DNA of 64,000 nt from positions 1 through 64,000 of the forward strand of contig JASANG010001881.1 in NCBI GenBank assembly GCA_030248215.1, read 5' to 3'. The translations under genes were made by a program, and so were the position numbers. Below, one piece after another: positions 1-64,000 of the stretch. Under the pieces are notes generated by a model. The model ran no database searches, was not told the DNA's origin, and saw only the letters and a list, made by a program, of their open reading frames with translations. Every line of letters starts with the position of its first letter. Within the stretch, counting starts at the first letter, position 1. This stretch comes from Enoplolaimus lenunculus. Lineage: Eukaryota.

Positions 1-1209
1 TAAGCGTTAGCGTTGCAAAAATGAGTCCCTAAGCCTCAGGCTAAGCCAAAAAAAGTAATCTAGAATCGACACCTACTCTTTTATACACCTACCAGAAACC
101 AGGACGCCACTTAAAGTAAAATGGGCCGATATTCTCATAACCTCCGCTGGTTATTCCACGCTCAAATTTGTATATTTGAAAAATTTGATTTTTTAAGGAA
201 CTAAGGTATGATACCCGATTTGGACCTTAAATTTTTTGTTAAAAGGGAGACAAATTATGTATAGCATTAGACGCAGCTGTTGGAGCTGAGTCAAACAATG
301 TTAAATTTTCTGCAATCAAACGTCTGGCTAACGAATTATGGACAAATAACTGATTTGTTACCAATTATTTGGGACGGTGCCAAATCAGTTATTAAACCAC
401 AACTTGTTAACCAGAGGTGTAACTATAAAAATTTAACACAACTGGACTCAGCTGCACAAGCTGCGTCGAATGGTATGTAATTTGACGAACGTTTTAACAG
501 AAAAATTTTTGGGTTCCAAAAATGAATCTTGGGATGAGCCACCTTAAAAATCAAATTTTCCGAAAATACAAATTTGGTCGTGGAATGACTAAGAGAGGTA
601 ATTTAAACCTCAAATATGGCACAATTTTCAAGAATCCAACCGTCTTTGTGCAAACGCCAGATGGAGTGGATATACCGAAAAGTACCAGCAGTTTAGTTTA
701 CTATTTTCACACGGGTACGTTTGAAACTCAACTATACATGGGCCGACAAAAGGCCGCACCGACAAAAGGAAGTGTGGACAAAAGGCCGTGCGCAACAGAA
801 ACATACCTCAGTAGGCAAAAGGCCGTCGAGACAAAATGCCAACCAGTTTTTTAGTCTCCGCCGTCCTGCATATCACCAGACGTTTAGGTGTTTGCATTTA
901 CTGCCACCTCTGGTAGGTGCGGGACTGCCTCGGTCGCGTTCCAATATGGGAATAATGACCCGAGAAATTTTTCCTGAAACTCAGGGTCTGGACAGCGTTT
1001 TGTCCAAACGGCCTTGGTTTCCAGACGGCCTTTTCTTCATGCGGTCCTGAGTTCGGCGGCCTTCTGTTCGGTCTCCTGATTATAGCGTCGAAGCGTAATT
1101 TATTGTAGTGTATATGAACAAGACAATTTGCTACTGTATGTTTCACTATCCGCACTGTAGGAGTGTAAAATTTTTTGACTTGAAGGCATTCAACATAGTA
1201 AAAAGTTCT

Positions 1210-1647
1210 GGCCCATGTATAAACATCAGGGGCGGAACGTTTTGCTGTCGGACTAGAATAGAGTAAGCTTCAGCTTTAGAGTAACTTTTTGCTTGGCTTT
1301 GGCTTAGGCGGACTAGGCTTAACACCTACTTTTATGCTAGGATTCGAACTCCAGTGATTGGAGTGGGACGCGCATACCATCACCACTCAGCTATAGCAGC
1401 TTGATGCTCGAGCCCGAAGGGCTATCACGTATTGTGGTAATTTAGTACTATGTATACGTGTTGCAATTGTTAAACACAGTGCGATATATACTATTTAACG
1501 TATATACACTGCGCTGAGTTGCCTACAAGCAACTCAATGTGAGAAAGGGTTAAACTCCTTCGTCACCTTAGGCTTAGGCTTTAGGCTTAGGCTTAAGCTT
1601 AGGAAAATGATTACAATACTGTTCCGCCACTGTTCTTTACATTTGCC
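1210..1647 (-). mobile_element. GGCC-TIR telomere-repeat MITE (Merlin-like) with nested piggyBac-like insert
   Basis: TIRs GGCCCATGTATAAACATCAGGGGCGGAAC / GTTCCGCCACTGTTCTTTACATTTGCC; perfect 8-bp TSD AAAGTTCT. Confidence 0.8.
1323..1549 (-). mobile_element. Truncated copy of the piggyBac-like tRNA-carrying MITE
   Basis: Reverse-complement match to 42909-43130; ends ...GAGAAAGGG|TTAA, with TTAA also at 1319-1322. Confidence 0.75.
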
Positions 1648-3638
1648 AAAGTTCTTAAGTTGCCAAACGCAATTGAAAGACTAAATTTCAGCGAATCATT
1701 TTGGTTTTATCTCTGTCGGGGTGGGATTACGCGTGAGTGCCCCCACTTGGATCGGCAATAGACTGTCAGAAAAAAAAAGATAACCCCCTATTTGACATTT
1801 GGTAATCGTATTTCAAAATTTATACGTGCTTTATAGTTGTGAATGCTATTATTGCAATCACAATCAAATACTTCACATGTGGGCCAATGTTACTTTTCGC
1901 GCCGTAATAGTAGATTAAACATATTCCTATGGCTAAGCCTACGCGTTGAAAAAAGTGTATTTCTAAGCCTAAGTCTAAGCAAGAAATGTCGTCCTGAACC
2001 TAAAACCTTAAAAGTAACATTGAACCTAGAATGTTTTACAGTCAAAACTTGAACCAATCAATTTCAATATCTGGTTGAACAGCGGTTGAAACAGCGCCGC
2101 TGTTAAGATCTGATCATGATTGTGAACGAGACAACGCAGGCCTGTCAGAGAATAACGTTGTTTCTTCACTGAATCCATCTCGCTGTCGTATCAGCGATAA
2201 ATGAAATTCAAAAATAACCTAAAATATATTTCATTTGGTTTTGCCTGGTTCATGTAGACGTTTGTCCATAGATTTTGGTTCCTCTGTACTCGAAGCGTTC
2301 CGGCGGATGACGCTGCGCTCCACTGGACGCTGTTCTTTTTGGGTTCATGTAAAGATCACTGTTGGAACGTTTTTCTATGCGACAACCATAGAATAAAGCT
2401 TATGGGTCGTCCACGTTTTACTGTCTAGGCTACTGTAAAAAATTGTGCCCACATACGTGTCCCTAAGTTCCTAATTGCAGCGTTTATAGATTATTAATCC
2501 AGAAGTCAGTCACATTATGTGTACACAATACACCCGGCTGATACCAGAGAGTCCATCTGAACGGCGTATACTTTGTCACACTATCGCACATACAGATGCC
2601 ACTTTGTCAATACGTTATAGAAAGAACAGCTGTTTTGTCCTGAGTCTGCCAGAAGGACATTCGCTTATCGTACGACACAAAATCTGTCCGAAGGGACTCT
2701 GTTAAGCGATTATACAGAGTCTGTGCGAAGGAACTCTTATTGTCAGGCTGTTTCCAAACAGTGACCGCATTGATCCTACTCCGTCCGAAGGGACTACCGC
2801 CACAACGAACTAAGTGAACAATTTTATTACAGTAGCGTAGACAATATAACGTGGACGACCCATTAAGCTTTAACGTAAAACTAGTTCTAGCTTTCAAATG
2901 TGTCAGGCTTCTACTCGTTTTGCTCGTGAATGTTATTCACAATTTAACCTCTGAAGCGATGTTTTCAAGGGCTTCAAAGGCCACAGGCATAGCAGGCATT
3001 ACAATAACCACCAGGCCGCTAAATGTAAAAAATTTCTCGCTCGCTTTGTAACGTAAACTTTTTTCTCCGAACGTTTTCTAAACAGCTAAATTCGAGGGAA
3101 TGGTCAGGCCAACCTAAAATACGGCATGGGAAAATCTGGGTCCACTACTGCGTAGAAGCCCACCCTGGAATTTTGGGGAAAACCCCCAACCCTTACCTGT
3201 TCCGTGCCACTGCCTTTGCTTGATCCATTACCTAAACTTAATAATTAATCTTTCCCCTAAAAACCCTTAACTTTGAATATGTTACAGAAGCGTCACTGCA
3301 AAAAATGGTGAGTCAAATTAACTCTCTCCGAAATAGGCTTTTCCTGACTACACAAACTGAGTCAAAATTCGACTACTGCCTGGATATCCAGAATCGAATT
3401 CCGAACGACAGTTCCTATTCGTACCTTGATTAATTCTTCATCAATGGCATTTTCAAGCGCAATAATTTCCAGTTCAGATGCTTGCGGATTTCGGCCCAAT
3501 CGTTCGAATTCTTTTCGAAGCCTGGTGGCGCAAGCAGAGTCAAGTTGAAATTTTTCAGCAATTCTTCCGTCTAATTCAACACTTTGTCGTGTCATATTGG
3601 CATTAAAGCTTTGTATCTCTTAATGTATTTGCAACATA

Positions 3639-3899
3639 AGCCAATGTAAAGAACAGGAGCGGAACAGTATTATAAGCATATTATTAAGCCTAAGCCTAAG
3701 CTTAAAACCTAAGCCTAAGCATAAGTAAGAATGAACATATTCTTAAGCCTCAGCCTAAGCCTATGCCCAAGCGTAAGAATGAGCATATTCCTATGCATAA
3801 ACCTAAACCTAAGCCAGGCATAGAAATTAGTCTAAACCTCAAACTTACTCTATTCTAGTCCAACAGAAAAAGATTCCACCCCTGATCTTAACATGGGTC
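3639..3899 (+). mobile_element. Merlin-like telomere-repeat MITE
   Basis: Family TIRs, CCTAAG core, TSD GCAACATA/GAAACATA (7/8). Confidence 0.75.
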
Positions 3900-6800
3900 G
3901 AAACATAAATGGATACACATAAACACACACATAAATATGTTCATAAATGACCCCAAGCACTCCATACACCCCTTCGATCCGTCAATGGAAAGGCAGTTTA
4001 CAGCATAAAACGAATTGACCGTAAATTGAATTTTACACAGGTTTCAACTGCTTAAATCCATCTGATTGAAGAATAAAACGGACAAACTTATTTGAGTATT
4101 TTGTTTTTTAAGAAAATCCTAATGATCCTAAAAATAGACAGCTAAGAGCAATCAATGTTCTGATCCAAAAGAAATTGGGGAAACATACCCCTGTCTATCT
4201 TTCAGTCGGAGAAGGCTTAGAGACTGCGAGGCATAGGCTTAAAGGTTTAGGTTTACGTTTTAGGATGGTGCTAACATTTCGACATACGGTAACGGTTTGA
4301 CTTAGGTTTAGGCTTAGACGTAGCGGCCAGGCACTTAAAATTAGCATTGGCCATCGCAGTTGTTATAAAAATTTTGTCAAAGATCCATTTTATTAGTGCA
4401 ACAAATTTAAATGTTACCAGTGCTGGTGAATGCGCACCCCTGAACCGCCTTACTGGGGATACTCCGACTCTTGGGAGCCCCATATAGGCATACTGACTTG
4501 TCTCGCGGAGTCGGAAGTTTAGAGCTACGGAACAGTTTATTGGGGTCCCTCGGACACCTGTTTGGGAGGCCGATAGACTTATTTCTAACACTGGATCTGA
4601 ATGTTAGTTTAAAAAACTACGTCCCACGTGGCTGTGTTTAATCGAACTTTTAGTTGACCAAACTAAAACAATGAATTACAGGTTCTTCAAGATATAATAA
4701 TATTTTCGAACCTAAAACAGGTGCTTTTATTAGTTTTCAATCGACAAACAGGTTCAGCGGTAGACAAACCAGAAAGTTTCTGGGAAATCCCAATTCAAAA
4801 AGTCGACATTTTCAACGAAAAAAAGGCCAAATGTAAAGAACAGGACCGTAACGGTTGTATAAGCATATTCGCAAGCTTATGAAACCTAAACTGAAGCCAA
4901 AGCCTAAGCGTAAAAATGAGCTTGTAACTAAACCTAAGCGTACGCAAAAAATAGTCGGCACATTTAAAGATCTGGGTCGGAACGTTTTTCTCTGAGACTA
5001 GAATAGAGCAACCTTAAGGTTTAGACCTTAGACTAATTTTTTGGCCTGGCTTTAGGCTTAGGCTTAGGTTTAGGCTCAGGACTACGCTCATTCTTACGCT
5101 TATACTCAGGCTTAAGCTAAGGTTTAGACTTTAAGGAATAGGCTTATAATACTGTTCCGCCCCTGTTATATACATTGGTCAAACAGTCTAATGATCAAGC
5201 TTACTCTATTGCCGTAGATAAGCGTTCTGCCCCTGATCTTTACATTGGCCGAAAAACGTAGATCCGAAACGAATAAAAATGTCAACAAAGAATAAACTGG
5301 TGTTGTAAGTTTTGTCAAAAATTAATATTAAAAATTTATCCTTAATAAATCGGAGAGTTTGCAATAACATTTCTAAAAATGATAAGAATATTTTCCTTAA
5401 GCACAAATTTTTCTAGTTCTTTTAGAAACAATTTTGAGACAAAGGCATGACTGCCGGCTGGGGGCAGAAGACTAAAGGCACAAATTTGTTATAAAAATGT
5501 TCGTGGATGGGCAAAAAATGCCCAAAGTTTAACCGGTAAAAGCGTAAGTATTCTAAGCGTTCCAGCAGTTAAGACCTTCAGTTAGATCCATGGTAAGGAA
5601 GGCGACGAGCCGCTTTTTTGCGAAACTCAATAGAGTAAGTTTAAGCCTTTTAGACTAATTTTTTTGCTTAGGCTTAGGTTTAGGAACTTGTTTATACTAC
5701 TGTTACAGTCCTGTTACTTTGGTCCCAAGTTTCACGGGTGAAAACAATTATTGAATACCAAAATTTTCATGGTCGGGACGAGATTGTTTGATACGAGTCC
5801 GAGAAAGCCATCTGAATACTACGGTTGGAGCTTTTGTTGATTTGAAAACATGGGTATGGCTCAAGACCTTTCAAACACTCCTGAAATTTCAAATCTTTAA
5901 ATCCGCACTATGTAATTTACTAAGTACTTACAACGAGATAAATTCACAAATTTTCAAGCAAAAAAGATATTAAACACAAAAAATATGTTTAACAGCTTAG
6001 CGGATGCAAAGGAGGGGGCGGGCGGGGTGAGGGGTGCATACCACCCGTCAGAAATTTTTTGTGATAAAATGGTATGCTTCTTTACCTTACAATATTACCT
6101 TTAGAATATTGGCACATATATAGCATACAGTAAAAATTGCGTTTCATAACTTTTACCAGCCCGCCGTCCACAGTGACAAATTTCTGGAGGATTCGTCGCT
6201 GGTCTCTAGCATATTTTTGTACGAAATATTTCAATGCAAACAATATTGCTTAAAACGCATCAAAAGCTATTGTTCGCTGCAATTCGGTTGTTGTAAAATA
6301 CGCAATTTACTTATGAAATATTTAAAAGACACGAGAAACAGGAAATGTTTCAACACAAAAATAAAATTTTTGAAAAAAAACGAAATTTTTTTCTCAAAGT
6401 TTGCGTCCTTTGAAAAACAGACTTTTTGCAATGTTTTGATGGTCTGCGAACCAAACGATGCCAGATCCAGACAAAACGGATGTCATCTCCGATTGATTCT
6501 GCGAATGTGATAGCGTAACCCTAAAGTGTAAACGTAATGATGGGCGAAAAATTAGCAAGTCGACGAAATTTTGGATTACAAGTTGTCAGGCGACGAATTG
6601 TTATGATACCATAAGATTCATTTCCACTTTCCCGGTTAACTCCACTCTGACTGTGATCATCAAAGATTTCTCGACAAAAACGAACGTTTTTACAAATCAA
6701 AATCTAATGAATAAAATGCCTAAATATCGTCACTCACGCAACGTTTGAGCATTAAGTTGAAATGAGTCAGAGACTGAAATATAAGTATAAAATTTTCTAT

Positions 6801-7363
6801 ATATACATACATACATATATACATATATATAGTATTTAAATATTTTATGTTAGAACCACGTGGATATCTCTTTGTAAAATGCTGCTTAAACCAGATGTCA
6901 AGGAAATACGCCCGAATGGTGGAGGGAACAGGGTAGACCAGGGCACACTTACGAGACGCGAATGTTGCTTCCAAAAAGGCAGAGTCAATAGGAACGATAT
7001 TCAAGAAATATTGTCAGAAATTTAAAACAATTATGTATTGTTACTGACTCGTCAAGATTTTTATTTCTTATTATTTTTGGAAATATGGTCTTAAATTTTT
7101 CAGACATTAAAGTCTGAAATTTAAGACGTTGTTTCATCAACTATTTAGACAAATCGTTTTGAAACATGAGACAAATTATGTCAGAAATACGAGACATATG
7201 TTTTCAAGGGAAACGATTCTAAAATTGAGGGCTAAAGCTAAAAAATACCGCATTTTTACAAGCTAAAATACGCCCAAGACATTAACTTAGGTACAGTTGA
7301 GCGTAAGTTCAATCCTAAATATCTTTGAAATTCAATTAATTAAATACACTCCTAAGCGTATAA

Positions 7364-7899
7364 TGGAGCATCCACGTTATAACGCTCGCGAAAAAGTAAA
7401 AATTGTCCTGTCCCTCCGAGGATCAACGTTGTGTGAACAGAGTGGGCTAAGACAGTAGGTCTAACGCGAATAACTTATCCTTACAGAGTACCGACAATAA
7501 ACATAGCCAGTTTGCAAGCTTATATTTGTCTTAACCTTACGGCAATAACATGTTTTTGTCCCTATGCCATATGCACAGAGTACAAATTTACTGAGTCCCT
7601 CCGAAGGGACTATTTAAACAAAACTGTGTGCGTGTATATACGCAAACTTCACACATTTCAAATAAAATGCTTTAACAATATTTGCATTACTGCACATACC
7701 TTAAAAAGTCCATACACCCAAAAAACGCCATGTGTTTTGTCCGAGTCCCTTACGACAGACTGCCGACAAACACCACTATCTAAGCACACCATTATTTATG
7801 TCCAGACACTCTAGCTACAATTGCAAAACGTACTCTCTTTGTAGGGGTAAACTGGACATTTTTTTGCATCTGCGCAAGCGTTATAACGTGGATTCTCCA
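7364..7899. mobile_element. PIF/Harbinger-like MITE
   Basis: TAA|TGGAGCATCCACGTTATAACGCT ... AGCGTTATAACGTGGATTCTCCA|TAA. Confidence 0.7.
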
Positions 7900-8745
7900 T
7901 AATAAAGCAACTTTTTTACATACATAAAAATCTGAAAATTAGCCTTGAATATAAAACAACTACTTCTTGAAAGAAAATATATCTTATAAATTGGCAACAG
8001 TAATTTCTTAAATATAAGACATTTTTGTTTAAACTATTTCAAACATTAATTTATGAGCTGTCTAAAGGCTGTTGAAAATTTAAGAAAGTGAGTGTTTTAA
8101 AATTTCAAGACAATTTATATTGTGTGCCCTTTACAATTTTTCCGTTCAGAAATTATTTTTGTAAAAAAATACAATTTTTACCCTCAGAAATTTTTTGTGA
8201 TATAAAACGTTACAATTTTTCCCACAGAAAATGTTTTTCTGACCCAACGATACCACACCTGCGTTATAATTTTTGCGTTTCATAATATTTGCCAGCCCAA
8301 ACCAGAGCAGAAATTTTCCGATCCGACTGTGTTTTCTGTGAACTTGATTTATATTCGTATTCGAATTGAAAAATTAACCGTAAAAGTTGCGCTGTAAAAT
8401 CGTATAAAAAGTAAACTTTTAGTTTCATTTAAAATTTAAAATGTTTAAAAAATTTTCATTTTGAACGCTTTAGTTTCAGCGAAACAAACGGTGCTATCAG
8501 GGTCAGATTCAAAAAATTTTCATAACGGAGCATAGATTAGTGAAAAATACAGGCAAACGATGCAAGCTAGAAGCCAAACGCTATTTTAGCGCTATATCTT
8601 AATGTAAAGTTTTGGTTACAATTCGTGGTTGGGGGTCACGTCCTGGCTGTATCGCTTACGATCCGACAGTTGGAGGGTTTCCACTCGTATCGTTTCGTAT
8701 GTTATTTTTCGTAGACCTATATTTTTCTGTTTCAGTTTAAAAATA

Positions 8746-8747
<2 letters not shown>

Positions 8748-8821
<74 letters not shown>
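8748..8821. repeat. (TA)n microsatellite with (TAGA)n tail
   Basis: Seen directly in the sequence. Confidence 0.95.
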
Positions 8822-9356
8822 GCTAAATACCGTACAGATCAAATGACGAAATGACCTCAATAATTTCCCATAAAAATATTTAAAATTTATCAAATGGAAA
8901 GTAAGCAAATCAAAGCTTCTGCTCTAGGGGCCTCAGACGTATCAGATAGCGGCGTTACGAACCGTTTTATAGACCAGAAAAAACCAGCATTCCAGGATTT
9001 ATAGAGTATGAACTTGCTTGATTTTAAGCTTCAATTCAAAGTTACGCAGAGGTTAATATTTCTATCCAAAATCAACTTCAATGCCGCTTTTAACTCTTCG
9101 GCCTGTTTACCATTAAAAATACTAAGAAATGTTACAATTCTTTTGATCTGTTTTTAAAATTGTAATGTTTGTTTAAGGATAGTTTAAAAATACGATATTT
9201 GTTCGTTCCATGGTGGTTAAAGGCTGTGGGGTGATGGTAACGTTATTGTTACTGCATAAATTGTGAGGGTCGGCATATTATAATCGACCGACGGTATTTT
9301 GAGAGGCGTAACAGTAGTATAAGCATATTCCTAATTCAAAGCCGAAACCTCAACGT

Positions 9357-9589
9357 ACTCTGTAAATTCAAATGAGTTGATTTAATCAATTCAGCTAGCG
9401 AGTTAGTTATTTCTGAATTAATATCAGAAAACATTAACTCACTCTAAGTTGAGTTAATTCTGGGTGAGTTGATTAATTTACCCAGAATAAATTGAATCAA
9501 CTCAAAATTTAGAGTTCTGATTAGTCCTAACTGAGACTGAGTGATTCAACTCATTCTGAGTTAAAATCAACTCACCTAAATTTACAGTG
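9357..9589. mobile_element. Palindromic MITE (CTGTAAATT...GAGTTGATT family); second copy at about 16670-16890
   Basis: Inverted termini TGTAAATTCAAATGAGTTGATT / AATCAACTCACCTAAATTTACAGTG. Confidence 0.65.
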
Positions 9590-10070
9590 TACGGATAAGG
9601 CTTTAACAAAAAGTCTAAATACAAAATGGGTCATATTATAATCGGCCAACGGTAAATTTGAGGGGCGTAACAGTAGTATAAGCATATTCCTAGTTCAAAA
9701 CCGAAACCTCAACATCAGGATAAGGCTATCACTAAGCCTGAACGTAGAATGAGATTCAAGAAGTTCACGCTGTTATAGTCTTGCGAAAAAAATGGTTTGG
9801 CCCTCAAAGTAACATGGACCTTAATATAGTTTTTATCAATAGCGGTTTTAGCCAACGGACCACATATGAACCGAATTTATTTCTACTATTCGTTGCAATC
9901 ACTATTGTAACTCCCAACGCAGATTTGAACGCGGACCTATCGGTTATAGTTCGCTGCTAGCAAACACTGAACCACACAGGAAGTATAATTCGGGTTCCAG
10001 AGTGCCTTCGTGTATGGTGTATTTCGCAGTGACACGTGTATATAATACAATATGTAACACGTAGGTGCTA

Positions 10071-10509
10071 CTGTATTGACCCGAATAAGGGGTGTAATAA
10101 GAGGGGGTCCCCATTTTGAGTCGCAATCAATAGGAGTCCGTATCCCTAATAAGAGTCCGTAAGCGGATAGAGTCCCAAACCCCTAATTAGAGTCCATAAA
10201 TGTCAATTATCCCTATATCTAGCGCATAAATGACTCCAGGACCGAATACTTTGAGGTTGAAACTTTAAAACTTACTTAAATTTTGAAAATACAATCCTAA
10301 AAGTATAGCCTTTCATTATCGCTCAAGCTTTTAAGCAAGGTAAAAACCGTTTAATTCAACGGATAGTTGCAATACCGGATATATCAGTAATGATGGGTGG
10401 CGGAGCGTGGGTTAAAAATAAATAACAGTCCGTAACCGAATAACAAGGGGGGGAACCCTCTGAAGACGCCAAACAAGTATCAGTCCCCCTCTTATTCGGG
10501 TCGCTACAG
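10071..10509. mobile_element. TA-flanked TIR MITE (Tc1/mariner-like)
   Basis: TA|CTGTATTGACCCGAATAAG ... CTTATTCGGGTCGCTACAG|TA; partial copies near 53830 and 4470. Confidence 0.6.
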
Positions 10510-11406
10510 TATGTGTGGGGGTATCCCCAATGTGAGACTTTGGTCACAAGCCTTAGAGACTGAAGAGACGGACCTAACAGATAATTAGTTTGTGCTAAAT
10601 TTCCGTAATTTGATTACCATTTCTGGGGGGGACCTTGCGTTAAATATTGCAGTGCATTACCTAAATTGACCCGTGTGAAGATCAGGGGCGAAACGTTTTT
10701 CTGCGTGACTGCAATAAAGTAAGCTTAAGATTTAGATTAATTTTTGCTTAAGCTTAGGCTTAGATATAAGCTCATTATAACATATACAGTGCGTCTTCGG
10801 AATATGCTTATACTACTGTTACGGTCCTATTTTCGAAATAGAATTGACGCAAATAAATGCAGCGAGTTGTAGATATAAATTCGGTTGATAATCCTTAACC
10901 TAATAATTGAATTAATACTTAAAATTGTACAACGTAACTTTTAATTCCACTGAATAATCGGTTTCAAACAATTGCACCAAATAATTTGAGAAAATTTTTT
11001 ACACTGAAGAATTATTCGTATTCGTTTAATTAAAACTCACCAAACTTACAATTGAGCCAACTTAGGCTTAGTACCTACAATAAATTGACATGGGTCCAAC
11101 ATTTTGACGGAACTAAAGCTAAGGAATCGTGTTGAAAATACAGCATTTTGCATTTCGAACAAGCGTTTATTTTGACGAAAATCGTTGATGGCATTTTGGT
11201 ACACAAGCGATTCATTTTAGAGTTTTTCTGCACTAAAAAACATTTTAAAAGATACTGTATGTAATACGGAGTGTTTTAATTAACGTTTTTTTGAGTAAAT
11301 TTTCAAAAAAAAATATTTTAAACAATTAATAGTTAAAATTACTAAAATTGAAAAAAAAAAATTTTGAAAAATCACCAAATTGCAATAAAAAATGTTTGGT
11401 ATTTTC

Positions 11407-12276
11407 TCACTGATCAATTGCTAAATATCGATCTATGAGTTCCTTCGACGCTACCGTGTAATACCACCAATAAATTAAGTTAAATATAGCAAACATTAGC
11501 GGAAACAAGAGCCGGCAAATTTTATCGACCTTTGCCCCTTTCACACGAATAATTGAAGTCAGCCTGCGGGCAGCGCATCGTAGCATAGTCGTTTTACGTA
11601 AAGGTTCGACGCTGTTGAGCGTCGGCCTGTCTCGGGCGCGAATTAGTGGCATTAACGGACCGCTGGCATTGTTACCCGTAGGTGCTGACGGGTGGGACGC
11701 GAATCTTGGCGAGTAGAATGCCATTCCTCGGTTGGTAGTGAAACCTGTGGGATTTGGAGGACTTGTGATAAGGGTAGAAATGAGTGAAGTATCATCTGGA
11801 TTCTCTTGACGAGTAGATATATGACTTCCGGTATGATTATTTAGGGTTAAGGTTCCGGTTTTACCTCGCCGGATACGAAGTGAAGATCTTAGTATGGGTT
11901 GTGGGTACACTGGGTCAGTTGCATTAATCAACCCGTCAGAATCTTGACCAGAGGTCAGAGGGTAGCCAGCAGTTGCCTGGGCTGTGGATGAAATGTTATT
12001 GTTGAGGCAGCTGAAGTTAAACGCCGGAGACGGAAGCGGAACCGGATGTCGTTGTGATTTGTCACGATTGCGTTTTGAAGATGACCGGAATAGTGCCGGA
12101 CCGGAACAAATACTGGATTTGTGGGTGGAGCTAGGATTTTGAGACGAGATACAGTCGAAGCGAGCGCTACCTGGGGGTGCAGTCGAACAACTATTCGAAT
12201 GTTTGGAGAGTGACCGAAATCGTGGACTCGATGCTGGGAGGCTGATTGAGCTTGTACGCGATGGTACGTCGGTATC
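11407..12276 (-). CDS. LGIC shared last exon (long M3-M4 loop, M4, stop)
   Basis: TTTTTCCAG|GAT acceptor (phase 0), 290 open codons, M4 ending ...RYLAIDQ*. Confidence 0.9.
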   Translation of the reverse strand, partial: DTDVPSRTSSISLPASSPRFRSLSKHSNSCSTAPPGSARFDCISSQNPSSTHKSSICSGPALFRSSSKRNRDKSQRHPVPLPSPAFNFSCLNNNISSTAQATAGYPLTSGQDSDGLINATDPVYPQPILRSSLRIRRGKTGTLTLNNHTGSHISTRQENPDDTSLISTLITSPPNPTGFTTNRGMAFYSPRFASHPSAPTGNNASGPLMPLIRARDRPTLNSVEPLRKTTMLRCAARRLTSIIRVKGAKVDKICRLLFPLMFAIFNLIYWWYYTVASKELIDRYLAIDQ

Positions 12277-14311
12277 CTGGAAAAAGTGGAAAAGATTTAA
12301 AAAACAATTATAAAATACAGTTTTGAATTTTATAAGCTTTTGAAATTTGCAAAATATCTACTAAGTTTCACACTTTTGATTTGAAATCTTTTGTGATTTT
12401 TAGAAATTCTGAAATTTTTTCAAATGTTGCAATTTTTGAAATTGTTCAAATATTTGCTAAAACGTTTGGCATTTTTAGAATTTTAATTATAATTTTTTCA
12501 ATGTTTTCTATTTCTTCAAATTTTTCTATTTTTAATTCAAACAATTCTGAGGTTTTTCAGAATTTTCAAACTAAATTTTTAAAAAAATTTCAATATTTTT
12601 AAATGTTTCTAAATATTCAACGAATACTCAAATTCGACAGAAATGTCTCAGCGACTTTCCCAAAATTTTCAAATGTTGCCAACGTTTATAATGCCACAAA
12701 TTCTCTCGATATCCTAAATGATAAACTCCAAATGACTTGGAAAATTGTTTAAAAATTTTTAATCTTAGCGCAATACCTAAGTTTAGGTATCATAAGCTGC
12801 ACCGCGGCTTTGTAAACTTGCTAAACAAGCTGTCCTCCGAATCGGCCCAATTCAAAAATTATGGTATATGCCACTCAAACAGCGTTTGGCTTTTCGCTCG
12901 CTTTGATTGCGAACTTCCGTTCACGATATGTTACGAATCCCCAATAAGAAAATTCTAAATCGTCTAAGTAAACATTCTTACAATAAATGGTATAATGCTT
13001 GTTCCAGGGACATGACATCCGCTTCGCCAAAGCGTGCTATCATCAGAACAGTCGACTCCGTATCGCGAATGACCCAACGTGAAATTCATTGTCGAATCCT
13101 GTGTTGGCAGAGGTGGTAGCGCTAAAATCATATTAGTTCGTTGATCCTCAGTGGCGGATCCAGAAACTTACACCAACGGTCGATAGCTTGGCAACGAAAT
13201 ACTTGCAGCTGCAAGTATTTGCAACATAACCATTACTGTCATTCTGAATCTTGACATGAATTTATATGACTAATTTGCAGACGGCTGCAATAAACATCAT
13301 CTATAAGGTATAAATTATCAGTTTAACCGATGATTATGATGAATTATTTGCAAGCTATAGTCATACGTATGAATAAATTTTTGACGCATATTCATCATAA
13401 ATAAATTGCAGCTGCAAGTTCTTCGAATGAATTTCCGGAAAAACTTAATACAGTTGAAACGCTTTTCACATTTAGAACAGCATCTTTCAAAAGATGCTTA
13501 ATAGTGCAAAAACGAAGAAACTCTAAATTGAATCGCTTGCGTATTTTAAAACGCCGTTAGCTAACCGCTCGACGCTATTTCTGCATAAAAATAAACGCAT
13601 TTTTCAAAACGCGAAAAATGTTTTGTATTTTTGACGTAATTCCTTATAAAAAGGCAGATGTTGCATACTTGACTGAAGCGAATATGGAGTCGGGTTGGGG
13701 AACGTCCCTTAGGCAACCATTTTCTCGACTCGTTTCGGGATGAAATATGATACAGAGTCCGCTTACTATCGTCATGATAATCCGCTAAGTCGCGTTTTTT
13801 CCTCCGTTCATCTCTGGTCCACATTATGTCTTTGGTTTCGTGCCAGTTCACAATCGGAAGTTCGACAACGGTCAAAAATATAAATCCCATACATGAAAAT
13901 ACCCATACATCCAGCGCTTTGACGTAGGATACTTTCGGCAGAGTCCGTGCAACGTTGCCATATTGAAATATCATCGCCATTAAGCTGCTTACGCCTGGAA
14001 AAATTTATTCATTACAGATTTTGTAAAAATTCAACCCCAGCACGTTCCGAAATCCGTAAAAGTTTAAAAGGCAACGAAAACACAACTTACAAGATTGACC
14101 ATGGAGTTAAAGGCCGGAAAATGTGGGCTTTGGCCAACCTCGCATTCCTTTCTCACCGAATAATACCTTTAATTCTCCACTGCTAAAAGGGCCATCCTGT
14201 ATTAAGTAAGCTACAATTTTAAAATATTTATTTATTACGAGTTCGAATATTAAATTGTTTTGCACCTGAAAACCATATTTTTATTAGGATCGCAAAATTA
14301 TAATATAGTGC

Positions 14312-14390
<79 letters not shown>

Positions 14391-17300
14391 CATATATACA
14401 GATATATATACATACATACATATATAATATATTATATATATGTATAAGCAAATATAAGTAACAAGCTTTCTTGCATCGAATGTGTTATATCAAATAAATT
14501 TCTATTGAAAATACTTGAAACTAAGTAGAGATTGGCCTAAGTATCCAGGCCATGTTAAACTTTACCTAAAGTAATTCTTGCCGGCAACGCGCGGTAATCC
14601 AACCAAAACGCAATCCACGAAATGAAAACGGTTGCAAACGTCGGCAGGTAAATTTGAAGAACGTAAAATCCAAATTCACGTTTGAAAAAGAAAAATACGG
14701 TCAATTGATCCCACATTCCTGAAATTTTCAATAGCCAATCCAAGGCTTTGAGCTGCCGCCTTATTCATAATTTTTCAAATATTTTTTGTGTTTTAAAATT
14801 TTTTCAAGTGTTTAAACGGATATTTTAACGAAATCACCAAAATTTTAAACTCGAGTTATATGCGGTTGTTATGTTTCAGCTATTTGGTTTAGATAACACA
14901 TTGTGAGCTTCAGATGAACAATTTTTTGCGACAATACAGCATTGGACAGTTGGCCCATGTTACTTTCAGGGGCGTTCAGGTTTTTGGTAGGTCTATTAAA
15001 AAAGTAGGTTTAGATTCTTGATTACAGTTTTTTGCTTAGGCGTAGGCTTAGGAACTTATTTTTGCATCGCTTAGGGTTAGGCTTAGGCTTAGGAATACGC
15101 TTTTGCAACGCTTAGGTTAGGCTTAGGAACTCATTTTTGCAACGCTTCGGGTTAGGCTTAGGCTTAGGAATACGTTTTTGCAACGCTTAGGCTTAGGCGA
15201 AAGAATACGCTTTTGCAACGCTTAAGCTTAGGCTTAGGAACTCATTTTTGCAACGCTTAGGCTTAGGCTTAGGAATACGCTTAATCTACTGTTACGTCCC
15301 TTAAAGTAACATTGGCCAGACAGTTGGTGGGAGAGATATTGCTTATCTCTCATGGAATCATCACGGTCCCATAGCCACTTAAACAGTATTGAAACGGGTG
15401 AAAAAGGTACCCAAACAAAGTATGCTGTAATGGTGCTTATATGGAAGTCATGCAATTTTAATATCATTGCCACAAAATTTTAGCGTTTGATCTGTGTTGG
15501 AGACCAAAACCTGAAAACCCACGACCCCCAGATTAACCAGTCTGCTTTTCTAACCACTAAAGCGACACAGCAATGCAGCCTTTTCGCTAAACTCCATATA
15601 CCGTAACCAATAACCGCTTACCTGCCGGATACAAATAAGTATTTTTGAAATTTTTAAATGTGTATAATTCGAAATCAGGTAATTTGATTTCTTTGTCGAA
15701 TAAAATTGGATCACCTTCACGCCAATGCAAACGAACCGGAAATTTAAAACGAAAACTTCAACAGCCAGCTTATAAATAAAGAACAGAGCCTGGGGGGTCG
15801 CATGCAAGAATGTTAAAATCTCCCCTCTAAAATGTCTTAAAAGACGAGAAACTCCAAAAAAAAGACAATTTTAATTCTGAAGAATAATCGACAAAGGTTC
15901 AAAAAAATATTTTGCTTCTTTGCGCTCGTCCGACAAGAAATATTTAGACGTGGATATCTGCCCCCGAATTGATATCCTACCAATATCCTGTGCGCATATC
16001 TGTATAACAATTAACCGCCTGGCTGGGTATTAGCAGAATAAAACAACAAAATGTTGGATCGCTGGACCAGTGTAAAGAACATGGGCCGAACGATATTATA
16101 CAGCTTATTTCTGAGCCTAAGCCTAAGCATAAGAATGAGATTATTCTTAAGTCTAAGCCTAAGCCTAAAAAATAGTCTAAAGCTTAAGCTTATTCTATTG
16201 CAGTCCCACAGTAAAACCTTCCGCCCTTGATCTTTACATGGGGCCGATTGTTGGAATGTAAAAATAATATTGTACCGAATACCAAATGTATCATTGTCTT
16301 TCATGGAATTTGCGGCTAAATATAATCCGAAATTAACTGTGTGTTAATTATGAACCAATTGCATTGTTTCTCATATGTATGGTTCGTGGCATATAATTAA
16401 AACAGATTTTAAGATTAATAATTTTTGACAATTTTATCTCACTATTTTAAATAATTCATATTTGAGTTTGAATCGGGTATTAAATTTAAAAATTTGAGTT
16501 GAAATTGAAATTATAATTAAAACATACCTTTCCCATGTTGAACGAGTAGCTTTCAAATATCAACAAACATCTTTGAATATCCATTGGAAACGTTGTTAGG
16601 TCCATTTCACACGGCGCCGTCACTTTTACCCTGAAAAATAATTAACTTTACGATCAAAGACATAAAATTCATTGTAAATTCCAATGAGTTGATTAATTAC
16701 GTCAAAGTGAGAATTTGATATTTCTGTTTATTTCTGTGTTAATAACAGTAAACGTTAAGGTTGCAAGTGTTTCAGAACTCGGAATGTTGAGTTGATTCAA
16801 CTCGAGTTAATTAAACAACTCATTTGAAATTAAATCAATTCAGAGACAGTTAACTGTTATGAACTAATCAACTCATTGGAATTTACAGTGAAGAACGCTT
16901 AGTTTGTGCAGTCTTCAAAGTGAACGCTTGGAATAAAGCTTAGCAAAGCTTGATGTTTTTGCTAGAGGCAGATTTAGTATTTTCTGATTGACAAAACCAC
17001 GCGATATATAATTTCAAAACCTCACGAGCGAAGCGAGCCAGAAAGCAAACATTATTTAGCACAAAATTTTGGTTTTGATCATCTGACAGGCGAAAAATGG
17101 CGTTACTTTTTCGTTGTGTCTGTTGACTTTAAAAACGCCTGCTGTATGTGGGTAATAGCGCAGTCAACGGGGGGTTCAGAGCTCATGTCCCCTTTAGAGT
17201 GTTTGTAAATCATTTTAATATATTTTATCTATGTCTAACAAAGAAATCTGCTATCCTGACTGCGTTCAGTTCGAGAAACCAGTATCTGTTTTGATCTGAA

Positions 17301-19623
17301 GCTTTCGTCAGTAGCTAAGTTTCCGAGTATTAAAGTTAACTACATTGAAATAACACAAATTAGACTACAGTGCAGGAAACGAGACTGTCAACAGAGGTTG
17401 AAAATAATAACTGTAATGCATGCAAAAACACAAAATAAAGAAACATAAAAAATGTAAAAATAAAATAATTATTAACGATTTGATTGGACGATATTAACAT
17501 TGAACAGATTGACACCTGTGTCCAGATTCTCAAATGTGTATAGCACCTATCACCAGTTGGCGATTGGTTTGATAAGTTTTGCACCAGCCAATGAAAAACC
17601 TTGAAATTTGGCAAGTTCGTCACATATCGAAGGTTTTAATTGTGAGCAAATTTTGAGGTCTGCATATCTCGGAGTTGACTTATTTGACATCCATTACTAA
17701 CTGGCGACGGGTGCTACACATGTTTGAAAATACTGTCCCTAGAGTCATCTGTGCTAATCACTCGTTTCGGATTAACACAAGTTGTGGTTCTTTTTGAGGA
17801 TCCGTTCAATGGACACATCACCGTTCAATGGTTCGGAAGCTACAAGACCTATCACCGACTGGCGATCCATGCTACACACATTTGAGAATACGAACGTTTG
17901 ACTTACCGGTAATTAACCCAAACTGTACCGTTCGGATAGATCAAAAGAAAAATATTCGGGGTCGGCGAATTATGTACCGTCGAGGCTTTACTGTTCACAA
18001 AACAAACATTCGGAATCCAAATTCGGTCAACCATTCGGTAACTGAGGGTAACATTTTCCAGGCAACTGGTCAAATGGTCAAATCGAAGGCCTCTGTCGTG
18101 CCAAATTTGACTAAACAACAAATCAGCTTCGAAACTTTGTGAAATTTCTGAAATGGCCGACAGGCCTTGAACGATTAAATCGACCGCAACATCGACCCCG
18201 CGCGCTGGAGTTGTATCAGGATTGTAGCCGTCTAAAATGGAATTTAGTATTATTCGTGTTACACTGTCGTTTATATACGCGCACGGATTCGCCGGCATCG
18301 ACGATGACGTGTTCGATTGCGATTGGATAATGTAGTCGAGGTCGAATTGACCAATCGGATGACGCATCGGCGATGACGTGTTTGATTTTGATTGCATGAC
18401 GTCATCGAAATTGAATTGATACAGCGTCACGTTGCTGTTAGTCATTTCAGGGACTGATGCGGTGAGTTGAATCGAACCTGATGTTTCGATTTGTTTGGCG
18501 ACTTCTGACCCTTGAGGTTGATCATGTTGCGTAGCGGCGTGTTGCGATTGTTGCTTCGATGAACTGAGTCGCGGAAACAAAATGATCACTGCAAGCAGGG
18601 CGACTGCAATCGGATGTATGTTTGCCAGCGATGGTTGTTGAGCGACAAATGGTGCCTTAAAGACACCTTTCACAGTGAATCATGCGAAATAAAAAGGTTT
18701 GGACATAAAAACATCGATGTGATAAAATGCTTCGAATATACAACCGGTACAAACAAAAATATAAATATATATATAAGTATATATACATATATATACAGAT
18801 ATATTATATATGCATACATATATATACTGGATGTCATATTCTTTGTTTTACGGTAAAAGCTGTATTAGTGGACAAAAGGGCAAACACTGCCCTTCTGAAC
18901 AATTTTGTATTCGTAATACCAAGAGTGGTTGATCACTCTTTATAACAAGAGTGTGCAACTGGATACAGGTGTACTGAAGCATACTTTATTGTTAATCTCT
19001 TGCTTAACCCCCCCCCCCTGATTGAGAGAAGGGTCGAACAAAAATGCAACGTGTGCTGGTACATTCTTTAATACACAGAATGTCCCAGTTGCACACTCTT
19101 GTTATATACAGTGATCATCCAATATATACTGTTCCGCCCCTGTTCTTTTACTTTGGCCAGAAACTTGCATGAAAACTAAATTTGTGACCCGATTATCTAG
19201 AAAAGTACGGCACGTAAATTTGTAAGCCTAAGCCTAACCTAAGCGAAAAACTCGTAGCCAGAGGATGGCTAGGCACTCGGCCCCCTGCACAAATGTTTCC
19301 CCTTATACAATTGTTAATCTTGCTTGTAAGTCATAGCAAACCCTTGTATGCTCTTCCTGAGAATTTTTTACCTCACAAGAACGGTGTGCTGGCTACGGGC
19401 CTGCTAAGCGAAAATATTTATTCAACTTGTTTGCGCACAAACCCATTTTAAGTAGGCGCTACTCAAACCAGAATTGTTCAACCGCCCATGTCTGTAAGTA
19501 AACTACGCAATGGATCCCTTAGTGGATAGGTCCTACCAATACCTGTTGTGGACCATTATTCCTAACCAGTTGTCCTTGTGAAATGGCAACGTTGCTTCGT
19601 CGAGGACCAAACGGCGAAGGCAT
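11407..19623 (-). CDS. Same channel locus, isoform B: join(19623-19543 tentative, 18655-17907, then the five shared exons 16630-11407), about 798 aa
   Basis: Exon 18655-17907 is open, has a hydrophobic signal-like stretch ([12 protein letters not shown]), encodes the N-terminal half of the ECD and ends TAC CG|GTAAGT (phase 2), matching the shared acceptor TTTTCAG|G at 16630. The first exon is inferred. Confidence 0.8.
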
Positions 19624-22600
19624 ATTTTATTTTTAAAATCATAAATATTTAATATTTTTCTACAATCTGAAAGTTTAAATTAATTTTGAAATGTATTTTT
19701 TTTCAAAAACCAAAAATTCGCTAAAAATCTGGCAGATTCCGGTGTCGTCGAAAGTATAACACGTGGTGAACGGTTATAAGCTGTTCTCGCTTTATATCAA
19801 AAAGTTAACGTTTTGTAAAGCGAAAAAATGTATTAATTTTAATTCTTTGAAATTTATTTAATGTAAAATACTGTCATCGTAGTATACTTCAACCAAAATT
19901 GTACCGTATGTTCTGTTTTTATAGCCCAAGAGTCCGACAGTAGGACTTAGGGGGTCGATGAGGTCGGAAACTTTGAAAATAATTTATGGTAAGAACTAAA
20001 TGTTCGCTGAGACAATATATTCGGGCCCGTAGCCAAAGGGGGCAGGGGGGCTCAGCCCCCGTCGAAAAATTTTGGTCTCCCCTAGAAGATTTTGAATCTT
20101 GCTTGGAAGTCGTTGAAAACCCTTGAATTCCCCTCCTGAAAACTTTTGGGCCCACCAGCAAGGTGAGCTGGCTACCGGCCTGGATATATTCAAGTGACCT
20201 GGCCCTACTCAAACCAAAATATACCGGTTGCTCCGATCCCAGTGGATCCAAAATCGGGTACGTTTCGGCAGGTTCGTAGCCAGGACCAATATGTTACAGG
20301 AAGCCAAAAAACGTTTCGGGATCGTAAGGTTATTTTGCTTAATTTATAACCAGGGTCTAAATTTTTGTTAGATTTCCGTCGGAACCAGCACCAGATATCC
20401 AGTCAAATACTGCGGTTGGCAAGGATACGGTATTTGGTATACTCTCTACAAATCAGTACGGCATTTATACACATCACTGGGGCGAATCCAGAACCAATTA
20501 AGGCGTCACTTTACAGGCACGGATGGGAGGACCCATTTTGCCAAAACGCCTACTTTGCCAAATGGACCAACGCTGCGTAAGTCGACGCAGGTATTGAATT
20601 TGAACCTGGCAATATTTTGGTTTGAATGAGATTCACGAATAGAACGGCCTTTAGATCCACATTCATCTGAATGAACTTTTCTTTTGGGGTACATTTAGTT
20701 CCAGTTCCCGCACCCCCCCTGGAAAAACGAACCGTCATCTGGTTGCCATTCAAAAGCTGAGTTTAGCCTCTCCAATGATTTTGCCAGAATTGCACTGACG
20801 TGTTTATAACGACGTGGGCCCATGTAAAGATCAGTGGTGGAACGTTTTACTGTGGGATTGCAATAGAGTAAAGCTTAAGCTTTAGACTAATTTTTTGTCT
20901 TGGTTTAGACTTGGGCTTAGGAATAAAGCTTATAATACTGTTCCGCCCCTGTTCTTTAACATCGGCCAGAAAATCAAACAAATATCGCAGTACCAAAGGC
21001 GTCGTGTGAGGATTTCGTTTCGGAAAGGCTTATAATTTTGCAAGCGAGCGTAGCGAACGCCAAAATAATATTTGAATCTCACGTTATTCTACAGCCTGTG
21101 CCAGCCTCTTTTTTGGTGTTTTTCAAGAAATTTCGTATCATATATCCTTTGTATGCCATACTTGGATACGTCCCTGTCAAATACCACCGCAAAGTTTTTT
21201 AGTCAAACTCAAAATGAACTAAAACCATTTTGTTATCAAATTCAACATCTGAAAGCGATTCAATTGAAACTTTTTTGAACGGAAGTTCCAACTGGCGCAT
21301 TGAACTCGAGCAAAACAAAAGAGTTGCACACACCAAATCTTAATAGTGTTTTGGTCTTTGGTTTCGGCCATTGTAAAGAACAGGGGCAGGACTGTACGTA
21401 TAAGCATATTCCTAAGCCTAAGCTTAAGCCTAAGCCGAAGTGTAAGAATGAACATATTCTCAAGCGTAAGCGTAAGCCTAAGCCCAAACCAAGCAAAAAA
21501 ATAATCTAAAGCTTAAGTTTACTCTTTTCTAGTATCACGCGGAAAAACGTTCCGCCCCTGATCTTCACATGGGCGTTGTTTTCGATGGCTAAGTTAGAAT
21601 TTAAGTTCGGGAACATATAAGGACACGGAAGATTTCTTGAAGCAAAATGTAGCAGAATAAAGTTTGTTTGCGAGCAGTATCCTAGCGACTTCAAAAGCGT
21701 CTATTTTCTTATCCTTCCAAGTAAACTTTACAAGTACACCGCTTATGCACGCTTCCTCTGGTAAACGTCTATTAGTTTTTAGGGTAGCCAATAAAAGTTT
21801 ACCTGGTGGATGGAAAATGTTCAGCCAATCCGATCAGTGCTGCAACTACCCGCGGGTAGCCGCAGGTAAATGCAGGATGGGTAGCAAAATTATTTTGACA
21901 CAGGTATACCCGCTGGTAAAATATATCAGCCGGGATGACGTTATACTTGGTGTGCGTCGCCCTGCGGCGCTGGACAGCGCTGCACGTGCCAAAAACTTTA
22001 CGTATAACTCATTTACGTTGACGTGCGGCAATAAAGCATTAAAATTGTCAAAAAGTCTTGGGTCGTCCGCAATGCACAAAAGTGCTAGTGAATGCATAAA
22101 AATCTGTATGCAATTTTTTTATTATAGAACAATCACGTCTATGTGCTATGAAACTCGTAAACACAGTATGCTGGAAACTTGCCCAAAATACGTATGTAGC
22201 GTATTCCAGCTTTAACTATATAGAGATTTTGTATTTATGTGTTTGAGCATAAATCTAACAACAGTTTTCACACATTAATCGTAGCAGCCAATCAACAACT
22301 AAATGTTGCCAGTTAACATAGCAAACGCTAAATTAGTTTCGAAACATTTCATATAAAACTGCTAAAGTTGTATAGAAAATAATGACGAGATTGGAACAAA
22401 TAACCCGCAAGCTGCTGTCACAAAAACATGCCAAACACAAATAAAACAGCGCACGGACGACCCACAGCTACCACGGCCGTCCGCAGAAAGTTACACTTGG
22501 GGGGAGATGCACCGAATAATTTTTGGGTGACCCTAAAATTGCAGTTCAAGATTGTTTACTTTTAGACCGAGTCTATATAGGGCCACCAGCCGAATTTGGG

Positions 22601-25600
22601 GTGGCACGGCTCCCCACTGTTCCCCCGGTGGGACGCTTTTAACAGCTACTGTATAATTTGACCTTTCAATAGTTTCTGAAGCCTGGGGTGGCCGATATGA
22701 CCTTAAGGGTAAGACGCGACCATGGACCATTACAGGTAGAAGGCACTCCTGGTAGGGTAGTTTTTTTGCAATGTCAAGTTAATTTTTTAGCTTTTTCAAA
22801 GATTTCTAAAATATGAGTATTATCTTTATAAACAGTATGAATTTTAATTTTGACGTCTAATTAGTCACAGGTATGCCACTGATTTCACACGTGCAAGTTT
22901 TTGCTGCGAGACCTTACAGCTGCAAATTGCACACAGAACCTGCATCTTTTTATCAGCCAATGAGAAAGCGGCTGTAATAAATTCAGCGAACATGCACGGT
23001 TATTCACACATGTGAACTAAATTCCTGGCTGTGATTTTTAATGAATTATTTGTAGCTGCAAGTTTTTCGACCTCTGGTTAATAATACCGCCCTCGGAGTA
23101 ACGAACCATCTTATAATTGGGGCCAATAGCTTACCTTCATGGATCAACCCGCAACAAAACCATTACAATTAGGGTCGTAATGTATGCCTTATTTATCACC
23201 AGTTGATGATAGGTCCTGTAGCTTTCAAACCAGTACATGCTGACGCTCAGAACTCAGCACATTTTTCGCTTACGATTTGCTCTGCTCTTGTATCAATCTT
23301 GAGTTCAACAACTGCAATAGTTAGTCTGTTTGACAACCTATCATTAACTAATCATAGTTACTATACACATTTGAGAATATGGGATAACATTAAAATTAAA
23401 CATGGGACCCGCTTGCAACTCAGGATGTTCATAACAAAGTTAGATTCAACGCGACATTCAAAGTTGCAGAACCGGATCCTTTGAACAAGGCAACAGACTA
23501 CGTGGAGCACAACATATAGCTGAACGAACATCATGAGCTAAGCAACAAGCGAATAGCCAAACGCAATTTTAGTACAAAATCAAAGCATCAAACTCTTCGT
23601 TCTAAATACAGAAGGACGCCCCTGGTCATCATTCTGCTGAATATCTGTTGGCAGACAGCGATGGACGTCCGCAGAAAAATTTCAAACCAAAGAGACAGAA
23701 AAACGATTACGGAGCCAAAGATTTTCACTCTTGGTAAAAAACAATGATCAAATTAATTTGATGCAGGCCACAATTAAAAAAACTAGTTCATCCCCAGCAG
23801 TGTGATTGCACAAACTAATCCGGATCTGATTACCGCAATACCGGAAGCAAACGATGTCTGACTCAAAAAATGATATAAAATATCAAAAATTTTGAAAAAT
23901 CTGTCTTCTTAAACCATATCTCAGTGGCTCTCTAAGACAGTCAAGCCAGGAATACAAGTCGGTATTTAGGCGATATATTTCTGCAAATTTTTGCTAAATA
24001 ATAGATATTTCCACAGAATTCAAAATTAACTCTTAAGCCCCATTCCACACGTGCAAGTTTTTGCTGCGAGGACTCGCAGCTGCAACTTGCACTTGCTGGT
24101 TTTGTCCAAAATCCCGTTCGAAAAACTTACAGCTGCTAATAATTCGCTAAAAATCTCAGCTTGGAATTTAGTTCACATGTGTGAATAACCATGCAAATTC
24201 ACTGAATTTATTGCAGCCGCTTTCTCATTGGCTGATTAAAAAAATGCAAGTTCTGCATGCAATTTGCAGCTGCAAGTTCTCGCTGCAAAAACATTGCACG
24301 TGTGAATAGAGCTTTACGCGTATAACTTCCTTAAATATGAAATACCCTCCCGAAATAAAATCTCGGCAAAGTATGACGTTGCAGACAACCTCGTTACAAA
24401 CAAGAAACTATATTTCGTCTCTAATAAGTACCCTTGGGTGTAATTTAACTCAACTAACTCTAGGGTGGAGGTTATACCACTAGAATTAGCTCTGATCAAC
24501 TTATAATTTCAAGTAAAGATTCCTATTAATGATACAATATCAGCGGTGGCGAATAGAGAAATTTTTGAAATGGGAATCATGTGATTTTATTAATAATAAA
24601 TTCACGGAACCGAGTGAGACGCCAGACACAATTTTAGCACTAAATCTTAATACAAAGTTCTAAATTTCGTACTCCGCTGGGGCGTTAGACGTGAGTGAAG
24701 GAACCATATGGATAAGCCAGGGTATGAAGTATTCTCAAATGACTGTAGCACTTTTGACCCATGTAAAAGAACAAGTTTAAATTTCAGGCCATTTTTTGAT
24801 TATGCTTAGGCTTATGCTAACACTGTTTTCAACACATAGGTCGATGCTAATAGGCTTTAGGCTTACCCTTTTTCAACGCTTAGGCCGTTGCTTAGCGTTA
24901 CATGCTTATACACATACGGCCCTAACTGTAACATAAGACGGGCATTTGAAAAATACACCCACGGTAAGTCAGATCCATATTTAATAATTTGAAAATGTCG
25001 AACAAACGCCGTATTTCTAAATTTCGAACTGCAAATTCTTCTAATTTTACCTGCGTTAGCTATCAAAGAATCCTTGTATACGCCTCTGACAGTTATCTTG
25101 GTTGAAAATATTTCTCAATGAATGTATGTAAATATATATGTATATGTATATATACTGCAAAAAATGGTGAGTCAAATTGACTCTCGCCGAAATAGGCTTT
25201 TCCTGACTACACAAACTGAGTCACAATTTGACTCCGCCTGAGTCAAATGTTTGAGTTTGTGTAGTCAAGAAAAGCCTATTTCGGCGAGAGTCAATTTGAC
25301 TCACCATTTTTTACAGTATGTATATTTACTCGAAGTTTTCAAAACGTTTCATCAACAAATTTTCAAAAAATTAATATTATTTACTACACTTCAATCTACG
25401 ACGAGGTCTCTCAGTCAGTCACCCCACGGATTCTTTTGTTTTTTCTAAATCTTAGCCCCCGCTCGCCTACCTGTGGGTAGGTCCTTTTAAATCGTCTTAA
25501 GTGTGACTGAACCTTTATGCTTAATGGCTCTAAAATTCACTTAAAGAAAACTGGTGAACTGTTTCAATATGCACTCATCTTTGATTCTATTGTTTCAGTG

Positions 25601-28600
25601 CAGTTTAAGTGTAAACATTCCTTGAGGGCAGAGGTGGAGCCAGGGAGGTTCCGGGCAGCGCTGTGGCTCCAGCTACCCCATATCCCACATTGGGGGCAGG
25701 GCGAGCAGCCGGGGGCCCGACTTAGCCGACCAACCTTTACGTCATCTCGCAAGGCAGGTAGGACGAGGGCCCTATTTTTGGGGTCTTTGCTCATGAATAA
25801 CTAACACAAAAAACAGTTTCGTCCGATTGGATGGCCTGTGCCTGGGTGGGCCCCCTTTGGATCCAGCCTCGTCAACATTACAGATTCAACCAGCTTTCAT
25901 ATATTTTAAACTACAGTTGTTAGATTTCAACAAAGCTTAAAAATTTATTGCCTTATCCTGAGTCAGGTGGTAAATCTTATGTCCAAACCAGGTAACCAGG
26001 CCTATTTATTTTTGCCAGAATCACCCTGCAAGTATAGCTGCATTATTTATCAAGGTACTACTATATTTGTGGCAACGTCTATTAGAAAAAGCATACCAAA
26101 GGCTTACATTAATGTGGTCATGTATTAAATAGATGTGTTCATATTCTCAAATGTATGTAGCACCTATTATCAGTTTGCGATCAGGTCGTGTAAATTTCAA
26201 ACCAGCCAATGAAGAAATTCAAAATTTGATCCAGGATGTATTGCAATTTTCACTGAAATTTACTTTTACGCCGAGTTTAACTTTTGTCACAGCGGCGGTT
26301 TGCTTGCTTGAAAACATACTACTGAATATTGGTAGTAGGTGCTATATACATTTGAGAATACGGACCCTTTCGGCGATGCCTAGATTGTCAAATGTGTGTA
26401 GTCGTATCAGCAACTGACCGTAATGGTTCCGCTATACTTGCCGCGCGCCGTTGGACGCCGCCGCGAACGGCTGCGCGCCGCTGTGCGCCGTTGTAAAACT
26501 TTTTATTTAAAATTACCGCACGCCGCCGTGTGGCAGCGCGAGTGGCGTACGGCGGCGTGCGGCGGCATGCAGCGACGCGCGGCGGCATGCGGCGGCGCGC
26601 GCCGGCGTCCGACTGAGCAAAATATAGCGCAACCCTTACTCGTATAATTTTTGAGCCAAACAGGAGTTATCTTTCAAATTTGGCGTAGTAAATCTCTTTA
26701 TGTTACCCTGGTTTCGGATACAACCGGAAGGCATGTCTACCTCCGCGTCTTGCAGAAAATCGAACTTTGGTTCCGGCAGCATTTTTGCCAAAAGTTCCGG
26801 CGATTTCGGAAGTGAAATTTATTGTATTTGAACAAACGTTAATGATATTCAGTAAAGTTTGTTTGAACCGTTAAGACAGTTGCAAGCATTGATTACTAAC
26901 ATTTCACGAAAACAAAGATCAAAAACAAATATCCGACAACAAGTCAATTTAGTTCCACATCCGGCTCCTCCGGCTTCGAAGAAAAAATTTGTTGACCTCC
27001 GGTTCCGGTTGCACCCTGCCTGTCTTACGCGTGCTAAGCCTAAGCCTACGCCTAAGTCTAAGCGTAAGAATGAGCCTATTCTGAAGCCTAAGCCAAGCCT
27101 AAATCTAAGCCTAAGCAAAAATTTAGTCTAAAGCTTAAACTGATTCTGTTCAGGGCCAGTCCTGAAAACGATCCGACCCTGTTCTATACATGAGCCCAGT
27201 TCAGAATGCGGTCAGCGGCTGCTACCATACCGAAAGAATCAATTATCAGCTCTACAGTTCATAAAAAAAGTTAACTTTTCTCTCAACTTTAATAATCTCA
27301 TTGTTGTGTTGGATAAAATCTTACAGAAAAAATCATTCAAATTTTCGGTTTAAAAATCAACTACGAACCGGAAACGGTCTCCTGGACGGTTTCAGTGGGT
27401 TTGGCTTGTACCCGGTAACAATAGCGTAGCTGTGAACAACACTTAATAGACATTGGGAGCGGGTCTATTCATTTGAATATTTATATTTGACGCAAGTATA
27501 TTTTGCTCCAGTATCAAATGGAAAAAACATTAATAAGGTTGCAATGAGAGAGCATTAGATAACCATAAGGGCCTGTAAATTAAGCCTAAACCTAAGATTG
27601 AACCTAAAAGAATAAGCCTAAATACAGGCTTAATCCTAAAACGTCTCAGGATATTATGTCCGCAGGTCTTTCTGTCTGCCAATGGGCAGGTCTCTGTAAC
27701 TTGGACCAGGACGTTTATCGAAGGATACCGTGCCGCCGCCGAAATTCGGGCAGGGATCAAACAAACGTGGTCCCCTGCACACGGTTTTGTAAGTTAATGC
27801 CTGTTTCTAAATAAAAAAGTAACATCAAAATTTGCTGAAAACTAAACGTAAACAGGTTATACTTTAGTTTCGGTTTATCGAATGTTTATTCGTCGTCAAC
27901 GTTAAAATTCGGGCACTCATATGATATCAAACGGACAGTCAAAAATCGAATACTGTTTCGGTTCTTCTACCCAAATGTTTGGGAAGGAACCATTATCAAT
28001 TGTAGGCCTGTGGCCTGTTGAGGGTGGCGGGGAGACAAATGTTGTGAAACGCAAAAATTGTACGGTAGCAACCTTATCATTTTATCACCAAAAATTTCTA
28101 ATGCAAAATTAGTGACATTATCATTTTCTACAAAACCTTTTCTGTGAGGAAAAATTGTAAGGTAGGGAGGTACCTTACCATTTAATCACAAAAAAATTTC
28201 GGAGGAATACGCCCGCCCCCTCTGTTCATCACCATAAAATATCTGATACGCCCCCCCAACACCCCTTATTTGGATCCGCTCGTGCCTGTTTCAACTGTTA
28301 TTTTGTTATAAATCAAATGCCAGTATTCTCAAATGTGTATAGCACCTATCGCCAAACAGAGGTGACCAAACGTCGCTGTTTCAACAACGGTACCTATTTC
28401 AAGTAAATAATCACAATGGTAACTATTACATTCAAGAAAATAAAAGATAAAAACGAATATTTAAGAGAATATAATAACATTAATGTGGTCTTTGTTTCAT
28501 GATTTACCGCTCTGTATAACCGTTATACTATTATCATAAGTGGCTTCAGTGTTTAAAAATGGATTACTATAATTCTGCAAGATTATGAAAAGAATAGGGG

Positions 28601-31600
28601 TGGAACAGTATTACAAGCATATTTCTAAGCCTAAGCCTAATCCTAACCCTAAGCGTAAGAATGAGCATATTCCTAAGCCTAAGCCTAAGCCTAAGCTAAA
28701 CACAAAAATTAGTCTAAATCTTAAGCTTACTCTATTGTAGTCCGACAGAAAAACGTTCCGCACCTGATCTTTACATGGGTCTGAACATAATCGTAATACA
28801 TTCTTGAACACTTTCCATTCACTTTAAGAGTTTGCCAGGTTCTATTCTAGCATAACTCTTTGATTACCGAATACACAAACCTAATTCTACCACAATCGTA
28901 GCCAGGAATTCGGTTCTAGAAGGTGATAATTAGGTTTGAAAAATTTGGTTGCAAGCCTAGCGAACCAGAAAAATTTTCTCGACCTTTGAAGGCTATTTTA
29001 TTGCATATGAATGTGGCTTATGCCGAATTGTTCAAGAAATTTCGGGTGGGTAAGTGCCACCATTCGCCCCTTGTATACACCGCTGAATTCCACTGAAATA
29101 GAAACAAACTGAGAGATAGCGGTGGATCCAAAAATTTCTGACGAGGGTCGCAGGATGGCTAAAGTTAAGAAACGCAATTTTTACTGCATGCTAGATATGT
29201 AAAAATTTCCGAAGTGGAAAAATTATAAGAGGGCATCATGATTTTATTACAAAAATTTTCTGACAGGGGCGTACGCCCCCTTTGTTCTTGATCCGCCAAG
29301 CGCTGGGAGACAACAAATTCCTTAGACTCTACGATAGTTTCGCTCCCGTCCCGCCAGGGCTCATATTTATTCATTGGTTCTTTGTTATGTTTACCTTCAC
29401 AAATAAATTAGCTTATTTCTCGAAGTGCATTTGTTGCATTTTGCCTGTACAAAATACCTTTTTAACTCGGACGTTTTATTAAGAATTTTAATTTAAAATC
29501 AAAACAAACGGTATACAGATCCAAGATTTATCGTTGGAACCAGTTTACTGGTATTGCGCCTAAGCCTAAACGTTGTAAAACTTGTGTTCCTAAGCCTAAA
29601 CCTATGACTAAGCAAAAATTGTAGTTTAGAATCTAAAGCTACTCTTTTATAGACCCGCCAGAATCCTGGACGCCCCTAATAGTAACATGGGCCAAAAATA
29701 TATACCGGAAGGCGACGGCAGAGATGAGTCCAACGACTGATCCGGCCGTGCTGGACATTTTGCAACGGAAATGGTTCATCTGAAGCATACAGTGTGTTTT
29801 CTAGACAAATCGTTTAAAAAATTTCGCGTGGGGGTTACATACACCAAAAATAAAATCGTTGCCCCATCAATGCAATTAGTAAATATCTTAAAATCCCCCC
29901 AAAACATGCTATAAAATGCGTCGCCAATATTACTTTGAAGGGCGTAACAGTAGATTAAGCGTATACCTAAGCCTAAGCCTAAGCGTTGCAAAAATGAGTT
30001 CCTAAACCTAAGCTTAAGCGTTGTAAAAGCGTATTCTTTAGCCTAACTTAAGCGTTGCAAAAGCGTATTCCTAAGCCTAAACCCTAAGCCTAAGCGTTAC
30101 AAGAATGTGTTCCTAAGCCTAAGCCTAAGCAAAAAATGTAATCTACAATCTAAAGCTACTTTTTCCATAAACCCACCAGAAACCTGGACACCGCTTAAAG
30201 TAACATGGGCCAGGTTCGTTTGAGAACTGAAACATTTTGGAAAACAAAATTTAAAATGACGTTTGCGTCCACATTTTTTATGAAAATAGCAAACCTGGTT
30301 GAAAGAGTTCATTAATATGACGTCATTGCTTTTGACAATTTAATGCGTTAAGGCGCTGGGTGGAGCTGTTCGGGTAGTAGCGCACCGTCGTGTCGCACGA
30401 CAAGATTAGAACCACCCATAGAGGCTTATAACAATTTCAATTAGGGGCCTATGTAGTGAACAGGGCTGGAACATTAGTATAAGCATATTCCGAAGCTTAA
30501 GCCTAAGCCTAAAGCCAAATCACAAAACTTAATCTAAAGCTTAAACTGACTCCATTACAGCCGCGAACCGTCCGTGTTCTATACATGGGTCTACTTAGCT
30601 ATCTCTCCATAAACACATACCATTTGGTTATCATTCGACTTAATCCGAGTGATAATTTCAGTCTACGAAAGAGTTGTTATTTCTTTATTTTAAAATTGGA
30701 AATATTTAAAATTCAAAAAAATGACTAAAGTGTAAATTGACTCAAATTTATACTCTTAGCTACTAAGATAAGACACTGCTTAACAACGGTAATACATAAC
30801 AACAAAAAGCCAACACTTGTGTTTGATTTCAAAGTATGCTACCATCCGGAACTATTCTAATAAACGGATTAACACCGACAGGGGTGAATACAAGGGGATA
30901 ATTGGGACATATCCCCTTCCGGAAACTTTTCGATAAACAAGAACATAGCTGTAAAGTTTTCACGTCTATTGGCAAAACAACTTGTAGATAAAAGGTTACC
31001 ACCCCCTCATAAGCGGAATTTTTGGCTCTGTAGCCAGCTTAACATGGTAGTGAGGGGCGAAAAGTTTTATGTGGGGTATAAAGAGATTTTACGTTATTTA
31101 CAATCGGAACTACGCCTATTCTTGGGGGGTGGGTGCAATCTTTCTCGGAAGGCAGTCCCCCCCGCTGCCATCGGCTGCGTTCGCGCCTGCGTTAACAGTG
31201 TATATTGAAAACTAAGACATATACAACGAGGGCTAAAGGGAATAAGCCATGAAGTAAACTGTTAACAAAAAGAAATTATGACGGTGGGAGCCGTTGGCAA
31301 CGCGAAACGGGAACCCCCTCGCCAAGTTGAGCGTATGAAGCTGCTAAAGATGGACATACTGAGCGATATCAAAGTAACAAGCAATGTTTTGTCTAACAGG
31401 AGGGCCCAACGTAGCTACGGATTCAGGATTTTGTAGGAAGGGATCCGAGGTAGGCATGCCCCTCCTGAAAAGTTTTCAGCCCCACCGCCTTAGCAAGGCA
31501 AGCTGGATACGGATCTGGCTATGTCCTAGCATTAGTCTAAATATTCCATAATCTAACGCAGAGACTAAAATTTTATTTCAATATTTGCAACTTCGTAGAC

Positions 31601-34600
31601 ATCCGCATACTGAAATCTTATACACATAAAATTGCATAAATTGCAAGCAACCAAACTGAATCGCATCTGTTCCACCAGCGCAGTTTGTAATAAAAAAATT
31701 AAACAAAAATAAAATAAAAAATATAAAAAAGAAAAATATTAACAAATATAAAACGAAAAAACATGCCTTACGGTCACAGAAACCGAGTTATAAACAACTT
31801 AAATAAATACTCTAAAACCAAGCTTATCTCGTATAATGTATAGAACAGGCCTGTAACAGTAACATAAACATATTTCTAAGCCTAAGATTAAGCGTCCACA
31901 CTGCAAAAAATGATGAGTCAAATTGATTCTCTCCGAAATAGGCTTTACGGGACTAGACAAACTGAGTCAAATTCGGCTCCGCCAGATTCAAACGTGCGAT
32001 TCAGTGAGTCAAATTTGACTGTGGCGCTGTCGAATTTGACTCAGTTTGTGTAGTCCCGTAGAGCCTATTTCGGAGAGAGTCAATTTGACTCACCATTTTT
32101 TGCAGTATGCAACCAAAACCTAAGCAAAAAAGTTTCTGCGTGTTGTATTTAGTGTCAAGTTGTTGCTTCAAGGATTAGCTTGCGAATAATTGCAATTATT
32201 GAATTTAGCGGTTCGATTTTTTAATTTAAAAATTCATTTTTTCCAATTAAAAAATTCAATGTTTGAATTTAAAAAATTCAAGTTTTCAAAATAAGAACTC
32301 AATTTTAAAAATTCAATTTTACAACTTACAAAATTTAACTTTTCAATTTAAAAATTCAAATTTTCAACTTAAAAAAATTCAATTTTTCAAATTAAAAAAT
32401 ACAATTTTTCAATTTATAGAGTTTAATTTTTCAATTGCAATTAAAAATAAACTTAATAAAATGCGTATGGGCAAAAATGTGCATCAGTTCGTGTACAAGA
32501 CAATAACAAAACAACAAAAAGTCACTACGAACACATAAATAAAAAACAATGCAAAAAATCGGCTCCAGTGCCAGGATTACGGCTGATGCCCACGGACCCC
32601 AAGGCCTTTGATGATCAACCGAACAAGGCAAAATGTACCTGTAGTTGACCCAAACCGTTCCATTCGGAAATATCAGCAGAAAAATGTTTGGCGTTGGCGA
32701 TGAATGAATCTCAGACTTACGACTGTTCGCTAAACAGACGTTCGGGATCCAAATTCGATCGACCATTTTGTAGCCAAGGGTGAAATTTTCAATACAATGA
32801 GTCATGTAATCATAGCGAAGGCCGCGGTCTTGCCAGATTTGACTGAATAAAACGTCAACTGAAAATGTTCGCCGAATTTCGCTCATATCTGAAGACACAA
32901 CTCGAGAGCTTTGTTTTACTCAGTTGAGTTCAACTTGTTTATGCGAGTAAAAGTTGAGCCAAAATCATAATGCCGGCCAATGTATAGAACACGGCCACAA
33001 CAGTAGTATGCACAATATTAATTGTCTTGCAATTCTAAAATAGCCACTTTCGTAACTTCTCAAGACATAATAGCCTTAAACTGCTCAGAAATTAATGTCT
33101 GAAATCGTTTGAACAAAAATGTGTTATATTTAAGAAATTACTGTTGCCAATTTATAAGACATATTTTTTCGGCCCATATATAGAACAGGGCCGGAACAGT
33201 AGTGTAAGCATATTCTTAAGCCTAAGCCTAAACCTAAACCTAAGCCTAAGCGTGTGGATGAGCGTATTCCTAAGCCTAAGCCTAAGCAAAAAGGATAGTC
33301 TAAAGCTTGACCAGGCCCTCTTGTATACATCGGTCATAATGCCTATATTACGTATGGTGGACATTCTAGCTTCATTTTATGTAATGCGGTATTGTAAACA
33401 TATACACAAACACTGCAAACCCGTACACTAGAGAATCCAGAGAAGGGTGTGGATAGTACACCCCCGTCAGAAAATATTTTAGTCATATCTTACTCGACAT
33501 CGTATATCGGAGCCTAACCCCAAAGCCTAAACCTAAGTAAGATAACCTCAGTCAACATCAAAGACTACGCAGTGTCTCGCGAACTTAGGAACGTCGGCCG
33601 AACAACGGCTCGGCGTTGGAAGACAGAGGCAACGTCACTGGGGCTAAATCTAATTTTTATGGATGCGGGTTTGAACGGAAGATCATGCGTTTTCTTAGCT
33701 CGCTCTCTCGTCAAATTTAATAATTACTACCCATGTAGCGTATGCTTAGACCGTGTCGGCAATATTAATATTGTAGGAAAAACAAACCTATTTTTAATCT
33801 AGACGGTCGTTTAGATTTCGGACCAATACCAGGTCACCCTAAGTACGGTCTTGAAACCATGCCTGAACCTAAAGACCACGCCTAGGCATGAGTACAATGT
33901 CGGCCAATGTAAAGAACAGGGGCGGAACAGTGTTATAAACATATTCCTAAGCCTAAACCTAAGCCTAAGCCTAAGCCAAGCAAAAAAGGAGTGTAAAGCT
34001 TAAGCTCACTATTTTCTAGCCCCACAAAAAAGGTTACGCTCCTGATCTTTACATTGGACCAATGTCTAAGCCTAAACCTTTTACTAAAACAGCATTTAAA
34101 GAAATTTCGATTTGGAAAAATTATGCTTGCACCCTCTGGAAATGTTTTTGCCAGTATCAACTACTGGTTCTACAAGCTAATCTTAATTCTAAACCTATTT
34201 TAACAGTTAGCCTAAATCGCATTTTTAAATTGAGGCTCTATAAAGCAGATTATTTTTAGGTTAACTGATTTTTCGCTCACCTAAACGAAATTAGGCTTAA
34301 TTTTTGTTCTCAGAACATACCAAGGAAACTTTCACGAACTAATTCAATCTTATTTACTAGCGGTTTCAGAGGGGGGCAGTAATGACGTATGACCCTCTGT
34401 TAAATAATTTTTTTGTGATAAAATGAAAAGGTGCGTGCCTTGCATTTTTCTCACTGAAAAGATTCGCACATGTATAGCATACAAGTAAAAATTGCGTTTC
34501 ATTAACTTTTGCTGGTTTGCACCCCTATAAATATCTGGATCCGCCGCTAATCTGGTTACTATTCTTACACTGCAACAAATGGTGAGTCAAATTGACTCTC

Positions 34601-35112
34601 TCGGAAATAGGCTTTTTCTGACTACACAAACTGAGTCAAATTCGAACTCCACCAGAGTCGAATTCTGTTCACTATGTCGCACGTTTGACTCTGGCGGAGT
34701 CGAATTCTAACTCAGTTGTGTAGTCAGGAAAAGCACATTTCCGAGAGAGTCAATTTTACTCACCATTTTTGACAGTGTACTTACCTGAAAAATCCTGAAC
34801 CAACATATCAATGACAACATTGACGCCCTGTCCTCGCGGGGGTATACTTGGATCGTAGGTTTCAAAAATTCGCTTAATAACCAACTGCGCCAAAGTGTCG
34901 TTGTTCCCGGTGCAAGATCCGTTTTGTTTTTGCAACGCTGCAATTGCATCTTCATAACGTGCGGCCATTTGATTTGCTTGCGTTTGCGATAACAACAATG
35001 ACGTAATGTTTATGACGTTTTGTGCCGTCATCTTGTGACACAGCAATGACGTCATTGTTGTTATTAACATGCAGCAGCTGTGAGAAAATATTATTGACCG
35101 ATAACGTAACAT
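11407..35112 (-). CDS. Cys-loop ligand-gated chloride channel subunit, ACC/LGC-46/47-like. Isoform A: join(35112-34785, 32888-32639, 16630-16528, 15736-15622, 14718-14566, 13994-13669, 12276-11407), 714 aa
   Basis: Exon lengths sum to 2145 nt with matching phases. Motifs: loop D FSQIW, loop A RIWIPNVC, Cys-loop [15 protein letters not shown], loop C YLYPAGMWDQL, M1, M2 [21 protein letters not shown] (PAR anion motif), [14 protein letters not shown]4 [23 protein letters not shown]. Family assignment is by motif recognition only. Confidence 0.85.
13669..13994 (-). CDS. LGIC shared exon (M2 C-half, M2-M3 loop, M3, start of intracellular loop)
   Basis: TTTTTCCAG|GC acceptor; [30 protein letters not shown]; donor CAA|GTATGC. 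Confidence 0.92.
14314..14445. repeat. (TA)n microsatellite in LGIC intron
   Basis: Seen directly in the sequence. Confidence 0.95.
14566..14718 (-). CDS. LGIC shared exon (end of loop C, M1, PAR motif)
   Basis: ATTTCAG|GA acceptor; MWDQL...[14 protein letters not shown]...[18 protein letters not shown]; donor G|GTAAAG. Confidence 0.93.
14952..15317 (-). mobile_element. Merlin-like telomere-repeat MITE, subfamily 2 (GGCCMATGTTACTTT TIR) with internal tandem units
   Basis: TIRs GGCCCATGTTACTTTCAGGGGCGT / ACGTCCCTTAAAGTAACATTGGCC; TSD GGACAGTT/AGACAGTT; repeated TTGCAACGC(TTAGGC)n units. Confidence 0.8.
15622..15736 (-). CDS. LGIC shared exon (loop F to loop C), with non-canonical CG acceptor
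   Basis: Translates [38 protein letters not shown], exactly filling the gap between the flanking exons (phase 0 in, phase 1 out). Donor G|GTAAGC; acceptor reads TTTCCG. Confidence 0.85.
16065..16245 (+). mobile_element. Merlin-like telomere-repeat MITE
   Basis: Family termini and CCTAAG core; degenerate TSD. Confidence 0.7.
16528..16630 (-). CDS. LGIC shared Cys-loop exon
   Basis: TTTTTCAG|G acceptor; [34 protein letters not shown]; donor AAG|GTATGT. Confidence 0.93.
17907..18655 (-). CDS. LGIC N-terminal module B (signal-like segment and N-terminal half of the ECD)
   Basis: Lies within ORF 17903-18673; YNPDTTP...[15 protein letters not shown]...[13 protein letters not shown]...[10 protein letters not shown]; donor CG|GTAAGT; in-frame acceptor TTTAAG|GCA. 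Confidence 0.88.
19543..19623 (-). CDS. Candidate first coding exon of module B ([27 protein letters not shown])
   Basis: ATG in AAAAT-ATG context, TTTCAG about 45 nt upstream (19672-19667), phase-0 donor CAG|GTATTG matching the phase-0 acceptor at 18655. Module B has no in-frame ATG ahead of its hydrophobic segment. Confidence 0.45.
21366..21575 (+). mobile_element. Merlin-like telomere-repeat MITE
   Basis: Family TIRs; TSD TTGGTTTC/TTGTTTTC (7/8). Confidence 0.75.
24036..24313. mobile_element. PIF/Harbinger-like MITE (GCTGCAAG-rich family; related copies at 35370-35643, about 22884-23070 and about 13200-13430)
   Basis: TTA|AGCCCCATTCCACACGTGCAA ... TTGCACGTGTGAATAGAGCT|TTA. Confidence 0.7.
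29922..30211 (+). mobile_element. Merlin-like telomere-repeat MITE, subfamily 2
   Basis: Matches 14952-15317 and 36126-36268; ends TAAAGTAACATGGGCC. Confidence 0.7.
31898..32107. mobile_element. CACTG-terminal palindromic MITE (also 25153-25298, 34568-34777, partial near 3294)
   Basis: Long inverted arms CACTGCAAAAAATG.TGAGTCAAATTGA...AAACTGAGTCAAATTCG. Confidence 0.75.
32639..32888 (-). CDS. LGIC module A exon 2 (loops D, A, E)
   Basis: CTTCAG|AT acceptor; [25 protein letters not shown]...[12 protein letters not shown]...[10 protein letters not shown]; donor AG|GTACAT (phase 2). Confidence 0.88.
34568..34777. mobile_element. CACTG-terminal palindromic MITE abutting the module A donor site
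   Basis: TA|CACTG...CAGTG|TA with about 90-bp inverted arms. Confidence 0.8.
34785..35112 (-). CDS. LGIC module A exon 1 (signal peptide and alpha-1 helix)
   Basis: TTTTTAG 11 nt before ATG ([25 protein letters not shown]...); [28 protein letters not shown]; donor G|GTAAGT (phase 1) matches exon 32888. Confidence 0.82.
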
Positions 35113-36125
35113 GATTAATAAACCTAAAAATGACGCTAGTGCTCTTGTGTATACCATTTCCTCAATATTTAAATAAAGGCTTAGGCTTAGGGTTAGGCCC
35201 ACACAATTTCAAGAAACGTCTTAATTTTCAAAAGATAAGTTTCCCAAATAAATCGTAAACATAAAAAACATAACATCAATTGTTTGGAAACTTAACCCAA
35301 AACCATTACCTTAACGAGTAAACATTAATAAATCGTAAACTATATTTGAACATCCTCAGGTCCGCGTAAAGCCGCATTCACATGTGCAAGTTTCTGCAGC
35401 GCAAAATACTTGCTGCTGCAAGTATTTTCAAAGGAACATTCCGATTGACCAATCAAACCTCAGGTGCAAGAAATTCAATCGACTTGCAAGTGCGTTCACA
35501 GATGCGAGGTAACGTAGCATGAATTCCAGTGAATAATTTACAGCTGCAAGAACTTCACAGCTGCTTTCTGACCAAACTTACGCATGCAAGTTGCTCGTGC
35601 AAGTTTTCGCAGCAAAAAGTTTCTTCACGTGTGAATTTCGGCTTTAGCGAGTTTTAAACTTAAGATTTATAATTTGTAAAAACGTTTAAAAATAATCTTC
35701 CCTGGTCAAACGAGAAATTAAGTGTTTATTTATAAAATTAGCAAATACTTTGCTGTGAAACTCAACCAATTAAAGACAGAGCGGTTATGTTTGCTGAAAA
35801 ATTAAACTTCACATTAAACGCACGCAAACTTTCGTCTTTCGTCGGCGAATAGTTTTTGATCAATGATGATTTTACAATTTCAAACGATTTATTAGAAATT
35901 TTAAATTTTAACCATTTTTTGTCGAGTTTGTCAAATTTTTTAGACTCAAAATTTATGCCGTATAAGGCAGATGGAGGTGTTCTCTTCTTGAAATTTCACT
36001 TCCACCCACACAACTAAAATATGGGGGGTGAGATGTCAGCATATCCAAGTGATTTTCAGAAGCAAATATGCAAAACTTAAACAAATCATACCCGTTTTTA
36101 GAAAAAAAACAAGTAAAGGTCTTAG

Positions 36126-36268
36126 GGCCCATGTTACTTTAAGGGGCGTCCAGGTTTCTGGTGTGTCCATAAAAGAGTAGGTTTAGATTTTAGATTACAT
36201 TTTTTGCTTAAGCTTAGGCTTAGCAATACGCTTAATCTACTGTTACGCCCGTTAAAGTAACATTGGCC
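36126..36268 (-). mobile_element. Merlin-like MITE subfamily 2 (minimal copy)
   Basis: TIRs GGCCCATGTTACTTTAAGGGGCGT / ACGCCCGTTAAAGTAACATTGGCC; TSD GGTCTTAG/GGTCTCAG. Confidence 0.78.
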
Positions 36269-37359
36269 GGTCTCAGTATCGTTTCGAAAAAATTTTCGAC
36301 AATCATCACTGACTTTATGTAAGCAGGAGGGTTTGAAATGCTGAGTTTGACTATGCTGTCGCCTTCTCAGCGTAAACATGGACCAACACAGCGATAAAAT
36401 ACAGCCCAAACTAAATTATCTACAGGGTTTTCAAATATTTTCGTTTTAGTTTGTCGGCACAGGCTTGTGTTACCGCAGCGAAAATATGCTAATTTTAAGT
36501 GTAACAAAAACGTGCCCTGAGTATATCTAAAAGGCAACAATATACAGCTAACGAGAGATGTTTTTCAAGGTTTCAGCGGTAGATCCAGAAATTTCTGACC
36601 GGCCCAAGGGTGGCAAGCGAGTTAAAATAGCGAAAAAAGAGCGTCGTAAAGGATGGATCAACCGTAGTTTCAGTTGTCTAAATCTATTATGAAATTTTGG
36701 TCATGATCCCTGTGGGAAGGCACGCAGGTCCAAGTGGTTCACCAATGGGTCCGAGTTGCTAGTTATTGGGCACATGGCTTAGGCGTAGGTACCTTTTACT
36801 GCGCATAAACAGTTTGAACTGTAAACTTTTTAACCACAGGCTAAGCATTACACTGGCGAGTGTTCGTGCTTTGAAGAGTTAATCTTGTCTTAGGACTGGA
36901 CCCATGTTTTCAGCTGGCTCCGAACGGGATTTTGACGCTCAAGCCTAAGCCTAAACCTGAAATACCAAACCAAATCGAGTGCAAATGGTTCTTGTTTAGG
37001 TTACCTTTTTCAACGACAATTGAACGTTTGTTGAGCATGGATTCCGTGCCGGATCCAGAAATTTCTGAAAGACACGCGCGAGATATAATAGTGGAAGTAT
37101 AAACTCGTGAGCTAAAAGCGAACAAGAAGTCAAACGTCCAGTTTAGTGCTAAATCTTTTACAAAATTTTAGTTTTCATTCCTGCTTTGGGGTTCGAGCGT
37201 GAGCCGGGGTTCCCCAATTTAGATCTGTCATTGTATGGTAGTTCCTTAATAGCAGCGCGGATGTTGTATTTCGATAGACGAGTAGTAATAATACAAACTT
37301 TTTAACTCCAGAGAACACCTGATTCATATCCTAACCATTTAATATTGATTGTAAATTTT

Positions 37360-37678
37360 GGCCAATGTCAGGAACAGGGGCGGAACTGTATGCATATTCC
37401 TTATCCTAAGTTTAAGCCAAAGCCTAAGCCTAAGCGTAAGAATGAGCATAATCATAAAGCCTAAGCCTTAGCCTAAGCCCAACCTAAGCTTAAGAATGAG
37501 CATAATCCTAAGGCTAAGCCTTAGCATAAGCCTAATATAAGCTTAAGAATGAGCATCAATCGTAAACCTAATCTTTAGCCTAAGCCTATTAAGTTAAGCA
37601 AAAAATTAGCCTGAAGCTTAAGCTTACTCTATTTTAGTCTCAATGAATAACTCTCCGGCCCGTATCTTAACATGAGCC
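37360..37678 (+). mobile_element. Merlin-like telomere-repeat MITE with three internal units
   Basis: Family termini; repeated AAGAATGAGCAT units. Confidence 0.7.
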
Positions 37679-38603
37679 GTAATTTTAGAGTTTGGAACGC
37701 TTTAATTAACCGTATTTCTCAAAGACAAAGCGTTAAAATCATTTTTCAATCACAATTAACAGATTATTGCTAAAATTGCCCATTCAACATCATGGTTATT
37801 GCATGTTCCACATCCGGTTCCAACTTCAACTCCGTTAAAAATTGCGCACCTCCGGTTCCGACGATTTTCTTACTTCCGGTTGTGGCCTGATAACATGAGT
37901 TTAAAACATCGCGATTAAAACAAAGTTTTCAGAAATGAAGTTTTTTTCCTGACCTAAAACATCGCTTGTTTACTGATATATTTTATCGCTGGCTTGTAAG
38001 CATTTGGGTACTAAAGGGAATTGTTCTCCGTATCATAGGTTGCTAAAATTAAATATAAACCGTCATTTCTACTGCAATTATATAGACTGCGCGGCCCATG
38101 TATAGAACAGGGCCGGATCATTTTCCTGAGTTACTGTAATAGAGTCAGTTTAAGCTTTGGACTAATTTTTTGGCTTAGGCTTATGCTTAAGCTTAGGAAT
38201 ATGCGTACAATACTGTTCCGCCCCTGTTCTTTACAATGGCCGCCTGAATCTTAGCTTGAAATAATTGTTGTATTTGTTGTATTGTTTGCTTTGCGGTAGT
38301 CTCAATAAGCTTATACTACTGTTCCGGTCGTCTTCTATACAAAGGCCAAATTTTTTATACCTTAATATCTGTTTTTCGTTAACGTTGGTTTAGTCAGCAT
38401 TCATTATCCTTTTCAATATTACGTTAATTATATGCACCTGTCTACTAAACTTAAGCCTAAGCCTCATGTTACTTTTAGGGCCGCACCGGTTTCTGGTGGG
38501 TAGTATGCTTAGTTAAATTCTAGATTACATTTTTCGCTTAGGCTTTGGCTATGCAACTGTACTTTTAACGGAATTTGTTTAAAAATTTTAAGGGAAATAT
38601 TAA

Positions 38604-38735
38604 TACTTAATTTTTTAAATGATTTCAATTAATATTAATTTTTTAAAATGATTTCAATTAAAATTAATTTTTTAAAATGATTTCAATTAAAATTAATTTT
38701 TTAAAATGATTTCAATTAAAAATGATTTCAATTAC
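38604..38735. repeat. AT-rich tandem repeat, about 31-bp unit
   Basis: TTAATTTTTTAAAATGATTTCAATTAAAA repeated 3-4 times. Confidence 0.8.
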
Positions 38736-41716
38736 AATTATTTTTTGTTTCGTTTTCATTTTAGTTCACTTATTTATTTTTAATCTATAAAACGAGATTG
38801 GTCCACATACGTATTTTGGGAAGCTTTCCAACAGATTTTTGTTTATGTTTCGCACGCAAATGAACACTGTATGCATTGGAAATACCTATTGTTTCGGATG
38901 TGTATATATCTGTAAAGCACTACAGCTTTACAAAACGCAGATTTTTAATTTCGTTCACTTAATATGAGGGACCCAATCAACAATTTTGCCTTGGGCCGAA
39001 GAAGCCTTAGTCCAGTTGCACATGTGTACAAATACGTATACGAGTATTAATGATCACAAGAGTTTGCCGCGTTTTAACCAACTTGATGCAAAAAAAAGTT
39101 ATATTTCAGAAACAAATTAAAATAAAGTATCACACAATTAATACGCAGTGCATAAAAAACAATGGTTGTATTCATAATTAGAAGGATGCAAGTCAATATA
39201 ACTGGATTCTCCATCTTAGGTTTAGGCTAAGGCTTAGGATTAGGTTTAGGAAACGGCTTACCTGACCCGACGCCTAACCTTAAATTCCGAATTGAAAACT
39301 AACCAAAAACGGTTGCAATATGTTTCTCCAATCAGATTTGTTCCTATGAAAATTGTATATAAAAACGACGGGAATAAGCTGCATTCAAATTAATTGTCGT
39401 GAGCTTTCCAGCTTTATTAATATTGTCCTAAACCTAAACCTAATTCTAAAGTCTTAATGCAGATGCAAAAATGGTTGCAGGTAAGTTTTAGTTGATATTA
39501 ATTTAACGGTAAATTGCTGGCAAAATTGATGTGAAAATGGGAAAAAAATGTAAGTTGTAATGCGGGGTTCACGTTATAACCGGGGCAGCTTGGGACATGA
39601 TTTGCCCCTACTAGACTATTGGAAAACATTTTGACAGGTTAAAGACCCCACATCATATTCAAAAAATTCGTATTTGTCTGCCATTATCATGTGTGGGTCA
39701 CCTGTTGTTCTTCAACATTGTATGATATTCGAGGCAGTGATATTTGAGTTTCATCTGTTGACCCAATATGAGAACCCTAATTTTAACATTGACGTCGAAA
39801 CATTTCAGGACAAACCGTAACCCAACTGTACCGGTTATAACGTAAAATCTGCGTACATAAATAACTGTACAGAGATTTGGCTAAGTTTTTTGTCTATAAA
39901 ACAGAGGTTAACTATTAATGAATTAAGTAGCACAAATCACCGAATATAATAAAAGACATTTTTAAAATTAATACGAACGCTTTGAGCCAAAGTGTGAAAT
40001 TTTAATAAAAACTGCAACTGATAATTGAATATATTTTCCGCTTATGACATCAGAGGAAATTACCACAAAATGGTTGGATTTTGAAAATTTTTTATCGCAT
40101 TTTTTGGTCTTTATGACGTCACCTGATTATCTCGACGTCAAACTGACATTATCATCAAAAATTTTACTTGAATTCAATTTGTCATGTTACCCGTTAACAT
40201 AGAGATTAAAGCGTGTTTTCAATGGTGCTTTTGTGCACATTCCCCACGTTTCATGGTTTAGGTTTAGGCTTAGGTTCAGACTTTTGGGTAAATGTCACCA
40301 TAACCAATTGTCGGACTGCATAAAAATATTTATGCTTCAAAATGCACCAGAAGCACATACGAACAAACCTCAGCGTTGAGATATACTTTTTGAAGATTTC
40401 CACAAAATCCGGATACATCCGGTGACTTCCGGTATCGTTTATCCTTTTACAGATCCTGTCATACAGGTCAAAATTTAAATGTTAAACAAATTAGGGTTGC
40501 GCGATACTTTACTGAGCCACACGCCGCCCTACGCCGCTGTGAGCCGCCATACGCTGGTTTGCGTAGCCAACAAACACAGCAAAATCGGTTTGCTGGCGTG
40601 CGGCGACGCGCGGCAATTTTTAATAAATTTACACTGCCGCGCGTCGGCGTTCGGCGACGCAAAGCGAGTATTGCGTACCGTTTCCGGTACCGTTAAAACA
40701 CTTCCTTCATGACAAACTGTCCGGAACATTTGGTTCCGCAATTTCTGTAAACATTTTGATGGTTCACTTTTTTTTCAGCCATACAAATGCCGACGGTAAA
40801 CTGTGACACAGGTAACACCAGGTTGATTTTGAAACTGAAACTTTTCAAAAATTATGTCCAGTGATACCAAGTTCATTAATAATTGAACATTTACCATTTC
40901 TATCATCTGTTTCGCAACATATATATACATATATGCATGAATTATATATATGTATATATATTTATATATATGTATATATATATACATATATATAATTCAT
41001 ACATGTATTTAATATATCGGTTTATGAAACCGGGGTCATCAGAGCCGCGTCCCCTGATCACAAAGTAATGTTTGTCAAGTGGAGACAATGTCTCAGTGAA
41101 TCACTGCTGCTAACGATTGGCTGATGCCATAATCAAATTTGAGAATATTTTGCTATAATAAAATATAAGAATTTTGTTGAAAAATATACCGGATACGTGG
41201 CAAAATTGCATAAGCCCAACGAACCTTCTCACATTACCCGTGGACTTAGCCAGCATTTTAGAAACATAGGCGTCATATCTTGTGAAAATTTGCAAATGGG
41301 CCTTTTTCTGTGTTTCTGGCTGAAAAGGTGCCTAAAAGTCTTTGAATATTAATCTCAAAGGGGGCCGTAGACCCTTGATATACCCCTCTGGCGATACCTT
41401 TGTTCGCAACCCCCAAGTTGAGTCCCCGCGAGATGTGTGAATAATTAGATTTAAGTGTTTTAGCTTAAACTTTTAAAGCTGCCATACGTTAATCATCTGG
41501 TTTCAAACAAGTTTCGCTAATTATATATTTTAACCAGAAAACTTATATTTTCCAATTTTTAAACATTTCGATTCTGGTTAAATGTGGCAAATTTCAAATT
41601 TAACACCGTTTGCCAGACTGCGCCTGCAATTTTGACCCTTAACTGAAATTAGTTAACTTTTATTGGTTCTAACAAGACAAATGGCAGCAAGGGCAACACC
41701 TGCTGTCGGAAGCGCC

Positions 41717-42160
41717 GGCCAATGTAAAGAACAGAGGCGGAACAGTATTATAAGCATATTCCTAAGCATAAGCCTAAGCCTAAGCCTAAGCCTAAGCGTA
41801 CGAATGAGCATATTCCTAAGCCTAAGCCTAAGCGTAACAATGAGCATATTCCTAAGCCTAAGCCTAAGCGTAACAATGAGCATATTCCTAAGCCTAAGCC
41901 TAAGCCTAAGCGTAACAATGAGCATATTCCTAAGCCTAAGCCTAAGCCTAAGCGTAACAATGAGCATATTCCTAAGCCTAAGCCTAAGCCTAAGCGTAAC
42001 AATGAGCATATTTCTAAGCCTAAGTCTACTTAAGCCTAAGCATAAGACTGAACATATTCCTAAACCTAAGTCTAAACCGAGCAAAAAATGGTCTAAAGCT
42101 TAAGCTTACTCTTTTCTAGTCCCACAGAAAAACGTTCCGCCTCTAATATTTACATGGGCC
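41717..42160 (+). mobile_element. Merlin-like telomere-repeat MITE with about six internal tandem units
   Basis: TIRs GGCCAATGTAAAGAACAGAGGCGGAAC / GTTCCGCCTCTAATATTTACATGGGCC; perfect TSD GAAGCGCC. Confidence 0.88.
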
Positions 42161-42908
42161 GAAGCGCCGAAGGGAATGACTACAGGCCCAAATGAAATTC
42201 CCCCCCCACCGGTTATTGAAACTATTTTGGCAAATTAAACGAATTTTAAGTTAGAAAAATTTTCTTATCCCGAACTCATCGAATCATTAGCCCAAATTAG
42301 TTGAAAAACAAAAATAAACTTTAAAAGTGTTGTTTTTCTAAATTCAATCTGAAATCAAATAGGAGCCATTGGGGTTGAATTGTAATAAAACAGTTTTGGA
42401 ATGACTTTTCCATAAAAGTTTGAAATCATAATTTTCCAAAAAGTTTGAAATCATACTTTTCCAAAAAGTTTGAAATCATAATTTTCTTTTTTTGCGATAA
42501 AATGGAAAGGTCCCCCCTACCTTACAATATTTCACCCCCCGACAATTTTCAGTATAAAATGATAAGGTCCCTCCCTACCTTACAATTTTTGCGTTTCACA
42601 TAACGTTTGCCAGCCCGCACCGCCCCCGCCGTCAGAAATTTCTGGATCCTGCCTCTGACAGTTGCAACAAGTTTTGAAAGGTCGGGGTTCCAACCATACG
42701 GCTCTGAGGCAAATAGATCAGCCATCGCCAATAACTGTCTTTAAATTGATTTTAAGCAGGTCACTTTAACTCAGAACATTTCAAAGTGTGAACCTTTTTT
42801 CTCAAACTCAGCTATAAGTCCAGTTTGAAAATTCAAGAATTTCGCAAGAATTTAAAAAGTTTTAAAAAGTTTAAAGTTTCAAACCATTGCTAAAGACGAA
42901 ATTATTAA

Positions 42909-43170
42909 CCCCTTCTCACATTGAGTTGCTCATAGGCAACTTAGCGCAGCGTATATACATTAAGTAATATATATCGCACCGTGTTTAACAATTGCAACAC
43001 GTATACATAGTACTAAATTACCACAAGACGTGAGAGCCCCTCGGGCTCGAGCGTCAAGCTCCTATAGCTGAGTGGTGATGGTACACGCCTCCCACACTAG
43101 TCACTGGAGTTCGAATCCTGGCATAAAAGTAGATCTCAGGGGAAATAGAAAATATTCATGTGAGAAAGGG
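42909..43170 (+). mobile_element. piggyBac-like MITE containing a tRNA-Gly-like Pol III cassette
   Basis: TTAA|CCCCTTCTCACAT ... ATGTGAGAAAGGG|TTAA; internal A box TAGCTGAGTGG and B box GGAGTTCGAATCC. Confidence 0.8.
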
Positions 43171-43210
43171 TTAAATAGCGGCTTATATAAAGTACTACCT
43201 AAACCGTTGG

Positions 43211-43422
43211 GTCCATATTCTCAAATGTGTATAGCAACTATCATCAGCTAGTAATAGTTTCTCAAACTCGCTAACTGTTGCACATGTTGAACTCAAAGTT
43301 TGAGAAAAGCAAATCATATACGAAAAATGTGCTGAATTTGAAGCCTCAGCATTCACTGGCTTGAAAATTACAAAACCTAACACCCACTGGTGATAGATGC
43401 TACACACAGTTGAGAATACGGG
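43211..43422. mobile_element. TIR MITE family TATTCTCAAATGTGTATAGCA (related copies at about 17520-17893, 23200-23385, 26139-26365, 28320)
   Basis: Inverted termini ATTCTCAAATGTGTATAGCAACTATCA / TGATAGATGCTACACACAGTTGAGAATACGG. Confidence 0.6.
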
Positions 43423-43862
43423 CTTTGGACTGACTCCTCTTATAGTTTCCCAGGAGCTTTCATCCAGTTCCCAAGTGGAGTCGTATGCCAGTTATCCTGA
43501 TACTTTGAAAACTTAAAGTCCAAAACTGTAAATTTCGACTGAAACCAATTCTCGACCGTTTGATCGACATTTAACCAGTCGTATTTGAAATCATACCCAT
43601 TCAACGCATATTCGTTTCACCAAATTTCCAACAGAAACCCAATCACAGTTTCAGATACTCAAAGCAGCATCGAAAATAATAGTTTCACAACGTTCATCCG
43701 AACGTCAACGTAGGTTGAAAATTTCGGCTACAAATTGCTCTAACTCAAAGTTCAACCGTAGCCTTCGAGCAAACAGTGCTCGTCGTGTGAATAGGGCCGC
43801 GTTTTCAACTGACCGTTTCAACACGATTTGGAAGATTTCAACTGACGATTGAAAAGTTTCAA

Positions 43863-44044
43863 CTACAAATGACCCAAATCTAACGCGTGATACAGCGCAT
43901 CAATGTCCGACACCGAATTCACACGCCAGAACGGGATCTGGAGCGCCTTGGCGGCGCTTTCTTCTTCTCGGCCATGGCCCACCGCTACGTACGTCGCCTT
44001 TTTGCCGAATCGCTGTTGAATTCGATCAAAGCAACTTTCTTTCC
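43863..44044 (-). CDS. eya: eya last exon
   Basis: TTTACAG|GG acceptor; [41 protein letters not shown]...LDLGHL*. Confidence 0.95.
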
Positions 44045-47000
44045 CTGTAAAATATTGACATAAATTTATTTTGAACGCTTTCAAGCACAGCCCGGTTGAA
44101 AATTACTTAAATAGTTTTACTTTGCGTAAAAAGTAGCTAAAATAATTTGAGTAAATTATTTTAAACATTTTTGTAATCCTATAATAACTATTTTTTCTAT
44201 CCGGTTCCGTTTGAAATATTTTTAAATCCGGATTAGGGTTTCGCTATAATTAACGTGCTGTGCCATGCGTCAATAACCGTGCGTTCATGTGTTGAAAAGT
44301 GACTAAATTACATTTTGTATTAATGGTTTCGGTTCCGGTATTATTTAAATTCGGTTCATTGACGATGTATTTTTTCGCAAAAACTCAAAAATAACAATTT
44401 TTTGGATATTTTTTCTTGCTAAATTAATAGATATTAAATTTTAAAAAAAACTTATTCTAAATATCGTTTCAGTGAACAAATCCAAACGTGTACCTACCGA
44501 CTTTGGCGGAACAGTAAATATTTTCCGCCGGAAATGCCGGCGCCAGCCCGTAAAGCAACAGTTTGACCAGTGTTTGCGGCAATTGATTATTCGACGCCAA
44601 AACATTGACATATCTTGGCCTGAAATATTTTTCGTTATTTTTGTTTTACATTAATTTCGTTCATTTATTCCTCGATCATATCGAGCACGGATGTCGCTAT
44701 ACTTGTTGTGTGGCTCCAACCTCGTCACAAATCAGAAATAATTTAGTGATAAATTGGTTTACGGTGCCGCCGAACGGCGCCAAACGGTAAGAAACGACGC
44801 CCAAAGGCGCAGATATGGTAAAAAAGTGTAAACGAATAGCAAAAATAACGAAAAGGGAAACGGAAAACTGTTATTGAAGTATATATAAATTTCAAATAGA
44901 TTGTATTTTTCTGCCAACACAATTCAGACGTGTAAATGTTCATCGGGCGTTGTAAAATTTTGAACAAAAATGGCGGATGCACCGAAATTTTTAAGATTAC
45001 GGATGAATATCGTAATTTTTGTTTCAGTTCGGACAATTGCAGCATATCTGTAATGAAAAATTGCGAGAAATTTACGTAATTTATAGCTAATTTTGAACGT
45101 AAACAGAAACGAATTTACGGTATTTCTATAACGAAAACGGAAACAGAAACGGATACCGATTTTGACCGGAAACAGAAACGGATACCGATTCTGACCGGAA
45201 ACGGAAACGGATATCCGGTTACACCCTGGTAGTCTCGATTAAATGTTGTATTGAAATGAAACCACTAACCTTGACGATATAAGTTTTGAAGTTTTGACTG
45301 CAGAATTTGTCCAATTATCACTGATCATATCAATTTCTGTGCGTAAATTCGCCAATGATTGATTCATATTTTGGCCGACGGAAGATTGCAGTATTAAATC
45401 TGAAAACAAAAAGTAGAAAAGATTAATATTATTGAATAAAACGTGATAAATTTGAGAGATTCGAAGGTGGCTTGCTTAGAAACCTATACAAGTATATATA
45501 TACCAGGGTTCCACCGGATTTCCTGTTCCATCCGAAATTCTTGCAAAAATTCATTTCGTGTTCCTGTTCCTGTTGCGATGAAACTTAGTTCCTGTTGAAA
45601 AACGCTGAATATATATGTGTATATTTCGTAGGTCAGTCTGCTATTCAGGCCAATTACCAATTGGCCTAGGCCAATATGCTATTCGGTGCAAATAAGCAGT
45701 TTGGCCTAAGCCAATTTGCGGTTGTGAGATTTCGCAAAACAACAGTGATTTAATACCAACGCGGATTGGTTAGCAGTATTGCGTCTGTCTAAATAATCGA
45801 ATCTGATTGGTCAATAAGTTTAATACCAGCCTATACGAAACTGCTAATGGCCATGGCCAATTAGTAAATGGTCTGAATAGCAGATTGGCCTGAACAGCAG
45901 ATTGGCCTGAATAGCAGATTGCCCTGCGACATATTATACGTATATTTGGATATATGTGTACTTGCGAACACATTTGATAATATACGGTTATTACAGCTTA
46001 TGTTTCAAATTACAATAATCAACTGATCTTGTAAATAAACTTTACAGCTCTGATCAGATAAAACAGTCCTTTGCTAATATGTTGCATTAATAAGTTTTTC
46101 ATCTTTTGGTACGACAGATCCGGTGACAAAATGAATATCCGACATTTTGAATCCGGACCTGGACGCCTGGATCACATCTTTGGAGCGCTTACTTCCAGGG
46201 CATTCTTGATATAAACAGTATAAATCGCGTATTTTGCGATAACGAAACGCTAATTTTCGCATCCAGTCCATTCCGCCCCGCATTGCATGATTAGCTGTGG
46301 GAAGGCAAATTGCACCAGCGGTGGCAGGAGTTCCTCCTGACAGCGGACCGGTGCCGTTGGACATTTGCGGCAGAGAGACCGGAGAAGCGATGGTCGCTAG
46401 TGTTGATGCCACTCCACCCATAGGCGTCGAACTGGTCACCGGACAATTTGAACCAAGCGAGCTCAAAACGAAACCGTCAGCGTTGAAGTTGTAACCCCTG
46501 AAAATAGTGAACTGTAGCGAAAAAGTTAATTGCGCCTAGGTTAAAAAATACAACTGAAATTGGTCAGACTTTTAAAAGTTTGGTTCAAATCTGGCAAAAT
46601 TTAAAGTTGAACTCAAGCTGGGCGCAAAAGTTGAATTGAAAACAATCAAAATTTACAAAGTTAAATTAAAACCAGTCAAAATTTAAAAAGTTCAACTGAA
46701 ACCGGTCCGAACTTAAAAAGTTCAACTTAAACCGGTTTCAATTTAAAATATTCAATTGAAACCTGTCCGAATTTAAAAAGTTCAACTTAAACCGGTTTCA
46801 ATTTAAAATGTTCAACTGAAACCGGTCCGAATTTAAAAAGTTCAACTGAAACCGGTTAAAATTTAAAATGTTCAACTGAAACCTGTCCGAATTTAAAAAG
46901 TTCAACTTAAACCGGTTTCAATTTAAAATATTCAACTGAAACCGGTCCGAATTTAAAAAGTTCAACTGAAACCGGTTAAAATTTAAAATGTTCAACTGAA

Positions 47001-50000
47001 ACCTGTCCGAATTTAAAAAGTTCAACTTAAACCGGTTTCAATTTAAAATGTTCAACTGAAACCGGTCCGAATTTAAAAAGTTCAACTGAAACCGGTTAAA
47101 ATTTAAAATGTTCAACTGAAACCTGTCCGAATTTAAAAAGTTCAACTTAAACCGGTTTCAATTTAAAATGTTCAACTGAAACCGGTCCGAATTTAAAAAG
47201 TTCAACTGAAACCGGTTAAAATTTAAAATGTTCAACTGAAACCTGTCCGAATTTAAAAAGTTCAACTTAAACCGGTTTCAATTTAAAATGTTCAACTGAA
47301 ACCTGTCCGAATTTAAAAAGTTCAACTTAAACCGGTTTCAATTTAAAATGTTCAACTGAAACCGGTCCGAATTTAAAAAGTTCAACTGAAACCGGTTAAA
47401 ATTTAAAATGTTCAACTGAAACCGGTCCGAATTTAAAAAGTTCAAGTCAAACCGGTTAAAATTTAAAATGTTCAACTGAAACCTGTCCGAATTTAAAAAG
47501 TTCAACTTAAACCGGTTTCAATTTAAAATGTTCAACTGAAACCGGTCCGAATTTAAAAAGTTCAACTGAAACCGGTTAAAATTTAAAATGTTCAACTGAA
47601 ACCGGTCCGAATTTAAAAAGTTCAAGTCAAACCGGTTAAAATTTAAAATGTTCAACTGAAACCTGTCCGAATTTAAAAAGTTCAACTTAAACCGGTTTCA
47701 ATTTAAAATATTCAACTGAAACCTGTCCGAATTTAAAAAGTTCAACTGAAACCGGTTAAAATTTAAAATGTTCAACTGAAACCGGTCCGAATTTAAAAAG
47801 TTCAACTGAAACCGGTTAAAATTTAAAATGTTCAACTGAAACCGGTTTCAATTTAAAACGTTCAATTGAAACCGGTCACAATTTAAAATGTTAAATTGGA
47901 AACCGGTTAAAATTTAAAATGTTCAACTGAAACCGGTCCGAATTTAAAAAGTTCAACTTAAACCGGTTTCAATTTAAAACGTTCAATTGAAACCGGTCAC
48001 AATTTAAAATGTTAAATTGGAAACCGGTTAAAATTTAAAATGTTCAACTGAAACCGGTCCGAATTTAAAAAGTTCAACTTAAACCGGTTTCAATTTAAAA
48101 CGTTCAATTGAAACCGGTCACAATTTAAAATGTTAAATTGGAAACCGGTTAAAATTTAAAATGCTTCAGAACAAAAGCCCTGTTCACATGTGCATGTTTT
48201 ATGAAGCAGATCAGATTATCAAAAGAATTACGACAACGCTTACCTCAAATCCTGCCCGTTATCATCAGCAGCTAAATCTTCAATGTGAACTTGATCACAA
48301 TCCTGTAAAAAAATACAAAAATCATACAGGTAAAACGGTTCAATTTGGTTTAAGTTTACATCTGATGCGTGCCTTAGGTCTGCGATATATTTACAGGTCA
48401 TCAGGAATAAACCTAAGGTTTTCTAGTAAAAGAAATTTAAAGTTGAATATTTTTATATATTATGAATACATTATGGTTCGGTACACGTTTAAAAATACCA
48501 GAAACGGAAGCGGAACTGGTACTGTAAGTTTAGTTTAAGCTGTTTTGGTTTGTAAGACTCTTAGGTTTTGGAAAACTGCGATGAATTTTGAAATTTTACC
48601 ATTGTTTGAATGAGCGGAAGACCTAAATAGAACAACTTCCAATGGGTGTTCTAATTACCGTTTCCGGCCCATGTATAGAACAGGGCTGGATCGTTCTCCG
48701 GCTGAGCTGTAATAGAGTCAGTTTAAGCTTTAGACGAACTTTTTTTGCTTAGGCTTAGGCTTCGGCTTCGGAATAGGCTCATTTTTACACTTAGGCTTAG
48801 GCTTATGTTTAGGAATATGCTTATACTACTGTTTCGGCCCTGTTCTATACATGGGCTCCGTTTCCATAACATATGACATTCTCAATTCCGAAAATATACG
48901 AGGGTGCGACGTGAGAGTCGCCTCTTTAGCTACGAACAACTTACCCTGGGGGTGAATATTTTTCAACTGCATTAAGAGAATTGTATGTTAAGAAAATTTT
49001 TTATTTCCACCCTTTTGCAATCATTTTTGAATTCTACTAAACATCTCTGACGGTAGGAGACTGCAAAATTGTGCTCGGATTTTAGTGTTTACCTGGAGTT
49101 CTTGAAAAAAGAAATGTGGCTCTCCGATTGCGTAGAACAATTTTTGCATTTCGTATCCTGCGCTCATACAAATTCTTGGGTCCTAAAATAGTGTAAAACC
49201 CTAAAACCTTTTGGCCACAAATGAAAATGGGCTGCGGTTTATAAACCACGACCCACAGGGACACGTGCGGTCACCGCTGACCATCAACCAAAGTGACCCA
49301 CGACTCAAATTCACTTTAGACTCTGCATTTGTTGCTAAAAAGAAACCAATAAAGCAAGCAAAAGCCACTGGAAATAATTACGTACTATCCAATCAACTTT
49401 GCGCAAAAGCGTTAGCGAATGTATATAAAAGGCTGTATTCAAATTTTTTAATTATAGACCAATCACGTGCTACGAAACTATTGTAAACAAATTATGCTTG
49501 AAACTTTTCCAAAATACGTATGTGGAGCGTTCGAGCTTTAATCATATAGATAACAGGTTCTTATGGTATTAATTGTTCAGTAACCACGTATTATGTTGAG
49601 AACTAACTGAAGCTAACAGCTGTACTACAGCAGGTGCAACTCTCGCCTATTCAAACCCGTTTTTGCTTACTGATAAGCTTAGATAATTATTACATCAAAC
49701 GACACCGCCCCGTAAGAAAAGTGGCTCACGACAATTTCCTGCATCCATCATACAAATTGTTTTAACCCACAAACCGAGCCTATTGAACTACCCACGGGCA
49801 TTGCTGGGGTAGCTCCACCTTGGCCCACGCCCCCCAGCCGGAAACTTACCTTTCCAAATCGTTGGGCGTGTGAATTATCGTTCAGTGAGTTGAACAGGAT
49901 TAAAGTTTCGTCTAAATCCCAGATGAACACGCGTTCCCATTCTTGTTCGTGTTGCGTCGGACTCGCGTCGCGGCTTTTTCGTTTTTTTCCTTTGGCTAAA

Positions 50001-53000
50001 ATTAAATTTGACTAATTTTAATGGTTGAAATTTGAATTTTGGCATTTTAAAGGCCTTAAATGTAACGGAACTAATAAAGCTGATGTGTGTTTCACCAATC
50101 GCTGGGTGTCATTTGATTTTAACTTCGGCTCAGTTCAGTCTAAAGTAAAGCTATTCAGGATCAAGCTTAAAGTTGCGGTTAGATTACAGATGAGACTATG
50201 ACATAAACAAATTTAGAATGGCGTTATACCTTCGATGATGTCCCACGCCGTTCGTCGAGGTCCGTCGCCGTCCGGCGCCGTCCATCACCGTACGTCACCG
50301 CGCGGTATATTACGCGACTTACGATACAGCATTTTGACGGCCTGTGACAGACGGCTACAGACGGCGCCGGACGACGCTGCGCAAGTATAACGTCACCCTA
50401 ATTGTTGAAATTCAGCGTAGGTTTGGGTTCATTCCGGCATAGATTAGTGACTCCGACTGCTCCAGCAACTGTGATAGAGTCAACACATCTTTCAACGAGC
50501 TGACACATCCCCAGCAGTATTTTTTAGTTTGGCTAAACGTACTTTTTTTGGCTGTCGCCGTCCCAGATTTGGATGAAGGCGACAGATCTTTTGGATGTTC
50601 GAATGACGAGTTGTTGTCTGAAAATTAAAAAATAAAACCAAAATACAAATTTTATTTCATCGTTGAATTTCAAATTTCGCTAATTCTATAAATTTAACCT
50701 CTGAAATTTAGTATTTATTTTTCTATAAATGTTATGTGTTCCGAATATATATATAACCCATTGGTTGGCTTTTGTTTAGCCATAGGTTTTAGAGGGCATT
50801 CCTATATGACCGCCTTTGCCTAAGTGTTTGCCTAAATTTTGACTTTAAAACAAAACCAAAACCAGTACAAAAGTCTGTTGGTTTCCCAAAAATTATAGTT
50901 GTGGGGTTTCTAAATTTAAAACCGCCGCAAAAAGACAGTTTGTAGTTTCCTCCCGCAGTGAGAAAGTCTTGCGTACGCTTTACGCTATGGCTTATACCTA
51001 TGCTTAGTTACACGCTTAAAAGGCTTAGACTTAGGCTTAGGATTAGGCTTATGCCAGTGATGCGGTCTGCCACATTCATATGGGACATGAGAGCTTGTCC
51101 CCTGTGGGTGGAAGTACAGAAAACTTACCAGACACAGCTCCGGATCCAATTGCTGACTGGGTAGAAGATAACTGAGCACTTAACTGATAAGTTGTTGTTG
51201 CTGTTGTTGTTGCTATTGCTGGTGAACCTAATATCGAGTCACCACTATTGCTATTTTGCGCAACATCTAGCGTATTTAGGCAGTTTGTAGTGTCGAACGG
51301 ATACGGACACGTAGGACCGGCAGTACTTGTCACGGCTGCGTAGTAATGGGAGTAAGCCGTTTGAGGATAGTACATGTAATCAAAGGTTTGTCCTGGTCCC
51401 GCTGTTGCACTGTAGGGATTTCGTCCTGAAAATGGCGAAATTACGTTAAAATTGACAGTGATATATACATCTCTGTTAGATTCAAACTTATAAGCTCGTA
51501 GTTAGGTAAGAGGCAAAAGCTTAGGCTAATACCTAAGCTTATGCGGGGTTCACGTTACCGATTGTGTTTTTGGGACCTGTTTTGTCCCCTACCCATAGCA
51601 GGAGGTAGAAACAACCTATATGAATAGATTGTTAGCTAGCTACTACCCATATGGGTACCTTACGTTTGTAGCTATGGGTAACTGGTCTTCGATTTGTTAC
51701 CCATATGGGTACCTTGCGAGTGTTTTAACAATATTTATAGTTTGCGTAATTTTCTAGATTTTTTCCAAAGATATATTGTAAAAAACTAAACCTGACTTGT
51801 AAAACAAACTCACTGTACAGAGTCGATTTAAAGTGCAAGCTTGAAAGAGCATTATGATGACATCTATATGGGCCACAAGTAGACATCTTGACTCTACCCA
51901 TATGGGTAGGTCAATATTTCAAAAACCTAGCAATGTGCAATATTTTTTTCTGTTGGTATAAATCCATATGGGTAATAAAAAAGTTACAGTATACAGCCAT
52001 GGGCATAGTGACAAAACAGGTACCAAGTGCACAATTGGTAACGTGAACCCTGCATTAGGGCAGCCTTTTCCTAATCCTGAGCCAGAAGCTTAAACCTATG
52101 GGGGGGTACAAAGCTTGTAAAATGTTGGTAATTTTTCGATTGAAAACTGAACGAAATTTTGTTTTCGTAATCACAGGCCTGCGATACGATAATTGCTACA
52201 GTTGCAGCACGCAGTAAATATAAGAAGATTGCACAATTTTTGCAACGAAACTGACTATAATTTAAACTGTCAGTAAGTTGTCGGTGCTAAAACTTTTAGG
52301 GCTGAGGTATACTCCGCACGGTCAGACATTGTCGCACATTTTGATACTTTACATTTAATAACCGTTCGGGTAACGAATTGTCGTGATACCACAACCGATA
52401 TGTCCTCTTCACCCCATCCAACTCATAAACAAATGCTAAATTTACCGTAATAACTACTAAGTTGCGCTTGCGAAGATGAATTAGCGTTGAAGTATGCATT
52501 TAGCGGATATGCTGGACTAGATTTAAGCGAGCGAATGCCTAAAATAAACAAACGTACAATAATTGTTTTAACCAAGATTGAATAATGACCAAAGTGTGCA
52601 CCTCTTGGGGTCGCGCATGGTACCAAATGTACCATCGGGTGTTGCGTTTTTGGCCGACAACCCTTTGTTAGAAGGGGGGTCGCTAATACCCCGGAATTAA
52701 CCTATAGGGGAAGCATGTTTGATGCAGCATATATAAAGTGCCATGGTTCGCGCCGGTTCTACCCCCCTCTAAATAAAGGGGGTTGGGCAAAAACGCAACG
52801 CGTGTCTGGTACATTCTTTTCTGTACAGAATGTGCACAGTGGCACACTCTTGTTAAATAGCGATTATCCACTCCTGTTTTTGCTAATTTATAAAACTAAA
52901 AATTTAGTATTTTTCGTAACACTTTGGTTTCTATGTTTTGGTTCGTATGCAAATTTTTTAAACCTTGAAAATGCCCACACCCCCAGGCTGCTGTTCCACT

Positions 53001-56000
53001 ATATGCCAGAGATGGAAGTGTATCGTGCGTCTCCGTGCGGTCGGGGTCGGACTGGGCGGAATTGGTCACACTACGGATTCGGCCGCTGCACATGAGGCAA
53101 AAACCAAACGTTGGATTTGCCTCGGTTTTGAAATTTTTGGCTCACAAGTAAACTGAAGTTTTTTCCAGGGGACTGAGCATCTAAAATTTTTGTCGCTAAT
53201 CGGAGTTTTGAATTTTTTAGTCCACCGCTTGCCAACATATATATTATATCATAGTTCCAACAGGACCTAAATTTTGCCGAAACAGGAACAGGAACAGGAA
53301 TCGAATTTCTGTGCAGGAACCGCAATTTGAAATAAATTTCATCACCGAATACTGTTGGACTTTTTAGAAAACTTGCCAAAAAATGACTTAAGCGAATTTT
53401 GAGCTATTTAATCATCAAGTTTTGCGAAAACACAACAGAAACAGTTTATTAACAAAATTGAAGTAATTCGAAAAACTCACATGTCGAAATAACAATTGTT
53501 AAACACAACGTTTCCAATATTTAAATGATTATGAATTATTTGCAACAAAACCGTAACAATTCCAGTTACAGGAATTCAATTTTTGCAGAAATTCCGGTTG
53601 ATCCCTGATATATGTTTAAATAAATAAATAAATAAATAAATATTATATATATTAAGCATCGTATTAAGCGACATATATGCATAATAAGTCCAAATTACTA
53701 ATTACAATTGTTCTACTGTACAAAAAGCAGTTGGTACCAAATTTACATGACCGCTGAGCGCAGTGGCGGATCCAGGATCTCAAAATGGGGGGGCAAAATT
53801 TTACAGGTAATAAACTTATTTTTGACCCATACTGTAGTGACCCAAATAAGAGTGGGGGTCCCCGTTTTGAGTACCAATTAATAGGAGTCCGTATTTCTAA
53901 TAAGAATCCGTAAGCGGGTAGAGTCCTTAAACCCTTGTTTAGAGTCCATAAATGTCTATTATCCCTCAATGTAGTGCATAAATGACTCCAGGGCCAAGAA
54001 ACTTTAAAGCGTGCTTATACTATTGTGTAGAAAACAGAGAAATAAACAGCGTATAACAGCAATTGACACTATATAATTTTTGTCGAGATGCTGTTGGGGG
54101 GGGCACGGCCGGGGTGCCCCCCGTGGATCCGCCATTGGCTGAGCGAGTTATACACAACCGCACTACGGATATAAGTCCGAATTAAACATTTTGGCCGTCT
54201 GGCTGAGGGTTCATTTAATGTTCTGCCCGGCGAGATTGACATTTTTCTTGGTTTTCCAGCCATATTTTGTAAGGACTACAAATCCCTGTATGGCACTTAC
54301 CGTAAGTAGTTGATAACGCAGAATATGGATTAGATGAATCGGTAACGTATAATCCCACGCCACCAGGGAGATGTTGACTATTGTACATGTTTCTTAAAGC
54401 AACAACAACAACAACAACAATAACGATTTAGCAAGTTGTTCTAATACCTGTGAAAGTGGTTACTTTGTATCAGACTTACGTATAGAACAGGACCGGAACA
54501 GTAGTATAAGCATATTCTTAAGCCTAAGCGCAAGCCTAAGCGTAAGGATGATCTTATTCCTAAAGCCTAAGCCTAAGCGTAAGGATGAGCCTATTCCTAA
54601 GCCTAAGTTTAAGCCTAAGCTTAAGCGTAAGCCTAAGCGTAAAGATGAGCTGATTCCTAAGCCTAAGCAAAAAAGTTAGTCTAAAGCTTAACTTGACACA
54701 ATTTCACCATGCAGGAAAACGTTCCATCTCTGTGCTATGGTCCCTAAAGCGTCTAAAAGTGTTTGTTTTGTATCATCCCTTGATAATTTTTTGGAGAAAA
54801 TGAATTACCCCGAACAATTCCAGAAACAGATCATAATCGAGATAAGTAAAGTCATGGTGCCCATAGTCAGAAGGCAGCCAGGGTGAACACAGCCCCCACG
54901 AAGAATTTTGCATTTACTTCTAGTGAATTTTCAACCTTGCTTGTAAGTCATCGAAATCCCTTGTATGTCGCTCCTGACACATTTTTAGCTCACCCTAGGA
55001 AGATGAGCTGGCTATAGGCCAACCTTGTATACGAGTTTTGGCTCATGTATGAACCGATCAGTGGACATTGTCCACAAGATACCATTTTCAAAGACGCAAG
55101 CATGTGAGAACTGTCCCTGGAAGGCGACACATATTTGAATTTCAATCGTGTACTCGAATCGATTTAAGCAGACAAAGGTCAAAAGCTTCGAATTCTCAAC
55201 TGTAATTCGAAATTCAACGTGGAGGTCAAGTTTACACAATTGTTTGATCACTAACATATACCGACATTCAACTGTGAACAGACTAAAGCATTTGAGTAAA
55301 TATGAAAATGTTTCAGAATGTCACCAAGTTAAAAAGCGTATCAGCAAAAGTGATTTTTGTGAATTTGCTAAAATTTCCGTGTTCTATGGAATTATTAGGT
55401 TATTAGCCAGCTTATACGCTGAATCCTTTAAATTTAAACCTAATAATTTGTTATAACTGATCCGTGGATCAGGTTAAAATTTCAAACTGTAAGCAAGTGA
55501 GACATGCTTGTCCTGGTGCGTATGCAATATATACGTAATGAACATTTTGTAGTATGCTAGCTGGCAGGATACGGTCGACAGATATGACGAAAAATGCCGT
55601 AGGAGACGCGGGTTGCGTGGCGCAGTGGTACAGCGTTCGCTTAAGTATCTGTAGGCATCGAGTTCGATCCCCGCTCCGGAGGCCCACGTTTCTGACTCCT
55701 TAGTTGACAGGTCTGAAGTCCCGGTACCTACCTAGACTGACAAACACGCCGACATCATCGTTGTGCTAGAATATCTATTGTGTAAGTGGAATTTTAAAAC
55801 ATTTAAAACATCCGTTTTATGGCAGTCTCACGAATAAAATCTTGCGCATACGTCGAACGAGTTCGGGGGTGGCGGTATACTTTTGATGACGTTCGGCGCC
55901 GTCCGTTCAAAGGTGGGTCGAAAAAGGTTCGTTTTAGCAAAATTACAAACTCACCCTGTGTAGTATGCAGAATTGAAAGCTCCCGTTGCCGAAGGCAGCA

Positions 56001-58120
56001 ATCCTTTTTGGCCAGTAGTAAAATCTAAAATATATAGCAATATGCATATACATATAATATATATACATATATATTATGGCAAGCCAGCTTATAAGGCAAA
56101 CACTCCGGAGATGCATTTACTTTTGTCTTGAAATTTTTACCTCAAAAGTAAAAGCTGAAACATTTTTCAACAGCTTGCATATCTAAATTTTTGGTCGTGA
56201 AAATAGCCTACGTATAGAACACGGCCGGAACGTTTTCCTGCGGGGCTGTAATAGAGTCAGCTGAAGCTTTAAACTAACATTTTGCTTAGGCGTACGATTA
56301 GGTTTTGGCTGAGGAATATGCTAATCCTTACGCTTAGGGTAAGGCTTAGGAATAGGCTAAACCTTACGCTTTGACTTAGGCTTAGGAATAGGCTCATCCT
56401 TACGCTTTGGCTTAGGTTACGGTATGATTATACTACTGTTCCGCCCCTATTCTATACATAGGCCGTGAAAATTGTACTCAATAATCAAAGTTTTATGTTC
56501 AAAAACCTTAGCTTACCTGATCTGAGAAATTTAAAACTAAAGTAACATTCGCTATTAAAATATAAAAAAAATACCTGAAAATTCAGACTCCAATCCAGTC
56601 GATTCTGCGGATATCATTGCACCGGTGGGATTTGCGATTCCGGACAGATGCAAATCGGACGAATTGTGCGAAGATGCGTTTGGAAATTGTCGACTCAAAT
56701 TTGTGTCATATTTTGACGAGGTATGCACTGAAAAACAAAGAAAAAATATACATTTCTGCAATATTAAAAATGAACTGTGAACAATAAATTGTCTGCCAGC
56801 GACATAAATTTTCCAGTCCTTGAATATATTTTACGCTTAGGGTGGCACTATACTTGCCATGCGGTTCCGTGTGGTGACGTCCGTACGGTATTGTACGTGA
56901 GTAATTCGTGTACCTCGTTGTACGCTGACACACGGCGCCGGACGGAACCGGACATCATCAAAACTATGACGTCATCTTTAGGTGTCTAAATATTATATTC
57001 GAAACGCAATATTAATATGACACCCGGTATTACTGGTATTTTTCACTAAACACATTGGCTGGGTTTCTGAAACCTACTAAAGTCGTACTTAAGTGTGCAC
57101 TAAGCGTTTACTTTGGCAATTTGTTGCACCGATAGTGTGAATTACGGACGCAGCTTAAATGGTCAGACAACGATGCACTCAGGGTTCAATCCCACGGTGC
57201 AGGATTTAATTAATGACACAACGGCTGTTGTACAGTCACACGATTGTTAGGCTTAGGCTTAGGATTATGCTTTATGCCTAAATTTATGCCTTTGCTTAAG
57301 CTTTTAATGTAGCTGAAGCCTTAATCTTAATTATGGGGAACGAATACAAGAGCCAACGAAACTTCGGCCAATGTAAAGAACAAGGGCGGTACAGTATTAT
57401 AAGCATATTCCTAAGCCTAAGCCTAAGCCAAACAAAAACCATTAGACTAAAGCTTAAGCTTTCTCTTTTCTTCTCCCACAGAAAAACGTTCCGACCACTG
57501 ATCTTTCCAAGAAATGGGTTGGTCAAAACAACCGAAACTTACAATTTGTATCACAATACGCTGCCGGGATCGCTCCGGAAGCGGAAGTAGATGGCACAGC
57601 TGTAGATCCGTATATTGCAGTCCAGGGGACCGGCGAGTTAAAGTAGCACGAAGATGTTGCTTGCTGAATCGCAGATGGTATCCCAGATGGATCCGGACAG
57701 CCGCTAGGATCAGTATTACTGTGGTGTGTACCGTAGCCGGCTGTGGGTGGTTGTTGTATCCCAGATCCTCCTATCCCAGACTGGTTTGAGCCATTAGTAT
57801 TGCTTTGATTTGTACCGGTGGGAAAATTTGAAATCTGGGTCGGATCTGGAGTAGCACATTGTTGTTGTTGGTGGTGGTGGTGGAGTTGTTCCGGTTGTTG
57901 TCGACATAAATTAAGCAATCCCTGATAGTCCGAATGTGACAGTAGAGTATAATTGGGATTTGACGGATTACTGTAAACTAAGGGACCACTGGATTGCAGG
58001 GGGACTTGTTGTTGAGTTTGAGGCCCGGTTCGGATAGGAATTGATTGTGCCGCTGTTATGGGTGAGATTGACTCAGTGGGTCGTGGAGAACAACGAGTAG
58101 GTTGATGATCAATAGAATTT
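43863..58120 (-). CDS. eya: Eyes absent homologue (HAD-family Tyr phosphatase / SIX co-activator), 5'-partial: join(58120-57543, 56727-56575, 56024-55955, 54392-54301, 52538-52446, 51425-51129, 50617-50543, 49995-49850, 49182-49093, 48302-48244, 46497-46193, 45399-45270, 44619-44498, 44044-43863)
   Basis: Eya-domain motifs [99 protein letters not shown]-rich N-terminal exons. All 13 introns are GT-AG with matching phases (about 796 aa). Confidence 0.92.
46193..46497 (-). CDS. eya: eya Eya-domain exon
   Basis: TTTTCAG|G acceptor; YNFNADGF...[21 protein letters not shown]; donor A|GTAAGC. Confidence 0.93.
46660..48160. repeat. 30-bp satellite with 60/120-bp higher-order structure in eya intron
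   Basis: Unit ATTTAAAA(T/A)GTTCAACT(G/T)AAACC(G/T)GT(CCGA/TAAA/TTCA), about 50 copies. Confidence 0.97.
48666..48857 (-). mobile_element. Merlin-like telomere-repeat MITE
   Basis: TIR GGCCCATGTATAGAACAGGGC; perfect TSD CCGTTTCC. Confidence 0.85.
49850..49995 (-). CDS. eya: eya exon with basic NLS-like stretch and HAD motif I (WDLDET)
   Basis: TTTTAG|CC acceptor; [12 protein letters not shown]...[18 protein letters not shown]...RFGK; donor AAG|GTAAGT. Confidence 0.95.
51542..52054. mobile_element. PIF/Harbinger-like MITE (related copy about 39560-39853)
   Basis: TTA|TGCGGGGTTCACGTTACCGATTGTG ... CACAATTGGTAACGTGAACCCTGCA|TTA; internal TACCCATATGGGTA palindromes. Confidence 0.72.
53761..54137. 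mobile_element. hAT-like MITE with nested fragment of the 10071 family
   Basis: CAGTGGCGGATCCA ... TGGATCCGCCATTG; perfect 8-bp TSD GCTGAGCG. Many degenerate relatives (GCGGATCCAG...) occur across the window. Confidence 0.82.
55608..55688 (+). pseudogene. tRNA-derived relic / SINE head
   Basis: A box TGGCGCAGTGG and B box GAGTTCGATCC at tRNA spacing; stems imperfect. Confidence 0.5.
56205..56464 (-). mobile_element. Merlin-like telomere-repeat MITE
   Basis: Termini AGCCTACGTATAGAAC / TTCTATACATAGGCC; perfect TSD GTGAAAAT. Confidence 0.82.
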
Positions 58121-58396
58121 CTGGAAAATACAAACAGTTATCGGAGGTATACGGTATTCTCCAAAATTTAAAGTTAAACATTAGGCTTAGCCTTATGCTT
58201 TAGACTTGACAAGTTTAGCTAATGGCTAGAAAAAGCCAGCTTAGTATGGGCGTCCTTAGGCATAGGTAAGCCTAGTGCTAATCCCTAAGCCCATGACTAT
58301 ATATCTCGGTACATGTCAATGGTAAAGTGTAAAGCAAAAAGATTGCTATAATTGCCATACATGTGCACATATACCGGAACGTGAAATTGTTGCAAT

Positions 58397-58467
58397 GACC
58401 TCGCTGTATAGCGGTAGAATGCTTGGCTCGAGTGCAACAGGGCCGAGGTTCAATTCCCGACGTGGTC
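58397..58467 (+). pseudogene. tRNA-like pseudogene
   Basis: Acceptor stem GACCTCG/CGTGGTC (6/7), D-arm-like TATAGCGGTAGAATGC, T-loop GGTTCAATTCC; anticodon arm degenerate. Confidence 0.45.
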
Positions 58468-58637
58468 CTTAACTTTGGGCAAAACTTCAAACAGGGATCG
58501 TGCCAACCGTTTAGTTCCAACAATATATACTTGGGTGGAAAGTGCGCAAAAGTTCAATTATTTCTTCCGAAACTAAAACGTTGAAAGCCTTCCCATACCT
58601 CAAGGTTCAAAAGGAGCCAGACTGAGATCAAAGGAGC

Positions 58638-61335
58638 GGTCTATGTCAAAAAACGAAGGACGAAATAGTACTATAAGCATATTCCTAAGCCTAAACCTAA
58701 GCGTAGGAATGAGCATATGCGTAAGCCTAATCCTAAGCCTAAGCCTAAACCTAAGCGTAGGAATGAGCATATGCGTAAGCCTAATCCTAAACCTAAGCCT
58801 AAACCTATGCGTAGGAATGAGCATATTTCTAAACCTAAGCCTAAACCTAAGCGTAGGAATGAGCATATGCCTAAGCCTTAACCTAAGCGTAGGAATGAGC
58901 ATATGCCTAAGCGTAAGCGTAGGAATGAGCATATGCCTAAGCGTAAGCGTAGGAATGAGCATATTTCTAAACCTAAGCCTAAACCTATGCGTAGGAATGA
59001 GCATATTTCTAAACCTAAGCCTAAACCTAAGCGTAGGAATGAGCATATGCCTAAGCCTTAACCTAAGCGTAGGAATGAGCATATTTCTAAACCTAAGCCT
59101 AAACCTAAGCGTAGGAATGAGCATATGCCTAAGCCTTAACCTAAGCGTAGGAATGAGCATATGCCTAAGCCTAAGCGTAGGAATGAGCATATGCCTAAGC
59201 GTAAGCGTAGGAATGAGCATATTTCTAAACCTAAGCCTAAACCTATGCGTACGAATGAGCATATTTCTAAACCTAAGCCTAAACCTAAGCGTAGGAATGA
59301 GCATATGCCTAAGCCTTAACCTAAGCGTAGGAATGAGCATATTTCTAAACCTAAGCCTAAACCTAAGCGTAGGAATGAGCATATGCCTAAACCTAAGCGT
59401 AGGAATGAGCATATTCCTAAACCTAAGCCTAAACCTAAGCGTAGGAATGAGCATATGCTTAAGCCTAAGCCTAAACTTAAGCGTAGGAATGAGCATATGC
59501 CTAAGCCTAAGCCTAAGCGTAGGAATGAGCATATGCCTAAACCTAAGCGTAGGAATGAGCATATGCCTAAGCCTAAGCCTAAGCGTAGGAATGAGCATAT
59601 GCCTAAGCCTTAACCTAAGCGTAGGAATGAGCATATGCCTAAGCCTAAGCGTAGGAATGAGCATATTCCTAAACCTAAGCCTAAACCTAAGCGTAGGAAT
59701 GAGCATATGCTTAAGCCTAAGCCTAAACTTAAGCGTAGGAATGAGCATATGCTTAAGCCTAAGCCTAAACCTAAGCGTAGGAATGAGCATATGCCTAAAC
59801 CTAAGCGTAGGAATGAGCATATTCCTAAACCTAAGCCTAAACCTAAGCGTAGGAATGAGCATATGCCTAAGCCTAAGCCTAAACCTAAGCGTAGGAATGA
59901 GCATATGCCTAAGCCTAAGCGTAGGAATGAGCATATGCCTAAGCCTAAACCTAAGCGTAGGAATGAGCATATGCCTAAGCCTAAGCCTAAACCTATGCGT
60001 AGGAATGAGCATATTTCTAAACCTAAGCCTAAACCTAAGCGTAGGAATGAGCATATGCCTAAGCCTTAACCTAAGCGTAGGAATGAGCATATGCCTAAGC
60101 CTAAGCGTAGGAATGAGCATATGCCTAAGCGTAAGCGTAGGAATGAGCATATTTCTAAACCTAAGCCTAAACCTATGCGTAGGAATGAGCATATTTCTAA
60201 ACCTAAGCCTAAACCTAAGCGTAGGAATGAGCATATGCCTAAGCCTTAACCTAAGCGTAGGAATGAGCATATTTCTAAACCTAAGCCTAAACCTAAGCGT
60301 AGGAATGAGCATATGCCTAAGCCTTAACCTAAGCGTAGGAATGAGCATATGCCTAAGCCTAAGCGTAGGAATGAGCATATTCCTAAACCTAAGCCTAAAC
60401 CTAAGCGTAGGAATGAGCATATGCTTAAGCCTAAGCCTAAACCTAAGCGTAGGAATGAGCATATGCCTAAGCCTAAGCCTAAACCTAAGCGTAGGAATGA
60501 GCATATGCCTAAACCTAAGCGTAGGAATGAGCATATTCCTAAACCTAAGCCTAAACCTAAGCGTAGGAATGAGCATATGCCTAAGCCTAAGCCTAAACCT
60601 AAGCGTAGGAATGAGCATATGCCTAAGCCTAAGCGTAGGAATGAGCATATGCCTAAGCCTAAACCTAAGCGTAGGAATGAGCATATGCCTAAGCCTAAGC
60701 CTAAACCTAAGCGTAGGAATGAGCATATTCCTAAACCTAAGCCTAAACCTAAGCGTAGGAATGAGCATATACCTAAGCCTTAACCTAAGTGTAGGAATGA
60801 GCATATGCCTAAGCCTAAGCGTAGGAATGAGCATATGCCTAAGCCTTAACCTAAGCGTAGGAATGAGCATATGACTAAGCCTTAACCTAAGCGTAGGAAT
60901 GAGCATATGCCTAAGCCTAAGCGTAGGAATGAGCATATTCCTAAACCTAAGCCTAAACCTAAGCGTAGGAATGAGCATATGCCTAAGCCTAAGCCTAAAC
61001 CTAAGCGTAGGAATGAGCATATTTCTAAACCTAAGCCTAAACCTAAGCGTAGGAATGAGCATATGCCCAAGCCTAAGCGTAGGAATGAGCATATGCCTAA
61101 GCCTTAACCTAAGCGTAGGAATGAGCATATGCCTAAGCCTTAACCTAAGCGTAGGAATGAGCATATGCCTAAGCCTAAGCGTAGGAATGAGCATATGCCT
61201 AAGCCTAAGCCTAAACCTAAGCGTAGGAATGAGCATATGCCTAAACCTAAGCCTAAACCTAAGCGTAGGAATGAGCATATTTCTAAACCTAAACCTAAGC
61301 CTAAACCAAAGCCTATGTCTAAGCCAAGCAAAAAT
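58638..61335 (+). repeat. ~2.7 kb telomere-like satellite: [(CCTAAG/CCTAAA)1-3 CGTAGGAATGAGCATAT(G/TT)]n, derived from the Merlin-like MITE
   Basis: Begins with the degenerate MITE left end (GGTCTATGT...AGTACTATAAGCATATTCCTAAG) and ends AAGCCAAGCAAAAA like the MITE core; units are 24, 30 or 36 bp. Confidence 0.95.
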
Positions 61336-62034
61336 GAATGTCAAATTTGACTGTTGGCCGAATGGGATACGGGCCCAATGTGGGTACACAATTCCAGAGG
61401 CGGGCGAAACCTTGGGGGTGATGCGTTTAATAGAGATTAATGAGCGTGACGCAGTGTAATGCTCTCAAACACAATGAATTCAAAATTGCACCAAACAAAT
61501 CAATTTGACCTGCAGAAATCGTTCCACTCCATACAACGTGGGGGATACAGGAAGTTCGAACCAGTTCGACCCCACTCAGAAACATTGACTTAAGCTTGAC
61601 ACGAACCTATGCGTTAATATTCCGGGGTAAAAAAATTTCTCACTCGCTTCCGCCGACATTTTTTGAAGTCAGTACCGTCTGGTATGAAATTATAATCAAG
61701 TAACGGTCCACGACCCCACGTGTCACAATTGATTCTACGTCAAGGAACGCGAAGCCTTCTTATACGATTAACAAGTGTGACACACCCCTTTGTTTTTGAC
61801 TTTGTCATTTAAACAGCACCCTCGCTTGGTTAAATGCCCTGAGGGTCGTTAGCAAAATGGCCAACGATTATCATCTGTTAAATGTGAAAATAAAATTTGA
61901 AAATTAAAATTCCGGTCTGTCAAATCAGATTTGAAATTACACTTGAAGTATAAAAACAAGCTCGTTTGAGGGTCGTTGGGATTGTCAATTTCACAAGCGG
62001 ACGGTATTCACATCAAAAACGTCAGGCCACAATT

Positions 62035-62130
62035 GTTTCCCACGACCCTGGACAGGATTTTATATCGGAACAAGATTAAAGTTTCCCACGACCCTGGATA
62101 GGATTTTATATCGGAACATGATTAAAGTTC
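62035..62130. repeat. 46-bp direct tandem duplication
   Basis: GTTTCCCACGACCCTGGA(C/T)AGGATTTTATATCGGAACA(A/T)GATTAAA twice. Confidence 0.9.
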
Positions 62131-62240
62131 AATATCCATGCGCAGATTTCAAAGTCACCCGATTTGTGATTTTCTTTATACCATAAAAACTGTTTTCGAC
62201 AATTGGACATATTTAACATCTTGCTGCGATTACGTTTCTG

Positions 62241-62425
62241 GGCCCTTGTAAAGATCAGGGGCGAAACGTTTTTGCGTGGGACTAAAAAAGAGTAGGCTTA
62301 AGCTTTAGACTAATTCTTGCTTGGCTTATGCTTAGGCTTAGACTTAGGGATAAACTGCTTAGGCTTAGGCTTAGGCTTAGGAATATTCTTATAATACTGT
62401 TCCGGCCCTTTTCTTTACATTGGCC
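62241..62425 (-). mobile_element. Merlin-like telomere-repeat MITE
   Basis: Family TIRs and TTAGGC core. Confidence 0.72.
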
Positions 62426-62869
62426 CCTGTCTGGACAAGTAAAGTACGTTTTTCACAAACTGAACCAGAATACAAATATTCAAACTAACAATTTCAATTC
62501 AGTAAACATGCACGTTTGTGCGACTCAATCACTTTCATCAGTACTCATATTTACATGCTACATCCGGTCAATATCCGGTTTCGGAAAAACTCAATATCCG
62601 GCAAATTTATATCCGGTCGTATCCTGGCTAGAAGCTCAACTTTATCGGACGCAATATTTCAATACATGGTTTGTTTCGTTAAGCATCGGTAAAGTGCGTT
62701 TTACACCTCTCATCAACCATTATACACCCATTAAAACACGACACGAAAAGCTAAAACAATTTTTTCGCCGCGCCAGCCACGGTAACAATTTCCTACCCAC
62801 CGTTGTGCCCTCGCAAGTTGATTGTCACCGGCCCCCTCTGACCCGTCAGGTTTAACACCATAAATGCAC

Positions 62870-63842
62870 CTTAAAATGTGTTGCCGAAAAATTGCAACTG
62901 CAGTCATATGCATCGACTGCAGATCAACTTTTGTTATAAACCGGCACAAAATAATTGTACCTCGTTTATCTTTGTCAAAAATGTTTATCTGTTCAGGGGT
63001 GACCATCTCCTGCGATTCTGCAATCACTGTCGTACCCAAGGAATTTAGACTGACTGGGTAGACTGACTGGGAGTCGGAAGCGGACCAAAACGACTAAAAT
63101 ATTAGTGCATAAGATACAATTGGCAAAACGATAAACGATGCTTCAATGTGATACTGTCTTGTTTAGGGGTCTCAGCCAATTTAGGCTCTTAATCTTAGTA
63201 TTAACCCCCTGTCACAAATCGGTATCGGACAATTTATGGGTTTAAAAGCGGCCGTTGGCAAAGCTTTAAAGGTTGTAAATGGTTCAAAATGTACGACAGT
63301 CCAAATTGTGTGTTTTTTCAAAACGGATTCATATCAGGTGTGACATTTTATCAACGACGACTACAATGCATAATGTCAAACCTGGAAACGCAAATATACC
63401 GTAGATACAGAAGCCGATCCAAAAAATTGTGACGGGGGTGGGCGGGCTGACAAATGTTATAAATCGTGAAAATTGTATGGTAGGGATCTTATCATTTTAT
63501 CACCAAAAAATTTTCGAAGGGCGAAATATTGTAACGTAGGCTCTTTACAATTTTATCACAAAAAATTCCGCAGGAAAAATTGGCAAAGATTTCCGTTATT
63601 AGCCAGTAAACGGTCGTTGCTATCAAGTTAAGCCTTCGCAGGGTCACACCTACCGACGCTCCAAGTACGACATATGACCCTTCTAGGGTAAAATGGCGCG
63701 GGCTTGCTACAGCCCTGGCTAAACCGATATATTGTCTGATTGAAAGAACCTTTTCGCCTTTGGAACAATTCAGGTTAACCATTGCGTTATTATCGCTTAT
63801 TTGGCGTCTCACTCGCATCGTTCGTGAGTTTCCTTTGGCCAT
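62870..63842 (-). CDS. Tentative 5' eya exons (63842-63750 and 63093-62870)
   Basis: Only phase compatibility supports this: ATG GCC...AAG|GT (phase 0), then TTTTAG|TCG...TTA AG|GTGCAT (phase 2), then 58120 (needs phase 2). Donors are weak and no homology was recognised. Confidence 0.25.
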
Positions 63843-64000
63843 ATTATACCCGTATGTATGTGCCCCTGTTTTATAAATAAGCTATTGCGTTCCTGGTTGA
63901 TACCGTACAAGGGGGTCCCATCCTATGGACGCGGAAGGACGTTAGTGGATCCAGAGAACAAGGGAGGGGGTACGCCCCCATTTTTGTGATAAAACGGTAT

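Follow-up and report, generated by a model that had tools for sequence, protein, structure and literature searches.

Two duplicated N-terminal modules and a single pore exon set at a predicted amine-gated chloride channel locus of Enoplolaimus lenunculus

In the 64-kb window, i.e., the whole stretch of DNA analyzed here, the minus strand carries a channel locus (11407-35112) in which two 5′ modules, A and B, precede one set of Cys-loop and transmembrane (TM) exons. Module A comprises exon A1 (34785..35112), with an ATG, a moderately hydrophobic leader, the N-terminal helix, beta1/loop G and a phase-1 GT donor (N-profile, iE 1.5e-5), and exon A2 (32639..32888), which encodes the beta1-beta2 loop and loops D, A and E between an AG acceptor and a phase-2 GT donor (PF02931, E 7.5e-16). 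A 14-kb interval without channel exons (18656..32638) separates it from module B, a single exon (17907..18655) encoding an h-region, a spacer, the N-terminal helix and loops G, D, A and E up to a phase-2 GT donor (PF02931, E 7.4e-23). The shared exons are S1 (16528..16630; Cys-loop and loop B; PF02931, E 4e-9), whose strong AG acceptor would serve either module, S2 (15622..15736; loop F and the first part of loop C), with CG where the acceptor AG is expected, S3 (14566..14718; loop C Trp, M1 and PAR motif), S4 (13669..13994; M2, M3 and start of the M3-M4 loop) and S5 (11407..12276; a long, lineage-specific M3-M4 loop, M4 and a TGA stop).

The coordinates, the open frames, the phase-2 GT donors (32639 and 17907) and the AG acceptor at 16630 given in a preliminary description of this DNA were all verified. 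With S2 starting at 15736, isoform models of 714 aa (from the ATG of A) and 771 aa (from the exon start of B) were free of internal stops, and neither a frameshift nor an internal stop occurred in the approximately 3.3 kb of coding sequence. Pfam matches and both isoform models showed the expected features of a Cys-loop receptor, namely a PF02931 domain, a 15-residue Cys-loop, the loop D Trp and the loop A W-x-P, along with four TM helices (PF02932 on S3, S4 and S5); the PAR motif closes S3, ahead of M2. Duplicated halves and a common half in matching phase are present, as in loci of the unc-49/avr-14 kind.

The closest relatives in sequence matches included LGC-53, LGC-54, LGC-55 and a dopamine-gated channel, and by this kinship and its PAR motif the gene belongs, on sequence grounds, to the amine-gated chloride channels of nematodes. 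Judging from the family, the first candidate ligands would be amines of the dopamine/tyramine type and not acetylcholine. Trees were built from 50 hand-picked labelled proteins out of 208 (49 and 45 rows after length filters), the C-terminal one by a quick method instead of a careful search; they hold group members only, with neither ACC nor MOD-1 outgroup rows, and place the gene within that sampled set, in which no supported orthology to one named LGC member was found. No close orthologue of S5 was detected among 1.84 billion representatives, with 33 weak matches mostly to M4, and none of the 162 homologue proteins compared had a two-module design; the sole outlier in this respect, P0082, was rejected as a mis-predicted exon. 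A metagenome scan yielded two loci from 74 candidate stretches, of 1.7 and 4.2 kb and too short to reveal architecture, and a search of A2 against proteins of similar length was uninformative, returning no candidate.

A single Cys-loop/TM set, with no other between 18.7 and 32.6 kb, had been reported in the preliminary description. This was borne out for the entire 64-kb window by tblastn with both isoform models and by a stop-tolerant search with two profile HMMs, which were trained on 137 and 153 homologue segments, window rows excluded, and run against 642 six-frame pieces in which X stood for stops. These searches recovered only A1, A2, B and one S1–S4 set, and neither a second Cys-loop/TM set nor a third module was present. 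The best other matches had iE values of 0.57 (N-profile) and 0.96 (C-profile). Dispersed 200-bp repeats make up 27% of the interval between the modules. The window contains no N, and tandem arrays of 1.5 and 2.6 kb are resolved in it, which argues against a crude assembly collapse. In the adjacent eyes-absent (eya)-like gene, introns of 4.6–6 kb seem to occur, its 5′ exons being only candidates.

Modules A and B are clearly related. The count of 59 shared residues out of 84 given previously was reproduced, and over a longer homologous stretch BLASTP found 73 of 127 residues identical (57%, E 2e-59); in the tree of 49 rows, both modules formed one clade (support 95/85). Across 125 codons, pS was 0.73, near saturation, and pN 0.25, with a bootstrap range for pN/pS of 0.26–0.45, and 17 of 28 four-fold sites differed. 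These values indicate that the duplication is old and that both modules have long been constrained, in agreement with the purifying selection proposed beforehand. With regard to the binding site, the alignment located loops G, D and E within the modules, as the idea of a swapped complementary face would have it; however, loop F lies in shared exon S2 (15736-15622), and A and B do not differ at any pocket-facing position of loops A, D and E. This idea therefore holds only in part, and any difference between isoforms would more probably concern assembly, gating or expression than contacts with the ligand.

Of the 35 columns showing 90% conservation or more across 137 homologue segments, module A retains 32, the three changes being conservative (S/T, F/Y, K/R), whereas B departs at none of the 35; over 58 conserved columns, A departs at 12 and B at 6. 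The branch of A is also longer (0.82 vs 0.44) and was flagged as long by the tree tool, and private changes were more numerous in A with all seven outgroups, significantly so with one of them. Relaxed selection on A is therefore possible. In simulations of neutral decay, A remained open with intact splice sites in 6–18% of runs at 0.05 substitutions per site and in 0.5–2.5% at 0.1; such a decay time is a small fraction of the A–B distance, which implies that A either is in use or died very recently. According to the accessible part of PMC4006026, half an extracellular domain alone cannot build the 10-strand sandwich, and selection on A would consequently require partner exons. The junction from A2 to 16630 would span an intron of 16,008 nt. 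An AG located 11 nt 5′ of A's ATG could be a trans-splice site.

The description of both modules as complete, each with a signal-like segment, needs qualification. Both are stop-free, and the h-region of B is strongly hydrophobic (best 11-residue Kyte-Doolittle mean of 3.5), but B has no in-frame Met ahead of it: the nearest in-frame ATG (18706) is closed off eight codons on by a TGA (18682-18680), and another ATG, at 18683, is out of frame by one base. Module A does have a start ATG ahead of its leader, and by hydropathy this leader is merely moderate (2.0), close to the median of 126 full-length homologues (2.1). The spacer of B is Ser/Gln-rich and carries a 69-nt internal repeat. The AG that could act as B's acceptor (18656) is weak, since 237 of the 746 AGs in the 18.8–32.6 kb interval score equally well or better. 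If B is a real isoform, its promoter and start exon should lie between the modules; among 20 ATG-donor candidates for the start exon, 12 of them between the modules and eight upstream of A, none was decisive. One candidate micro-exon for this start lies at 23140-23135. Mutually exclusive cassettes behind a common upstream exon were also considered and rejected: a phase-1 AG exists in both modules, but that of B (18666) is very weak, equalled by 526 of the 746 AGs.

The CG acceptor of S2 fits the local acceptor consensus very well in all other respects, with a score reached by one of 746 AG sites, and the nine other acceptors checked in the channel and eya-like genes are all AG. Three canonical in-frame alternatives were discarded owing to poor donors or loss of conserved residues. 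No support for CG acceptors in nematodes was found in the accessible portions of the literature on non-AG acceptors. We infer that the CG is either tolerated or a mis-called base. A single base error or a variant would also account for it.

The single best reading of this sequence would be that of two selected N-terminal modules on one pore set. We give an even chance to the proposal that two old duplicated 5′ modules at one locus share the single pore set, with transcripts from either module spliced to the shared exons to yield two subunits. Counting against it, complete tandem paralogues are common in the family (P0001, P0002, locus L001), which favors the ordinary origin of a truncated tandem copy; the missing start ATG and weak acceptor of B, the CG of S2, the greater divergence of A and the lack of the design among the homologues compared also weigh against it. 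Under the proposal, tandem duplication would have been followed by an old loss of the 3′ half of the upstream copy. A and B would have separate promoters, and B would be skipped in A transcripts, given that A2 cannot join the 5′ end of B in frame and that B's acceptor is weak. The two predicted subunits would share pore, ion selectivity and intracellular loop, and their ligand pockets would be almost identical. Their differences would fall on the N-terminal helix, beta1, the beta1-beta2 gating loop and the flank of loop A, so that the subunits are predicted to be distinguished chiefly by cell type, by assembly partners or by how efficiently they gate. Form A, which evolves faster, may be a modulatory partner, as LGC-51 is for LGC-52. 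A fuller version is put forward tentatively, at slightly under an even chance: alternative promoters would exchange the entire first half of the extracellular domain (leader, N-terminal helix and loops G, D, A and E), the resulting forms would assemble with each other, A serving as an inbuilt modulatory subunit, and the CG acceptor would be natural or a mis-called base.

A strong rival to this two-module arrangement is a recently truncated or dying tandem pair. Module A might be what is left of a complete tandem paralogue, namely its 5′ half; the 3′ exons would have been lost recently in a clean deletion, be missing from the assembly or lie beyond the window, and only B, with a first exon beyond those recognized here, would feed the shared exons. 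We consider this rather unlikely: even though tandem paralogues are known in the family, A has diverged more than B and the 200-bp repeats could seed a deletion or mis-join, the loss would have to fall within roughly the last 0.05 substitutions per site of a history exceeding 1 per branch, and all five 3′ exons would have gone without remnant while both A exons and their splice sites were spared, in a window devoid of gap characters. The matching splice phase is expected of any whole-gene duplicate and does not discriminate. Less probable still, and in our judgment unlikely, is that one recent deletion took the 3′ half of A along with the promoter and start exon of B. What remains would be either a chimeric gene of A plus the shared exons, with B stranded, or a young pseudogene in which the CG acceptor arose afterwards. 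A single event of this kind would account for both the missing 3′ set and B's absent ATG, and the CG acceptor and upstream TGA look like early lesions of a sort from which four eya-like exons nearby are free. Against it stand the intact coding sequence, the full conservation of B at the most conserved columns, the acceptor of B, which would have been strong in a formerly ordinary internal exon, and the base error or variant that would equally yield CG.

Beyond the A2 donor, the frame stays open for another 68 codons, a hydrophobic stretch among them, as would suit a short secreted or membrane-tethered fragment (A1-A2 plus intron read-through) that modulates assembly. This is highly improbable, in that the read-through had no similarity to homologues in the profile search, T-rich introns give such stretches by chance, and neither folding nor continued selection on pocket residues is likely for half a beta-sandwich.

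If both junctions are real, the locus would be a natural chimera experiment, in which two front halves with silent sites near saturation are joined to one pore and intracellular loop. It would exemplify how tandem paralogues can become one multi-subunit gene, in the opposite way to the textbook nematode cases. It would also separate out what the N-terminal helix, the beta1-beta2 loop and the flank of loop A contribute to assembly and gating in the amine-gated channels, which are receptors specific to nematodes and pharmacologically interesting as a group. Should A instead be a recent leftover, the locus would hold an ordinary truncated duplicate.

In comparison with LGC-51 to LGC-56, the gene shows 50–68% identity and has the PAR motif, the loop B Tyr, the loop C Trp and a polar residue at the loop D arginine position; it differs in its much longer M3-M4 loop, and the known members are separate genes. 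Heteromers of LGC-51/52 shift tyramine potency, as described in parts of PMC8536830 and PMC4006026. Among insect channels, tandem-duplicated alternative exons are described in the available sections of PMC2064938 for RDL (exon 3a/b/c and 6a/b), GluCl (exon 3) and the nAChR subunits alpha4 (exon 4/4′) and alpha6 (exon 3a/b); these alter residues of the extracellular domain close to loop D, E or F while the pore stays constant, and the RDL variants differ in GABA affinity. Those cassettes are, however, single short internal exons with few changes, whereas here the alternative unit covers some 125 homologous residues together with a leader of its own, is 57% identical, has a different intron structure and is probably chosen at the transcript 5′ end. 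With respect to nematodes, avr-15A and avr-15B differ by an N-terminal extension ahead of a common binding domain. Both this pair and Hco-GLC-5A/B are listed as Cys-loop isoforms differing at the amino terminus, Hco-GLC-5B being 69 residues shorter, and in the portion of PMC8841521 available neither pair is shown as duplicated binding-loop modules, which is what the duplicated unit is here. The layout had been described as opposite to that of unc-49 and avr-14, and this contrast is right: in these C. elegans genes the N-terminal part is common and the C-terminal part variable (PMC8841521, in part), while in the putative isoforms read from the present gene it is the N-terminal half that exists in two copies, with the Cys-loop, loops B, F and C and the pore in common.

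The channel gene lies on the minus strand, and its N-terminal part is encoded twice, by module A in exons A1 (35112-34785) and A2 (32888-32639) and by module B in one exon (18655-17907). Searches of the window with tblastn and stop-tolerant profiles in all six frames returned these two N-terminal modules and, as the preliminary description had it, one Cys-loop/TM set, namely the shared exons S1 (16630-16528), S2 (15736-15622), S3 (14718-14566), S4 (13994-13669) and S5 (12276-11407), with no other hit below iE 0.57. Both isoform models (A1+A2 or B, followed by S1-S5) were translated without stops, and the phase-2 GT donors of A2 and B split the same Arg codon, whose third base comes from S1. 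The earlier count of 59 identical residues out of 84 was reproduced; over the whole homologous part, 73 of 127 residues were identical. This unusual anatomy of two modules and one pore set is real and well outside chance expectation.

The window is free of N, and its acceptors are of the TTTCAG type. Upstream of the channel gene, on the same strand, an eyes-absent-like gene with canonical introns was found (46499-43863, minus), which ends at 43863, matches TIGR01658 (EYA domain) on its last exon (E 1.6e-19) and may have 5' exons at 58137-57526 and 51501-51079 (minus). The hexamer TTAGGC, the usual telomere unit of nematodes, occurred 260 times vs 34 for TTAGGG. From these features and the nematode names of the named homologues, the window was treated as nematode DNA. 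Long interstitial arrays of TTAGGC-like units (42-nt period), plus a 60-nt array of 25 copies, were located at 58684-61304, 41773-42075 and 46650-48149, together with many short copies, and TTAGGC runs were also present within dispersed 200-nt elements. Copies of a MITE-like element of ~210 nt with inverted ends (34567-34779, 31897-32109, 25151-25320) were situated both in the intron of module A and between the two modules.

With regard to the age of the duplication, A and B were mutually closest rows in the tree (95/85, starred; A was flagged by the tree tool as a long branch) and had in common residues that are rare across the family. Over 125 codons, pS was 0.73 and pN 0.25, with Jukes-Cantor values of 2.6 (synonymous, unreliable at saturation) and 0.31 (nonsynonymous). 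Identity at codon positions 1, 2 and 3 was 72, 78 and 43%, and different codons were used at 35 of 72 identical residues. These values indicate that the duplication is old and that, for most of its history, constraint acted on both copies, in line with the purifying selection previously proposed for both. A evolves faster than B: 12/58 conserved columns were changed in A vs 6/58 in B, and 3/35 (all three conservative) vs 0/35 at the 90% level, while private changes were more numerous in A with all seven outgroups (p <0.05 for one of them).

Module B, formerly regarded as complete, is indeed stop-free and has a strong signal-like segment, but it lacks an in-frame ATG ahead of that segment. The in-frame ATG at 18706 is followed by TGA eight codons on, a second ATG (18683) is shifted by one base from the frame, and the AG at 18656 is unremarkable, given that 237 of the 746 AGs between the modules (18.8-32.6 kb) score as well or better. 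A small start exon may lie inside this 14-kb interval, where 12 candidates were identified, the best-looking at 23140-23135. The spacer of B (18419-18295, minus) harbors an internal duplication (69-nt period, 79% identical over 56 nt) that extends a Ser/Gln-rich leader. Within exon B, an AG at 18148-18147 (minus), ~9 nt away from where the intron of A would fall by homology, could be joined in frame to the A1 donor and scores moderately (71/746 AGs as good). Splicing to this AG would produce a chimera as a third form, shorter by three residues, but the AG may be a chance product of conserved codons. Both isoforms are affected by the acceptor of S2, which is CG in place of AG (15738-15737, minus). 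Only 1 of the 746 AG sites matches the local acceptor consensus as closely as the flanks of this CG do, the donor before S2 coincides with the intron entry of three unrelated homologue frames (P0005, P0006, P0012), and the three canonical alternatives are all poor; the CG could be an erroneous base or a variant, a lesion, or a rare site that is tolerated.

Half an extracellular domain requires the remainder of the sandwich, and S1-S5 are the sole partner for either module within the window. Module A would reach them through an intron of 16.0 kb and module B through one of 1.3 kb. A2 cannot be spliced in frame to the 5' end of B, and two internal AGs alone would permit such a join, so that the A and B forms would be mutually exclusive transcripts with S1-S5 in common. 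Judging from the sequence, we consider it evenly balanced whether both modules are alternatively spliced to this single set.

The main rival, which we regard as somewhat unlikely, is that A is a tandem paralogue whose 3' half was recently lost, is missing from the assembly or lies at another place in it. The channel family often shows complete tandem pairs, in line with this reading, and the matching splice phase of A and B does not discriminate between the readings. In simulations of neutral decay, frame and splice sites of A stayed intact in 57-69% of runs at 0.01 substitutions/site, in 6-18% at 0.05 and in at most 2.5% at 0.1; A is therefore either still in use or became nonfunctional in the very recent past. 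A recent deletion-fusion or a young pseudogene, which would account jointly for the missing start of B and the CG of S2, appears improbable. The weights given to these three readings were judged, not calculated. In a nematode-like metagenome contig (L001, 1-1689) inspected by eye, the final TM exon of a channel gene appears to lie ~400 nt ahead of a paralogue, which seems to have no intron at either position used by module A.

When the loops were mapped onto GABA-A gamma2 and beta2, with residue roles that we in part presume, loops G, D, A and E fell within the modules. The shared exons contain loops B, C and F together with the Cys-loop, the intracellular loop and the pore. This mapping employed alignments to both proteins and loop definitions from PMC4006026. 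The proposed swap of the complementary face would hold for loops G, D and E, but not for loop F, which is shared, and the pocket loops are nearly unchanged: A and B agree at the loop D core, at the aromatic position of loop A, where each has Cys, and in loop E, apart from a single Phe/Tyr change at its edge. Differences are concentrated in the leader, N-terminal helix, beta1 and beta1-beta2 loop and directly after loop A, and the beta1-beta2 loop of A carries two Arg residues, each present in ≤1% of 137 homologue segments. The two predicted subunits would have the pore and most of the pocket in common and would differ at sites of assembly and of binding-to-gate coupling. By analogy, the divergent A form could be a modulatory subunit, in parallel to LGC-51, described in PMC8536830 as silent alone and as raising the tyramine potency of LGC-52.

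The channel gene matched PF02931 and PF02932, and homologue searches returned 84 and 103 proteins, with names including LGC-53, LGC-54, LGC-55 and dopamine-gated chloride channel; the named homologues bore nematode names only. No supported orthology to any named member was found in the trees: the modules adjoined, with weak support (86/72), a clade of proteins from Plectus, ascarids, filariae and Steinernema, and the tree of the shared part gave no resolved placement. The collections searched contained no close protein (best, 65% on module B) and nothing that matched the long M3-M4 loop. The gene carries a PAR motif, and anion selectivity is therefore predicted (PMC8536830). At the loop D arginine position, the alignment places Ser in both modules, in agreement with the polar residue that PMC4006026 describes there for amine-gated channels. 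As first ligands, amines would be expected rather than acetylcholine.

Should splicing occur at both junctions, the locus would represent an apparently new variant among multi-subunit channel loci; if A is a leftover, it would be an ordinary truncated duplicate. In the literature searched, mostly outside subscription journals, no Cys-loop gene was found in which two duplicated N-terminal halves serve as alternatives, which weakly supports novelty. Likewise, none of the 162 homologue proteins compared showed a truly distinct N-module attached to a near-identical C-terminal part, the one outlier being explained by a mis-predicted exon. In insects, the RDL, GluCl and nAChR genes carry single exons near loops D, E or F that are duplicated and swapped (PMC2064938), and avr-15 and Hco-glc-5 have N-terminal variants (PMC8841521). 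According to PMC8841521, the common N-terminus of unc-49 is spliced to three tandem C-termini, and avr-14A/B differ at the C-terminus. The contrast drawn in the preliminary description thus stands: unc-49 and avr-14 vary C-terminally, whereas the present locus has duplicated N-terminal halves and a single C-terminal set.
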